NCBI GenBank assembly: GCA_965649825.1
Contig: OZ287696.1
Span: forward strand, 1,398,081 to 1,462,080
DNA: 64,000 nucleotides
Source: Penicillus capitatus
Taxonomy: Eukaryota > Plantae > Chlorophyta
Direction of reading: 5' to 3'
In this document: piece after piece, positions 1-64,000 of the stretch
How positions within the stretch are numbered: the first letter of the stretch is position 1
How the letters are laid out: every line of letters starts with the position of its first letter
The notes under the pieces: model-generated
Seen by the model: the letters and a program-made list of their open reading frames with translations, nothing else
What the model was told of the DNA's origin: nothing
The model's database searches: none
Position numbers and translations under genes: made by a program

Positions 1-1342
1 CGCCATTCGGATCCTGTTCTTCTTTCCAGATCCAGTGCGTGGCTTCCAACACCCCGTCCAATCCGGGAACGATCGCTTCGGCGATGGTGCAGTCTTGGTT
101 GTACTCGGCGAGATGTCTCTTTAAGGCGGCATTGGCAGCGCGTTCCTCCCTGACACGTATGATCTGATATAAAGACAGAAACGGAATGCGCGTGAAGTCA
201 CCTGAGGGACTGCTCAAGTGTAGCTTTCTCGTTTTGGTGAGCTGTCATCAGAGACTCGTATTTATCATCTCTTTTCTGGTAGCAGTGCAATGCGCGCAAA
301 GCTGTCTCCCTTTCTATATCGAGTGTCTCTCGAGCATCTCGCAGCTCGTTTACTAAACCATCCCTTTCTGCCTCGCAGCGACGAAGTTGCTGAACAGCAC
401 AGTGGTTTTCAAAAAAGCACGCCGAAATCTGTGCCTGACTTCAGACAATGCATCTCTTGTTTCATTGGCGACGCGTAAACGCTCAGCGAGTTCCCTGACT
501 TGAGTTTGAAGACTGTCGAGCGTCTGTTTAAATGAAAGCGCACTGATCTCCTTCTCTTGCTGCAGCGCACTGATTTGAGACTGTGACGTCTCCGCATGTC
601 TGCGTTCGCGTAAGACATCGTCTTTGAGAGTTTCGACTGCCTCTTCAAGACGCGAAATCGTCATTGGACGACGCAGGCTCCGTTCGAAGGCGTCTGAACA
701 TACACACACGCTTACAAGACCTGCACGCCGCTGGTAAAGCGCAATTACTGCGAGGCTCGGGATGACGTAGAGCCGACGGGACTGCACCACGCGCACTGAG
801 GGCCCTTGGTCTGATCATCTCTTCCGTGCTTTTCGCAATCGGTCGCCAAGTGATCGCTCCGCTGGGCATCCAGATCTGCCGAGTCGGCGGTTTTCTCGGT
901 GGGATACGCAATCGCAGTTTTATGTCCTTCGCGCCGCACACGCTCACCGGCTGTTCATTCTTCACCGACGTGCCGATCGCCTACTTAGCGTTCTCAAGAG
1001 CGCGTTATACTATCATTGCTGTCGAACGCTTTCTTGCTGCTGTGCATCTGTCTGCTCCTCCGTCTCTTCCAAGACAAGAGTATCTCTGGCAAAAGGGGCA
1101 GAGTAGTAAGAACCGCCTCCACTGCCGTCTAGTGCAGATGCCCATTCACAACGAATAACGCGTACCAAAGTCGGCGCGCCGTCTGCCTTAGCCAACACGT
1201 GTTCCACAGTGAGTTCTGCACATCGAGGGTCATCGATCGAAAAAAGGCAACAACCTGCCTGATAGTGTTCGAAAGTGCGCTTTCTGAACGTGCTGGACGA
1301 TTTGCTGCACCAATTGTCGAAACCGCATCTTGACAGACGCAC
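1..1342 (-). CDS. Hypothetical multi-exon coiled-coil protein (runs off left edge; boundaries approximate)
   Basis: Heptad-rich ORF 353-796 (ISRLEEAVETLKDDVLRERRHAETSQSQISALQQEKE...ELAERLRVANE). A further open exon follows an AG at ~160 (IIRVREERAANAALKRHLAEYNQDC...). Family not recognised. Confidence 0.5.
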
Positions 1343-1395
1343 TGATGACTTTCGGTCTCTGTCGTTGGCAAATGGCTTTCGGAATAACCGTCGTT

Positions 1396-2482
1396 ATGAA
1401 TACTGACTTACTTCTTGACGACCTTCTACCTCGTCCACTGCTGTTTCGTCGTCGAGCGACCCTCGGGTTGACATCATTGGCATATATCTACTTGTGAAAT
1501 CTTGCTGAAAGGTGTGAAACGTCACTGCGTGTCCTGCGTTGACGAATGTCGTGATGTAGCGGACGTTGTCGCAGGGCTGCAGCACAAGTGGAGTCAGAAA
1601 GTGGCCTCACTTGAGCAATGTCGACCGTTATATTGCCCAAACCGAAACCTTACCACTTGCCTCGATGTATGCTTCGAACTGGATGGTCTCGCACTTTTCA
1701 AAACAAGAGAACACGCCTCTGTTTTCATCCTGTGGACAGAAAACTCAAATTCTGAAGTTCTACGAACGGACGAACGTAAGAATCGGCCATTGCATTCAGT
1801 TTTTCTTCTGTCTCTGCGCTGGTCAGCAGAAGCGGTCTATCCGACTCTGCACGTATGATACGTAAAAAGCAGATGCGTGCAGCTGACGGACCAGATCTGA
1901 AAACCGTCGCATAGGGTTCACTCGAGCTCTCTTGTCGCCGTAGAAACTGTTTGCGCATCGCCACAATATCATTCGAAGACGTGCGTTTTCGGACACAGCC
2001 GTTCTGTATCTTGGCGCTGGATCGCATCCGCAGAGCACAGAGATGTGTTACTTTATCGGTATACCACCATCCCGCGCAACGACCGTATCGAAATACCACT
2101 TTTTCGGAGATTCGAATCGCCGTCGTCGTCCCTCGACACTAAAGAAAGCGCTTCTGCCATCTCCTTCCGAATCTCGACCCGCAGGACGCACATTCGTCAG
2201 CAGATCGTAGAAAGTGTCGTTGTGCATGGATCGTGTCTATCTGCCGCCGAATGCAGTTCGAGGCACGTCGTGAGATTCGAGATGGCAGACGTATATATGT
2301 ATCAACCGTCGATACATCCACAAAACACCTTGCGGTATCTAAACACTCTCTCTTTGAATGTCGTCAGGAAAAGTCAAAAGGAGAAGTGGCATTCGTCTCG
2401 GATTTTGGAGACGAGTAGAGCTGTGAGGTGTACTTCACGCTGTCCCGAAAGCTCGCATGTGCGCCTAAGACACGCGCAATAG
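1396..2482 (+). CDS. Possible intron-containing gene of unknown function
   Basis: Chain of plus-strand ORFs (1502-1858, 2045-2482) fills a gap between two minus-strand genes. No motif recognised. Confidence 0.2.
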
Positions 2483-2507
2483 GCAAACGGTATGATTCAC
2501 AGAGACG

Positions 2508-5500
2508 TCAAAAAACAGAACCTGTCATCGTCGCGCCACGCTGAGCCAATTCTTGCGGCAAAGAATCTAATGCGACATTTGCTTCGCGCAATGCTTTCAG
2601 TGCCGTCCTGCAGTTTCTTCTTCGCAGTGCAATTTCTGGATTCTCGCTCATGAGATCGGCGAATTGGTCCTCCCTAACAGACAACCGCATGTAAAGATGG
2701 AAGGTGGATAGGTGGGTGCATCAGGTGGCCAATCAGGAACGCACTTGTAAAGTGTTGCAATGAGATGCTGATGCAGTCCTTTCCTGGAACGGTTGACCAA
2801 AAATCGCATGATGGCTTTCGGGACCATATCTGCAACATTCTTCTCCACGATCGCCATATAGTTGTCCACCAGTTTTCGCGTAATCGCCACGGCCAAGTCC
2901 ATTTGAGATTGAAAACTTGTCCCTGGTGGCAAACTACTGAAGGAGTTCTCTATGCGACAGGAACAGCTTCATGATTGCGGATACGGAGTCGGAGTTTGAC
3001 GGACCTGGAGGAATGACAATAGGTTGGGTTGGCCTTGGCCTGGGCTTCGGAGACGGTGCTTCAACTGGCGTCGACTCTTCTCCGTTTTCTCTCTTTTCTC
3101 CACCTCTGTTGTCCCCTCCTCTGTTAAAGATATTGGTCAGCCAGTTTCCTTGATGGTTGCCTTCCGATGGATTTGATCCCCCCTCTCGTTCCACCCGACT
3201 TTCCGACTTCAGCATCTGACACACACAGGGTTCAGGTCATCGGAGAGAGATCTCAAAGGAGAAGTAGAAAAATTGATATCTTCAGGGGATAGGTATCCCA
3301 ATCCATGGCGACCTTGTTGATGGAGAAGAGAGAGGTCGCAGAATCATTCATGGAAGAGAAAGGCCGTTTTCGACACAAAGGAATGGGCGACAGAAATTGC
3401 GATGGATCTCTCGAATATCTCGTGTTCTGGACAAAACGACAAGACTCACGTTCAGACCAGCGATCACAATCAAGACAGACAGTCAGTCCCATAGTGCAGG
3501 ATCTGTTGTGCGTGCTACCTTGAGACCTGGCGGCATGATTGGGGCACCAATGGATTCCATCACAGGATTTCGCAAATTGCGCATCACGACTGGAGGATGC
3601 TGCATTGGAGCGGGCGTCTGGCCGTTCTGCGAACTGCTTTGAGCATCGGGTGATCTTTGCGGAAAACGTCGACTCCGGTCAGACAACACCTCAGCCACGG
3701 CATTGCTGCCTCCAATGAAATCTGCGTGATCGTAATTGATGTAATCGTATTCGCAGTCAATGAGATTCTTGATCATCTCCTCAGCCGGCAGTCCTCCTGC
3801 ACGGATGAATTCGGATGTGGCATCGAGAAGCTTCTTCTGTAGAGACACGAATCGGGACAGCTCTCTAGGAAAGCTCTCATTGGCAATCCTGAGCAATTCC
3901 TCTTGAACAAAATCTTTGCATTTGATCGCAGGCTCCAGTAAGGTCTTGATGGATCGACGTACGAGCAGTTCAAAAGGCTCTTGCGGAATTAACAAGGATC
4001 CAGATACACCTGAAAGCAGAACATCAGCCACGAGGAATGAGAATGAAATGCTGACGCACCAGTGCTGTTGCGTATGGTTGTGATAATCGTATCGTTGCTC
4101 AGTTCTGTCTTCCGGTCCATCTCTTTGAGAGATCGGCAGAACTCGTTCTGAAATATATCTCGAATCTTTGCCCCGCCTGGTCACATGGAATTCGGTCGAG
4201 TGTCTAAAGGCAGAGGTTTTACCGGAGAGATCGTGCACAATGGTTTCACTCCTTCCATCGAGCACAGCTGCGTATCTTTGACAGTATTCTGTCAACATGC
4301 TCAACAGAAGTGCTCCTCTGCAGCAATACCGATGTCAGTCAGAGAGGGATGTGCGGGTGAGTTGGAACTGTTCCATAGGAGTGTCGGCCGGGGCAGTGTC
4401 GCCATACAGTTTCATTTCCTGAGAGCGCTTATCAATCTGTGCTGCGATTCGCATCCTCAATCCAGGAAGCATGGACTGGATATGCGAAACCAGAATCTTG
4501 TTCAGTGATAATGCCAGATTCGTAACGCCGCACCGATCGATCACCTCACTAAAGCAGACGGATGGGTCAGTGCCAGTTGGCAACGGGATAACGCACTAGT
4601 ATTCTGTGTTCTCTTCAAAAAACCTCTCCTCGTTCTTCCGTGCAGCTCGCATGTCTGTTTTCTTGTTGATGTCTAATTGACTGCGATTCACGATGCCGAT
4701 GTAGCCTAATCTCAGAGGCACCACTTCATTTCTCAGCAGGTTCACGGCATTCGTCCCTTTGTCCATGATATCCAGCTTCGTCATCACACCTAATCACTCT
4801 TTCTCGTATTCGATTCATGAATATATGAGAAGTCGTGCCGATGGTTCGAATGCCTTCTGGATCCACTGCTCGAGCCATGCTCACAGCATCCGAATTTGCC
4901 AAATCCACGTTCGCAGCCGAAACGGCCAAGATGATGCAAGTGGGATGCTGAATGTACGAAATGATCATTTGGCGAATCAGCGATTCGATATCGGTAGGCT
5001 GATCCCCCACCGGCACACGTGTGATGCCAGGGAGGTCAACCAGGGTCATTGTCAGAACATGAAGACTGCAGATTTTGAGTCGAATGGGCGATTCAGAGAT
5101 TCCTTTTCCATCTCCTGCCACTCGGTCCGTCTCTGCTTGAATCTCTTTTCGGATCGCTTCGAAATCGGTGAACACTTTTCCTTTGGCATGGAGAAATTCT
5201 CCATACTCCTTTGGGCCTTCGGCATCGGGTTCTTGTCGTACAAGCTGCAGGACCAATGGACGCCGTGTGCAGATTTCGGGTCCTCGTGGTAGAAAATCCC
5301 GACCCACCTGTCACTCCCACTCCACTCTCGCGCATCACCACCACAAACGCATCGCTTACGAGTGCTTCTAGGACACTCGACTTTCCACTGCTCTGACTGC
5401 CAACGACCGCGACTTGTGGCAGCTCAACTTTGAAATCGAGTGTTATCTGCAATGCCCCCCTTTCGTGCACAAACGGCATGATGGATATCAACACCTGACT

Positions 5501-5563
5501 GAAGATATCTTGAAGTCTGTTGATAACAGGTATCAACGCCTCGCCGAGCGTTTCGGAGGGCAT
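2508..5563 (-). CDS. DRP3: Dynamin-related GTPase, DRP3/Dnm1-like (organelle fission)
   Basis: [21 protein letters not shown]; G1 [13 protein letters not shown]; [14 protein letters not shown]; DLPG; [10 protein letters not shown]; middle domain [14 protein letters not shown]; [12 protein letters not shown]...ENPEIALRR. Multiple ~50-bp GT-AG introns. Confidence 0.93.
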
Positions 5564-5661
5564 CGTGCAAACGAGGCCGGAGATAAGGACGCGTAAATGA
5601 AAGAAATGCGATACGTTATTTACAACATGTGCGCGTCCGAGAGACAGGATCATACGTCTGT

Positions 5662-8451
5662 CTATCTTTGAAGCTCATCCAACTCTTCCTTCTTCGCCTG
5701 AAGCTCTTTTTTCTGCAGGACAGCCAAACGTCGATGACGGCAGAAGAGTGAGAGCGAAGAGTGACCGTGCTGTCAAGAGAAGTGTTGAGTCTCTTGATTT
5801 TTCTCTCTAGGCTTTCGATGGAGTCTTGTTTCTCTTCAATGGCACGTTTCATCTGATCTTCCAGATCTCCAAATCTGTTGTCCAGATCCATGATTTCTTG
5901 TTCCTTCTGAGAGATCTGCTCCTGCAATCCTCGACAGGTCTCTTCCAGCTCGACATTATGCTCAAGCAATGTCACTTCTTTTTCCTGTTTCTCTTTCAAC
6001 TGCTCCCGAAGGGCCTTTAGTTCTTGATCAGATGATTTGATTGTTTTCTGCAGTGTAGGGATTCAGTGGGAGGGGGTAGAAGAAGAGAGGGGGACCTCGG
6101 ATTGTGCCAAATGTGCTTTTGTTGTCTCGGATTCTTTGATGAGGCGACTGACAGACTGACTGATGGTTGTATTCTCAGCCTGCAATTGCACAGTTTCTTC
6201 AGTCATGGGAGGATTGGATGGAAAGGCACACACTTGTTTTGCCTTGACTTGTTCACGAAGAGTGCCATTCTCTTTTTTCAATCCTGCCAAACTTGATTGC
6301 ATTTCTGTAAGTTTGTCCTGCAACAGAAACAAGGCATACATCAGACGCTCGTTACTGGCATCGCTGCACCTCTTTGTCTTTCAACTGTTGCTGCAAGGCC
6401 GTGAGCTCTTCTGTGGCTGCTCCATTCACCCGATGCGCTTCCTAAGTCGCAGTCATTGTCAGACGATGCGCCATGAAGATCGTGGCGTAGGACTTCTGCG
6501 ACTGTCAATTTCTGTTGAAGAGCAAGAATCTGTGCAGCCTGTTCCTCTGCACGTTTCTCAGATGTTGCTGCCTTCTCCTACGATGAATGGCAGAACGATG
6601 TCGTCTATTGTTGTGGTGTCTGGACAGAAACCGTTGCTGTGGTATGTGCTTTCTTCGCGGATTCAAGTTCTGCCTTCTGAGCTTCACACGTCTCTCGTGC
6701 GGCGCTTTCAGATTTCTATGCATACAAAACATGACGCTGTGCCAGACAAAGCAATCCGTTGCCTGGAGACTCTCGAGCTGTTTCTTCAATGCTGCGGTTT
6801 CCCCCAGTGCTTGCTCTTTCGCCTCCTTCTCTTTCTGTAATTCCGCCTAGGCGACCAGAGACGGATCAATGCGGTTGCAAAAGGACAGTCCTTCAGCCAC
6901 CTCTTTCTGCTTAGTTTCCGCTACCGCCTGCTCTTTTGCTTCCTTTGCTTTCAGCAGTTCGGCCTGTACCATCAGCAGACGAATCCATACAGGTGTCGAA
7001 AAACGGTAAATCTGTCACCTCTTTCTGCTTAGTTTCCCCTGCCGCCTGCTCTTTCGCCGCCTTTTCTTTCTGCAATTCCGCCTGTACACCCAAAAGACGG
7101 ATCCATTTCACTGTGAAACAGAGGCAAATGTGTCACCTCTTTCTGCTTAGTCTCCCCAGCCACTTGCTCTTTCGCCGCCTTTTCTTTCTGCAGTTCCGCC
7201 TGCGAAGCGAAAGGCCTATTGAGTTCAGCTACCAAAACAACAGTCGTGTCACCTCTTTTTCTTTGATCTGTGTTTCAAGCAGATCAACTCTCTGTCTATG
7301 ATTTGTCAAAGATGCTTCCATCTCACTACTCTTACCCTATTATTCAATCGAACGCATACACTCGGCATCACAGGGGCACGAACGCACCAACAATGCCTTC
7401 AATTCTTCATTCTCTTTTTTCGCAGAATCCAAATGTTCTGAGGCCTGATCCGACAGCAACAGAGCTACGATCTAGATCATACCCTAACTGCCACTTGCTT
7501 TCTTTGCCGAAGCTTCTGTATGCTCCTGAGCTCGTTTCTCCACTTTGTTCTTTTCCTCTCTCAATCGAGATACATCGGCCATCAGCCCCTTAATCTCGTC
7601 ATCTTTTGTTTGAATCGATTTTTCGCGTTCCGAGAGCTTTTGTTGCAATTGGGACTTGATCATGTCATTGGCCGCTTTATGCCAACGAATGAAAGCACGT
7701 TTACCTGCCACGGTCCTCTCATCCTGTCGATTCTGAGCAAACAAGGCATCTATCAGTTTCGATGACAGATTCCTTCCCATCCGCTGTTGTCCACGTTTAC
7801 CTGATACTCTTCACTGATCTGAAAAATAATCTGTTTGTACACGGTGACTGAATTCTCGGCAGATGCAGCGATGCGTTGCTTCAGGTCGAAAACACAGCCA
7901 AGAAACTCTTGTCTTGCAGACTGCGCTGTCATACCATTCATGATATCCAGAGCTGTTGTCGCTTCTTCGCAGTAAATCGCTACAAACAGCAGCGTCCTGT
8001 CGATCATCTCAACTTCCTCGCAGCTTCCTCACCAATTTGAATCACAAAGGCACGAGACAACAAGGTGTGCAAACGCTCATCCAATCGCTCATTCTGCTCA
8101 TCGCTCTCTGTCGAACCACAAAAACCGGCACAACTCTTCTCGAAGAAATTCAGTTGGCGCGGTTCTTCTTTGAGTTTCTTCAGCAGAGTCCTGATCCAAG
8201 CTGTATTCTGTGGGTTAGAAGGTTGATGATATCTACCTGGCTTCTCGGACAGTTTCATTCGTCCATTGTGTCATACGATTGGTAACGTTGCATGTATTAT
8301 TCGCGAGTCCTTGACGAACGCGGAGGACGTTATCCGTCATGCCGACAAATAGGGCGCTAAAACATCTGAGACGCAGGGCGCTGTCGGCGTTGCGAAGCTG
8401 AACAGATGTCAGAGACGCGCACTCCGAACAAAACGCCGCAAGCGCATCCAT
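5662..8451 (-). CDS. Long multi-exon coiled-coil protein, unknown function
   Basis: ATG at 8451 ([11 protein letters not shown]...). Successive E/K/Q-rich exons end [16 protein letters not shown] at 5662. Contains the repeated 21-aa exons. Confidence 0.7.
6783..7252 (-). repeat. Tandem exon+intron repeat, ~118-bp period, 63-nt phase-0 exons (7199-7137, 7081-7019, 6963-6901, fourth unit from 6846)
   Basis: Exons encode [21 protein letters not shown] / [21 protein letters not shown] / [21 protein letters not shown] / [21 protein letters not shown]. Introns are 53-55 bp with GAG|GTG donors and AG|GC acceptors. Confidence 0.9.
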
Positions 8452-8744
8452 GGTTTGAACAAACGAACAAAACAAATAAAGAACGAATCGAGGAAAGGCG
8501 CAACGAACGCACTCAACCGAACGGCACCGCTGCACCGACTGGATGACTCATCGATGCGTCAACGATCGCAACACCACGGGGGGGGGGTACGACCGACGTC
8601 ATGAAGACGCAATTAATTTCTACATGCTCTACTGAGTTACTTACTACCCGCTAACAAAAGAGCATCCGAGGCGGACTGCCCGGTCGAATGGATAACCGAA
8701 ACCCTTCGTCACATGGACGACTTGCCAAAGCTTCTGTTGCATTC

Positions 8745-9584
8745 TCAGGATGACGACGATGTTGTGTTGTTGTTGTTGTTGCACTGGACCTGAGAAGAGC
8801 CAACCTGCTGGCATCTCTTCTTGGCCAATTCCAGTTTGTAAAATTCGAGAAATCTGCACAAGCATGGTCACCATCAGCATCGAGAAAGGCAGACGTAACT
8901 GTCCGTTGTGCTTGACGGTCTTCCAGCCATCGTCTGCCTTGCGGGATGGATTCACTAAGCGTTTGACGTGGATGGAGAAAGAGCTTGGGGATTCGAACGT
9001 GGTCCCTATCACACAGCATCTGTGAGATCTATCCATGCCCTTGTGTTCAACGACGACGTACCTTTCCATTCAATCCTGCCGTCGCTGCGAATATTGGCCA
9101 TTTCGATTTTTCCTCGGTACTCGAGCGAGAGGGCATTGTCTCCAGGGGAAATAAGTTCCTCATCGATGAGGGTCTTTAGAGATACAGCGAGGTTTCGAGG
9201 GGGATTCAAACGTCTTCTTTTGGAAGGAGTCACTTTTGCTTGAGCTTGTCGCTTCAACATCTCGTCCCTTGCCTTCATTGCCTACATCCATCCACTCGGC
9301 ACTCCATCCACCTCTACGCCATTCTCTCACACTTTTTGGATCAGTTGTCCATCGTCATCGGTGTCTGTTGCACTATCATCCTTATTGCTCGCCGCCGTGC
9401 TCAAGCGCAGTTCAGGCGCTGCCGGTTCTGTCTGAGCTGAGACCGTGGATGGGAGATTCTTGAAGGTCAGACGCGGTTGTGTCCCAACTAAAAATCGAAT
9501 ACGAGGCAATTGATGTTCCTTGGATTTATCACGAAATTTCTCGGCTCCAGTGTCTACAGGTACTGAAGGAAGACTTGAACTCAT
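8745..9584 (-). CDS. Small stand-alone RAMA-domain protein
   Basis: Spliced product contains SLKTLIDEELISPGDNALSLEYRG...IRSDGRIEWKG-TTFESPSSFSIHVKRLVNPSRKADDGWKTVKHNGQ, the pattern of the RAMA domain (MPND-like). Three GT-AG introns keep the frame. Confidence 0.75.
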
Positions 9585-10088
9585 ACTCCTAGCGAATGTC
9601 TTGAAAACGAAGGTCACGCGATTCTTGTGTCGTTGATGGCGGTTTCGATACAGAAGACTTTGAAAAACGTTCAACGATTTTTGCTATCACAACTGTTCGA
9701 TTTTGGACGCAGAGGCTCTGAAGAAAACACCGTGTTGTGACGAAGACTGCGACAATGACAAGACAGCGACCCGTCTTGCCTCTTCGCTACCTGATGCGGC
9801 TCACTCGACTAGTTGACCCCACCACTCCTGCCAATTTCGCATCCGATGTGCCAGACGCATGTCTCTCCATGCATGATGCTGGAGGAGGGATGCGGTTTCG
9901 CCGATGTGGTTGTGGGATTGGCAGAATTCTGACGCTTTGGTGAGATGCCGTGTTGACGTTCCTAGGTGCCTGTTCTGTCTAAGGGAGTCGTTCTTTGCGA
10001 GGGCGCGCCGTTATCTGATGATGGACAGTGGTGTGGCGGGACTTGCGATGGTGAATGTGGGAGATGTGACGTTTTGCATGGTCGCTGA

Positions 10089-13000
10089 ATGGGTTCGACG
10101 ACGAACAAGAGGTCGCGCAAATTCTCTCAGAGACACCTGCGAAAGGAAAGGACGCAAAGGAAGAAAGCGCAGTTTGTGAATAAGCAGCGCACCGAGCACG
10201 ATGCCAAACTGCACAAAGCAGTGCGTCTGGCGGCGGAACGGAATATAGAACGTGCGTATGACGCCTCCGGTGTCCTCTCTAACCACATCGACATCTCCTG
10301 ACTCTAGTGGTGTAGAAGGTGGATATCGACCTAAAGGGACGGGGTCCCATCATGACTTTTTAATGGCGACACATGTCCAAACAATGTGGATCTTTACGTT
10401 TTACAAAACTCTGTCGATATTCTCTTTGTAAGACTTTTCAATATTCGAACCGCGACCAGAACATCATGGTTTCGGAGCGTGAGTTTCTAACAACGGATCG
10501 TGGAGATGTGGAAACGGCCCTTAACGCGGCCGCTATGGTGGCAGACGGTTATAGGGCCAGGGTCGGAAAGGTCATGGATAGAGTGGAAGTCGGTTCGCCA
10601 CTATTTGACCTTATGCGCCAGGTTATTGACCGCACAGAACCTCACTTCAATGACCGCGACGCGTTCAACACCGCATTTATGGGAAGGGCAGCAGCCGTCA
10701 TGAACGTTTTTGCGGCGAACAAGACAGCAGTAGAAGACACAGATAAATGGAAAGTATTCAAGATGGCACTTCTGAGTCTGTGTTCAAACGCTGGGGCCAG
10801 TTCCGGGGAGAGACTTGCGTCCGCATCAAAGAGGAAAGCGGAAACATGGCTGCAATTTGCCGAGAGATTCAGCATTTTGGCTAACCAGTCAGGGCTACCG
10901 AGAGAGATGCAAGTGAAAACTTTTTTCAAAAAGCTTCCGACCCATCTGAGGAGGGCAATTGCGACCTTGCCGACGAACACGACCATGCCAGAGATGGTGC
11001 TAATGATCCGTAATGTGACGTTTTGGATGGGTTCATCCTCTGCCTCGGAGATTGACAGAGAAGCGATGGACGTCGATGCGGCTGATGCCGAATTCGGTAG
11101 TGAAACGACAAATGTCAACGCTTTCGGAAGAGGATTGCCACTTCGGGAACTGTGCGATGCGATGAGAGGGGAACTCTCAAGAAACCCACGTTTTGCCGGA
11201 ATAATGGAGGAGATTTTGGGACAGTGGCGCCAGCGTGGCACACCCGGTCAACAACGAGGACCACCGGGGCAACAGCGAGGACCGAGACGAACAGGGCCTA
11301 GGAGGCCATCAGGAGGCCGACAGTTTCAGGGAAACTGTTACCAGTGTGGGGAATTTGGACACTCGGCGAAGTTCTGTTCTCACCGTTACCCACAAGTTCG
11401 GGAAGCTCAACCAGTCCCTACACATAACCATTTTGAGGCATTGGCATCTTTTGACGAGGAGGAAGAGCAGGCGGAAGTTGCATCAATTCTCTCAGTAAGG
11501 CTGGGGAGAAAGGAACGTGCACAAGGAGGACACGGGACACAGTCGCCAATGAAAAATCACCACCCAAAAGGGGGAAACAAGAGCCCGAAAACATCTGAGA
11601 AGGCGGACGATACTGACATTAAGTTCATCAATTATCCCAGAGTGGACCAGACGACCCAAGACAAACCGGTCAAGTCTCGAGCTTCTCTCAAGGTGGCGAC
11701 ATACCTGTCCAATCGCCCTGAGAAAGAACAAGCTTTAGTGGACACGGGTGCAGAGGTTTCCCTTTTGCCGTTGGGATACTGCCAGCGCTGGGGACTGAAG
11801 GTCAGACGTCTTGAAAACACCCGGCTTCGTGGCTTCAATAACACGGTCAGTCGAGTAACGGGAGAGGTGACACTACCCACTCGAATTGGGGGTTGGAATC
11901 AGGCAATTCCGTACTACGTAACGGACGCCACGGATAAGGTGATACTTGGGTACTCTGCCCTTAAAAAGTTCGGACTAATGGTAGACTGTTCAAATGACTG
12001 CTTGTTGGGCGAGGATGGACATGTTGTTTTCTGCCGTTCGATCTCGTCAAACTAGCTCCGCCAGGTCAAGGCGCTTCGCCTGGCGTGATGCTACGAGTTG
12101 ACAGACAACTCGTCAAGGGGTCCGAACCTTGTTTATCACAGTCTTCTTTCGTTCTCAAGTTAGGGAGGACGGTTTTTCTTGCTCCCCTCGAGAATAGGTT
12201 GATCATTTTGCCTATAAGTGTTCATGGAGAAGGGTTACATGGTTTGTTTTCTTGCTGTTACCTTCGGGATGTCTCGGCCACCCCGATTCTGGGGAAGGGT
12301 GGTCGCATAACAGTCCGAGTGCATAACTTCTCTGACCGGCTGGTTACTTTGTCACCGAAGTTAAAAGTAGTACGTGGTCTTTTTTCAGGCCATGGACGTT
12401 TGAACCACGACCCATCTTTAGTCTCGCCTCTTCACATTGCCGTTTCCGAAGCATCTGAGCGCCCAGATGCCACTGGGGAACCACCTCTTTCTTCTTTTTC
12501 TGTGTCGCATTGGCTTTCTCTTTTCCCTTGTTTGTTCGAGGAAAAAATCTCGGCTTACGGTGATTCGCCTACCCTCCAAGAACTTCAAGTCCGGGCCGAT
12601 GAACTCGAGTGGCGGTCCCCGATTCCTTTTACAGACTCAGGAACTCCTCCCTGCCTGACAGATTGTTCGCCCGAAGCTGCTCGCTCTGAGATCACATCTT
12701 TGCTTTCGCGTGGTATTATTCGCGAGCTTTCTTACTCAGATCGTGGATTTTTCTCACCAGTCATTTTCCTCAAAAAACCCGATGGACGAGTTAGGATTGT
12801 CGTTGATTTCCAACGCCTAAATCGCTACTCAAACGTTTGGAACACGTACACTTTAGATACGCGCAATGCTGTTCGTGCCATAGATCCATCGTGGCGTTTC
12901 TTTACTGTTTTAGACCTTCGAGATGGTTATTTTCACATTCCAGTGGACTCTTCCCTCAGCCGTTTGTTTTGTTTTTCCTGTTTTGGTCGTCGTTTCCAAT

Positions 13001-16000
13001 TTACTACCCTTCCTCAGGGTTGGGCCTCTAGTGCCGGGTTTTTCAATGACCGTGTCCGCCGCATTTTGGGAGCAGCTCCGGGGAGCGCTTATTTTGACGA
13101 CATCATCGTCGGAGGTCGCGATCGCAAAACTCATGATCGTAACTTGCATACTGTCCTCTCCGTCTTGCAAGATGCCGGGATGCATATCAACCCTCGAAAG
13201 GTTCAATTCTGTCGTACATCGGTCAAGTATCTGGGGTTTTCGGTTTCCGGTGATTCTTATCATCAACGGGCCTATATTTCCTCTCAACTCGCTCAGTTAC
13301 CCGCAGTTACATCAAAAAAAGGCCTCCAACGCATCCTTGGAATTTTCACCGCCTGTCGCGGTACTTGCCCCGGTTTAGGTCTCGCTATTGCCCCTCTTTA
13401 TGCTCATCTTGGATCATCGGTACGCCAAGTTGACTGGAACTCAGTTCAAGACGTCGTTCGGTCAGTAGCAGCAGTTATTCTTCGTAACTCTCTTACCCTT
13501 TTACGTTGCGTTGAATCGCCGGTCTTTCACCTTGAAGTAGACTGGTCGGGTGCCGGAGCAGGTTACCTTCTCTATGCTGGCCATCGTTCCGAACACCGTT
13601 TGCTGGCCACAAATTGCCGAACGTTACGTGGGTTTCCCGTTAGTTCTTTCCTTGGAGAACTTGACGCGATCGTTTGGTGTCTTCAGGACACTATGACTCT
13701 TACTGCCGGCTGTCCAGTTCATGTGCACACGGATTCGCTTTCTGCTCTACAAAAACTTTCTGCTTGCGACGTTTGGTATAAGTCTCGATCAGACCTTCGC
13801 ATTGGCCGTCGTCTCGGATGGCTTTGGGCCAATTTCCCGTTAAACTCTCGTCTGTTTTTGCATTTCCTACCTTCTTCGGACAATTATCTCGCTGACTGCC
13901 TCTCAAGATGGCCCACGTTAGCGCAACGGAAGGAGGTAGATCTGAATGCCCTCGGAAGAGAAGATGGGTCAAGGAACAGGTTAAAAAGAATTGAAAAAGC
14001 ACATGAAGGTCATTGGGGTGTTCGTAAGACGCTCCTAAATCTGAAGAGAGACGGAGGATCTCTTTGGGCAGGAATGGAGGGCGAAGTGCGTAGATTTGTA
14101 GAAAGCTGTTGGAAGTGTCAAATATGGGGTCAGACTCAACACCGAGTGGATCTGGGAACAACAAAGGCAGATAATATTGGGGACGCAGTTGGGATAGATT
14201 TTGCAGGGCCTTTACCGACGCAAGATTCCGAAGAGCCGCGGTATGTTATACTTATGGTTGACTATCTCTCAAGATGGGTGGAAGCATGGGCGTGCATGAA
14301 ACCGAGTAGTGAAGCAGCCATTAAAGCCCTTTGCAAATGGCAGCAGAAGAATGGCGGGATTCGCATGTTGATTTCGGACAATGCACAGACGTGGCATTCA
14401 AAGGGCGTAAAAAAATGGTGCACAGAAAACGGAGTGATCCAAAGACTAACCGCGAGCTACATGCCAAAATCAAATGGCATGTGTGAGAGACAGATTGGGA
14501 TACTTAAAGGGAGGATGAAGAGAATGTCCACCAAGCCGCATGGATGGAGAAAGATTCTTACGAGAGCGGTGCGGATCATGAACCATTCAGTGAATGAGAC
14601 CACATTGCACAGTGCGGCGGAACTGAAAATTGGGACTTCGAGAGACGGAAAAAAAGTGGCTGAAAGAGTCCGTAAGAAATGGATTTGCGAGGCCCAGGAA
14701 AGGACAAGAAGACAGCAATGGTGCTCAAATGAGATGAGAAGGAAGAAGTACGGGAGAAGAAAACCACTTCGGACGGGGGATCACGTGTTGAAACCAAGAG
14801 CCGGGGCGGATACGGGGCCTTTCCTTCCACCATGGGATGATGAGCCGTGCGTTGTGGTGGAACCAATAGGTACACATATGTGGTTGATCAAGGGGCTGGT
14901 GAGCGGAAGAATAGCAAGAGTGCATGACGATCAAGTGAGACAGATTCCACAAAGGACCACAGCGCAGCTGGAAGCGTGTAGAAGGTGGATATCGACCTAA
15001 AGGGACGGGGTCCCATCATGACTTTTTAATGGCGACACATGTCCAAACAATGTGGATCTTTACGTTTTACAAAACTCTGTCGATATTCTCTTTGTAAGAC
15101 TTTTCAATATTCGAACCGCGACCAGAACATCAAGTGGCGGCGCAAAAGACGTCGGAGAAACGCGTTCGGGAAGAAACGGAGAATTTTGTGCAGAAATCCG
15201 CCGTCCTGTTAGATGAAGATTCTGATCTGGAAGAGATGGAAGAGGACGACGACGGAGAAGGGATGGACGGAATTGCTGCCTTCGATAAAATGACCCTTCA
15301 GCAGTTGGAATCCCTTCCTCTGGATCCACCACATTCGACAGCAGTGGAAAGCGGTCAGATCCATACCGCGAGGAAGCTGACACGAAAGGGATGATGGGCG
15401 CTCTGACTGTTAGGAACCAGTGAGGATGAGATGGATGTGGAACAGCAGATTGCTCTCTACAGAGAACAGCTTTCCCGTTTAAAAGAGCAGGATCCTGAAT
15501 TCCACCAGTACCTGCAGAAAGCAGATGAGCAACTCTTGCAGTTCCAGCCGCCATCTGACGAAGAAGTGGATGATGATGTGACACCTTCAGCCAAGACGCC
15601 ACAAGGTTTGGGCGTTTAAGAGACAGGGACAGGAGGATGGCTACGGTTGGTTTGGTTTCCAGATAGCGTTGGTCGCGAATTGAAAGAGGAATGTGTGGAT
15701 CAGTGGTGCAGAGATGTCCTCATTGCAAACCCATCTATCGATAGTCTGCGCTTCCTTATGACAGCATATGCATTCGCCTGCCACTATGGCGAAGAGACCG
15801 AAAGGAATGTAGCTGAGGATGCTCATCGGCTGCTGCAATTCAGCAATTCCACAGTTTACACCAAATTAATGATCTTTGTTCTCAAGGCTCTTCTTTCCTT
15901 CGTCGACAATCGAAGGCTAAACTCGGTTTTTAGGAAGGAGATGGTGTTTTCCGGAGATTCCTTAGACTACACAAGAAACAGCATGTCAAGAAGGGTGACG

Positions 16001-17737
16001 TCGTGAAAGCAACAAAGTAACCACGACTGTTGGATGAGGGTGCCCAGATGCGGTGCTTTTCAGGGAATGTCCCGATGCGGCCCTACAGCTCCAACGCTTT
16101 CTTGCCAGCACTTGTCGTTTACTGAGACAACCGCTGGACGACAACATTCTTGCTTTTGTTCTCAGAAAGATGCGATCGTTTGTAGTCTTGATGGAAGGAA
16201 TGCCAGCTAAGATCTCAAAGCTCTTTCTCAGAGCCGCGCTCGAAATCTTCTCATCCGCGTCTCCAGCACCTCGTCTACAGTCTGTACTGCTGATTCGTGA
16301 GATGGTACTGCACCATGGGGAGAACACAGTCCACCTCTGTCTTAAAGTCGGCCACAAACGAACTCGAGGCCATTCCTGACTGCTGGTCTGTCAGGGAGTC
16401 TACAAGTCATTCTTGTCATCTTGCAGCACGGTCGATCGAGAGACACTGCCTCAGCTGCATTTCATGGGAACATGTGTCGTGGAGATCTACAGCCTCTCAC
16501 AAGAGAGTGCTTACCAAAACGCCTTTAAATTCATCAAAGATCTGGCCATCGATCTCCGCGATGCAATTGTCGCAAAGAACAAGGATGCAGCAAAGAAGGT
16601 GCGTTTCTGCCTGTCCAGAACAAAACGATGTGCGGTTCAGGTGTTTTGTTGGAGATTTGTTCATGGTTTGGAGCTTTGGGCACAATTGGTCGGCGCCTTG
16701 TTGGGCAAAGGAGACATCCAACAGCTCACTTACCCCGTAGCCCAACTACTGACAGGGGTAGCACGCTTTCAGGATCACATGCGGTACCTGCCACTGCGTT
16801 TGAGACTCGTCGCTGCTGCCAATCGCCTGTCAGAAGTGACGGGCCTCTTCATTCCGGTGGCCTCGTTGCTGATCGGCATCCTCTCCTGGTCCTATCTCCA
16901 GAAAAAACCAACCATGACTGGAAACGAAAAGTGCCCAAACATGGCGTTGTGTCTCAGTGTTGGCGAGAAAACGTTGAGGAATGGCCTCTTTCAGAGCGAA
17001 GTGGTGGAACAGGTAAGCAGCTCTGCCCTTCGCTATCGCATTTGCTATGCCGACAACTCTGGTCAGGTCTTTGAACTTTTGGCTCAGCACATGGCTCTGT
17101 TCTCACATTCCATTTCGTTTCCCGAGACATCTCATTGGATCACCGTGCAGCTAAAGAGATTTACAAAGTCCGTTCCGTTTCCAAGGTGCTCTTACGAATA
17201 TCCTCTCTCCTTTACACTTAATGGCTTGGCTTAGCTACAAGAGTGGCGCCATGCAGTTGGTGGCAGCCATCCGATCCAGCTCAGAGAAAGTCCTTGCCAG
17301 AAGAATGCTGGTCACATTCAGTCCACGCGACATTGAACAAGTGCAACAGTTTCAGCTCGAAGGAAAAGCAGAAGGAAAGGTGTCGCTTTCTCGCTGTTGA
17401 GCTTTCGTTTCTAAAACCATCTGTCTGTCAGAGTGCCCTTGAAGTTCTGCACGAACAGTTGGTAAAGAAGAGAAGCCAAAGACAGTCCCTTCAGACGACA
17501 GAGAGCATTACTCTGCGAGAAACGGAAGCCTCACCTGCCGAACGACCTCAGCAAACCAAACCCATGCGCAAGAAGATGCATAATGTCACGCTAAGTGATG
17601 CAGAGACGCTGACTTCGGATGAAGGCGACTTGAGAGAAGAAGAACTGGAGGGCCTCGATGTGCCTGTCATGGAAGATGTCTTGCAAGACTATGTCTTCTC
17701 CGAAGACGAAGAAGAGGTGCAACATGCTGTGAATTGA
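10089..17737 (+). CDS. NOC2: Nucleolar complex protein 2 (NOC2), interrupted at the intron-1 acceptor by an LTR retrotransposon
   Basis: Exon 1 10089-10251 MGSTTNKRSRKFSQRHLRKE... After the element: AAQKTSEKRVREE, YREQLSRLKEQDPEFHQYLQKADEQLLQF, DAALQLQRF, QESAYQNAFKFIKDLAIDLRDA, YLPLRLRLV, SHSISFPE, acidic tail EDVLQDYVFSEDE. Confidence 0.9.
10311..10466 (+). repeat. 5' LTR (156 bp)
   Basis: TG...CA ends; base-by-base identical to 14977-15132. Confidence 0.97.
10373..12055 (+). CDS. gag: Gag-protease polyprotein (start either ATG 10373 inside the LTR or ATG 10466 at the LTR/PBS junction)
   Basis: Zinc knuckle CYQCGEFGHSAKFC; aspartic protease ALVDTGAEVSLL ... VILGYSAL in the same frame; TAG stop at 12053-12055. 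Confidence 0.9.
   Translation: MSKQCGSLRFTKLCRYSLCKTFQYSNRDQNIMVSEREFLTTDRGDVETALNAAAMVADGYRARVGKVMDRVEVGSPLFDLMRQVIDRTEPHFNDRDAFNTAFMGRAAAVMNVFAANKTAVEDTDKWKVFKMALLSLCSNAGASSGERLASASKRKAETWLQFAERFSILANQSGLPREMQVKTFFKKLPTHLRRAIATLPTNTTMPEMVLMIRNVTFWMGSSSASEIDREAMDVDAADAEFGSETTNVNAFGRGLPLRELCDAMRGELSRNPRFAGIMEEILGQWRQRGTPGQQRGPPGQQRGPRRTGPRRPSGGRQFQGNCYQCGEFGHSAKFCSHRYPQVREAQPVPTHNHFEALASFDEEEEQAEVASILSVRLGRKERAQGGHGTQSPMKNHHPKGGNKSPKTSEKADDTDIKFINYPRVDQTTQDKPVKSRASLKVATYLSNRPEKEQALVDTGAEVSLLPLGYCQRWGLKVRRLENTRLRGFNNTVSRVTGEVTLPTRIGGWNQAIPYYVTDATDKVILGYSALKKFGLMVDCSNDCLLGEDGHVVFCRSISSN
10467..10478 (+). promoter_or_regulatory. Primer-binding site, tRNA-iMet-like
   Basis: TGGTTTCGGAGC directly after the 5' LTR; 10/12 match to the common iMet PBS TGGTATCAGAGC. 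Confidence 0.7.
11998..15000 (+). CDS. pol: Pol polyprotein: dUTPase-like?-RT-RNase H-integrase (-1 frame relative to gag; frame open from 11998)
   Basis: RT FTVLDLRDGYFHIPV, LPQGW, YFDD, YLGF. RNase H EVDWS, GELDAI, HTDS, NYLADCLSR. IN HEGH..CWKC, GIDFAGP, SDNA, NGMCER, C-terminal GPF. Stop TAA lies inside the 3' LTR. Confidence 0.93.
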   Translation: MLVGRGWTCCFLPFDLVKLAPPGQGASPGVMLRVDRQLVKGSEPCLSQSSFVLKLGRTVFLAPLENRLIILPISVHGEGLHGLFSCCYLRDVSATPILGKGGRITVRVHNFSDRLVTLSPKLKVVRGLFSGHGRLNHDPSLVSPLHIAVSEASERPDATGEPPLSSFSVSHWLSLFPCLFEEKISAYGDSPTLQELQVRADELEWRSPIPFTDSGTPPCLTDCSPEAARSEITSLLSRGIIRELSYSDRGFFSPVIFLKKPDGRVRIVVDFQRLNRYSNVWNTYTLDTRNAVRAIDPSWRFFTVLDLRDGYFHIPVDSSLSRLFCFSCFGRRFQFTTLPQGWASSAGFFNDRVRRILGAAPGSAYFDDIIVGGRDRKTHDRNLHTVLSVLQDAGMHINPRKVQFCRTSVKYLGFSVSGDSYHQRAYISSQLAQLPAVTSKKGLQRILGIFTACRGTCPGLGLAIAPLYAHLGSSVRQVDWNSVQDVVRSVAAVILRNSLTLLRCVESPVFHLEVDWSGAGAGYLLYAGHRSEHRLLATNCRTLRGFPVSSFLGELDAIVWCLQDTMTLTAGCPVHVHTDSLSALQKLSACDVWYKSRSDLRIGRRLGWLWANFPLNSRLFLHFLPSSDNYLADCLSRWPTLAQRKEVDLNALGREDGSRNRLKRIEKAHEGHWGVRKTLLNLKRDGGSLWAGMEGEVRRFVESCWKCQIWGQTQHRVDLGTTKADNIGDAVGIDFAGPLPTQDSEEPRYVILMVDYLSRWVEAWACMKPSSEAAIKALCKWQQKNGGIRMLISDNAQTWHSKGVKKWCTENGVIQRLTASYMPKSNGMCERQIGILKGRMKRMSTKPHGWRKILTRAVRIMNHSVNETTLHSAAELKIGTSRDGKKVAERVRKKWICEAQERTRRQQWCSNEMRRKKYGRRKPLRTGDHVLKPRAGADTGPFLPPWDDEPCVVVEPIGTHMWLIKGLVSGRIARVHDDQVRQIPQRTTAQLEACRRWIST
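14977..15132 (+). repeat. 3' LTR (156 bp)
   Basis: Identical to the 5' LTR and followed by TSD AGTGG. Confidence 0.97.
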
Positions 17738-17979
17738 CTGCGAGAAAGACATATTTAGATGGGAATGATGTCTCCGTTTGTACGATTTTTGTAACTCCTG
17801 ATCTTCCTCGTACCTCGTTGACGACAATGCCCAGCGACAGCAACTGGATCCCCAGGGGAAAGTACTTTCCAAGCAGCAACGCAGAAAAGAGAAACGCAAA
17901 GCTCTGGGGCCGAGAAAGAAAAAGACAACAAGATAACATCTGACATGTTAACACACACCCACACTTTTGTCCCATAACT

Positions 17980-18105
17980 GATGTATCTCACTCATGCTGA
18001 GTGATCTCTCCCTGGAAGCCGAGAGAGAGTCGATGTAGCTGTCATGAGCGACGGTTATCTGAGATTTCCAGGGAGAGATGTCACACAATATGAGTGAGAT
18101 GCATC
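17980..18105. ncRNA. Intergenic ~126-bp imperfect fold-back (candidate small-RNA precursor or MITE relic)
   Basis: Left arm GATGTATCTCACTCAT..GTGATCTCTCCCTGGAA pairs with right arm TTCCAGGGAGAGAT..ATGAGTGAGATGCATC; includes perfect 14-bp and 11-bp stems. Confidence 0.45.
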
Positions 18106-18219
18106 TTGTCGTGAGGCGTTGCTCGATAATGTCGTCGTCCGTGACAATCTAAGGCACCGAACAACCTTCATTCACATAGTGCAGTGATTCTGACGGTCGT
18201 TTCATTGAATGAGCGAATC

Positions 18220-20574
18220 ATGTTTGCCAAGTTAACAGCTCTCGTTTCCGGTTCCAATACTTTGCCTTATGAACTCGACGACGTCGAAGGCGAAAGAACG
18301 GCAGGCGGATGGCGTCACCACCGAGCGACGAGCAAAGCAGACAAAACGCCCGTTTCCCTGTTCAAGTATACCTTCTCCCAGACAGACGACCCTCGAACGA
18401 CAGAAGCGGCAAAGCACGGCATCAAGAGTCTGAGAACAGTATCGCATTGCCTCTTCGTGCTCTTCCTGATCATCGTGATGCATCATCTGTCCAGCTTCGC
18501 CATCCCAATGTCCTGATCTTCAAAGACTCACTCGAAGTTGAAGAGAAGAGCAGTACAACACTCTACCTGGTGACAGAACCTATTCAGCTTCTCTCGACTG
18601 TTCTTCGGGATGGAGATCTCTCAGGCCATCAAAAGCAAGAAACGGCCGTTCTCTTGTGCGTCTCCCGCACGCACTTATCCTGTATGTGTCTTCTAGAAAT
18701 GCGTATCTTTCAATGGGGCTGCGGCAGGTGACGTGTGCTTTGAGCTTTCTGAACAATGACTGCCATCAGGTCGCTGAGCCGCCCTCATAGGCAGGCCAAC
18801 AGACATGTGTGTATAGGTGCATGGAAACGTGTGTTTGTCGACAATTGTCGTCGCAGAGAATCTGGATTGGAAACTCAGTTGCATGAACACGTTGTCAGAA
18901 CACGCGTCTCTCGGAATGTCTATTCTTCGTGACAGCTCTGCGTTGCTGAGCGATGTGTACAAATGTCCGGAGTTTGCCAAGGGAGAATGGGAGAGCTTGG
19001 CTGATGGTCCACCATGGGCAATCGACAGTTGGGGTCTGGGATGTCTGATTCGAGAGGTCTTTGGCAATGGGCCACTGGGATCACCTGCCGATCTCAGAGA
19101 TATCTCCTGCATTCCGGAAGATCTGCTCAAAGACTATCAACGCCTTCTCAACTCTCAGGGACAAAAACGTCTCAATCCACAGCGACTGCTGAAGAACAGG
19201 TATCTGCATAATCAGCTGGTGGAAGTCGTGAGCTTTCTGGAATCTCTTGCCGTGAAAGAGGCGACAGAGAAAAGCACGTTCTTTAAGAAACTGACGCAGA
19301 GTCTATCAGAGCTGCCGGATTTGGTGGTCCACCAAAAGATCTTGCCGATGGTGATCGATGCGTTGGAATTCGGCAGCGCTTCGCCCAATGCACTGAGCTG
19401 TGTTATGAAAATTGCCGATGGAATGGATGCAGAGCAGTTTCAGTCATCCATTGCCCCAGCCATCATCCGTTTCTTCAATTCATCTGACAGGACCATTCGC
19501 CGTGTCCTTCTGGAGAATATCGACAAGTTTGGTGATCGATTGCCGGCCGCTTTGATCGATGAGACCATCTATCCTGCCTTGACGAATGGCTTCTCGGATA
19601 GCAATGCCTATTTAAGGGAGCTCACGCTGAAATCTATGCTGCACTTTGCAGGAAAGCTCAGTCAGAAGACACTGAATCAATCTCTGTTGAAATTCTTGGC
19701 ACGGCTGCAGGTCGATCCCGAACCATCGATCCGGGCCAACACGACAGTGCTTTTGGGATTCATTGCAGATCACTTGGGGGAAGCATCGTGCAAGCGTATT
19801 CTACTCAATGCCTTTAGCAGGGCACTGAAGGATCAATTCCCGCCTGCAAGACTGGCGGGACTGAAGGCATTAGTGACAACCCGAAAGTACTATACCCCTG
19901 CCGAAGTGGCCAACAAAGTCATACCTTGTGCATCGCCTTTGTGCATCGATGGAGTAGAAGATGTACGAAATCAGGCGCTGACCTGTTTAGAAACGTTTGT
20001 TGAAGTACTGCGAGAAAAGAGTGCGACTGAAGAAGGCGATGAAGGCCAAGTGCCTGTATCCAATCCCAAAACCACGTCAAAGAGTCAGAACTACGTTTCC
20101 TGGGCTGTGTCCTCTTTGGGCTTTTCACAGATCACCGAACCCGAAACGAAATCGGAGCCGAAGTTGGAGAAGAGAACAGAGACACGCGTGGCAGAGCTGG
20201 ATATGCCTTCGCACACATCAAGTCCACTAAAACTGAGCGAAAAATCGCACGATGCCTTTCGAGACGCCTCTTCTCGTGCGCTCTCATCCAACAGCAGTTC
20301 AGAAGACGATCGATGGGATCTGGGAGACGATGACGATTTTGGCGAAATAGATGTGAGACAGACAAGACCGTCAACAAAACCCGCATCCAAATCGACCGAT
20401 CAAGGCTCGTCAAATGATCATAGGGGTGTCTTTCGGGCGCCGAAAGAAGAGCACGATGTATGGGATGACTTGGGCATGAAAGCAGCAATGCCGACCGATT
20501 CGCCGCCAGTTCAGAGAAGAAAGCCAAAAGGTTCTGGGAAGCCCATGAAACTGGGCGCCAAGAAATTGAGTTAA
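18220..20574 (+). CDS. SCYL1: SCY1-like pseudokinase (SCYL1/CTEXP/NTKL) with HEAT repeats
   Basis: MFAKLTALVSG, LRHPNVLIFKDSLE, LYLVTEP, AIDSWGLGCLIREVF, IPEDLLKDYQRLL, RELTLKSM, DPEPSIRANTTVLLG, RALKDQFPPARLAG, tail KPMKLGAKKL. Confidence 0.92.
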
Positions 20575-20589
20575 GCAGAGGTTACTTGT

Positions 20590-22069
20590 TTATTCTGGGC
20601 GTTTTCTGAAGTCATGGACATTGACGCTGTGCATCGCTTTCAAAGAATCCAGCTTCGTCTGCCACTCGCCAACAAACTTCCCATACTTCAGCAACAGCGC
20701 GTCCTAAGCAGCGAACCGATCGGAAGCTTTTCTGTCCGTCCATTGACGTACTTTCTGATTCACCTGCTTTCTGAGGATTTCGATTTCCTTGCGCAGAATA
20801 GGGCGATCACATTATTTGATGTGACCCGTCGGTGCGTACCTGCCGCAACACGGAAGCCGGGTCTTGGCGCTTCACCGCGAGTTGTTCTTTCAATTGCTGC
20901 ACGTGATCGTCGAATTGCGCGGCGCTCTCGTTTGCGATACTCTGTCCATCGACGGCGTTTAACAGAGATTCCATGTCGCTTTCTAACTGGGCCAAAATTT
21001 CGATAGGCCCCATCACGCGTGGCGCCGTTTCTTCTTCCCCTTTGATCATTTCTTCAATCATCTTCTCGTCTAAACTTTCCCCCTCCATTTCTGCTGGCAA
21101 AAGGATTGAGTGTGAATCTCTCTTCCAATTCGACTCTGCCTTCGTCAATGTACAGTGGCGGAACGAGCTAAATGAACGCCGACGGTTCCAGTTATGACCG
21201 AATGACCCGAATGGATCATGATCGCTTACGTTGCCGGATTTGGCACTCTTGACCAAAGGCGTGTTGGGTGGAAGAGGTTTGAGCTCTTCATCCGAGAAGG
21301 CTGCGATCTTTATCGGATCGATTTCGAGCCCCATAAACTCATTAATTTTGAAGACTCTGAGGTTGCTGATGTTTCCGAGCGCCTTGTATCTCACTTTTCC
21401 GCCATCCGCATAGAAATTCGTGATCTCGCCGCCCGGTTCGACCTGGATAAGGAGGGCGATTGGTGTGGCGCTGGGAGGCGTGATGGGACTTACGGCATAC
21501 CAACCGACCTTCTTGATGCCAGAATCGTAGAAGAGAACGCCATTTGCATCCACCATGAATGTCCGGCCTTTCTCGTCTTGTGCAACCCGGTAGAGCATTT
21601 TGTTCTTACCCATGACATATTTGATATCTTTGCGGAACTTTTTTATTCCATTCTTCGTCTTGCGCGGCACCATGACGCTGGCAATGACCTCTTCCTCGAT
21701 CATCTCCGCTACAGAAACGTCACATCAAACGGGAACGTGTGAGGAGTCGGTGACATTTGCGGAACTGCCGATAGATGAGACCAAGAGGCACGCCCACGAG
21801 AAACGGGAAGAGTCTTCTTCGTTTGATCCCAAAGATCTTCGGCTGGGCATCTCACTCAAAGTGAGAAGCTCGTTAGAAACTGCCAAAAGTGTGACCTCCA
21901 TCTCGTCGTCATCCTCCGGCGGTGGAGGAGGCATAGGCGGTGGCGGTGGTCCCTTCGGAGTACGAGGATCAGGCGCCGAACGTATCGTCCGTATAGGCTG
22001 ACGTTCCGCATTGCACATGACACGCGCGGAGAGGCGATGTCGCCACCTGACCGAACAGACACGTGCCAT
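20590..22069 (-). CDS. Hypothetical protein with transit-peptide-like N-terminus and Pro-rich segment
   Basis: MARVCSVRWRHRLSARVMC...PPPPPMPPPPP; long ORF 20807-21703; last exon DALLLKYGKFVGEWQ...KRPE* ends at 20590. Family not recognised. Confidence 0.6.
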
Positions 22070-22152
22070 CGCCCGTTCCTTCCGTGAGGGTTTGGACAAG
22101 TGGATTTAATGAACGCATCTCGACACAGTTGCCATTATCTATCATTGCAGAA

Positions 22153-23349
22153 TCAGAGAGACAGTAATCTCGTCGAGACAAAACGGCTCATTCCATAAAC
22201 CGTGTACAGAAAGAGAGCCATGCCCCATAACATAGCAAGGGCGCATTTCAGGCGTATGTGGAATGGAAAATCCATCGTCTCGTGCTCTTTCCATTCAAAG
22301 CGCTCCAATCCTGCAACCCAAAGAAGAGTGCGTCTCAGCTGACGGCAAAAGAGTGACCTTTTGGGTTTTTGTGTGAGAAGACGGCAGCCCACTTTGCATC
22401 CCACTCTTTCTGAACGACTTGTAAAAAATCTTCAAATGTTGCGTACTCTTTGGGATCGATAACATCTGAGTATCCTGCAATGATGGAGCATCCAAATTGC
22501 ACACGCCACTTCTTCTCTGAGAAGGGCAGTTCTTTGTTCTTGGCGATCACGATCTGACAGGGAAGCTTGCGTAGATAGGCATAGATAAGCATCCCTTTCT
22601 TCAAGGGCAATGAAGTGTCTGCCGTATTTCGATGTCCTATATCTCACTCTTTTGCACGGAGGATAGCTTTCGATCGCACACACCTTCGGGATAAACGATC
22701 AGTCCACGAAACGGCGTCTCCTCTAGACACTTGTCCAGCCACAGATTGAACTTCTATAGCAGCCATGCCTATGGATGGAGGTGTTTGGCAGTCGTCCTCT
22801 TGCCTCTTTGTTGCGAATGGCATTGCGTCTGAAGAAGAGCATGGACTGTCCAACATAACCGTAGAGCATGAACACAGGCAATGCCACAAAGACCATCATA
22901 CTGGAGCGCCACACAGATCTCAGACGCGTGACGCGTTGCTGGATTCTATCTGACCGTGACAGGGCACAGCAACTTCCACATGTCAAATACTGTTCGACAA
23001 AGAAATCCGACCACGATCGATGATTGCACTGTCACATCAAAAAGAGTGAGAAGATCACGAGATGCTATGTACAAACCAAGTAAACGCAGCGCCCTTTGTT
23101 ATAGATTCTGCCAGAATCGACCAGATAGTATCGGAGTCTGAAGAACTTTGTCATCATTTCGGACCTGCACAGAGCCATGAGAACATCGCCGTCATAGAGC
23201 ACCTAGCCGTGCCATTTAACGAGGTCTGCTCGGGGTGTGGTGAAATTCAGAAAATCGACAAAGTAAAAGAAACCCGAAATCTGCACACTCCAGAACAAAA
23301 AGAAGAGCACTGCAAAATAGATCAATCGGTGAAACAGCGTCGATAGCAT
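22153..23349 (-). CDS. PlsC/LPAAT-type acyltransferase with N- and C-terminal hydrophobic helices
   Basis: Spliced exons give the catalytic motif CNHRSWSDFF (HX4D), LIVYPEG-HRNT, LPLKKGMLIYAY..LPCQIV; N-terminus MLSTLFHRLIYFAVLFFLFW. Confidence 0.75.
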
Positions 23350-23422
23350 CGTGTGTCCGACGTTCGAAGATGGACCTGATGGATGGATGACATGAGACGC
23401 AACGTGACGCTTTGCATTGTAG

Positions 23423-26400
23423 ATGACGCCGACGCGATCACGACAGTCGTCACGCCCACGGGCGTCATCTCTTGTACGAAAAGATCGAGCCTCAATCCAA
23501 AGACAAGAAAGCATGATCCCAATGCCATACGAGCAATCAGCATTGCTGAATGGTCTCGTACCTAATCGGACAGAAGACACTATCATGCAGTCATGTGAAG
23601 AGCAGGGATCAGAGTTCCCGCTTAAGAAATGCACATTATTGCGTCAGGCAAGCATGGTCAAGTAGATGATCATCGGATGTGGTTCTGTATAGAGAATAGG
23701 CGACGTGGAAGATTTTTATCCGTATCTAAAAGTGGAGGAGTTGGTATTGGTGGAAAGCGAGATGCAGCACCTTGCCGAAGTGCAAGATTTGACAAGACTG
23801 AAGAAACTCTATCTCTATTCGAACAAAATTCAGTCATTCGATGGAATCCAACACCTGTCCTGTCTCGAAGTGAAGGCCGTTGAGCGGTCTGGGTCTGGCT
23901 TGCGAGAGAGTTGGTTGGTAGGTGCTTTGGCTGTCGGACAACGGAATACGGAATATGTCCCAAGTGGATGCTCTGCCCGTAACGCTCAAAGAGCTGTGCC
24001 TTTCGGGCAATCCGATCACCAGGATCACACAAAGTCTCACACATCTGAAGAACCTGCAGTCACTCTTTCTGTCAAAAACATCCATCTGGAATCTCATGGT
24101 GCTCTCTCTATATGGAGCAACGAAGGCCATCGATGTTGGCTATGTGTAGGACGTCGAAGTGCTGAAACAGTTAGAGGCGTTGAAGATTCTGCGCTTTTCG
24201 GATATGATATGGGGACAGAGTCCGATCGTGCGCTTGCCGAACTACAGGACAGTCATATTGTTCCATTTGCCACACTTGACCATGCTGGATGGCATGTCCC
24301 TGACACAAGAGATGCACGCCATGGCGACAGCAGAGGCAACAAAGCATGTGATTTATTACTCGCTTAAACAGCGGGAGTTGAGAGAGACCTTTAGAAATGT
24401 TCGAAAAATGGCAGATGAGAGAAAGCCAGTACGTCGTTCGACGCTTTTCCAGAGTCTTCTGCTGTCACACTGCTGTTTTGTAGATATGCATTATGCCATA
24501 TGAAAGAGCTTATAAATCTTTGCTGAGTCAATACCGATCGGAGAAACGGGACGCCGAACAGGTGGCGGCGTGCGATGTGCCTGACAACGATCCTATGGAT
24601 CGACAACTGCAGAGTAAACGATTGAATGAGATGGCTCAGTGTATCCACCATCTTCGAGATAAAGTGCCACTTCGAAGATCTCTCTTTCCCTTGGAGTGGC
24701 CTCTGACCATGATGCAGTTGGAGGACATTGAAGTTTCCTATGGCCAAAGACTGTCCGTCTGCCGAAATTTGCTCGATGCGCAACTGTGGACATTCGATGT
24801 CGAATGCCGGACAGGAGGAAACCTCACAATCGTCGATTGTGTGGGAGGAGATGGAGGATGGCAAGAGTGCCGTCGCTGTCTCGGTCACCTGAGCGCGGAT
24901 GGGCAGCACGACAGAATAGTCATCCATCGAGTTCGGAAGATCATCAACCGCCGCTACGAGACATGGTCGGCTTGTACACAGGATGCTTTTCTGTACTCGG
25001 ACGGGTGATCATGTTCAGGGAAGAATCTGAAAAGCCCGTTCTGACCAGCGTCGTGGTTTTATGCCCCGGAGACGCAGACGTTGAAAATCTTAGTGGTTGG
25101 GATGTTATCTGTGGGGAGGAAGGACCTGTGTTGTTGGCGTCTTCGCTATCAGTATTTGAGGAACGGACGACAAGGAATCGATCGATTGGCATCGACAGCA
25201 GTTTGGAGGTCAAGAAAGCAGCACTGTCTGAGGATGCCCGATCGCTCAACGAGACATGTGTCTTAGCTTGAAGTATTTCTGTTCCGGGTGCAAACAAGAG
25301 TGATCGAAGCGACAACTGTCTCTCAGCAGAAGGACGATTCGCCCGATCCAGTCTCCTCCCATTTCTCAGTACCATCTAAATCGCTTTATGCAGAAACTGT
25401 TCCTAACATGTGTTAGGAGATGGCGAGATTGCGGATGCTCCGAGACGACGAAGAGCTTATTCCTCTGTTTATTGTCAACTGTCAACATTCTGCAGTGCCC
25501 TTAGCAGTCGATGATGCATCTGTCCCGTTGCCAGATGAGAATCCTGAGTATGCCTCCTCAAGTCATCGATGCCGTCTCCAGCATTCACGGCGACTGTTCA
25601 TCGAGGTGGTGGTCTGTTTACCTGTCTCCTTGGATCGGCAAAGGAGGACGGACGCTCTCATCCTGTCCTCTTCTCAAGGAAGCTTCGAAATTTGTGCCTG
25701 TCGAAGATTCGACGGAAGTGTCGGACACTCCCTCGTTCAATGAACCGTTCGAGCGGCTTCTGTCGCCGCCTTCTTCCAATCTGACCCATCTCAATCTGCA
25801 CAGCTGTGGACTCGAAAAGATGGAGGTCATGTTGTTGTGCCTCTGCGTGTGTTCTGAAAGACTGCGTGGTGTCTGTTGGGTGATCTAGGATAGAATCTCT
25901 CGGGATTGACAAAACTGCAGATCCTGATTCTGAGTTTCAATCGACTCGAGCGCCTGGATGGCATCGGATGCCCTCCGCTGCTTCAGAAACTCGACTGCAG
26001 CCATAACTCCATTCGAGACACTCACGGGATCGAAGTGCGCCATCACGATACCGAGTCTCATGAACCAGGTCCATTTGTGTCAGCACCTCAGCCGACTATC
26101 GGATTTGGATATGGAGTGGAATGCCATTCGTTCCTTCACTGATGTGGAGAACCTTACCGAGCTGAGAAAGCTCTCAACCTTGAAGCTCCTCGGAAATCCG
26201 CTCTTTGCTGATGTCTTTGTGTACGGCAACAGCGTCCTCTGCAACAACTCCTCCTCTCAAGTGGACGACCAGCAGAGCATGAATGTCCGCTGCCGTATGC
26301 GAGAGCAGACCCACCTCTCACTTCGTCCACTCCAATTGAGTGCGTTCACGCTCATCACTCTTTCTTGCTTTGGTGCCATTCGACGATGCATCAGGCGATG

Positions 26401-27935
26401 GGTGTGGGGTTTTCAGGACGAAGATTCCTTGGATCCACAATGCATCGCAACAATGGACATCGTTGCGTCGGTTGGATTTGAGTGATCGCTGCCTCTCATC
26501 TATATCTCACCTGCATGCATGCATTCACCTCGTCGATCTCTGCCTCGAGGTCCGTGGAGAAAGATCGATCTATCCGATGTCGGATCGTATATACTTTTAG
26601 GGAAACGCCCTGACGGAAATCGACGTCCTGAATTCGTGCACACGACTGGAACGATTGAATGTGTCCAACAATCGTCTGCAATGTCTTCCCCAAGAGATCA
26701 CATATTCGAGATTGTCCACTCTGCTGATAGAAAGGAATCAGCTATCCGATCTGAAACCGCTGTCGTCGCTCGTCCAACTCAGAGACATCATTGTCTCACA
26801 CAACTGCGTCGCATCGATAGAGGGCATCGACGTTCTGCCACAGTTGCAGCTCGTAGAGCTATACCATAATCCAGTCGCCGATGATCCTTCTTTTCGAATC
26901 ACTGCCATCTATCAGATCACCTCACTTAAAGTGACCACATTGCTGAATAGACAGCCAGTCATCGATTGAGTTGTTAGATGCTAAATGGGGTCCCCGTTCA
27001 GTGGGAAGACCGTGAAGAGGCCAGGCGGCATTTTGAAGGTGGTCTAGCGATGAAGTTCCTCCAACGGCATCTTCGTCGAGCCGTAAGCTCTCCGCTGACA
27101 GATGTCGATCTCAGTGGGCGTAATCTTGTCGATCTGCCGGATGCCTTCGCCGTCCGTCCATTCCTCAACCATCTCTCCTTAAATGCCTCCCTTTTAGGAT
27201 GGTCTGGCCAAGCTGACGCGTCTCAATCTCGATGACAATCAGTTTGAAGCGATCCCACACTGTCTGGGTCGAATCTTGTCTCTCACTTTCCTCTCGCTGA
27301 ATCTTAACCGTCTGAGGGATTCTTGCTTCGAAGCTGTTGACGATGTGGCAGACAGCTGCGGTGCTATGCATCGTCTGGCGGTGCTTTCCCTGGGCGGCAA
27401 TCGCCTGTCCTCCATCGAGAAGCTGCGTCTTCGGCGTTGGCGCTGTCTAAGAACGCTCTTTCTCCATGACAACTTCATCAGTGCCATCGCAGACGGTCTT
27501 TGTGGTTTGACGCAACTGGCAGAGCTCATTCTGGACGGCAACTTCATTCGACGACTCTATGGAGACAGCTTCGTCGACCAGAACGCTTCGCTTCGTGAAT
27601 TGCATCTGGAGCACAATCTGTTGGAGTCCTTCAGTTTCGTAGAGGATCTCGGACAACTGCGCAGTTTACATGTGAGCCAGAACCGCATCAGCCAAGTGAC
27701 GCACATCGAGGCGCTGCGTCCACTGACGCGTCTCCTTGAACTCTCCCTCAGTCGAAACCAACTCTGTCGCAAGCGCATCTATCGCGAATTGGTCGTCGGC
27801 AGATGCCCTTCGCTCTGTATCATCGACATGCGAGCCGTCACACAAAAGGAGCGACACCTTGCCGCCACGCTCGTGAACTTCGAGGCCTCCCGAGCGGCCG
27901 TTCTTGTATCTGTTTATCCCCAGTCTTTACTGTAA
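23423..27935 (+). CDS. LRRC9: Leucine-rich repeat protein, LRRC9-like (ciliary-associated in other eukaryotes)
   Basis: ALLNGL..; LKKLYLYSNKI, LWLSDNGI, LCLSGNPI; LPNYRTVILFHLPHLTMLDG..ATKHVIYYSLK matches my recollection of the LRRC9 pattern. Many further LxxLxLxxNxL repeats up to 27935. Start approximate. Confidence 0.75.
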
Positions 27936-28128
27936 CGGGTGCCTGGAGTGTTTTTATGGCGATGGCGTCGTGCTGTGTTTATGCGTGGACGGTTTGCATA
28001 GAGTATTGGCGTATGCGTCGTTCACAGTGGTCATGCGATGTTGACAGTCAACCGCCCGTCGCCGCCATCGTTCAGATGAACGTCATCTCCGACCGAATCG
28101 CGTTTGCACCGTCGTTGATTCTCAAACA

Positions 28129-29812
28129 ATGGACGAAGTCTACGACGCCGTGGTGCTAGGGACAGGCCTAAAGGAATGCATTCTCTCGGGTCTTCTCTCC
28201 GTCGATGGCAAGAAAGTGCGGCGACTTCTCCGCACCTCTCTCCTCTCTGAACAGCGATGCCGTCTCAGGTGCTGCATATGGACCGCAATGACTACTATGG
28301 AGGCGACTCCGCGTCTCTAACCCTCACACAAGTAAGCGTTGTTCCGTTGTGCCAGCCATCTGCACAGATGCGTATATCGTGCTAGATGTTCGAGCGGTTT
28401 CGCGAAGGGGCAAAGCCTCGTGATGAACTGGGTTCCAGCCGCGATTACAATATCGACACGGCACCCAAGTTCATCATGGCCAACGGAAAACTCGTTCGCG
28501 TTCTGGTCAAGACGACGGTGACGCGTTACTTGGAGTTCAAGGCTGTGGACGGGAGCTACGTCTATAACAAGGGCAAAATTTGCCAAGTGCCTGCGACAGA
28601 TTTCGAGGCCCTGAAGTCTCAGCTCATGGGCATGTTCGAGAAGAGACGGGCTCGAAAATTCTTTCTGTAAGTATCTGGGATGATGTGACAGATGAGAGGG
28701 TTTTGATTTAGGTACGTTCAAGAGTACAATAAAGACAAACCGGAAACGCATGCGGGACTGGATCTGACAACCATGACCATGGCCCAGGTCTACACCTATT
28801 TTCAGCTCGAAGAGGCCACCATCGAGTTCATTGGCCATGCGCTGGCACTGCATGGAAATGATGATTATATCCACGATCCAGCACTGCCGACTGTGCTCAG
28901 AGTCAAACTCTATCACGAATCTCTGATGAGATTTCAAGGAACGAGATCTCCATACATCTATCCACTCTACGGTCTTGGAGAGCTCCCTCAAGTGAGACCG
29001 ACAACGACATGAGGGGCATGGGCTGAGGAATCGATTTCAGGCATTTGCTCGATTGAGTGCCGTCTATGGTGGGACATACATGTTGAACAAGCCCGATGCC
29101 GAAGTTGTCTATGAAGAAGACAAGGTGGTCGGTGTCAAGAGCGGCGAAGACATTGCCAAGTGTAAATTTGTGGTTGGCGATCCCAGCTACTTCCCAGAGA
29201 AGGTGGAGAAACTGGGACAAGTGGTCCGAGCGTTCTGCATCATGGATCATCCCATTCCGGATACGGACAATGCCTTCTCGACGCAGATCATTCTCCCACA
29301 GAACCAGATCAGACGCAAATCGGATATGTATGTCTTCTGCTGCTCCTATGCGTATGTTCTCGCGCACAGACGCATACCATGATCGATCGCTGCGATGTGC
29401 CTCAGGCATAATGTTGCTCCCAAAGGAAAGTGGTTGGCATTTGTGAGCACGACGGTTGAGACAGAAGATCCGGAATCGGAGCTTCAACCAGGGTTGGCGC
29501 TTCTGGGACCGATTCTGGAGAAATTTGTTGAAATCAAAGACATCTATGGTCCCAAACAAGATGGCAAAGAGTAACCTGCTCTCACACTTTTGAGCAAAGC
29601 CAATGCCATTGTATGTCATCTAGGGATGGGGCATTCATCACAACAGGCTACGATGCATCAACACATTTCGAATCGACAATCGACGATGTTCTGGACGTCT
29701 ATCACAGAATCACCGGAAAAGTGAGGACACTCTTTCGAAGGGCTGCTCTCACACAGTGCAGGTGTTGGATCTAGAATCTGAGGATCCCATGGTGGCAAAG
29801 ACAGAGGTCTGA
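28129..29812 (+). CDS. GDI: Rab GDP-dissociation inhibitor
   Basis: [85 protein letters not shown]. Confidence 0.96.
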
Positions 29813-30102
29813 TAGGGTGCCGCAGGTTGATGGATGTCGACTGCCCTTCTGCTCTGCAATAGTTCTCTGCAATTGATGAAGATGCTGAACAACTCGTCTG
29901 AATATCATAACTCTTGGCGGTGCACGATATTGAATGTTCCTTTCTCTGCACTCCACGTCGGATCCGAGAAGTGTCGAACAGTTGTAATCAATCCATTGAC
30001 GAACGGCTCAATGCATTTGAAGAACGCATCTCGCTCGTCCTTCTGCAACACAAAGATGTCTCACTCGGTGTGGATATCAGGCAGAGATGTCTCGACGCAC
30101 AT

Positions 30103-31735
30103 TCATCTCGTACAGCGATTGATCTCGGCTGCTTTGTATTCAAGACGCTCAAGATCCTCCGTCTCCCTTGTTTCGCTCCGTGCTTCTGGATCTAGTTTTT
30201 TGGTCATCAGAAAGACATCGACACCAAATCCAGGAATCGACACGAATTGCAAGTCGCCTCCTGAATACCGATCCCATCGTAACAACCATAGAGAGAATCG
30301 CTCACCGAAGTATCGAGCATGAAGTCGAGTGAACGGCAGACCAAATCCATATCCAGAAAGACCAGACCTCGACGTCTGTCGAGCAGTCATCCAAAAGGAG
30401 GGAAGTGTGGCTCTAGACAACGAAGTGCTTTGGTTGTGCGTGGTGCTGTATCCATACTGCCACACGCGTTCGATGAGCCCGGGATCGATTCCGCCGCCTT
30501 CATCAGAAATCCTGTGCACACATCATCGTCATCCCTTCCTCTCCTGTTCGTTCGTTTGTTCGAACTTGATGGTGACTGTTGATGGAGATTCACAGATCAT
30601 GACGCGAATATCAGGGACAGAACTGACTGTGTGCTCCATCAATGCCCTGCAGAAGACAGCCGCATTGAGAATCGGGAGAGACGAGGTCACACACAGACTT
30701 CATGGAATTCTTCAGCAGCTCAAAAAGCATGTAGTCCAGATGGGCAGATATGTATGGCATCGATATAGAGCGATCGGATTCGATGCGCACTTCGGGTGCC
30801 GTTCCGTAGATGCGCTGACAGACAGATTGCGCACGCGATGCGGCATCCTGCAGTGCTTGGCAGACATTAAGATCGCGACAGATGCATCCAACGAACCCCT
30901 GTCGGATTGTAAGTGTCAGGTGTGACGAATAGAGTGACCTCCTGGACCTCTTGGCGGTCATTCAGACCAATGTGGTGTTGTGCCATGACGCGGCGACTGA
31001 TGCGGCTTCGAAGAATGTCTTCGACAAATGGCTGGAGATTGACCCGATCCGTGATGGACTTCTTGACGAGACACTCTCGTAGACCCGCCGCCAAATCGTC
31101 CAGGAGTGGGGCTAAGAGCACAGTCGTCAGTAGCGCGTCTCCTTTCTCTCGTCGAACTCTGCTCGTCAAGCAGATTCTGAAGAATCTTTGTGAATTCGGT
31201 ATTCTGTTGCATTGTCTGTATCTCTGGCAGAGGCAACAGCATTCCCAGTGCTTTGTAGTAAGCATCATACACATGACGAATGTGTGGATTGGTGATCACA
31301 ATATGCCTACATAGAACAGACACCTGTCACACGCTGATACACACAGCGAGACAGGCACGGCAAAAATCGAAGGTCCAGTAGTCTTCTTGCAAGTCTCTTG
31401 GGCAGCTAGAGCATCGTCATCTTGAGTCTTCTCACGCAGATGAAGCGATGGTTTTACTTCGGTCTGTACGAATCGTGCGTGTTGCAAAAGATAGTCATCA
31501 TCTCGCTGTGCTGCCATCCCAATGCTAAGCATCTGGGTCACACATGATCTCACACTTTTCAATAACGCGGTCGGTATTCAATACCTCGGCAAGGTTCATT
31601 TTCTGCAAAGGAGCCGACGCATACTGCAAACGATCATCCTCGACCGAGGAAACAGACATAGATGCGCACTTTTTCGACCGTCGAGTCGTAAAACGTCGAA
31701 GACGGCGCCGCCGCCGAGAGCAATGCGCGTTGCAT
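30103..31735 (-). CDS. PDK: Mitochondrial pyruvate/branched-chain keto-acid dehydrogenase kinase (GHKL family)
   Basis: FYDSTVEKYA; RSRISRRVMAQHHIGL; YISAHLDYMLFELLKNSM (N box); RISDEGGGI; GYGFGLPFTRLHARYFG; GFGVDVFL. Confidence 0.88.
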
Positions 31736-31822
31736 CGATCGGATGTCTCGCCATCGGACCGTCAGGCAAAACGGAATGCGATGCCACATCGGGAGCAATG
31801 TCGCGTTCACTGTGTTTTCCAA

Positions 31823-32248
31823 ATGACCGGACGACTTGTCATCCTTTTCCTTCTCTGTCTCATCGTGACCTCCGATGGTGCAAACCAGCGACAGCGCAGA
31901 CGAAAACGCGAACGGCGTCGACTGGAACGTCTCTGGAAAGATGTCCTGCGCACGTGCACCAGAAGTCGAGACCGCAACCGACTCGATATCGAATTCTGCA
32001 AAAACGATCCCCTTATTGGCATACAGAACTGCCTCCTGAGGTAGATATCGTTCTCGGGGATCTCTAACAGCTCTGTCGCTGCAAGATGCGTTTCGAGACC
32101 CTGCTACAATCGCGTGTACGCGACGGAGGCACTGGAGGAAGGCGAGGTCGATAATAGTCGATACGCAGAATTCAAGAAATGCGTTCTGGAAGAACTCAGA
32201 CACAATCTGACAGCCACGGCTAATCCACAGATCAAAACAGAACTGTGA
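31823..32248 (+). CDS. Small secreted Cys-rich protein, DUF4787-like
   Basis: Signal peptide MTGRLVILFLLCLIVTSDG. One intron (from 32041) joins NCLLR to CVSRPCYNRVYATEALEEGEVD...EFKKC. Confidence 0.75.
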
Positions 32249-32368
32249 AAGAGGCCAGGCAATGTGTTGAAAGAAAAAGGTTAACGTTCATATACGTCAC
32301 TCTGTCACTTTGTATGCCCTTCTCTCGGACCCTCATAATGTTCATAAATAAAATGCAAACACGATCTC

Positions 32369-33931
32369 TCACTTTTCGGACTCTCTCGCTTTGTTACGCA
32401 GTGCTTTGATGTCTTCTCTTGCGGAAGAGCACATCGTATCCAACAACTCCATGACAAACGTTTCCAGCTTGTCGGGATGGATGTTGGGCATCACCACCAC
32501 ATGGGCCACATCTCCTTGACAAGCCAACTGCCATTTTTTAATGAATGCTGAATCTCTGGGACGCTCGAAGACGACAGTGTTGGAGAGAGGATTCAGCATG
32601 ACTGGAATTCTGGCGCGTTCCAGCATCGACTTCAGCAGGAGTGCGTTTCTCATGCACTTCTCCACATCCTGTAATGACAGAAACATATGTGCCGTCTGTA
32701 CACGGAATGCATTTTGTGATGTGACCTTTCTCAATCCACTGTAGCCTTTGGTGCTGAGCGTGTACCACATGTAGATAGCGGCATGGCCATTTCGGGATCC
32801 CATGATGGTGGCATCGCGCGAATTGAGGTACTCGATTTCACTCGATAGAGCACGGATGTGGCGCAGACGGGTGATCACGACACCGCACGGAACTGGGGCA
32901 CCGATGAATTTGTGTCCAGAGACGGAGACCGAACCGATCGGTTTCTTAAAGGTCACCATCGGCTCGTCGCCTCTTCTCAGAAACGGAATCATCAAACCAA
33001 AGAGCGCACCATCGCAATGAATGTAGAAGCGATTCTCAGTGAATCCCGCCGCTGCAAGGACGTCCAAAATTTGGTCCAGATCATCGACTGCACCCTTCAC
33101 TGTCGTGCCGATGTTGACATTGAGTATCGCAGGCAGTGTGCTATTCTTGATCAAAGCTGCTTTGAGTTCTTCGTAGTCAATTTCGCCTGTCGTCGTCGTT
33201 GGGATTTTCTCACACTTCATGCGGTACATACGAGCCGCTTTGAACACGGAATAGTGTGATTCGGTTGATGCGTACAAAATGCCTGAGCACAGAAACAGAA
33301 TGGCGTATGTCCGATGATGTGACGGATAGCAGAGAAGGCACCGTTCGGGAAATTCTCTCGGCCGACGTAGATTCCGTGCAGATTCCCTTCGGTGCCACAG
33401 TTGGTGATGTAACCCCAGAACTCGGCGATGTCAATCTCCCACAGCTTTGCGAACCATTCCAACACGCCCACCTGCCACGCGACATGATCACGATTGTCGG
33501 TACGATCGGCGTCGAACTTCGTAAGGACGCGAGTGGACACCATAGTTGCTTTCGATGAACGGATCTCCGAGGTTGTTGATGCAATAGTGCGTCAAGCCAT
33601 GGAGGCCTTCGAAATCGAAGTCTAAATTGTAGGGGTAGCCCATGTGTGTCTCGCGACGTTCTGCCAAGACACGTTCGTAGGCCCTGATGGTCTCTTTTGC
33701 TTTTTCGACGCGATCCTAAAGGAATGCGCCCGTCGGCGCAGTTTTTCTAGATAATGGCGGCGATGTCACCTCCGCATCTGTGTCGTCCCCGTCATCGCCG
33801 CCGGGGTCAGGCAGCACAGGTTGGACATCGGAACGGTAATGGATGTCGAGTCCCGTATACGGCAGCGCCTGATACGGAGCGATGGGTTCGGTGTCTAGCG
33901 AATGGTTCAGAGAAAGGTTATCGTCCCTCAT
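32369..33931 (-). CDS. SDC: Serine decarboxylase (PLP-dependent, histidine decarboxylase family)
   Basis: [93 protein letters not shown]. Confidence 0.93.
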
Positions 33932-33986
33932 ACTGTGGCGTTGTCGTTTCGACGAAGACGATTAGGGCAATAGATATGGGCGGCCT

Positions 33987-35590
33987 TCACTTCACGGGAG
34001 TCATGCTGCCATCCGTCACATCAGACAAGACGTCGAAGTATGTCGGAAACGTCTTGCGGATGCAGTTCGGATCGAGAATCGTCACCGTTTGTCCCGAACA
34101 AGCTGCTAGCGAAAACGCCATTGCTATCCGATGATCATCGTACGTTTCGATCGACGCCGAACGGAACTGCAAAACGATCGACGATCAGCGAAATACCATT
34201 GTGCACTGAGTACCTGTGCTGGCGGCGTGATCCGACAGAAATCGTGTCCCTCTTCGACGATTGCGCCCAATTTGCGCAGTTCCGTCACGATTGCCTTCAT
34301 TCGCTCTGTTTCTTTCAAACGCCAATTGTAGACATTCCGAATCGTAGTGGTGCCTTTGGCAAAGAGGGCCAAGACTGCCAGAGTCATAGCAGCATCAGGG
34401 ATATCGTTGCAGTCTTCATCCACAGCCACGAGATGACGCGAACTGGATCCGTCAACAGTGATGCTGTGTGGTGACCACATAACACGCGCGCCCATTCTTT
34501 CCAGGACTTTTGCAAAACGGATATCGCCTTGTAAGCTGTCACTTCCGCAGCCGTGAACCGTCACCCGTCCTCCGGTAATGGCAGCGCCGGCCAGAAAGTA
34601 CGTGGCTGACGATGCGTCTCCTTCGATGAAGGCTTCTCCGGGCGATTGATAGACTTGATCTCCTGGAACGAGAATTCGATGGAGGCCGTCCTCGAGATGC
34701 ACATCGACGCCGAATCTCTGCATCAGTTTGATCGTCATGTGCACATACGGTGCGGAGACGAGGTCATCCACGATCTTGATTACGACATCTCCACCTCGCG
34801 TCAATGGAGTCGCCATTAGCAACGCCGTCAAAAATTGACTGCTGGCAGATCCTCTGAGTTGGATGGTGCCCGGTTTCAGTCCTCGTGCGTAAAGAGAGAC
34901 AGGAGGACAGCCTGTTCCAGCAGTACATTCGATATCGACACCGAGTTGTGTCAGTCCCTCGACGAGATCTTGAATCGGCCGTTCACGCATGCGTGGAATG
35001 CCGTCCAGCGTGAAGTGACCAGATCCTGCAGCGGCTACAGCAGCAGTGAGCGGTCGCATCGCGGTACCAGCGTTTCCTAGAAACAGATCGCCTCCTTCTG
35101 TTGGAAATCGTCCCTCGCATCCACGGACAGTCATCTCAGCAGATGTCCGATTCTCGACGATCTTGATGCCCAACTGTTGCAATGCGGCAACCATGACACG
35201 GACATCGTCACTGTCCTATTGCATGACGGCTTTTGTTTTGAGCGACACGATGTGACGTTACCAAGAGATTCTGAAGTCGTGTCTGGCCTCTCGAGAGGGC
35301 GGCTAGAAGAAGTGTTCGATTGGAGAGCGATTTGGAGCCGGGTAAAGAAACCGTTCCTTCAAACTTGGAGATAGGGTTCAGTATGAGTTTCTCTAAGGCG
35401 ATGGGCAGACAGATCAGAATAGCAGTGAATGGACAGATTCACCTGCGGTGCCAACATCTAGCGCCTGTGCACTAGTCCTATGCCGCCCCAATCGACGTTG
35501 ATAAACGTCGACTTTCCGATATCGAACACGGAGACAAGGCGGGCTAGATAAGCGAACTCCATTGGGTCGGGAAAAAGGACGAAGTTGCAT
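33987..35590 (-). CDS. aroA: Plastid EPSP synthase
   Basis: Transit peptide [11 protein letters not shown]...; [76 protein letters not shown]. Confidence 0.96.
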
Positions 35591-35814
35591 TGCACGTTTT
35601 TGGTCGCGTCGAACTGCCGAGAACGATTGCTTGATGTGACGTTTCGACCGCTCGATTAATCGATCGATTCATCAATCAATCGACAACAAGTGAAAGCGAC
35701 GTGTTTGAGCAAACGTGTGTCTGGAGAACCCTTTCAGGAAAAATTCGATGTCGCTGTCCATTCTGTCCATGCCCATACACAAGGACTGTCACGTCAGATC
35801 TCAGAAATTTCTTT

Positions 35815-37019
35815 CTAACACTTCCATCGGTTCCCACATTGAGTACATGTCACGTATGTCGTCATTGGCTCGTCTGCTGATCGTGTCTGCATTTGGAAAT
35901 ACGTACATCTGGACACAAACAACATCAGACCTCGCACAGAACAGCAGATGTCTTACTTGTTAGCTTTGCATTTCCCACAGGTAAAGGCATCTGTTGTGGC
36001 TGCTTGTTGCAGTCCCCTTTCGCATTCTCTCAGTTTGTTTTTGCGAATATCTTCATTCTGCCTTTTCTTCTCATCGTTTGCCAGTTCTTCAGTTGAAAAA
36101 TTTACGAGCATCTCTCCAGTGATCTCCCCCCTCAGCACTCTAGACACACTCCATTAACCCGATATGTCATTGGAAGGGCGATCGCACCGTCGTCTAAGGG
36201 AGCCATTTTTGGGATCTTTTAAATTGTATAACAGTGTGCGGAATTTGTTTCGATACTCGTCTCGATTCGAATCGCCATTCTGCTTAAAAACTGCCTTCTC
36301 GATTTCCATCCCTGCCGTTGCGCTGTCCACCACGACATCGTTCATCTTCCCCTCTTCATTCTGCAATATCTGAGCGAACTAACCATCACACATTCATTCA
36401 GATGAGTGTCCATGACAGCAGATATCCACCTTGTTACGTGCGACATCCCGAGCACGGTTCTCCGTTTTAGACATTCCCACAGAATTCACACTATTCTTGC
36501 GGGATAGAGACGATACAGGTGGCAATCCTGAGACTACCGAAACCTAATGTACAAGATTCTCCGATACAGGATGCGTTTACTGCTCGAAGAGACATCGCCT
36601 CGACTTATCGAGCCTCCATCTGTCGTCGAATGTCCAGTCACCGGAGCATCTGAGCGTCTCGGAGATATCTGATCCGAAGAGAACGCCTCTGACGGGGTCC
36701 TTTCGATGACCGTTTTAGAAAAAGCCCTTTTCGCAAAATCTCGCGTCGCCTGCCTGTCTTCTTCGAGGATACGCGCCTTCCACACTTGGATGACGTTTTT
36801 GGCCGCGCGGGAGATGTCGAGGATGCGGCTTTTGTAGAGGCGTTTCACCTGCTTTCCGCCTTTAGTCTTCGATAGTAACTGCGGCGTAACTGCGAAGCTC
36901 TCGAGCTCCTTCAAAGCACCGATAACGCGTTCGACTTCCACGCTCCCCTCTCCATTGTCGATGTCTGCTGATTTGAGCGCAGTGGTGACAAGCTTGAGGA
37001 ACTGCTCCGACGTCGACAT
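35815..37019 (-). CDS. TFIIS: Transcription elongation factor TFIIS
   Basis: N-terminal domain [16 protein letters not shown]; central [19 protein letters not shown]; Zn ribbon [34 protein letters not shown]. Confidence 0.93.
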
Positions 37020-37661
37020 GCCAAAAACTCCGGACTGAAAGGGACCGTACTCATCAAGGATCGACCATTTTCAGATGTCGGGGATCGACAATGAACATCA
37101 ACTTGCGACGCCAGATAATCGACATCGTTGTCCTGTGCAGACGGATATGTGTCAGCGGAATCGACGCCTCCAGCGCTATTAGTAGAAGGTTGAAACAAAG
37201 ATGCTTGTTCCACGAGACACCTCTAGATGACGTCGACCGATGTGGCTGTTTTCGTCATTTTTGGTTTAAACTTGGAGCAGTTTAAGTATTGAGTGTTTGT
37301 TATTGATGTTGTAGTTTGGATTAGGGATGGTGTGGAGTTACTTGTTTGGACTTCACATTAGATCTTTTTGTTCGAATTGTTTGTGCCCATCAGCCTTGAC
37401 GCCGATCCATACGATCTGCTAAAGAATGTCCCCATGCTGCAGTTGTATATATAACGACGAGGAGTTTCGTGGTTGTGAAGTTAAGTGATTCTCCAAATTA
37501 TCGACGATTGAGAAAATGGCACCTGTTTCAGGGTTACCCTGGTAAGCTGTCATTTCGACGATACTTGAAATCGTAGAATCGTGCGAAATCCGAAATCGGT
37601 ACCCGTGAGGCGATTGAACAGACGAAGCGACCCGGTACAATCGGAAGTACGATCGGTGGGA

Positions 37662-37801
37662 ATCGAACTCATCGAAATCGATCGAACACGTCGCAGATGC
37701 GATTGTCTACATCAGACTCATCGACATCGATCGAACACGTCGTAAAGGCGATCGACGTCATCGAACTCATCGACATCGATCGAACACGTCGTAAAGGCGA
37801 T
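37662..37801. repeat. Three-copy tandem repeat, 49-bp period
   Basis: Core ACTCATCGACATCGATCGAACACGTCGTAAAGGCGAT starts at 37716 and 37765, with a diverged copy at 37667. Confidence 0.85.
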
Positions 37802-39104
37802 GACAGATGTCGTCGTCTGCCTTGCAAGTAATACTTATGAGTTCACAGTTGCTCCAAAGAAGACACAGAAACTGAATCGTCGTCCGATACTTCTCTGCCG
37901 ACGTAACGAATAACGCAGCTAAAGATGCAGTAGTGGAACGGACGAGATCGAAGGCCAAAGGCATATCGAAGCCAACCAGAATCCGTTTTCCCTTTTTGCA
38001 TAATCTGCAAAGCAGAACTGCAAACTAGAGAACTTTCTATTTCGGCTCTCGATTGACGCGATCAATCGATTTGAAATTCGACGAAACCCATTATCGACGT
38101 TTGGTGTCGAAAACGCCAGTTGGCGTTCATCGTCAATTACCTTCTTCCTCTCACGACATCGCCACTTACCGAAAAAGTTGTCAACGACATTCACGGACTT
38201 TGTGTTTCTTTCTATGTTTTCCTTTAACGCTCGAAATTCCGCCAACTGGAAAGATCTCTATTATCTTTTACATACGTTTCATGTTGTGACGTCTTCTTGA
38301 TGTCGTTCACGACTACTGCGTAGATATTCACAGATTTGACAGCGATTGATGATCACGAAAAGCGCAACGGCAGGAATATCTAATGGGAATAATCAGAATA
38401 GTAATCAACAGTGATTGACAAAAAGCACATCGTCATCGAAGAACTCGAACTCAGAAATCTGACGCGTCGCGACGCGAGAGTGTAAGAATTCCATTGCTCT
38501 TACACGACCGACGGGAAGCACATTGTACAACGGATAGACAGCAACGGAATTCTCTTGCGGGTTGTTGTATTTGGCAGCATTCGGGGACAATGACAGCGAC
38601 AGATCGCGCCTCTTCCGCTGATTCGTCTTCGATACACAGCTTTCGAATGGCGCAGCAAGTGTTCATCAAAACCCAACATCCATCGCAGAGAGTGTCGTGC
38701 TCTTTTCAGCACAATTTCTTATCGCTAAGATTGCTCCAGAAAAAAATGCCATCTGCTGATATCGTCTATAAATTTCCACATGAGACGCTGACAAAGCGCG
38801 TTATCTGACTTTGAAAAATAGACTCATGATGTAAAGCTACTAGTTGAGTCATCTAGATATCGATAACCGACAAAAGAAGTCCTAGACGCCGGTCAGCATA
38901 GAACACCACCCCTATGTCCGTTATTCGACTTGACATATCGTGCAACTGAGGAGACGCCAGAACACTCACTAACACAATCGAGTGTGCTCCCGAAAAATTG
39001 ACAATCACGAAATGATATAATAAGAACATCAAGCTAGACAAGTACCACAAAAGGCTATGCCAGGCTTATATACTGACAGGTTCGACATGACAGAAAAAAA
39101 CCGT

Positions 39105-39620
39105 CTAGATTCGTACTGTGTAAACAGGACCGCCTTGCGGGGCAAGCGAAACCGCGTTCTCGTAGGACAACGCTTCTGGCCCTCTTTGAGCAAATGCCAT
39201 GTTGTTGGTTAGCATGTTTCTTGTTGATCCGTATGTGGACCGACCTTCTGTTGGCCTGACAGCGGACACGCTTCCGCAGAAGCAACATGAAATCAAACAG
39301 GCAGTCATGAATCCAACCCCTATCACCGTTATGAGTGCCACCGAGACGGCAACGACGCCGTTGAAGACCCGAATTGGCTCTTCACAGAAACCGATTTCAT
39401 CCTGGATATCGAGGCGAAGAAAATTGCGCCGGCAGTAACAGAGACCAGGACCACACAGGAAAGTGTTTTCTCGGCAACGCGTCTCGCTGTCGCAACGGCA
39501 TTTTTGCTCGGGAGGGAAACTCAACACCAGAGCAATGTCCAACAACAAACACACGGCAACGACGCAGGCGAGTCCTAAGGATAACCGGAGCGAGGCGCAG
39601 CAGGCAATGTGTGCCACCAT
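39105..39620 (-). CDS. Small membrane protein: hydrophobic helix, Cys-rich loop, second helix, Cys-rich juxtamembrane tail
   Basis: Single 171-aa ORF: LGLACVVAVCLLLDIALVLSF, CRCDSETRC..C....C.C, then VVAVSVALITVIGVGFMTACLISCCFC. Confidence 0.6.
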   Translation of the reverse strand: MVAHIACCASLRLSLGLACVVAVCLLLDIALVLSFPPEQKCRCDSETRCRENTFLCGPGLCYCRRNFLRLDIQDEIGFCEEPIRVFNGVVAVSVALITVIGVGFMTACLISCCFCGSVSAVRPTEGRSTYGSTRNMLTNNMAFAQRGPEALSYENAVSLAPQGGPVYTVRI

Positions 39621-39730
39621 ATAGCACTGCTGGGGAAAAAACAGACCGCAACGCTGGGGAAGGAAGACGCTTTTCGGATGACAAGGAACTGTTCTATTGA
39701 AATGAGAGTCGGGATCCCATCATTTGAAGC

Positions 39731-41398
39731 ATGGCTCGTGTCCATTCGGTCGGACGTTTAGTTCTCAGTACCGTGCCATCGACGGCGATCGTCGCACGCG
39801 GCTGTCGTTCGCGGCCACGTGCGATGACGATCCGTAGCGTCTCAACCAACGGCACTGGAGACGAGACGTACGACTACGACCTCTTTACTATTGGCGCAGG
39901 CAGTGGCGGCGTCCGTGCCGCTCGTCAATCGGCCTCGCGCGGTACCGCCTCTGACTTCTACGCCATCGCATACAACGACCTCGTGTCTGCTCAGGAGCCC
40001 GTGTGGCTATATGCGAACTGCCCTATGCCTACGTCTCTTCCGAGAAGACCGGAGGTGTGGGTGGTACATGTGTCCTCCGTGGCTGTGTGCCCAAGAAACT
40101 GATGGTCTACGGATCTGAATTTGCTACAGACTTTAAAGACAGTCAAGGCTTCGGCTGGAGAACAGACGCGGCACCACAGCATGACTGGCAGACACTGCTG
40201 ATGAACAAACGGAAAGAATTGGATCGTCTGAACGGCGTCTACAAGCGTCTGTTGGATGGATCCGGTGTTGAACTGATAGAAGGACGCGGATCTGTTGTGG
40301 ACGCACACACCGTTCAAGTCAACGACCAAACTTACACAGTAAAACACAGCAGATGATGTCCAGTCCCTCTTCAGAACAAAACGACAGGCGAAGTACATCT
40401 TGGTGGCCACAGGAGGCCGAGCACAGAAGCTCAAGATTCCTGGAGCTGAGTACTGCATCACAAGCGACGAGGCATTGGAATTGCAGACGTGCCCAAAGAA
40501 GATTGTGATCGTGGGAGGCGGCTATATTGCCGTGGAGTTTGCAGGAATTTTCAACAGCTTTGGTGCCGAAACGCACTTGATGTACCGTGCCGATCGTCCC
40601 CTAAGAGGATTCGATGAAGAAACGCGCACGTTCATTACAGAACAGTTCAAGGAAGAGGGACTCCTTCTCCATCCCGGATGCAAACCACAAAATATCCAGC
40701 AACTGTCAGATGGGACTTACGACATTTCTGCGGTCGACGGGGACGGGAAAACATTCACGATCTCGAATGCCGATCAGATCATGATGGCGACAGGACGTCT
40801 GCCCAATACAGCTGGACTGGGACTCGAGACTGTCGGTGTACAGCTCGACAAGAAATCGGCCATCCAAGTGGATGCTCTGTCACAGAGCTCAGTTAGCAGT
40901 ATCTATGCCGTGGGTGATGTCACGGACCGCATTGCCTTGACGCCCGTGGCTTTGATGGAAGCGATGGCTTTGACCAAAACACTCTTCGACGAGGAACCGA
41001 CCGAAGCGGATCACAGGAACGTTGCCAGCGCCGTGTTCTCTCAGCCTCCACTGGCAACAGTCGGTTTCACAGAAGAGGAGGCGATTGAAGCTTTTGGTGA
41101 CGTGGACATCTACACAGCAGCATTTCGCCCACTCAAGAACACCGTTTCGGGCAATGATGGTCGAGCGTTTATGAAGCTAGTGGTGGACGTCGCGTCGGAT
41201 CGGGTCATCGGTGTGCACATGGTTGGGCACGATTCAGCCGAGATCATGCAAGGAATGGGCGTCGCCGTCAAGATGGGCGTGACGAAGAAACAGTTAGACT
41301 GCGTTGTGGGCATCCACCCCACAGCCGCAGAAGAATTTGTGACGATGCGATCTGTCACACGACAGATTCGAAACAAAGAACGGGTGAAGGTGGCGTGA
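39731..41398 (+). CDS. GR: Glutathione reductase (organelle-targeted)
   Basis: YDYDLFTIGAGSGGVRA, redox motif GGTCVLRGCVPKK, GGGYIAVEFA, AVGDVTDR, GIHPTAAEEFVTMR. Confidence 0.96.
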
Positions 41399-41411
41399 AT
41401 CATCGTTATTT

Positions 41412-43634
41412 TCATGCCATGTCCGGCATCGCTTTTGTGCTCTCGACTGCTGTTGTCGACGAATGTTTTTGAATCCATGTACAGTATTCCAGTGCCTGCT
41501 TCGTCTGCTGAAATTCTGGCCATCTCAATGTGACGTGACAGCGGATGACGTCCTTGACAAAAGAAAGGGGAAACTGCTCGTTCTCCTCTGGAAAGGATCT
41601 TCTGCATTGTGCCATTATGCTTTGCAGAATGTGATCAGGGTTTTCCAGGTACTCGGTCAGGATTATGGACTTCAGCTCTTCCACAGGGATGACCCTCTGC
41701 TTTTCCGGAAAGCTCTGCGTGGATTTTTGCTCGAGATGACGAAAGAGCGTCACCAGACATGTCTCGCACATCTGCAGGAAGCTTCGCAGAGTCCACACGC
41801 GGATCTCATCGATCATCTCTCGTTGTCCTTCTAAAGAGATCGATGGCTTTGCTTGAAGCTTCTCAAAGAACTGCAAGATTTCTGCAGGGAGTCTGCTTGG
41901 CGAGAACAGCTGCATGACTCCGCGCACGTGTCCGATGTCCATCTCCACTGTTCCTGTGATCCAAAAGTCATAACGACGGGCAAGAAGAGCATATATACGA
42001 GAGGAGTGCTGAAGTTCAAGGAGAACAGCATCGAGATCTTGACTGAAATGCAGGAAATGCATGAGAGTGCCATCGGTGACATCTCCCTGCACTGTTTTCC
42101 AAAATGCTTGAATCAGGGGGCAGTCATCTGCATGTTGCTGGCATGCAAAGAGCAGGAAGTAACCACGTTCCATTGCTTGCTCTGCAGTGTCACAATGGGA
42201 GAGAAAATACTCCAGAAGAAAGGCCCTCATCGGAGCATGGCCTTTTTCTGCTTCAAACTCCCGTCGCCTCTAAGCAGAAGGGCGTGCGTCGTCGACAGAG
42301 GAAGGCAAAGAAGGCAGACTGCCTGTGCGATGCGCTGCACATTTGCTTTGGTCTCTTTAAGTCCTAAGCTCTCTAACGGGAACAACCTTTCTGTCCTCAA
42401 TAGCCTTGGAATGCTCGCTTCTGTGCCCAGACCACAGATGAACTTGTGACCTGCGGTACGGCAAAGATACAATCAAGAAAAGGAAACCTGTCGATGAGGC
42501 AATACCAGCATCATCGACGATGGAGAGCGAAAAGGGCACTGGGCAAGATTCGTTTCTCAGCAGGGCCTAGCAGCAAAGCATGCGAAAGGTCTCCTCATCT
42601 TCTACACCGTAGCGCTGCGATGACCTTGACGTCCAACTCAGTAAGGCAGGTCGCTGTCTGCGTCTCTGCATGGACACAGGAGAGTACGTTCTGTGTGTCA
42701 CTGTCGTCCTCTTTTGCTGTCTGGATTTCGGCAAGAGACTGTGCCAGGAGTTTCTCTTTCTTTAAAAGCACGTCCTGCAATGAAACAGCATCGGCAGATT
42801 ATTCTCGGGGAATGATAAAGTGGCAACCTCGATGGACTGGTGGTCCTTCGTCGCTTGAGCCAGTTCGTCTTTGAGCGTCAGATTCTCTCTTCGGACTTCG
42901 ATAATCTCCAACATGACCACTTCTGCCTCATGAAAAGCTTGGTCTCGAGATCGCTGCAATTCCTGTATGTGCTCTCGTTGACGCAGCATCTCAGTTGCAA
43001 CATGTCCTTCCCTTTCCACCGCCTCATCTGTCTTCTTCGCGCTCTCTTCTAGTCGATCCTGAAATCTTTTCTCAGAACGGCAGGATGATGTAAAGAAAGA
43101 CGTGGGTCTCAATGAGCTCTGCTTCCAATGCTTGCACCGATTCGAGCAGAAGGCCGTTCTCTTCGCGTAGCTTTTCCGCCGCTTCAAAGTAAGGGCATCG
43201 ATCAAATGTCAAACGCCCGTTGGTCGTGACACAGTCTTCGCTATATATGGCAATGACCTGTCCCATCATGCCCATTGATCACACGCCACGATCAACTCGA
43301 AGGTCGCCTACCAGTTGATTCAAGATCTGGCGTAAGACGTCGTTCAGCGGACCCAGATCGGATGAACAGATTTCGTGCAACAGCTAGACACTCCTCTTGA
43401 GCACGCCGGATGTGCGATGGGTCAATTGTGTCTCGCTTGACAGGCAATGGCAGTCGGCAACGGATGTGGTGTTGCATGATCACGTGTCTCGCTCTGCGCC
43501 TCTCGCAGTTTCACTTCGGCGTAGATCGCCAGACTCTGAAACATCTCAAATCGAGTTCGATGCGTCAGTTCATCTGCCTGTTCTCTCCAATCCCTCACGC
43601 GTATCGGTTCTCTGCGCCGCTCAGTTGTATTCAA
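41412..43634 (-). CDS. Coiled-coil protein, possibly TSNAXIP1-like
   Basis: Coiled-coil exons followed by MRAFLLEYFLSH...ERGYFLLFACQQHADDCPLIQAFWKTVQG, resembling the TSNAXIP1 C-terminal region. Start uncertain. Confidence 0.45.
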
Positions 43635-43782
43635 ACGTCACATCATGATCGAAGACGGCGCTCACTCGGCCAGGTTATTCTGTCGATCATCACTGTCCAC
43701 TCCATGGACGCCTGTTAGATGCGGCTGGAGCAGAGGGACCTAAACAGCTATGTCGTGAGGAGCGGATCTCGTTGTCGTCAAG

Positions 43783-43840
43783 TCAAACGCGAAACATGAC
43801 GGCCGGCGGGGGGTGCGAATGTGATGTGACAGCTGTCATC
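43783..43840 (+). repeat. Direct repeat copy A (~55 bp; partner at 49737-49788)
   Basis: TCAAACGCGAAACATGACGGC (21 bp identical) followed by a similar GGGTGCGAA..TGATGTGACAG.TGTC.TC. Confidence 0.85.
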
Positions 43841-44700
43841 GTTTTGGTGTTTAATTCAGGCACATGCGATAAATAGGAGAGCGATGCCTTGGACATCAGC
43901 CCTCGACATCGACGTTGTATTTTCTCCAACACGGGTGTCCAATGTTCGGGAGATCGGTAGCCCAGGGAGCTCCATGACCACGATATGTTCGTGAGTTCCT
44001 GTACATTGTTTCCTGTCTCTGTTGAATCGCCATTTCTGAGAGTATTGCTATGTGTGATGCATCCACGTAATCCAGTTTTGCCCATGACTACAATACATTA
44101 GCCAGACACTGCGTTGTAAACGTCTGTCCGCGATCTTCGCTGCAAATCTGTGCAGAGGAGGTAGAAACGAGGGGATGAATGACCTCGCAACTTTAGTACA
44201 GCAAAAGAGAAGAGACACTGTGACAAAGCAACAGTGCTGAAGCGATGGAGATCTTTCCGTTCGAGTGCTCGCCTTAGGACGCCTTTCATGAATGGCTCCG
44301 AAAGGACCCTTCCCTTTCTCGGCTGTCGAGACTGGTTCAGCAGTGCGAGGGAATGCAAGGTAGAAGTCAGATCGGATCCCTTTGCCTCGCAGAGTGGACC
44401 AGTCCAGTGAACCGTCGTGAGGTTGTGTCATAGATCCTGTGGCATGAGACCTCTTTTAGCACATACATACAGCATTCCTCGAATCTGTTGGATTCTCAGT
44501 CTGTAAAACACTTGAAAAGCTTTCCATTTGGAATACCGACTCTGATTCGCTTTGTAAGTGCCATCGAGGATTTGATCTAGTCTCTGGAGAGAACGTGTTT
44601 TGTGTTCCGGTGTCAAAGACAGGGACTGCCATCGCGCACGGTACAGTGCGACCATACGACATGGCGAGCGAACCAACGTCAGAGAACTGGACAAATCGTC
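43783..44700 (-). pseudogene. Decayed octotricopeptide-repeat (OPR)-like gene
   Basis: OPR-like helices spread over three frames: IRGMLYVCAKRGLMP, DLTSTLHSLALL, FSTVALSQCLFSFAVL, FTTQCLANVL*SWAKLDY, VQELTNISWSWSSLGYRSP, VQGIALLFIACA*. In-frame stops and at least three frameshifts. Confidence 0.65.
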
Positions 44701-45564
44701 ACCGCATGATGCTCGTTGATGACAAAACGCGATAAGACGTTCAGGAACTTCCGCTTTGGCGCTTAACGGTTGTCTGGGAAAGGGTTCTCATAAGAGACCC
44801 TTTCTTCAGAAATTCGCTGCGTTCCGAAGAACGTAGCGGGGCATTGGATATAGTTTTCAACCAGCAATAGTCGCACCTCAGCTTAGCCTCATTGGTTGCG
44901 ACATTGCCCCAAGCGCAAGGATGACGCAACACGAGCAGACAGATTAGATAGTCTGACGCCTTAACTTCCGCTTCTGTTTCGCCAGATCTGTATGGACGGC
45001 GCAAAGCGCCTTCAAAAATTGTGAATACGGCTTTGTTGGGGACGGAGCTCGGTATTCTTTAGTAAAAGGCGAAAGAATAGCACGCCACCAGACCCGACCC
45101 CGCCGCACAACACGCTCCACGACGGAAGTTTTATCGACACAAAACGAACTTCCGCTTAGTCTTTTCGTTCTTCGAGGCAGGATGACTCAACTGACGCGAC
45201 TGGATCGATAAACACTTAAAATAACAGCGATCTTGTGATGTCTGTGTGTCCTTGTCGCGCTTCAGATTCAAAACAACCGACAATCGAGGATAGAGTTCTT
45301 CAGATACAAAACGGTGGTCGTGCTTATGTCTTTGGGGAAGGGTCTTTGTCTGTATCGGGTGTTTTTGTAAGAATATGGGCACTCAGTCCTAGCAGGTTCT
45401 TTGTCAGAGGATCCACCTGTGAAATCTTCTCTTCCATTTCATACAAGCAACCTTCCAGTCTATGAACAGACAAAGGAACTTACACTTCATCACGAATGTC
45501 TCTTTGTGTTGTGTTCCTTGCTTAACAGGCTAATGGTATTACCTTGTGAGTTCTTGGTCAATCG

Positions 45565-45990
45565 ATGCCTCCGAAAGCAAGGGTGCTGGCTGACTTCCCT
45601 GTTGCAACGTCTGTTTCAGCAAATCGAGTTTTTGACGCGCTTCTTGGTCGACATCTCCCGCCGCGTTATCTAACTGAACAAGAAAACATGGAACGCGTGC
45701 GGCGTTCGGCAGAAAGTACCGCAGACAGAGTGGTCTCCAAGAAGGATAAGAGGTTTTCTGAGTTGTACGGAGGAGTCGCGGACATGACGGTCGAAAAAGA
45801 ATCTCGCAGGAAAGGCAGAAAGAATCGTCGATGTCTGACTCTTCAACGATTCAATGATGGAACGCATCAACCTGCAGTATGGAACACTTCATCGATTCCT
45901 GAAGTGTCACTGTTCGAATGGTGTAAGTTCTGCAGAAAGAGAAACAAGCTGTGTTTAAGAATCTGTTCATTTTCAAGTACATTTAGTTGA
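45565..45990 (+). CDS. Unassigned 141-aa ORF
   Basis: ATG-initiated ORF in an otherwise gene-poor zone; no motif recognised. Confidence 0.2.
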   Translation: MPPKARVLADFPVATSVSANRVFDALLGRHLPPRYLTEQENMERVRRSAESTADRVVSKKDKRFSELYGGVADMTVEKESRRKGRKNRRCLTLQRFNDGTHQPAVWNTSSIPEVSLFEWCKFCRKRNKLCLRICSFSSTFS

Positions 45991-46926
45991 AGGACCCTTC
46001 TGTTAATGATCCATGGCAGTTTTCCAACAACCTTTTCGACTTTGAAAGGAGAAGAACAGAACCTGGTGAACCCTATGCATTTATTAATTAGTGCATAGGG
46101 TCATCACGACATCAGAGAGCCACTCGACGCATCGGCAATCGAGCAGCGAGCCTATCGTTAAGACGTGTGTCTGATGTAGCCCAGGTAGGCAGAGACATGT
46201 TAGCGTATTAATGACATGACGGTTGGTCAGAAGAGTCTGCACGGGGTGCAGGTTTGCATCCCATATAGAGGCACTGCAAGATATCGCCTTCCGACTCTCA
46301 ATCTATTTGATCAGCGTAAAAGATGCGAAAGACTTGGTTGTATCCACGCATCTCGCTGTCGGATCAGATCAGACATATCTTAGCTCCGCCGATGGGATGC
46401 ATGTATCTCTACTGAAGTTCAAAGAGATCCCAGAATATTGTAAAAGAACTTATTCCCTACGGTTATCCAGTGCGTTGTTGAGATCGCATGCAAAAGTATG
46501 CTGCTCATGCGACAGTAGTTAGTTAAGTAAAGCGACCACTACCATAAGAAACAACGTGTCCCCGAGAGCGGGATATCGACTTCAAGAGAGACATGCGAAC
46601 CAGCAATGCCTTGCTGGGTTCGAAGGGATCCCCTGAGAGGGGCGACAAGGTAGAATGCAATTCATCGATGCTCTGGATCTAAGTATTATCTTCCCGCATA
46701 TAAGACCCCGCGGCACCAAGACTGTGACCGTAACAGATTTCAGGGACATGAGATGGCCCAGGGGTGAAAAGAGGGAGCGGGTTTACTGCAGAAGCGTCTG
46801 TCCATCTCCATCGAGACTCGAGATCTGTCTGTGTCACCTCTGCCAGTTTCCTCGAAGTAGAACCTGTGCGACATAAGACAGGAAAACAACAAGAGACATC
46901 ACTCCCTTCCTCTTAGGTGCCATGAT

Positions 46927-47902
46927 TCATGATGGTACAATTGGGTAGGGATCACATAAGTGGATCGTCCGTTCTTGCGACAGGCAGTCGGGTGCCCCCC
47001 TCCCAGGCCATGCGACGCCTCGGGTGAAGTATAACGCCAGCCGCCGCCCGCAGAAAGCGGGGGCAACCCGACCCACAGCCTAAAGACAAAGGCAGGTCAG
47101 ACATAGCACATGAAAGAGAGAAAGGGAGCTTACCTGGGGGTGGCAGCAGCTTGCAGAGCTCGCTTCTGTCGCCATCCACAACCGAGACATTGGCCCGTAC
47201 AATGCCTCGCCTACACTCTCACTGTGCGTTCCCCCTTCAGCGCTGACCAAGGAGTCGAACGCACGCGCGCGCTAAGAGAAAAAAACAGAAAAAAGAGAAC
47301 AGAAAAAATGAAAAACACAAAAACAGAAAACACACATGCATGCAGATGACAACATGAATAAACAATCAGAAAGAGCAGGGGGCCGGCCTCAAGCCCAGAC
47401 AACACATAAACAAAAAAAAACAAACAAACATACACATGCAAAAACAAAAAAAAAAAAAGAATAAAAAAAACAATCAAAGAATTTCTACCCTCTACACATG
47501 AAAAGCAAGAATACTATCAAAGTAAAAAAATCTATCCCCTAAACGCAAAAATAAAAAACCCACCCGGGACAGAAAAAAAAACTAACAAAGTCGAGACCCT
47601 TATAGAAAAAAAAAATAAATTCGTGTCCCGGGTGGGGTCTCCAAGGTCGGCTGCCTCCAGAGTACTTACTACAACTCCAGATGCAGGGGGCTTGGACCAG
47701 CCCGGCGCTTCAGAGCAACGCCGCGTCCCACGCATATGCTCCGCCTGGTCCCCGCAGAGCTGCATTAGCCAGGCACCCCCTTCAGGCGACAGCTGCATCT
47801 GGAACATAAACACTGTAAGCAACTAAGTCAACATGAGAGTTCTCGAGTACTTACGTGGATTTCCCGAGGACGTCGCCGGCCGGGGAGGTTGGAGGGCGCC
47901 AT
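46927..47902 (-). CDS. Candidate 4-exon orphan gene (153 aa) with atypically strong splice signals
   Basis: Exons 47902-47855, 47792-47670, 47271-47134, 47079-46927. All introns are phase 0 with GTAAGT/GTAAGC donors and mostly T-rich acceptors. The frame is open from ACACATGGCG to TGA. No homology recognised. Confidence 0.35.
47559..47636. repeat. 13-bp perfect inverted repeat around an A-rich spacer
   Basis: CCCACCCGGGACA (47559-47571) and TGTCCCGGGTGGG (47624-47636). Confidence 0.8.
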
Positions 47903-49736
47903 GTGTCCGTTTCTGCCAGAATAAGCTGTCGCCGTTGCCCGGTTCGTTTTGATCTGCAGCAACAGACACGTCGTAAAAGAAAGGCGAAGTCGAAAAACTG
48001 GCTTACTTGGACCGAAGGCTGCGATTCATGCGCGCAGCCTGTATGCGTTGCATCGTCAAGGTTTGTCGGGCTTGTTATCCGGCCGCGCGACATTTGTATC
48101 TGCCGGCGCCGTTCGTGCGTCGAAGGTGACCCGCCCCGACCAATTTCTTTGCAGCTGTGTTGCAAGAGTATGGGCTTCGTCCGCAAGGCTACGAGGTAAA
48201 CCTACGATGGCGAAACCTGCGGGTTTGTTCGTCTTCCGCCCTCGAAACGAGGTCAGAAGAACGTTTGCTCCGCCGTTTGGAAAGACAAAGGAACAAACAG
48301 CGAGACGGTGAGGCAGTTCAAACCTGAGGATGTGGAAGCTCGATCGAAGAAAACAAAGGCGGATACAAAATACGTGTTCTGCCGTTCGCCGGGGCTTTAA
48401 ATCCGTGCGGCGGTTCGCAATCCGTCATCGGCGACGACGCTGAGCCAGAGATCAGAGTTCTACTACCGCTAACCTCCCCCTCACGGATCATCTTGAAAAC
48501 GACAAGCCGCTGCTGCAGCACTGACCACTGCGGGGACGGTTCAGCGTGATTTCGGAGGCACTGCGTCAAACAGGCCGACGTGGGACGACATCGAAAACTA
48601 GTATGTCCGCACGGTGTGCTTGTAGAGAACTGACTATCTTTGTTCGAGGAGTTGACGACCTGGCCGATCATCTGCGTTGAGCTTTGGGAGCGGTAAAACT
48701 GCACTGAGCTCCTTATGGAGCAATGAATTGCTTTTCTTAACCAGAGAGACCCACACGAAGTGGAACAGTCGAAAGCAGAGACGACATAAAACACAGACCG
48801 GTAGCTTTTCCTCGGCAGCTACGAAACACAAAAATGGAAAACCGCACCGATGCAGATTTGTCAAGTCAGGCGGTAGACTTTGATGTAACCGTCGGATTGG
48901 AACTCTCAATTCACTGCAGTGACAATTGCACTGGGCAGAATATAATCGTCTCCTGTTTACTGATGCCCGTTTTTCTTGATTGAACCTGCAGACTTTCAAT
49001 GCTTTCTTCTGAAGATAAAAGCTAGCTCTTTCTGATGGGAGGATGCATTCCTGAGATGAAGGCATCTCAGTTCGATGGGAAATGGCGGTTTTATCATTTT
49101 CATCTGGTCATGTTGTCTACTATGAGGCGGGGGCTCTTGTCATCATACTTTTCCTTGCCATGCATCCGACGAGGCTCCGGATACAATAACCCTATTTCAG
49201 ACATGGACTCCGCGTATCGAACAAATAGACAAAGAAATTACGGCGCGTCTTGTTGCTCCTGAGGGAAGAAGAAGCACATGCAGTCATTTTTCTTGTGGTA
49301 AACGGCGAAACGGAGAATTAATGAAATGTCTACACTCTGACCACAACGAGGACCTGCAATGTGCTCACAATGCTTGTGGATACATGGCTGCATGTTGTTT
49401 CTCTCGCAGGTCAGTGTTGCAGCAATTTCCTCTTGTGCTGTAGAGCTCGGCCTAAATCAGTCATACGTCATAACATCACCCTTTGCAGCAGGGGCAGCTA
49501 CTAAGAGAGACATCTGTCTGAACTAGATATTCCTTCACTAAATCGTTGCTTTGCAGACTTTTTCTTAGGGACTGCAATCATTCCATCGAACTAAATTGTG
49601 AATTTAAAAAGTATGTGTCGGAGGGCGGAATATCTGCGTCGCGGCCAGTTAACGCAACAATTGGTATAGCAAGGCATATCATAAACAGCCGGAGCCAGGA
49701 TTCTGGAAGAACGAAACCGATCCTATTTACCTATAC

Positions 49737-49788
49737 TCAAACGCGAAACATGACGGCAGGGTGCGAACTTGATGTGACAGGTGTCGTC
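49737..49788 (+). repeat. Direct repeat copy B
   Basis: Matches 43783-43840 with a 6-nt indel and a few substitutions. Confidence 0.85.
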
Positions 49789-49830
49789 TCATCACGTTGG
49801 ATGTGCATTTGTGATCGATCGTTTGCGTCC

Positions 49831-51392
49831 ATGTCGCTGTGCGTGGCGTGTCGCTCCGGCATTCGAATCGGTAATACAAAGGGCGACCTCTTCCCGCGCA
49901 GCTCACTTTGGCGTGCTCATCTGCGTCGCTGTGCTCCGAAATCTCTGCGAGAGCGACCTGTTTTTCTCAGAGGGAATCCTTTGGAACGCGTCGCCAAGAC
50001 TCTCGAAAACGAAAAGCAACTCGAGAGCACAAAGCTCCCATCGGACGTGCGGAAAAAAGTAGAATGGGCCGTGGAGTTACAAGGCCACCGTGTCACGGTG
50101 GGTGACGTGTCCGGCAAAGCAGGCGTTACACTTGCCGAAGCAGAAGACGCACTCAAAGCACTTGCAGCTGATTCACTCGGTACCCTAGAGGTCCATCCAT
50201 CCATACAAAATCACAGAGAGAAACAAGAGTGCTCCCGCTGTAGGTCTCCGCAGAAGGCGAGGTAGTCTATGTCTTTCCCAGAGACTTTCGAAATCAGATC
50301 CGCTCCAAGTCCTTCTTTCTCAGATGGGAACCTCGTCTCAAAGTGATGGCCTCCACTGCGGCATGGTTGGGACGTGTGGCGTTTGGCGTTTTCTTTGTGA
50401 CATCTGTCATCGCTGTATGGACAGCGATTCTGGTCATTGCTATGTCTGGAGACAAAGATGACAGTCGCAGCAGTCGAGGGTCGCGCAGCACCGCCGTCTG
50501 GTTCAATGTTATCGATATCATGCGTCTATTCTCGTACATGAATATGTATCGATCCTATGACGATAATCTTGAAGCGAGAAGAGATCCAAACCGAATGAAT
50601 TTCTTGGAATCGGTGTTCTCGTATATGTTTGGCGATGGTGATCCGAATGCGGAGTTTGATGATCTCAGATGGAACACTATTGGAAACTATATCCGATCGC
50701 ATGGAGGCGTCGTCGTGGCAGAAGAGCTGGCGCCATTTCTGGATCTTCCCGAAAAGACAGATGAGGAGTCCTTTGTTGTCGACGAAGGATTCATGCTGCC
50801 TGTGCTCACGCGTTTCGAGGGGGAGCCTGTTGTCAATGAACAGGGCCAGTTGGCGTATGTCTTTCCCAAGTTTCAGACCACAGCGATGTCATGGATGCCC
50901 AGAAAACAACCGCCGACAGCATCGCACCTGGCGGAACAGCGATGGCCGTTTTCGAAGGCGAAGGGGACACAATTGGCACTGGTGGCAACCTTTGCCGTTG
51001 CCAATGTCATCGGCGTGTCTATTCTTGACGGGATTGTCTACGAGCAGCTCGCTATGGGGGCCATCAGTGCTCCGGGATTGCCGTATCTCATGATGGCATT
51101 GCAGGTCTATGCCTGGTCTTTCTTTGCCATACCTGTCTTTCGATGGTTCATCAATCGATGGAGGAATCGCACGATCGACACTCGGAATCAAAGAAGAGCC
51201 AGAAGCGCCTCATCTCTCACTCTTCCATCAGCATCTCTGCGACAAAAACTCGAAAGCGCCCAGCGTCTAAAGAAACGTCAGTTTGTGAGCCGCAAAGACG
51301 TTGTGTTCTCTTCGTCGAGGGAGATGGACGAACAGACCAAGAAGTGGGAAGAGGAGGATTTTAAGCGCCGATTGAATGAGATTGGACAGTAG
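49831..51392 (+). CDS. Conserved plastid membrane protein, Arabidopsis At5g03900-like
   Basis: GHRVTVGDVSGKAGVTLAEAEDALKALAAD..GTLEV, VYVFP, RVAFGVFFVTS, FLESVFSYMFGDGDPN, GGVVVAEELAPFLD, VLTRFEGEPVV, YAWSFFAIPVFRW..N..I..RN..R. Confidence 0.85.
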
Positions 51393-51410
51393 TTGTAAAC
51401 GTCGTCTGTC

Positions 51411-52621
51411 ATGTCTCTCTTGCCGATGCCGATCGTCGCGTTATCGCATTTGAGAACGAGAGGCATCGCCGTCGATCGCCCCCGTCGTCTACGTCCACGA
51501 CGTGTCTCCCCGATCGTGCGACGTTTGCGACAACGCCTGACTGTCGAAGCGGCATCTCGCACAGATATGGGTCCACTGAAGTAAGAGTGTGTTCGTCACA
51601 CGAATGCTCTCGTCTTAGAGGAAGTCGTCCTCAGAGACGCAGCTATTGTTGCAGTGGACACATTTGTCGAAAGCGGAAACAGAATTGCGCTGGGGAGTGG
51701 AGAAATGGTGTGAATGTGTTGAGTGTATACAGGACGCTGATGCCTATCGTTTAGAGTTCCTGCATTTTTCAGTACTTAAGAGAATGTGTGGATGTCAAAT
51801 CTCTCGAAGACATTGTCTGCATCACCACAACTGAAGCAGCGGCAACTGAAGCTGCTTTTCAAGGACTCCCTCAGGCCACATACGGCGAGACAGAGCATGT
51901 GTGTCGCATCTAACGGAGAAAAAAAGACACCGTGTGTTGTGTAGGTCGACGTGATGTTTCAAGAGGTTGATGAAGTGGATGCACAGTCAGGTGCCTTCAT
52001 CTTCGGTCGCAAGAATGAGCCCACACAGCCGCAGATCATGAAAACACGCCTCGTCATGGCAAAGGCCAAGCAGTGCATTGGACTTATCGATTCAGAAGAA
52101 AAAGTATGTCTTTTGATTGAGACAATCGACGATTCTTACAGACCTGTCACATCATAGATGATGGATCGATTAAGTGGATCCGTGCCAGTCTTCGTGGAGG
52201 AAGAGGGATGGGAAGACACGGCAGAAGAGATCGATGATATGTTCCTTCCAAACGCTGAAATCTGGTAAACGCCCGGACAGAAAGAAATGGTTTCCATGCA
52301 TGGCACCAGGAGACGTCCAACGTCAGGAGAGGCCGATCCAAGAGGTGGTCCGCATCCTTACGTCTCGCCCGAAGGGCACAATATACTTGAGATCCGATTC
52401 GGTACGAACTTACCTTCAGCATCGGCATGGACGAGTAGTACTGGCCAACAGATGGGCCTGTGAAACTCGAGGGGGAAGAGTGCTCTTACGAGCAGATCTC
52501 CAAAGGAATCTACTCTGTAAACGGCGTCGTGACGCACGGATTGTTCCACGATGTTCTCAAAAGCGGCGTGGTGGCGTCTCCTCTTGGGCCGCGGATTGTT
52601 GAATGGGTAGGCGGGGTGTGA
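51411..52621 (+). CDS. Ribose-5-phosphate isomerase-like protein (plant RPI4-type), plastid-targeted
   Basis: Transit-like N-terminus; AVDTFVESGNRIALGSGEM; EVDEVD; SVPVFVEEEGWEDTAEEIDDMFL..AEIW-RR; YVSPEGHNILEIRF; GVVTHGLF. Confidence 0.75.
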
Positions 52622-52681
52622 GGATGGCGGATCGCGTGATGTGTTTCTCTAGGAGAAGGAATCCAGCAATACGTTGACAGA

Positions 52682-53579
52682 TTAGAGGGTGGATATTGCT
52701 TTTGTTCGAACACTGTTGTAGTGTGCCCCATGTCGATAGGCATGTTGCATGAAACATAACCGAATGGGCGATCCTTCAAAGCTCTCTCCGACGATCTTCT
52801 CTCCCAGATCTACCGTGTGAATGATCAGTCTCTTCTGCAGCTTCTCACTTAATGCCTGAATCTCCAATTCTCCTCCCCACTCTGTTGTCGACGCAATATT
52901 GTCACAGTGTCGCAGAAAGGACACTTCTGCTGCCTCCCGAACACAGAAGGGCGCATACTGCTCACTGCGAGTGCGAAGCTCTTCTGCCGCTATCTCCCTC
53001 AACGCCTGAAAACTCCACCAACCGCCAGTACCTCTCTGAAATGCCTTTTCTAACAGTCAACGCACTTTTGAGTGACATCTGTTAGTTGGCAGAGTTGATC
53101 TTCGATCGCTTTGAAGAGGCAATGTCCATCGGGACGGATTTCATACATACAGTATCCGATGGCATTGAGGCGTTCCTTGAGGCTTTGCTCTTCGCTTTGC
53201 CGCTCAGTGACCCCCAACTGCTCGAGATCTTCCCGAATTCGTGCCTCCCGTTCTTCCAATCGTTTTGCCTCCTTCTCTGGACGCTTCTGAGCTTTGGATT
53301 TCTTTTCGCTGCGCAGCGACGGATCTTCAAGAGACAACTTCTCTGTCTCCTCTGTCCTCTCCTCCAATGACTCTTCATCTCTCGCCCGAATCGCCTCCAG
53401 TTCACGTTCATGTCTCGTTCGGACACTGTCAATACAGTCCGTCGCATCCTGTTTCTTCTTTTCGCCCGACTTCGCCGCTTCTTTCTTCGCGGCATTCATT
53501 CTTTTTTGTGACGCTCACGCACTAGAGACTTGGTCTTGATGGCTAGGTCGACGGTCGATTCGTCGCGTTTCGTAGCCAT
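52682..53579 (-). CDS. OTU-domain deubiquitinase, OTUD6B-like (apparent 1-nt frameshift near 53499, or start at 53499)
   Basis: RHERELEAI coiled coil; catalytic EIRPDGHCLFKAIEDQL; WGGELEIQALS; HAYRHGAHYNSV. Confidence 0.85.
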
Positions 53580-53929
53580 TTGAGCATCGATTGGCGCTTC
53601 GCCTTCCTCTTCGGACGCACTCGGTAATGAAACGGCATCGTTGTTTACTGAAATCTCGGCGATACGCGTTTGCTTCGCGAAAACTTTCATGCCACCGCCG
53701 CCTCCTTTCTTGACGTGACCCTTCCGTTTGTGATATTGGAGGAATCCTTGAAACTTCAGGCTTTCTGTTAGGACCGATAGGCTCGGCGATTGGTCCGAGC
53801 GCTTAGAGGCCGCGATGCGAGAAGAGCCAGACGGGTATTCTTTACAGGTGAAGCCGTACGTGAATATATAGGATAACGTCACGTCATTCGACAGTGACGT
53901 TCCATGCTCTAACATATCGAAACAGAATT

Positions 53930-54837
53930 AGTGTTAATGGACAATTACGCCATTGTTACTCAAAATTTCTGATTCCGGGCAGTTCCGATGTGATAACAGC
54001 CTCTTCTCCCTTTGCTGCATTCAGTGCCGCTTCGTTGACCAGATATATAGTTCTGCGCCGCTGAATGTGCGTGTCTGATGGGCCAGTTTGTCGGTATCCA
54101 CCGTCATTGTCCATGGGTTTGTTTTTTTAGATAGTACTCCAGTATCCCGCGACACCTACAAACATCGGGAAGAGGTACATGAATGTGTCGATCAAAACGA
54201 TATGCTCTTGTCAACGCAGCATCCAGGGACAGATTCCAATCTGTGTCCACCGCATAGGTCCTGTAACATGATGTTGGATGAGAATAGGCAGGATCAGCAA
54301 ACAGAATTCTCACCTCCAGGTCTTTCAGTAGACGTTTGACAGATCGATGATCCCTCTCATCTGTTGATCCACCCTGCTTTGCGTACTCGGCCAGTCTTTC
54401 GCTGAATACAGGTACTTTCATCTACTCCACGATCACCTCTTCATTGGTTTCTTAGTTCCCTGAATCCACTTTCTCTATCACCTCTTGAGGGTACGTTTCA
54501 TTGAGAAGTCTCAGGTGCTCCGCATTCTTGCTTAATCATGAGCAGTAGAGCAGAGGCTAGAGACTGACCAAAGTGTACTTGGATCTTCTTGTGCAGCTTC
54601 GCTTGCCAGTTTAAGCTTTCTCAGCCGCTGCTGTCTCTGCCATGCCGGTAATCGTGTTATCCAGCCAAACAGAAAACTAACGAGTTCCCAGAAGAGCCGA
54701 ACAATGGGCTTAAGAAACTCCGACGGTTTGAAATGAAAATACTGGTCATCCTTATCCACCGACCCTGTCACGACTGTAGACTTCGGTTTCGAAACGACCG
54801 GGGCGGCGTTTAAGCTTTCTCCTGTTCCGTCTGGCAC
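53930..54837 (-). pseudogene. FtsH11/YME1-like AAA protease relic with nonsense codons, a frameshift and a large internal deletion
   Basis: WQRQQRLRKLK..EAAQEDP, HLRLLNETYPQEVIEKVDSGN*...VE*MK (N-terminal region) runs almost directly into LDAALTRAYRFDRHIHVPLPD..GILEYYL and FSGAEL/LVNEAALNAA. Walker A/B not found. Confidence 0.75.
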
Positions 54838-55259
54838 TGAAGCTGTTGCGAATGTATGTCAAGAGAACCAGGACGCACGTCTGTCATTCGTACGGTACAC
54901 GAAGTGTCGGTCTTTTTGAAGGATTCGGGTTACGGTGCGTGGGTGGGAGTGAGCAAAAAGAGATCGCGTCCTTCGAGTCTAATAATGTCTAGGCCGGACG
55001 TAGAAGTAGTGTCGTAAAGAACATTGAGCTTGCATGACTCGAAACGAAATGCAAAAAACTGTTGTTGATTGCGCTGACGTTTGTTTCATTACCCGAAATG
55101 CGTACAGGACGCCGCGAATACGAAAAAGCGTTCAGACGAGTAGACGTCGTTTAACGAAAGCTTGCACTGAAGTTAAGTTTATTTTTTGGCTTTTTACAAA
55201 ACTAGTCTTTTAGGGCAACAATCTGTCAAGACAAGCGAGTCACCGACACGCTAAGGAAA

Positions 55260-55980
55260 CCGCGAAGAAACTGATAAAAGAATATGCAGAGGTAAGCTAG
55301 TTTTGTTTAAAAAACTAAACTCTTTTGTTTAGATGGAAAGACAAGTGAACAGATCTGCCAAGAAAACAAAAAAAGAGAGAAGCGAGAAGCGGTCGTGCTA
55401 TCATCCAGTTATCCGACGAACCGAATGATTTCGGTTTTCGAATCAGCGAATGACGAAGCATTCTCGAAGACAGTATACGTCACAGGCTTCAATCAAAGAT
55501 CGTCCAAAGGACAACTCAAGACGACCTAGAACTAGAAGACCTCTTTAAACAAGCGGGAACGGTGAAAGACATCTTCTCACAAGAGACGGAGATTTGTTGT
55601 CGAATATGCTTTTGTGGAATTTGAAAGCATGGTCACGGAAGTAAGTCGTAATCTTGTTTTTTATTGCTTGATTGTCGATATAGAAAAAGCCTTGGAGAGT
55701 TCCAGGTAACAATTTGGAAGGAACACAAGACTGACGATCCGACAAGCTACGCGAAGCCACTCAGACGACGATGCCCATTCCGCCACCATCGATGCCCCCT
55801 GCCAGGAGGAGATCGACGGAGACCGTGACGAGAAAATCGATTGATTCTGCTCTGACGCATCTCGCCAGAGAAGCCGTCTTGACCGTGCAAAGAACGGTAG
55901 CGGACGGGGAAAGTCGCAAAGTCCTACGCCGTGGTCGCACAGACGCGTAACGAAAAACGGAGGAGACAGCACTGAGTCGA
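55260..55980 (+). pseudogene. Decayed RRM-containing gene
   Basis: RNP2-like KTVYVTGF, then DLELEDLFKQAGTVKDI and RNP1-like YAFVEFES in different frames, with an intervening TAG. Confidence 0.5.
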
Positions 55981-56510
55981 TGCAAGGACTACAGGGCTGG
56001 GTGTACAGTCAGCTTCATACCCGTGGTGGCCCACGGCCTGGCGTCACGTCGCGGAGCTGCGACGTGTCCAGTCAGCGGGCCCAAACTGAGTCAGACCGTC
56101 TCATCAGTGACCGTTCGCTGTTTCGATAATAGTGATTAACTATTATCGAAACCGTGAAATTCCATAGTTTGCAAGCCGCGGTTAGTTTTCCTGTTCCGTT
56201 TTGTTATCTTAGTTTGCTTTCAGAGGAATGCACTCGGACGCCGCGGCGAACTTTTCCAAAGAAACTCTAAACTTGTTATTAAACAATCTCATCCTTAAGA
56301 ACAAAGTGAAAGCATGGTTGCCTAACGATCTTTTTGTCGTACGAATGAGCTCTCCGGCGAACGGACAAAGCTCATCGACCGCGAAGGCGCGACGATGCCG
56401 CGAGGCAGAACCGTGAAATCAAGGAAGCGAAGCTCGCTACAATCCGTGCTTGGTGTCAGAAGCTTGGCGTACAGGGTTACCAAAAGAAGACAACAGCAGA
56501 CGATTTGCGT

Positions 56511-57054
56511 CGCCTGATCCGGCTGGGCCACGTCCGCGAAGATGACATCGACCATCGGAACCAGCATCCGATACTTGAGCGGATGCCGCGCATCTTCGAT
56601 GATGGGAATCACATTCGGTCGCTGCTTACACATGTTGAGCAGATCCCTTCCTGCAGCAGCACAGCATCGCGCACTGAATGGAGTGCCGATTCCCAGAGAG
56701 GGATCACCGCTTCGATGCGAAAACTCAACCGCATACACAATGCCTTCGGGTCCGACGATGTCCGAACAGTGCGAGACTGTGGTGCCCGAGGCGGCTCCGA
56801 GGTATAGCAGTTTGCAGCCAGGCTTCATGTGGATCTCGCCGATGCCTGCCAGTATCCCTGCGGCCAGTTTGGATCGAAAGGGATTCCAGACTCGGTATTC
56901 GATCTTCTGTTTTTCGTCTCCCTCTCCAACCTGACGGACGAAAGAGTGGGAAGTGTGAGGTGACAGGTGCCGATCTGATCTGATCATCTACCTCCACTTC
57001 AACTTTCTTCTCTCCGTAGACGGTGACTCCCGGAACGAAATTTTTCGTCACCAA
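56511..57054 (-). pseudogene. Partial intron-containing duplicate of the fibrillarin gene (copy of 61487-62030)
   Basis: 544-bp near-identical block including introns; differs by a few substitutions and two 5-bp intronic indels. Lacks the GAR N-terminus and the C-terminus. Confidence 0.93.
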
Positions 57055-57055
57055 G

Positions 57056-57118
57056 CTCGACTCCACGCAAAGGAGATGACGAATGCAAAAGGACCAAACC
57101 GTCCGTACGGATGCATCG
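57056..57118 (+). repeat. Copy of 63938-64000 fused to the fibrillarin duplicate (probably extends further; partner leaves the window)
   Basis: CTCGACTC(C/T)ACGCAAAGGAGATGACGAATGCAAAAGGACCAAACCGTCCGTACGGATGCATCG, one mismatch in 63 bp. Confidence 0.92.
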
Positions 57119-57606
57119 GCGAATAACAGCGGTTCTCACGCAGAAGTCGCTGATCTCGCAGAGTCCCATGATCGAAAGACGTGGAGACGCGAACAGATGG
57201 ACGTCATTGCATCGGAAGGACCCTTACTGACAAGCGAAGCGTAAACTTAAAGGCCGAGGTCGATCTGTATCCTTTCCAAGCTGTCCAGAACCACCCGTCT
57301 GTCCTCTAGCAAAGTCGTACGGCAACCACGGTTACTTTGTGCAATTGTGCGTGCAGCCAATTGGCACAGACTCTTTCGGAGTCGATTTCTGTCGTTGTCA
57401 ACCTAGCACACGGAACCTTGCAGTGAAATCCATGCGATTAAGGCAATCGAGCTAAGCGGCCGTAGATGAAGAAAGATATCTCCTCTTTCTGTGGCTGTCG
57501 TGACCGGCAGAGGGGTCAAGTGACTTTGCCTCCGGCGTCAGCGCCAACCGTCACTAGACGCTAGACACCGACCCTTTCCACTCCGTCTTTTCTCTAAACG
57601 AAATCT

Positions 57607-57945
57607 ATGGCTTCGAGGTGGTTTGTCATTTACTGCGGGGTTATCGTTGCCTGCTGGTTCGGTGTAGCGGCGTACTATGCAAACCTGCACTCCTCGGGCA
57701 CCGAGGCAAGAGAGACCGTTTGCGCGTGCGATGGCGACGAGGTCTGTTGTAAATACGACTTGGAACAATGCACGGAGAGACAACCTTGCGCCTGCCATTC
57801 TGCTGAAGATATAGATTTCGTTTGCACTGAGGGGAAGCGGGAGTGGACTCAACCTTTTGCTGTTTGGCATGTTCTTGTTGGCGTTTCATGCGCACTGACT
57901 ATTATTCCACTGCTTCTTTGGGTGTTTTTCACGATGTTTCCATAA
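57607..57945 (+). CDS. Small two-helix membrane protein with Cys-rich loop
   Basis: WFVIYCGVIVACWFGVAAYY, CACDGDEVCC..C....PCAC..C, then VWHVLVGVSCALTIIPLLLWVFF. Confidence 0.55.
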   Translation: MASRWFVIYCGVIVACWFGVAAYYANLHSSGTEARETVCACDGDEVCCKYDLEQCTERQPCACHSAEDIDFVCTEGKREWTQPFAVWHVLVGVSCALTIIPLLLWVFFTMFP

Positions 57946-58369
57946 TTCATTGCATGAATAAGAAACGCATCCTCTGCTCTAATATCATTGTTGTAATCTG
58001 GTAGAGACCGTCGTCAAAACAAACATACTTGTGGCGCTACACATTAATGACGTTTGTGTTTGTCCTCTGGTTGTTCGTTGGTACCGGATAGCCCTTCGGT
58101 AACGACGTCTGCAGAATAGATAACCAATGGCAAGCTTCCACGCAATCTTTCTGTCTGAGAGTCTCTCTCTCATTCGGAGGTGGATTTGTGTTTTGCTGTT
58201 TTCTTGGGTCGCTTTGCTAATCTCTTAATTACTCCACTCTTGATCTGTCTCGACCGACCCAATAATTAGCAGGTTGACATGTGAGATAGGGATAATTCCG
58301 TGATGTTAAAGTCTTGTTTATGATGGAGGATGACAGTATCTCCATGACCCATGTATGACGTTAAGGACC

Positions 58370-58993
58370 TCATGTCCGACGCCAGAACCAAAATCCCGGT
58401 CGACATTGACGGCAAGGAACCAGCTTCGCCTGCATTTCCGTCCATCTTTGCATCGCATTGTTTCTTCGCCGTTTTTTGACAATCGTTCTTGGAGGTGATG
58501 CCCATGTTTTGCGGTAGATGCTCAGAGGACGTGCTTCTGCTGCCGGTTCTCGTCCGAGGATTTCCAGAACGGCAGAGAAGACACCGACTCCAATGCAGCT
58601 CTGCAGGGCACTCACGGGTCCACCTTGCCACGATACAGCAACGCCAGTCACACATCCCGCCATCCCCCCATTCCAAAAATCATCTTTCTGTCGAAGGCGG
58701 CTCATGAAACACGCGGCTGCCGCGTAAACCCCTCCAAATATGGCAAACGTTGATCCCGATTCCATTCCCGCTTTGTGAACGCCCGTCAGTTTGCGCGTCT
58801 GCAAAAGCGAGCGGCCGAAACCGAAGACGTATCCCAAGGCTCCACCACCGAAAGCGGAAGTCAGGCCTTGAATGGAGCATGGGGCTTTCGGCGAACCGAC
58901 GGTCTCGACAGGAATTCCCGCGCTTTCTTCATCTAGGATATCGCTGCTGTCGATCTTGTGCACGCGTTGTTTTTTTGGACCGTCGTTGCTCAT
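58370..58993 (-). CDS. Tim17/Tim22/Tim23 (PRAT) family translocase-like protein
   Basis: GGGALGYVFG, STFAIFGGVYAAAACFMSRLRQKDDFWNGGMAGCVTG (PRAT motif). Confidence 0.85.
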   Translation of the reverse strand: MSNDGPKKQRVHKIDSSDILDEESAGIPVETVGSPKAPCSIQGLTSAFGGGALGYVFGFGRSLLQTRKLTGVHKAGMESGSTFAIFGGVYAAAACFMSRLRQKDDFWNGGMAGCVTGVAVSWQGGPVSALQSCIGVGVFSAVLEILGREPAAEARPLSIYRKTWASPPRTIVKKRRRNNAMQRWTEMQAKLVPCRQCRPGFWFWRRT

Positions 58994-59013
58994 GATGGTA
59001 GAAGGAATGGCTT

Positions 59014-60171
59014 TTAGACAGTAGAAGTCTTTAGCAGAGGCACATCGACAGACGGACCGGCAATTGTCGAAAAATGCATTTCATTGACGACTCTCGCGAT
59101 CGTGGGCGTCCATGTCATACCCGAGAGATCCCGAGTCAGCGATCCACAAACAGCTTGCATCTGACTTTGTACCTCAGCAGACAACGTCTTGGGTGTGAGA
59201 ATTCTAGAGGTTCTCGCGTTAGAGTGTCCGTCTCTGTGATTTGAGTGTGACCTGAGGAGAGTGGTATGTACGATGTTCGTTTGTTTGGTCGGGGCATTGG
59301 GACATCGTTCGCGGAATTTCTTTCGAATGTCCATCAGCGCGGTTGTCATGTCCGTCCACAGCGCCAAGAGCACGCCTGAATCGGCCAAGATCACACGATT
59401 GAAGACGAGACACGGCCCAGGCGAAGTCTTGATGATCTGCGTGAGATCTTCTTTTTCTTTCTCTATTGCGTCCGCAAGCGCAATCTGCGATGGATGTCCC
59501 TCTTGTCTCGCTGGAGATGGCGATTCCACCCGGGATGTGTGGAAGAGTGTGATGTGCAGCATCTCAGCAGGGAGGTGAAAGACCTAAGTCGCCCAAATGT
59601 GCATACGGATGGATGACAGCCAACTACTGACCCGAATATCGCGTGGCAAGATATCGAGTGCTTTGGTCGAAGCGTCGTAGAGACGGTGTGCGATCTGTGG
59701 ATCAGGTGTCATCGGCAAGACAATCAGACGACACATGTTTTCGGATTCGGCGCCGTCGACTTCGACGTAAGACCTCGCCTCGCACAGCAGACGTCCGTCG
59801 GTTGCACCAGCCGCCGACGTCTTGTCGACATAGTACTTAACAATCGACGCAATGAACTCAGTATTTAGATTCTGTGCCGAGAATCTCTCTTCCATCGCGT
59901 CATACGACTTCTTCAGTCGTTCTTGATCCTCTACCTGCCATCACTCTTCCTCTTTGCAGTATTAGAAAGCCATGTCTCACGGCTTCGACGGAAGACATCT
60001 GCAGTTCTTGAGGCGCAGCAGATTCGACGTGCGGTGGAGACTGTTCGCGGGAGGGAGATACCAGACGATAGATGGCGTATCTGCAAGAGTCCACCGTCGT
60101 CAAGCAATTTCCGCATGGCAAGTGACACACCCGATAATGATGCCACCGGCGACAATCCCCGCGGACAACAT
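59014..60171 (-). CDS. Membrane-anchored 2H phosphoesterase-like protein
   Basis: N-terminal helix MLSAGIVAGGIIIG-YAIYRLV; two HxT motifs, HITLFH and HTTLLR; NRVILADSGVLL. Confidence 0.65.
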
Positions 60172-60206
60172 ACCGTCGGCGACGGAACAATGTTGGTTCG
60201 TGCACA

Positions 60207-61158
60207 ATGACACGATCGGCGTTCGCTCCAACACGATTAGCACCTTCGATTCGTCTCCAGCAGTGCGACTCCTTCAGACCAACGCTCACGAAGGCTGATC
60301 GCGATTTCTCTCGCAGGGTCGGCACCGCGCGTCGTCTCGAACGCCACAGATGTCGGTCCACAGCTGAACCGGGGGACAAAGGAAAGGCAGTTGTCGGGAA
60401 TGTCACATCAGAGCGTGCAAAAGAGGAAGCCCTACAAGGAGCCGTGGAGATCCTTCATAGAACAGTCGTTGCTAAGAAGTTCGATTCCAATGTCATCTGC
60501 GCAGCATTTCAGGAGTTCCAGACAAACAAGATGAAGGTAGGCCGCCTCCGACAGAATCGTTCTCGATTTCTGGAATGTAAACTAAGTTCGAAGATCTGAA
60601 TGATGCCATTGGTGGAGGACCAGATGGCAAATTCTGGGAGCTGCAGTTTGTCGCAAGCATCATGTGCTCCATTGACGGTGACACGATGTGAGCCGCCTGT
60701 ATATAGGAATAAAAGGCGCCAAAGATAAGGAGTCTGATGGATATCGTTTTCCTCTGACAGCTGTTCAGGTTCCGACAAGATCTCTCGTGCCTTGACCGAT
60801 TTCTGGATTTAGCATTTTGACAATGGACGAATCACAAATGGTGTCTTCTTGGGGCACGTGGCCTCTGTCAGATTCATAGGCACCTACGAAACGAAAAACG
60901 TATGCTAACTCTCTTCGTCGATAGTGTCTGAGTAGAGGTGACGTGCAGAGCTCGATGCAGTTTGTCTTTGAGAAGATTCAAATTCAGATTGGTCCGGGAC
61001 GCTTCACGTTCCCCGTCGGATCTGGATCGGCGGCCGAAGGCCGCTTTGTGTTCTTCTATGCCGATGAAGACTTCGTGGTTGCCAGAGGTCTCTCCGGCGG
61101 AACGGCCTTTTGGAAACGCATAGCGCCGTCAGATCTGTTTCAGATGGGGGCTGCTTAA
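60207..61158 (+). CDS. Plastid lipid-associated protein / PAP-fibrillin family
   Basis: Transit-like N-terminus; WELQF..S strand; C-terminal FVFFYADEDFVVARGLSGGTAFWKR. Confidence 0.65.
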
Positions 61159-61195
61159 TCCGATGCACGAGATGACATTAAAGGACACGTCGTTT

Positions 61196-62257
61196 CTACT
61201 TTGTCTTCGGAGGAGGTCGGAACACTCCGACCACCATGGCATGGTCGCGCTCGTAGGGCTCGAGAGTGATCTGCTCTTTCGGTTTTAACTCGAGGTCCAC
61301 CAGTTTCTTGATCTCCGACGCAAAGACCGCCTCGGGTTGCGCTGTCGAATCGATGCAGCTCGCCTGAACGTGCGCGCACGTTCGCACGAGCCGGAGATCG
61401 AGAGAGGCAGTGCCACACACTTTGATCGAGATGACGTAGTGCCCTTCGTTCTTGAGGAAGAGCTGGGCGTTGACGCCGACGATGCGCGCCTGATCCGGCT
61501 GTGCCACGTCCGCGAAGATGACATCGACCATCGGAACCAGCATCCGATACTTGAGCGGATGCCGCGCATCTTCGATGATGGGAATCACATTCGGTCGCTG
61601 TTTACACATGTTGAGCAGATCCCTTCCTGCAGCAGCACAGCACAGCATCGCGCACTGAATGGAGTGCCGATTCCCAGAGAGGGATCACCGCTTCGATGCG
61701 AGAACTCAACGGCATACACAATGCCTTCGGGTCCGACGATGTCCGAACAGTGCGAGACTGTGGTGCCCGAGGCGGCTCCGAGGTATAGCAGTTTGCAGCC
61801 AGGCTTCATGTGGATCTCGCCGATGCCTGCCAGTATCCCTGCGGCCAGTTTGGATCGAAAGGGATTCCAGACTCGGTATTCGATCTTCTGTTTTTCGTCT
61901 CCCTCTCCAACCTGACGGACGAAAGAGTGAGAGGTGTGAGGTGACATGTGCCGATCTGATCATCTACCTCCACTTCAACTTTCTTCTCTCCGTAGACGGT
62001 GACGCCCGGAACGAAATTTTTCGTCACCAAAGCGTCTTCTTTGCCACGGGCGATAAATATCCCTTCGAAGCGATGGGGCTCTATGATCACTTTGGCTCCG
62101 CCCTTCATTCCACCACCGCGTCCCCTTCCTCTCCCGCGGCCGCCACCGCGTCCACCGCCTCGACCTCCTATCGTATGTATCAGAGAACTCAAGGATTTAC
62201 GGATCGACAACCACCGCGCCCGTTTCGACCTCCTCGTCCGCGACCACGCGACTGCAT
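61196..62257 (-). CDS. FIB1: Fibrillarin (rRNA 2'-O-methyltransferase)
   Basis: GAR N-terminus, [70 protein letters not shown]. Confidence 0.97.
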
Positions 62258-62377
62258 GATGCACTGGGTGAGACAAAACAAGCAGAACAGGATACTCGAT
62301 GTGCGTACGACAGTCAATCTTGTTGTACAACGTCCGACGAGAATCGTGTCATCTACAAGGCTATTTATTATCATCTC

Positions 62378-63671
62378 CTAGCCTCGTGGCGACGGAGGAA
62401 GAATGAAATGCGCACAAGGCGTTGCTGGAAGGCCATTCGTCACGACAGAAATCGAGGGAACATGATAAAGCTGACCCAAAACGAACTCGCCATTCACAGC
62501 CACCTGCAAATTGTGTGATCCAGATCGCGAGTAGAAGGCATCCGACACAGCTGCAGAAAGATCGTCATTCGGATGCGAGACAAACGACTTCGATTCCTCC
62601 ACTGCTATAGACAGAGAAGGAGGCGTCGACGTCAGCAACGGTGATGCACTTGCCACTGAGGGATCTTTTCTCTCTAGAAACAAAGAGATGCTGCCTCTCG
62701 AAAGAATGTTGAAGAGCTTACGGCTTGAACACTCGTCTCTGCTATCGTCTTCGACGGTCTGATGCGTCAGACTCTGAGGAACTGTGATTCTCGGTTTAGC
62801 TCCTTTGCGGAACTCTGTCAGAGCTGGGTAGATGTTCTCGAACGCCTGATAAATATCTTCCCTTGTCCGTGCGCCGGTCAAGCCAACCTAAATGGCACGT
62901 GTTCGAAAGCGGGGTCAGAGAGAGACTGTGAAGCGCGGTACTTTGCCGGAGACAAAGATCAGTAGGACGACTTTCGGCACTTTCATTTTGTAGATCAGCC
63001 CTGGGAAGAGTTCAGGCTCGTAGCGAGAAAAGAGCCTGTGCTTGAAGTTAAGTCCTTCGAGACTGATTGGAAACTGTACGTCGCATGAGCCAACGATATT
63101 CTGAATACGAAAGTTCTGAAAGGTCACATTATATCCTAACTTGGAAACGATCTTGGCAAACTTGCGTGAGGCTAATCGAGAGTCTTGTTCACTTCTTGCT
63201 CCGGTGCACACCATATTCCCTACATCCTTTGAAATTGCTACCGAAGGAGAGAAGAGCGCCGAAGACCTGATGAGAATATGAGGGCCGTCGTCTTAGGTTT
63301 GCGAATGCGCATGATGACAGCGGCTAGACGTTTGGGATTAAACTCCGCATTCCGTGCGTGCTGGGCAATGCGTTTGAGATCCAATGCACATCCCAAAGCA
63401 GAGGTCGAGACAACGTTCTGCATGACAGACCGTTATCGATTTGGCAAAGAGTGAGCGGACTGACATGGAGGACGGGCACAATGCCTGAGGGGTGTATCGA
63501 CAAATCGACTTCAGCAGCGCAGTTCGTCGCAAGAACCGACGATGCTGGCGTTCTCGAATGACATGATGGCGCCACAGGCGTGTTCCTTGAGATGGTCGGA
63601 CACAAAGCAAGCAAACCGGATGTCTCTGTACCCGTCAAATCCGTCAACACGCGTTGATAAGCGCTATCCAT
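62378..63671 (-). CDS. TBP: TATA-binding protein, divergent, with long C-terminal extension
   Basis: [104 protein letters not shown]. Confidence 0.92.
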
Positions 63672-64000
63672 CCCGACAGCGACACCTAATCGGATATCTC
63701 CCATCGAACACGGGCGCGCTGGTCGGTACGTGGTACTTGGTTTGACCTGTTAGCACGATGATAAGAAATACCGGCCGGTTCGATTCGAGGACAGGAAGAC
63801 GTTCTCGCTCTTTCGTCGCCCCGCGGTGATGTCTGTGCTTTTTCTAATCGCCGACGAATGGCGCCGCGTCCCAGTCACAGACAACAACAACGCACGACGA
63901 CAAACGACCCGATTTCTCAGGCAAATGTGTCCAATGCCTCGACTCTACGCAAAGGAGATGACGAATGCAAAAGGACCAAACCGTCCGTACGGATGCATCG

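Follow-up and report, generated by a model that had tools for sequence, protein, structure and literature searches.

The NOC2 locus and its inserted element

The stretch of DNA analysed here (the window, 64,000 nucleotides) contains a homologue of NOC2 in which an LTR retrotransposon of the Ty3/gypsy type, 4,822 bp long, sits on the splice acceptor of intron 1. The features of the locus are listed below in window coordinates.

10089-10251, forward strand: NOC2 exon 1 (MGSTTNKRSRK...AAERNIE), ending in phase 1 and identical in the empty allele
10252-10307, forward strand: ancestral intron 1, 56 nt (GTGCGT...CTAAC...CTGACTCTAG), complete upstream of the insertion
10306-10310, no strand: upstream copy of the target-site duplication, AGTGG, made up of the acceptor AG and the first three bases of exon 2
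10311-10466, forward strand: 5' LTR, 156 nt, TG...CA, with TTTTTAA at LTR position 47
10427-10431, forward strand: TGTAA in the 5' LTR (LTR position 117)
10467-10479, forward strand: primer-binding-site-like block TGGTTTCGGAGCG, 13 nt, beginning TGG, kept in nine of nine family copies
10466-12055, forward strand: ORF1, gag and aspartyl protease, 529 aa (Pfam gag-asp_proteas, Asp_protease_2)
11998-15000, forward strand: ORF2, pol (RT, RNase H, integrase H2C2, integrase core), first ATG at 12088
14957-14976, forward strand: conserved block CCACAGCGCAGCTGGAAGCG, adjoining the 3' LTR and common to the family copies
14977-15132, forward strand: 3' LTR, 156 nt, TG...CA, with an in-frame CAG at 15123-15125
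15133-15137, no strand: downstream copy of the target-site duplication, AGTGG, with its AG at 15133-15134 in the context TCAAG|TGG
15135-17737, forward strand: exons 2-11 of NOC2, separated by nine introns (42-60 nt); stop codon at 17735-17737

The host gene was assigned by its Noc2 domain (Pfam PF03715, E=5e-81, residues 384-672). Its 770-aa model was built by hand and checked against Pfam and the NOC2 of Bryopsis, the nearest named NOC2 relative, to which it is 38% identical over 89% of its length in an alignment that starts at residue 1; at least seven of its junctions agree with this alignment. A dynamic-programming model with the fewest introns was dropped, as it gave implausible introns of 100-126 nt. 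In the hand-built model all ten introns, including the ancestral intron 1, fall between 42 and 60 nt, and nine of the ten acceptors read YAG. No NOC2 of high identity turned up when the protein database was searched for homologues, which at first pointed to the species being absent there; a search with EPSP synthase then showed that it is present. The gene is presumably essential for ribosome biogenesis in this alga.

An element of this structure lies far outside what chance would produce. Its two LTRs are 100% identical over 156 nt each (the repeat finder reported 157 nt, which includes one G matching by chance), and both ORFs are open and uninterrupted. ORF2 lies in the -1 frame relative to ORF1, which it overlaps by 58 nt, and matches RVT_1 (residues 242-386), Integrase_H2C2 (632-680) and rve (705-794); a further match to RT_RNaseH (481-553, E=0.0021) is below Pfam's cut-off. 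The domain order of protease, RT, RNase H and integrase, with integrase after RT, is that of the Ty3/gypsy type. The element shares with this type (Metaviridae-like) the TG...CA LTRs, the 5-bp duplication, a putative primer-binding site starting with TGG beside the 5' LTR, and gag-protease followed by pol with a gag/pol overlap in the -1 frame. It differs in its very short LTRs, in a gag start codon (10466-10468) that spans the boundary between LTR and primer-binding-site-like block, and in the chromodomain: a Pfam search of pol found neither this nor any other targeting domain. A tRNA scan found no tRNA gene in the window with which the primer-binding-site-like block could be matched. The block before the 3' LTR, which reads ...CAGCTGGAAGCG and ends in GGAAGCG, is kept in nine of nine copies and is not purine-pure; it is a candidate plus-strand primer site. 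Relatives above 60% identity came to light in two metagenome assemblies only, and the element probably represents an undescribed algal family of the Ty3/gypsy type.

Predicted splice outcomes at the duplicated acceptor

Three acceptors come into question for exon 1, and their outcomes were obtained by translation. Splicing to the original AG (10306-10307) yields ...NIELV and a stop two codons on. Use of the LTR CAG gives ...NIEQHQVAAQ, in which L is replaced by QHQV, and use of the duplicated AG restores the wild-type ...NIELAAQ. An earlier reading of this DNA from the letters alone (the sequence-only reading) had listed a stop, about three added residues and the wild type, and all three translate as it stated; the LTR retrotransposon that it had placed exactly on the NOC2 acceptor is borne out by the identical LTRs and the 5-bp duplication.

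Because the duplicated bases are the AG plus three exon bases, an in-frame junction of AG and exon is regenerated automatically. The regenerated acceptor is a geometric by-product of target-site duplication and involves no adaptation, and landing on an acceptor is expected for about 1% of random insertions, by our own estimate from approximately 3.5 introns per kb of gene. The arrangement looks designed but follows from the geometry of the duplication, and it is carried by what is most likely a young insertion polymorphism.

An empty-site allele on a second haplotype

For comparison we used ERZ25074695, a public metagenome assembly from long reads that contains the same species as the window; a look-up with an ORF of the window led to its NOC2 locus. 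The filled allele lies on ctg340460_36x (844 kb) and matches the window over 16.9 kb with 0 differences; where window and contig do differ, the differences come in blocks, the pattern to be expected when a collapsed assembly of two haplotypes switches between them. The same sample holds an empty-site allele on ctg316118_21x (19 kb), which joins window positions 15130 onwards directly to those up to 10310 (junction CTGACTCTAGTGGCGGCGC). It has the same 56-nt intron followed directly by TGGCGGCGC, with AGTGG present once. An empty-site allele had been proposed as a check on the sequence-only reading, and an exact one was found; it also confirms, from a real allele, the ancestral 56-nt intron and the composition of the duplication (acceptor AG plus three exon bases) which had been deduced by removing the element on paper.

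The two haplotypes differ by 43 SNPs in 12.8 kb (0.33%). The NOC2 coding sequence of the empty allele is intact and differs from that of the filled allele by 6 nt and 3 aa, and exons 2-11 carry no stops or frameshifts in either allele. SNPs on the filled haplotype include T16041/C16043, A16121, A16499/A16501 and A16578. By the labels in the contig names, which are the source of all coverage values here, the haplotig has 21x, about one half of the values for three large contigs from this sample (36x, 39x and 42x). An assembly error or chimaera at the junction has a practically negligible probability, given the perfect 5-bp duplication, the complete element structure, the identical filled locus in a second assembly record and the existence of a precise empty site.

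The insertion is young, its LTRs being identical and both its ORFs open. A second copy, L007, lies at another site with the duplication TGCCA; its 4,510-nt interior is identical and one LTR position differs, making 1 nt in 4,666, which is more than 10 times below the allelic divergence of 0.33%. We judged age by this comparison of inter-copy difference with allelic divergence in place of an LTR clock, which was dropped because 156 nt gives a 95% bound of approximately 1-10 Myr, depending on the rate. With near-identical copies at different sites, the element is recently mobile and still active.

These observations lead us to regard the filled allele, with fair confidence, as a null allele of recent origin that is sheltered by an intact one, i.e., an ordinary insertion polymorphism, likeliest in a diploid heterozygote. 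Heterozygous insertion had been the fallback of the sequence-only reading, and it is favoured by the intact empty-site allele, the divergent haplotype and a coverage about half that of the collapsed contigs.

Thalli of Bryopsis are haploid (bioRxiv 10.1101/2023.11.22.568388), so the two alleles could instead come from two co-occurring haploid genotypes, of which the filled one must keep NOC2 function somehow. It might do so through a NOC2 paralogue, and land plants carry two NOC2-family genes, REBELOTE being among the matches of our homologue search. It might also make an N-terminally truncated Noc2 from a transcript starting in the 3' LTR, which could act as a promoter into exon 2, with M86 as the first in-frame ATG; such transcripts, however, would bear an out-of-frame upstream ORF (15039-15212). 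The approximately half coverage and the short 19-kb alternative contig fit a heterozygous bubble better than an arbitrary mixture of strains, and we consider two free-living haploid genotypes unlikely.

The closest named relatives are the coenocytic Bryopsidales and Dasycladales, and an element so clearly active could also have inserted somatically in one nuclear lineage of a multinucleate (coenocytic) thallus, the other nuclei complementing the loss. However, the empty allele that was found belongs to the other haplotype, 43 SNPs away, and is not the filled haplotype minus the element, and about half dosage is high for a somatic event, which makes such a heterokaryotic origin quite improbable.

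Predicted fate of transcripts from the filled allele

We propose that, in a siphonous-type (Bryopsidales-like) green alga, an active Ty3/gypsy-type element recently entered one haplotype and that its 5-bp staggered cut by chance spanned the acceptor AG of NOC2 intron 1. As the 56-nt intron is still complete, splicing is predicted to join exon 1 to the LTR, giving ...NIELV and a stop, and transcripts would probably end at the TGTAA-type poly(A) signal of the LTR; the same TGTAA motif occurs in the sense-oriented LTR and, at 17790, in the 3' UTR of NOC2. Mis-splicing and premature polyadenylation, both predicted from sequence features, would make this allele a null in a gene that is presumably essential for ribosome biogenesis. 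The filled allele would persist because the other haplotype carries an intact NOC2 free of the insertion, in roughly the same dose.

A functional filled allele would need the 56-nt intron and the whole element to be spliced as one intron of 4.87-4.88 kb, ending at the LTR CAG or at the duplicated AG. Both downstream acceptors are in frame, branch-point-like CGAAC and GCGAC lie at the LTR end 10-20 nt upstream, with similar motifs in some NOC2 introns, and introner transposons are documented to recruit a 3' AG from their target-site duplication (PMC11282704). Against this, the original AG is untouched only 56 nt from the donor, together with branch-point-like CTAAC and CTGAC, and the uniformly short NOC2 introns suggest recognition across short introns. 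The acceptor that restores the wild type is a weak AAG, in contrast to the prevailing YAG, the sense-oriented LTR carries TGTAA, and with an intact allele present no rescue is needed. We therefore give giant-intron splicing of the filled allele little probability, although it would, if true, be relevant to how transposons turn into introns. A haploid alga would change the balance in one respect, since its filled genotype would require some such rescue. That the sampled stage is haploid and the filled genotype lives on giant-intron splicing of this allele alone appears very improbable; it would show a retrotransposon in the course of becoming part of an intron of an essential gene.

Two groups of known systems invite comparison with the sheltered null allele that we favour. 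Sense-oriented LTR elements within introns or at their edges are expected to yield transcripts that are truncated or chimaeric, normal splicing being leaky at best, and such alleles are typically recessive. Retrotransposons in introns of maize waxy alleles are reportedly spliced out in part, while intronic IAP and ETn insertions in mouse are said to cause premature polyadenylation and aberrant splicing. Like these, the element here is sense-oriented and lies within or at the edge of an intron. Maize and mouse, however, routinely splice introns of kilobases, whereas the introns seen here all measure 42-60 nt, which makes a leaky removal of 4.9 kb less plausible than in those hosts. The filled NOC2 allele offers a natural, allele-marked knock-in for asking how a short-intron spliceosome handles an insertion on the kilobase scale.

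The second group, introner elements such as IE1 of Micromonas, are transposons that become introns and can take their 3' AG from the target-site duplication (PMC11282704; PMC9860276). Here, too, an AG supplied by the duplication abuts the exon, and excision at this point would restore the reading frame exactly. Introners, however, are short, non-autonomous elements with copy numbers from the hundreds into the thousands; their copies coincide with introns, and they carry in or create both splice sites. The element in NOC2 is instead a 4.8-kb autonomous retrotransposon at the end of a pre-existing intron; the duplication provides a 3' AG and the LTR a CAG, while the 5' site would have to be the old donor 4.9 kb away, with the old acceptor in between.

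Insertion sites across the family

The sequence-only reading had also raised the idea of a family that targets 3' splice sites, or is retained there and hides in introns, and had suggested tabulating the duplications of all copies genome-wide. The nine copies tabulated here lend it no support. They have nine unrelated duplications (AGTGG, TGCCA, GATAC, GCAAG, CCATG, GCCCT, GAATG, GTGGA and ACATG), among which no shared motif was found. The NOC2 copy is the one of nine on an acceptor; an acceptor context was found for none of the eight others, and none of these is demonstrably an intron, although L002 and L003 lie in sequence superficially like short GT...AG introns. Since pol, in addition, has no detected chromodomain or other targeting domain, we hold such targeting or retention to be highly improbable.

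A coding score from codon usage (approximately 3,000 window codons) was too weak to class the insertion sites and missed even the sulfotransferase ORF described below. Sites were classed by Pfam on ORFs spanning each of them, which resolved only L010. The nine copies belong to a Ty3/gypsy-type family that is currently active in uncultured siphonous-type green algae and is probably undescribed, with insertions in varied surroundings: L010 interrupts an ORF with a sulfotransferase domain, i.e., a coding exon (Pfam E=4.5e-14 across the site), L011 lies within a 63-bp tandem repeat (minisatellite), and L007 is intergenic, between convergent genes.

Host gene and inserted element

We confirmed that an LTR retrotransposon lies on the acceptor of NOC2 intron 1, as had been noticed from the sequence alone. 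When the flanks are joined across the element, NOC2 extends from an ATG at 10089 to a stop codon at 17735-17737 and contains ten introns, of which ancestral intron 1 (10252-10307) is 56 nt and the remaining nine are 42-60 nt. The 770-aa product carries a Noc2 domain (E=5e-81), and its best named relative, Bryopsis NOC2 (38% identity, 89% of length), aligns from the first residues, without gaps across the exon 1/exon 2 junction and consistently with six or more further junctions. The junctions at a GC donor (15887), which the alignment supports, and at a GAG acceptor (16038) are less secure than the rest. The neighbouring EPSP synthase has its best named matches in Caulerpa lentillifera (72%) and Neomeris dumetosa (70%), which makes the host probably a siphonous-type ulvophycean alga, and neither an animal nor a crop.

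Intron 4 (15887-15933) is an apparent GC-AG intron, and its junction VLK/EGDG is backed by the Bryopsis NOC2 alignment.

The element (4,822 nt) is a complete LTR retrotransposon of Ty3/gypsy type, with the following features.

Features of the retrotransposon
10306-10310 and 15133-15137: target-site duplication copies (AGTGG), flanking both LTRs
10311-10466, + strand: 5' LTR, 156-nt perfect direct repeat, TG...CA
10466-12055, + strand: ORF1, aspartyl-protease matches
11998 (open from; first ATG 12088) to 15000, + strand: ORF2, with reverse transcriptase, RNase H, integrase zinc finger and integrase core, in this order
14977-15132, + strand: 3' LTR, 156-nt perfect direct repeat, TG...CA

ORF2 lies in the -1 frame relative to ORF1, with an overlap of 58 nt. 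Directly after the 5' LTR comes a block starting TGG; upstream of the 3' LTR, and adjoining it, is a conserved block ending GGAAGCG. The LTR carries TTTTTAA at its position 47 and TGTAA at position 117, and the element is sense-oriented to NOC2.

The gag start codon (10466-10468) spans the LTR end: its A closes the LTR, and its TG opens the primer-binding site. In every copy of the family, gene calls start at this LTR-straddling ATG.

An intact empty allele

In ERZ25074695, a public long-read metagenome assembly of the same species (ENA), a search with the EPSP synthase hit a protein of 99% identity encoded on an 844-kb contig, which aligns collinearly with the window (99.8% identity). Two contigs of that assembly then matched a window ORF located close to NOC2. 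The filled site on ctg340460_36x shows no differences from the window over 16.9 kb, element included. On ctg316118_21x (19.4 kb), window 23629..15130 runs straight into 10310..5978, and the sequence across this join, ...CATCTCCTGACTCTAGTGGCGGCGCAAAAG..., matches the predicted empty site exactly: AGTGG occurs once, and the intron has 56 nt. An empty-site allele, which the sequence-only reading had proposed to look for, is thus present in the contig assembly, and it lends support to the fallback of that reading, fitting a heterozygous or polymorphic insertion.

Over 12.8 kb, 43 positions (0.33%) distinguish the empty haplotype from the filled one. When the exon model built for the window is applied to the empty allele, its NOC2 coding sequence is intact, with six nucleotide and three amino-acid differences (C288R, Q425P, N451D); at residue 425 the empty allele matches Bryopsis.

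Coverage labels, taken from contig names only, are 21x for the empty haplotig and 36x, 39x and 42x for three large same-sample contigs with the retrotransposon family. The window and ctg340460 show 42 differences, all within three blocks of about 0.5% divergence that are separated by long identical stretches.

Blocks of difference between the window and ctg340460
27506-30748
34208-35928
39411-39971

This pattern looks like two assemblies each collapsing the same two haplotypes with phases chosen differently. Coverage labels and blocks together would be consistent with two haplotypes in roughly equal amounts, whose structural difference was assembled as a short bubble. The macroscopic thallus of Bryopsis is haploid (bioRxiv 10.1101/2023.11.22.568388).

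Aligning the empty-allele contig with the window gives offset self-matches at window positions ~6898-7202 (84% identity, shift of ~118 nt), which indicates that a short stretch upstream of the RAMA-domain gene is tandemly duplicated.

Predicted fate of the filled allele

Splice products re-read from the sequence agree with those stated earlier: use of the original AG (10306-7) ends in ...NIE-L-V-stop, the CAG at 15123-5 yields ...NIE-QHQV-AAQ, and the AG at 15133-4 yields the wild-type ...NIE-L-AAQ. Because the duplication contains the acceptor AG, any such insertion must place a second AG directly before the unchanged exon, and the restoration of the wild-type product is no coincidence needing explanation. 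Since the insertion lies after AG plus TGG, it leaves the 56-nt intron unchanged in its donor, its acceptor and its CTAAC and CTGAC motifs.

The acceptor that would bring back the exact wild-type protein is AAG, whereas nine of the ten NOC2 acceptors are YAG. As all NOC2 introns are 42-60 nt, the proximal acceptor would be expected to be used on the filled allele, with a stop two codons into the LTR. TGTAA is the usual green-algal poly(A) signal and is found 53 nt past the NOC2 stop codon; read-in transcripts would probably end in the 5' LTR, via its sense-oriented TGTAA, roughly 10-20 nt past 10431. With the proximal acceptor, the LTR TGTAA and the weak AAG site considered together, the filled allele is most likely a null allele. 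The reading in which the whole element is spliced out as a giant intron is unsupported. In yeast Noc2 is an essential protein; here its function would come from the intact allele. The junction 10251/15135, proposed as a marker of element removal, is also made by the intact allele and therefore needs phasing by linked SNPs, of which exonic ones lie at 16041/16043, 16121, 16499/16501 and 16578.

Age and insertion sites of the family

A second copy in the same genome (L007), on another contig of 1.17 Mb, matches the window element throughout its 4,510-nt interior. Relative to the window LTRs, both L007 LTRs carry a single T/C difference at LTR position 100, as expected if the two LTRs of a copy are rebuilt from a single RNA template during reverse transcription. 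The two copies show 1 difference in 4,666 nt, more than 10x below allelic divergence. The transpositions therefore postdate the haplotype split by far, and polymorphism of the insertions is to be expected.

Nine insertion sites of the family and its closest relatives, a small sample, were collected from two assemblies.

Target-site duplications and their context
Window: AGTGG, NOC2 intron-1 acceptor
L007: TGCCA, between convergent Lon protease and ANAPC8 genes
L001: GATAC, without recognisable coding context
L009: GCAAG, without recognisable coding context
L010: CCATG, within a coding exon
L002: GCCCT, without recognisable coding context; surrounding sequence could be a short intron
L003: GAATG, without recognisable coding context; surrounding sequence could be a short intron
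L011: GTGGA, 63-bp tandem repeat
L012: ACATG, without recognisable coding context

The sequence-only reading had also suggested that the family targets, or is retained at, 3' splice sites, and had named random insertion of other copies as the observation against it. The nine duplications of this small sample share no motif and the L010 site is exonic, so targeting of 3' splice sites is not supported. No chromodomain or other known targeting domain was detected in pol by Pfam. At L010 the insertion is antisense in a 276-codon ORF, and the rejoined ORF matches a sulfotransferase domain across the site (E=4.5e-14).

The L010 copy (ERZ26696514 ctg303793, 4276/9109) is 96% related and is probably another gene knock-out by the family. 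At L011 (3963-4339 and 9097-9163), the 63-bp tandem repeat hosting a related element is a minisatellite whose units are open in one frame.

Relation to known systems

As a Ty3/gypsy-type retrotransposon the element is ordinary, with short LTRs, and what is new here is limited to one family member and a neat natural allele. Introners are a documented case in which the 3' AG is supplied by the target-site duplication (PMC11282704; PMC9860276). Introner copies are by definition introns, whereas the other copies of the window element are not demonstrably so, and it therefore does not qualify as an introner. The closest functional analogies to the filled allele are the intronic retrotransposons of maize waxy, which show leaky splicing, and the sense-oriented LTR insertions of mouse IAP/ETn, which cause premature polyadenylation.

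Elsewhere in the window, U4 and U5 spliceosomal snRNA genes are adjacent on the - strand (44792-45107), 73 nt apart, with Rfam scores of 106.7 and 68.5 bits.
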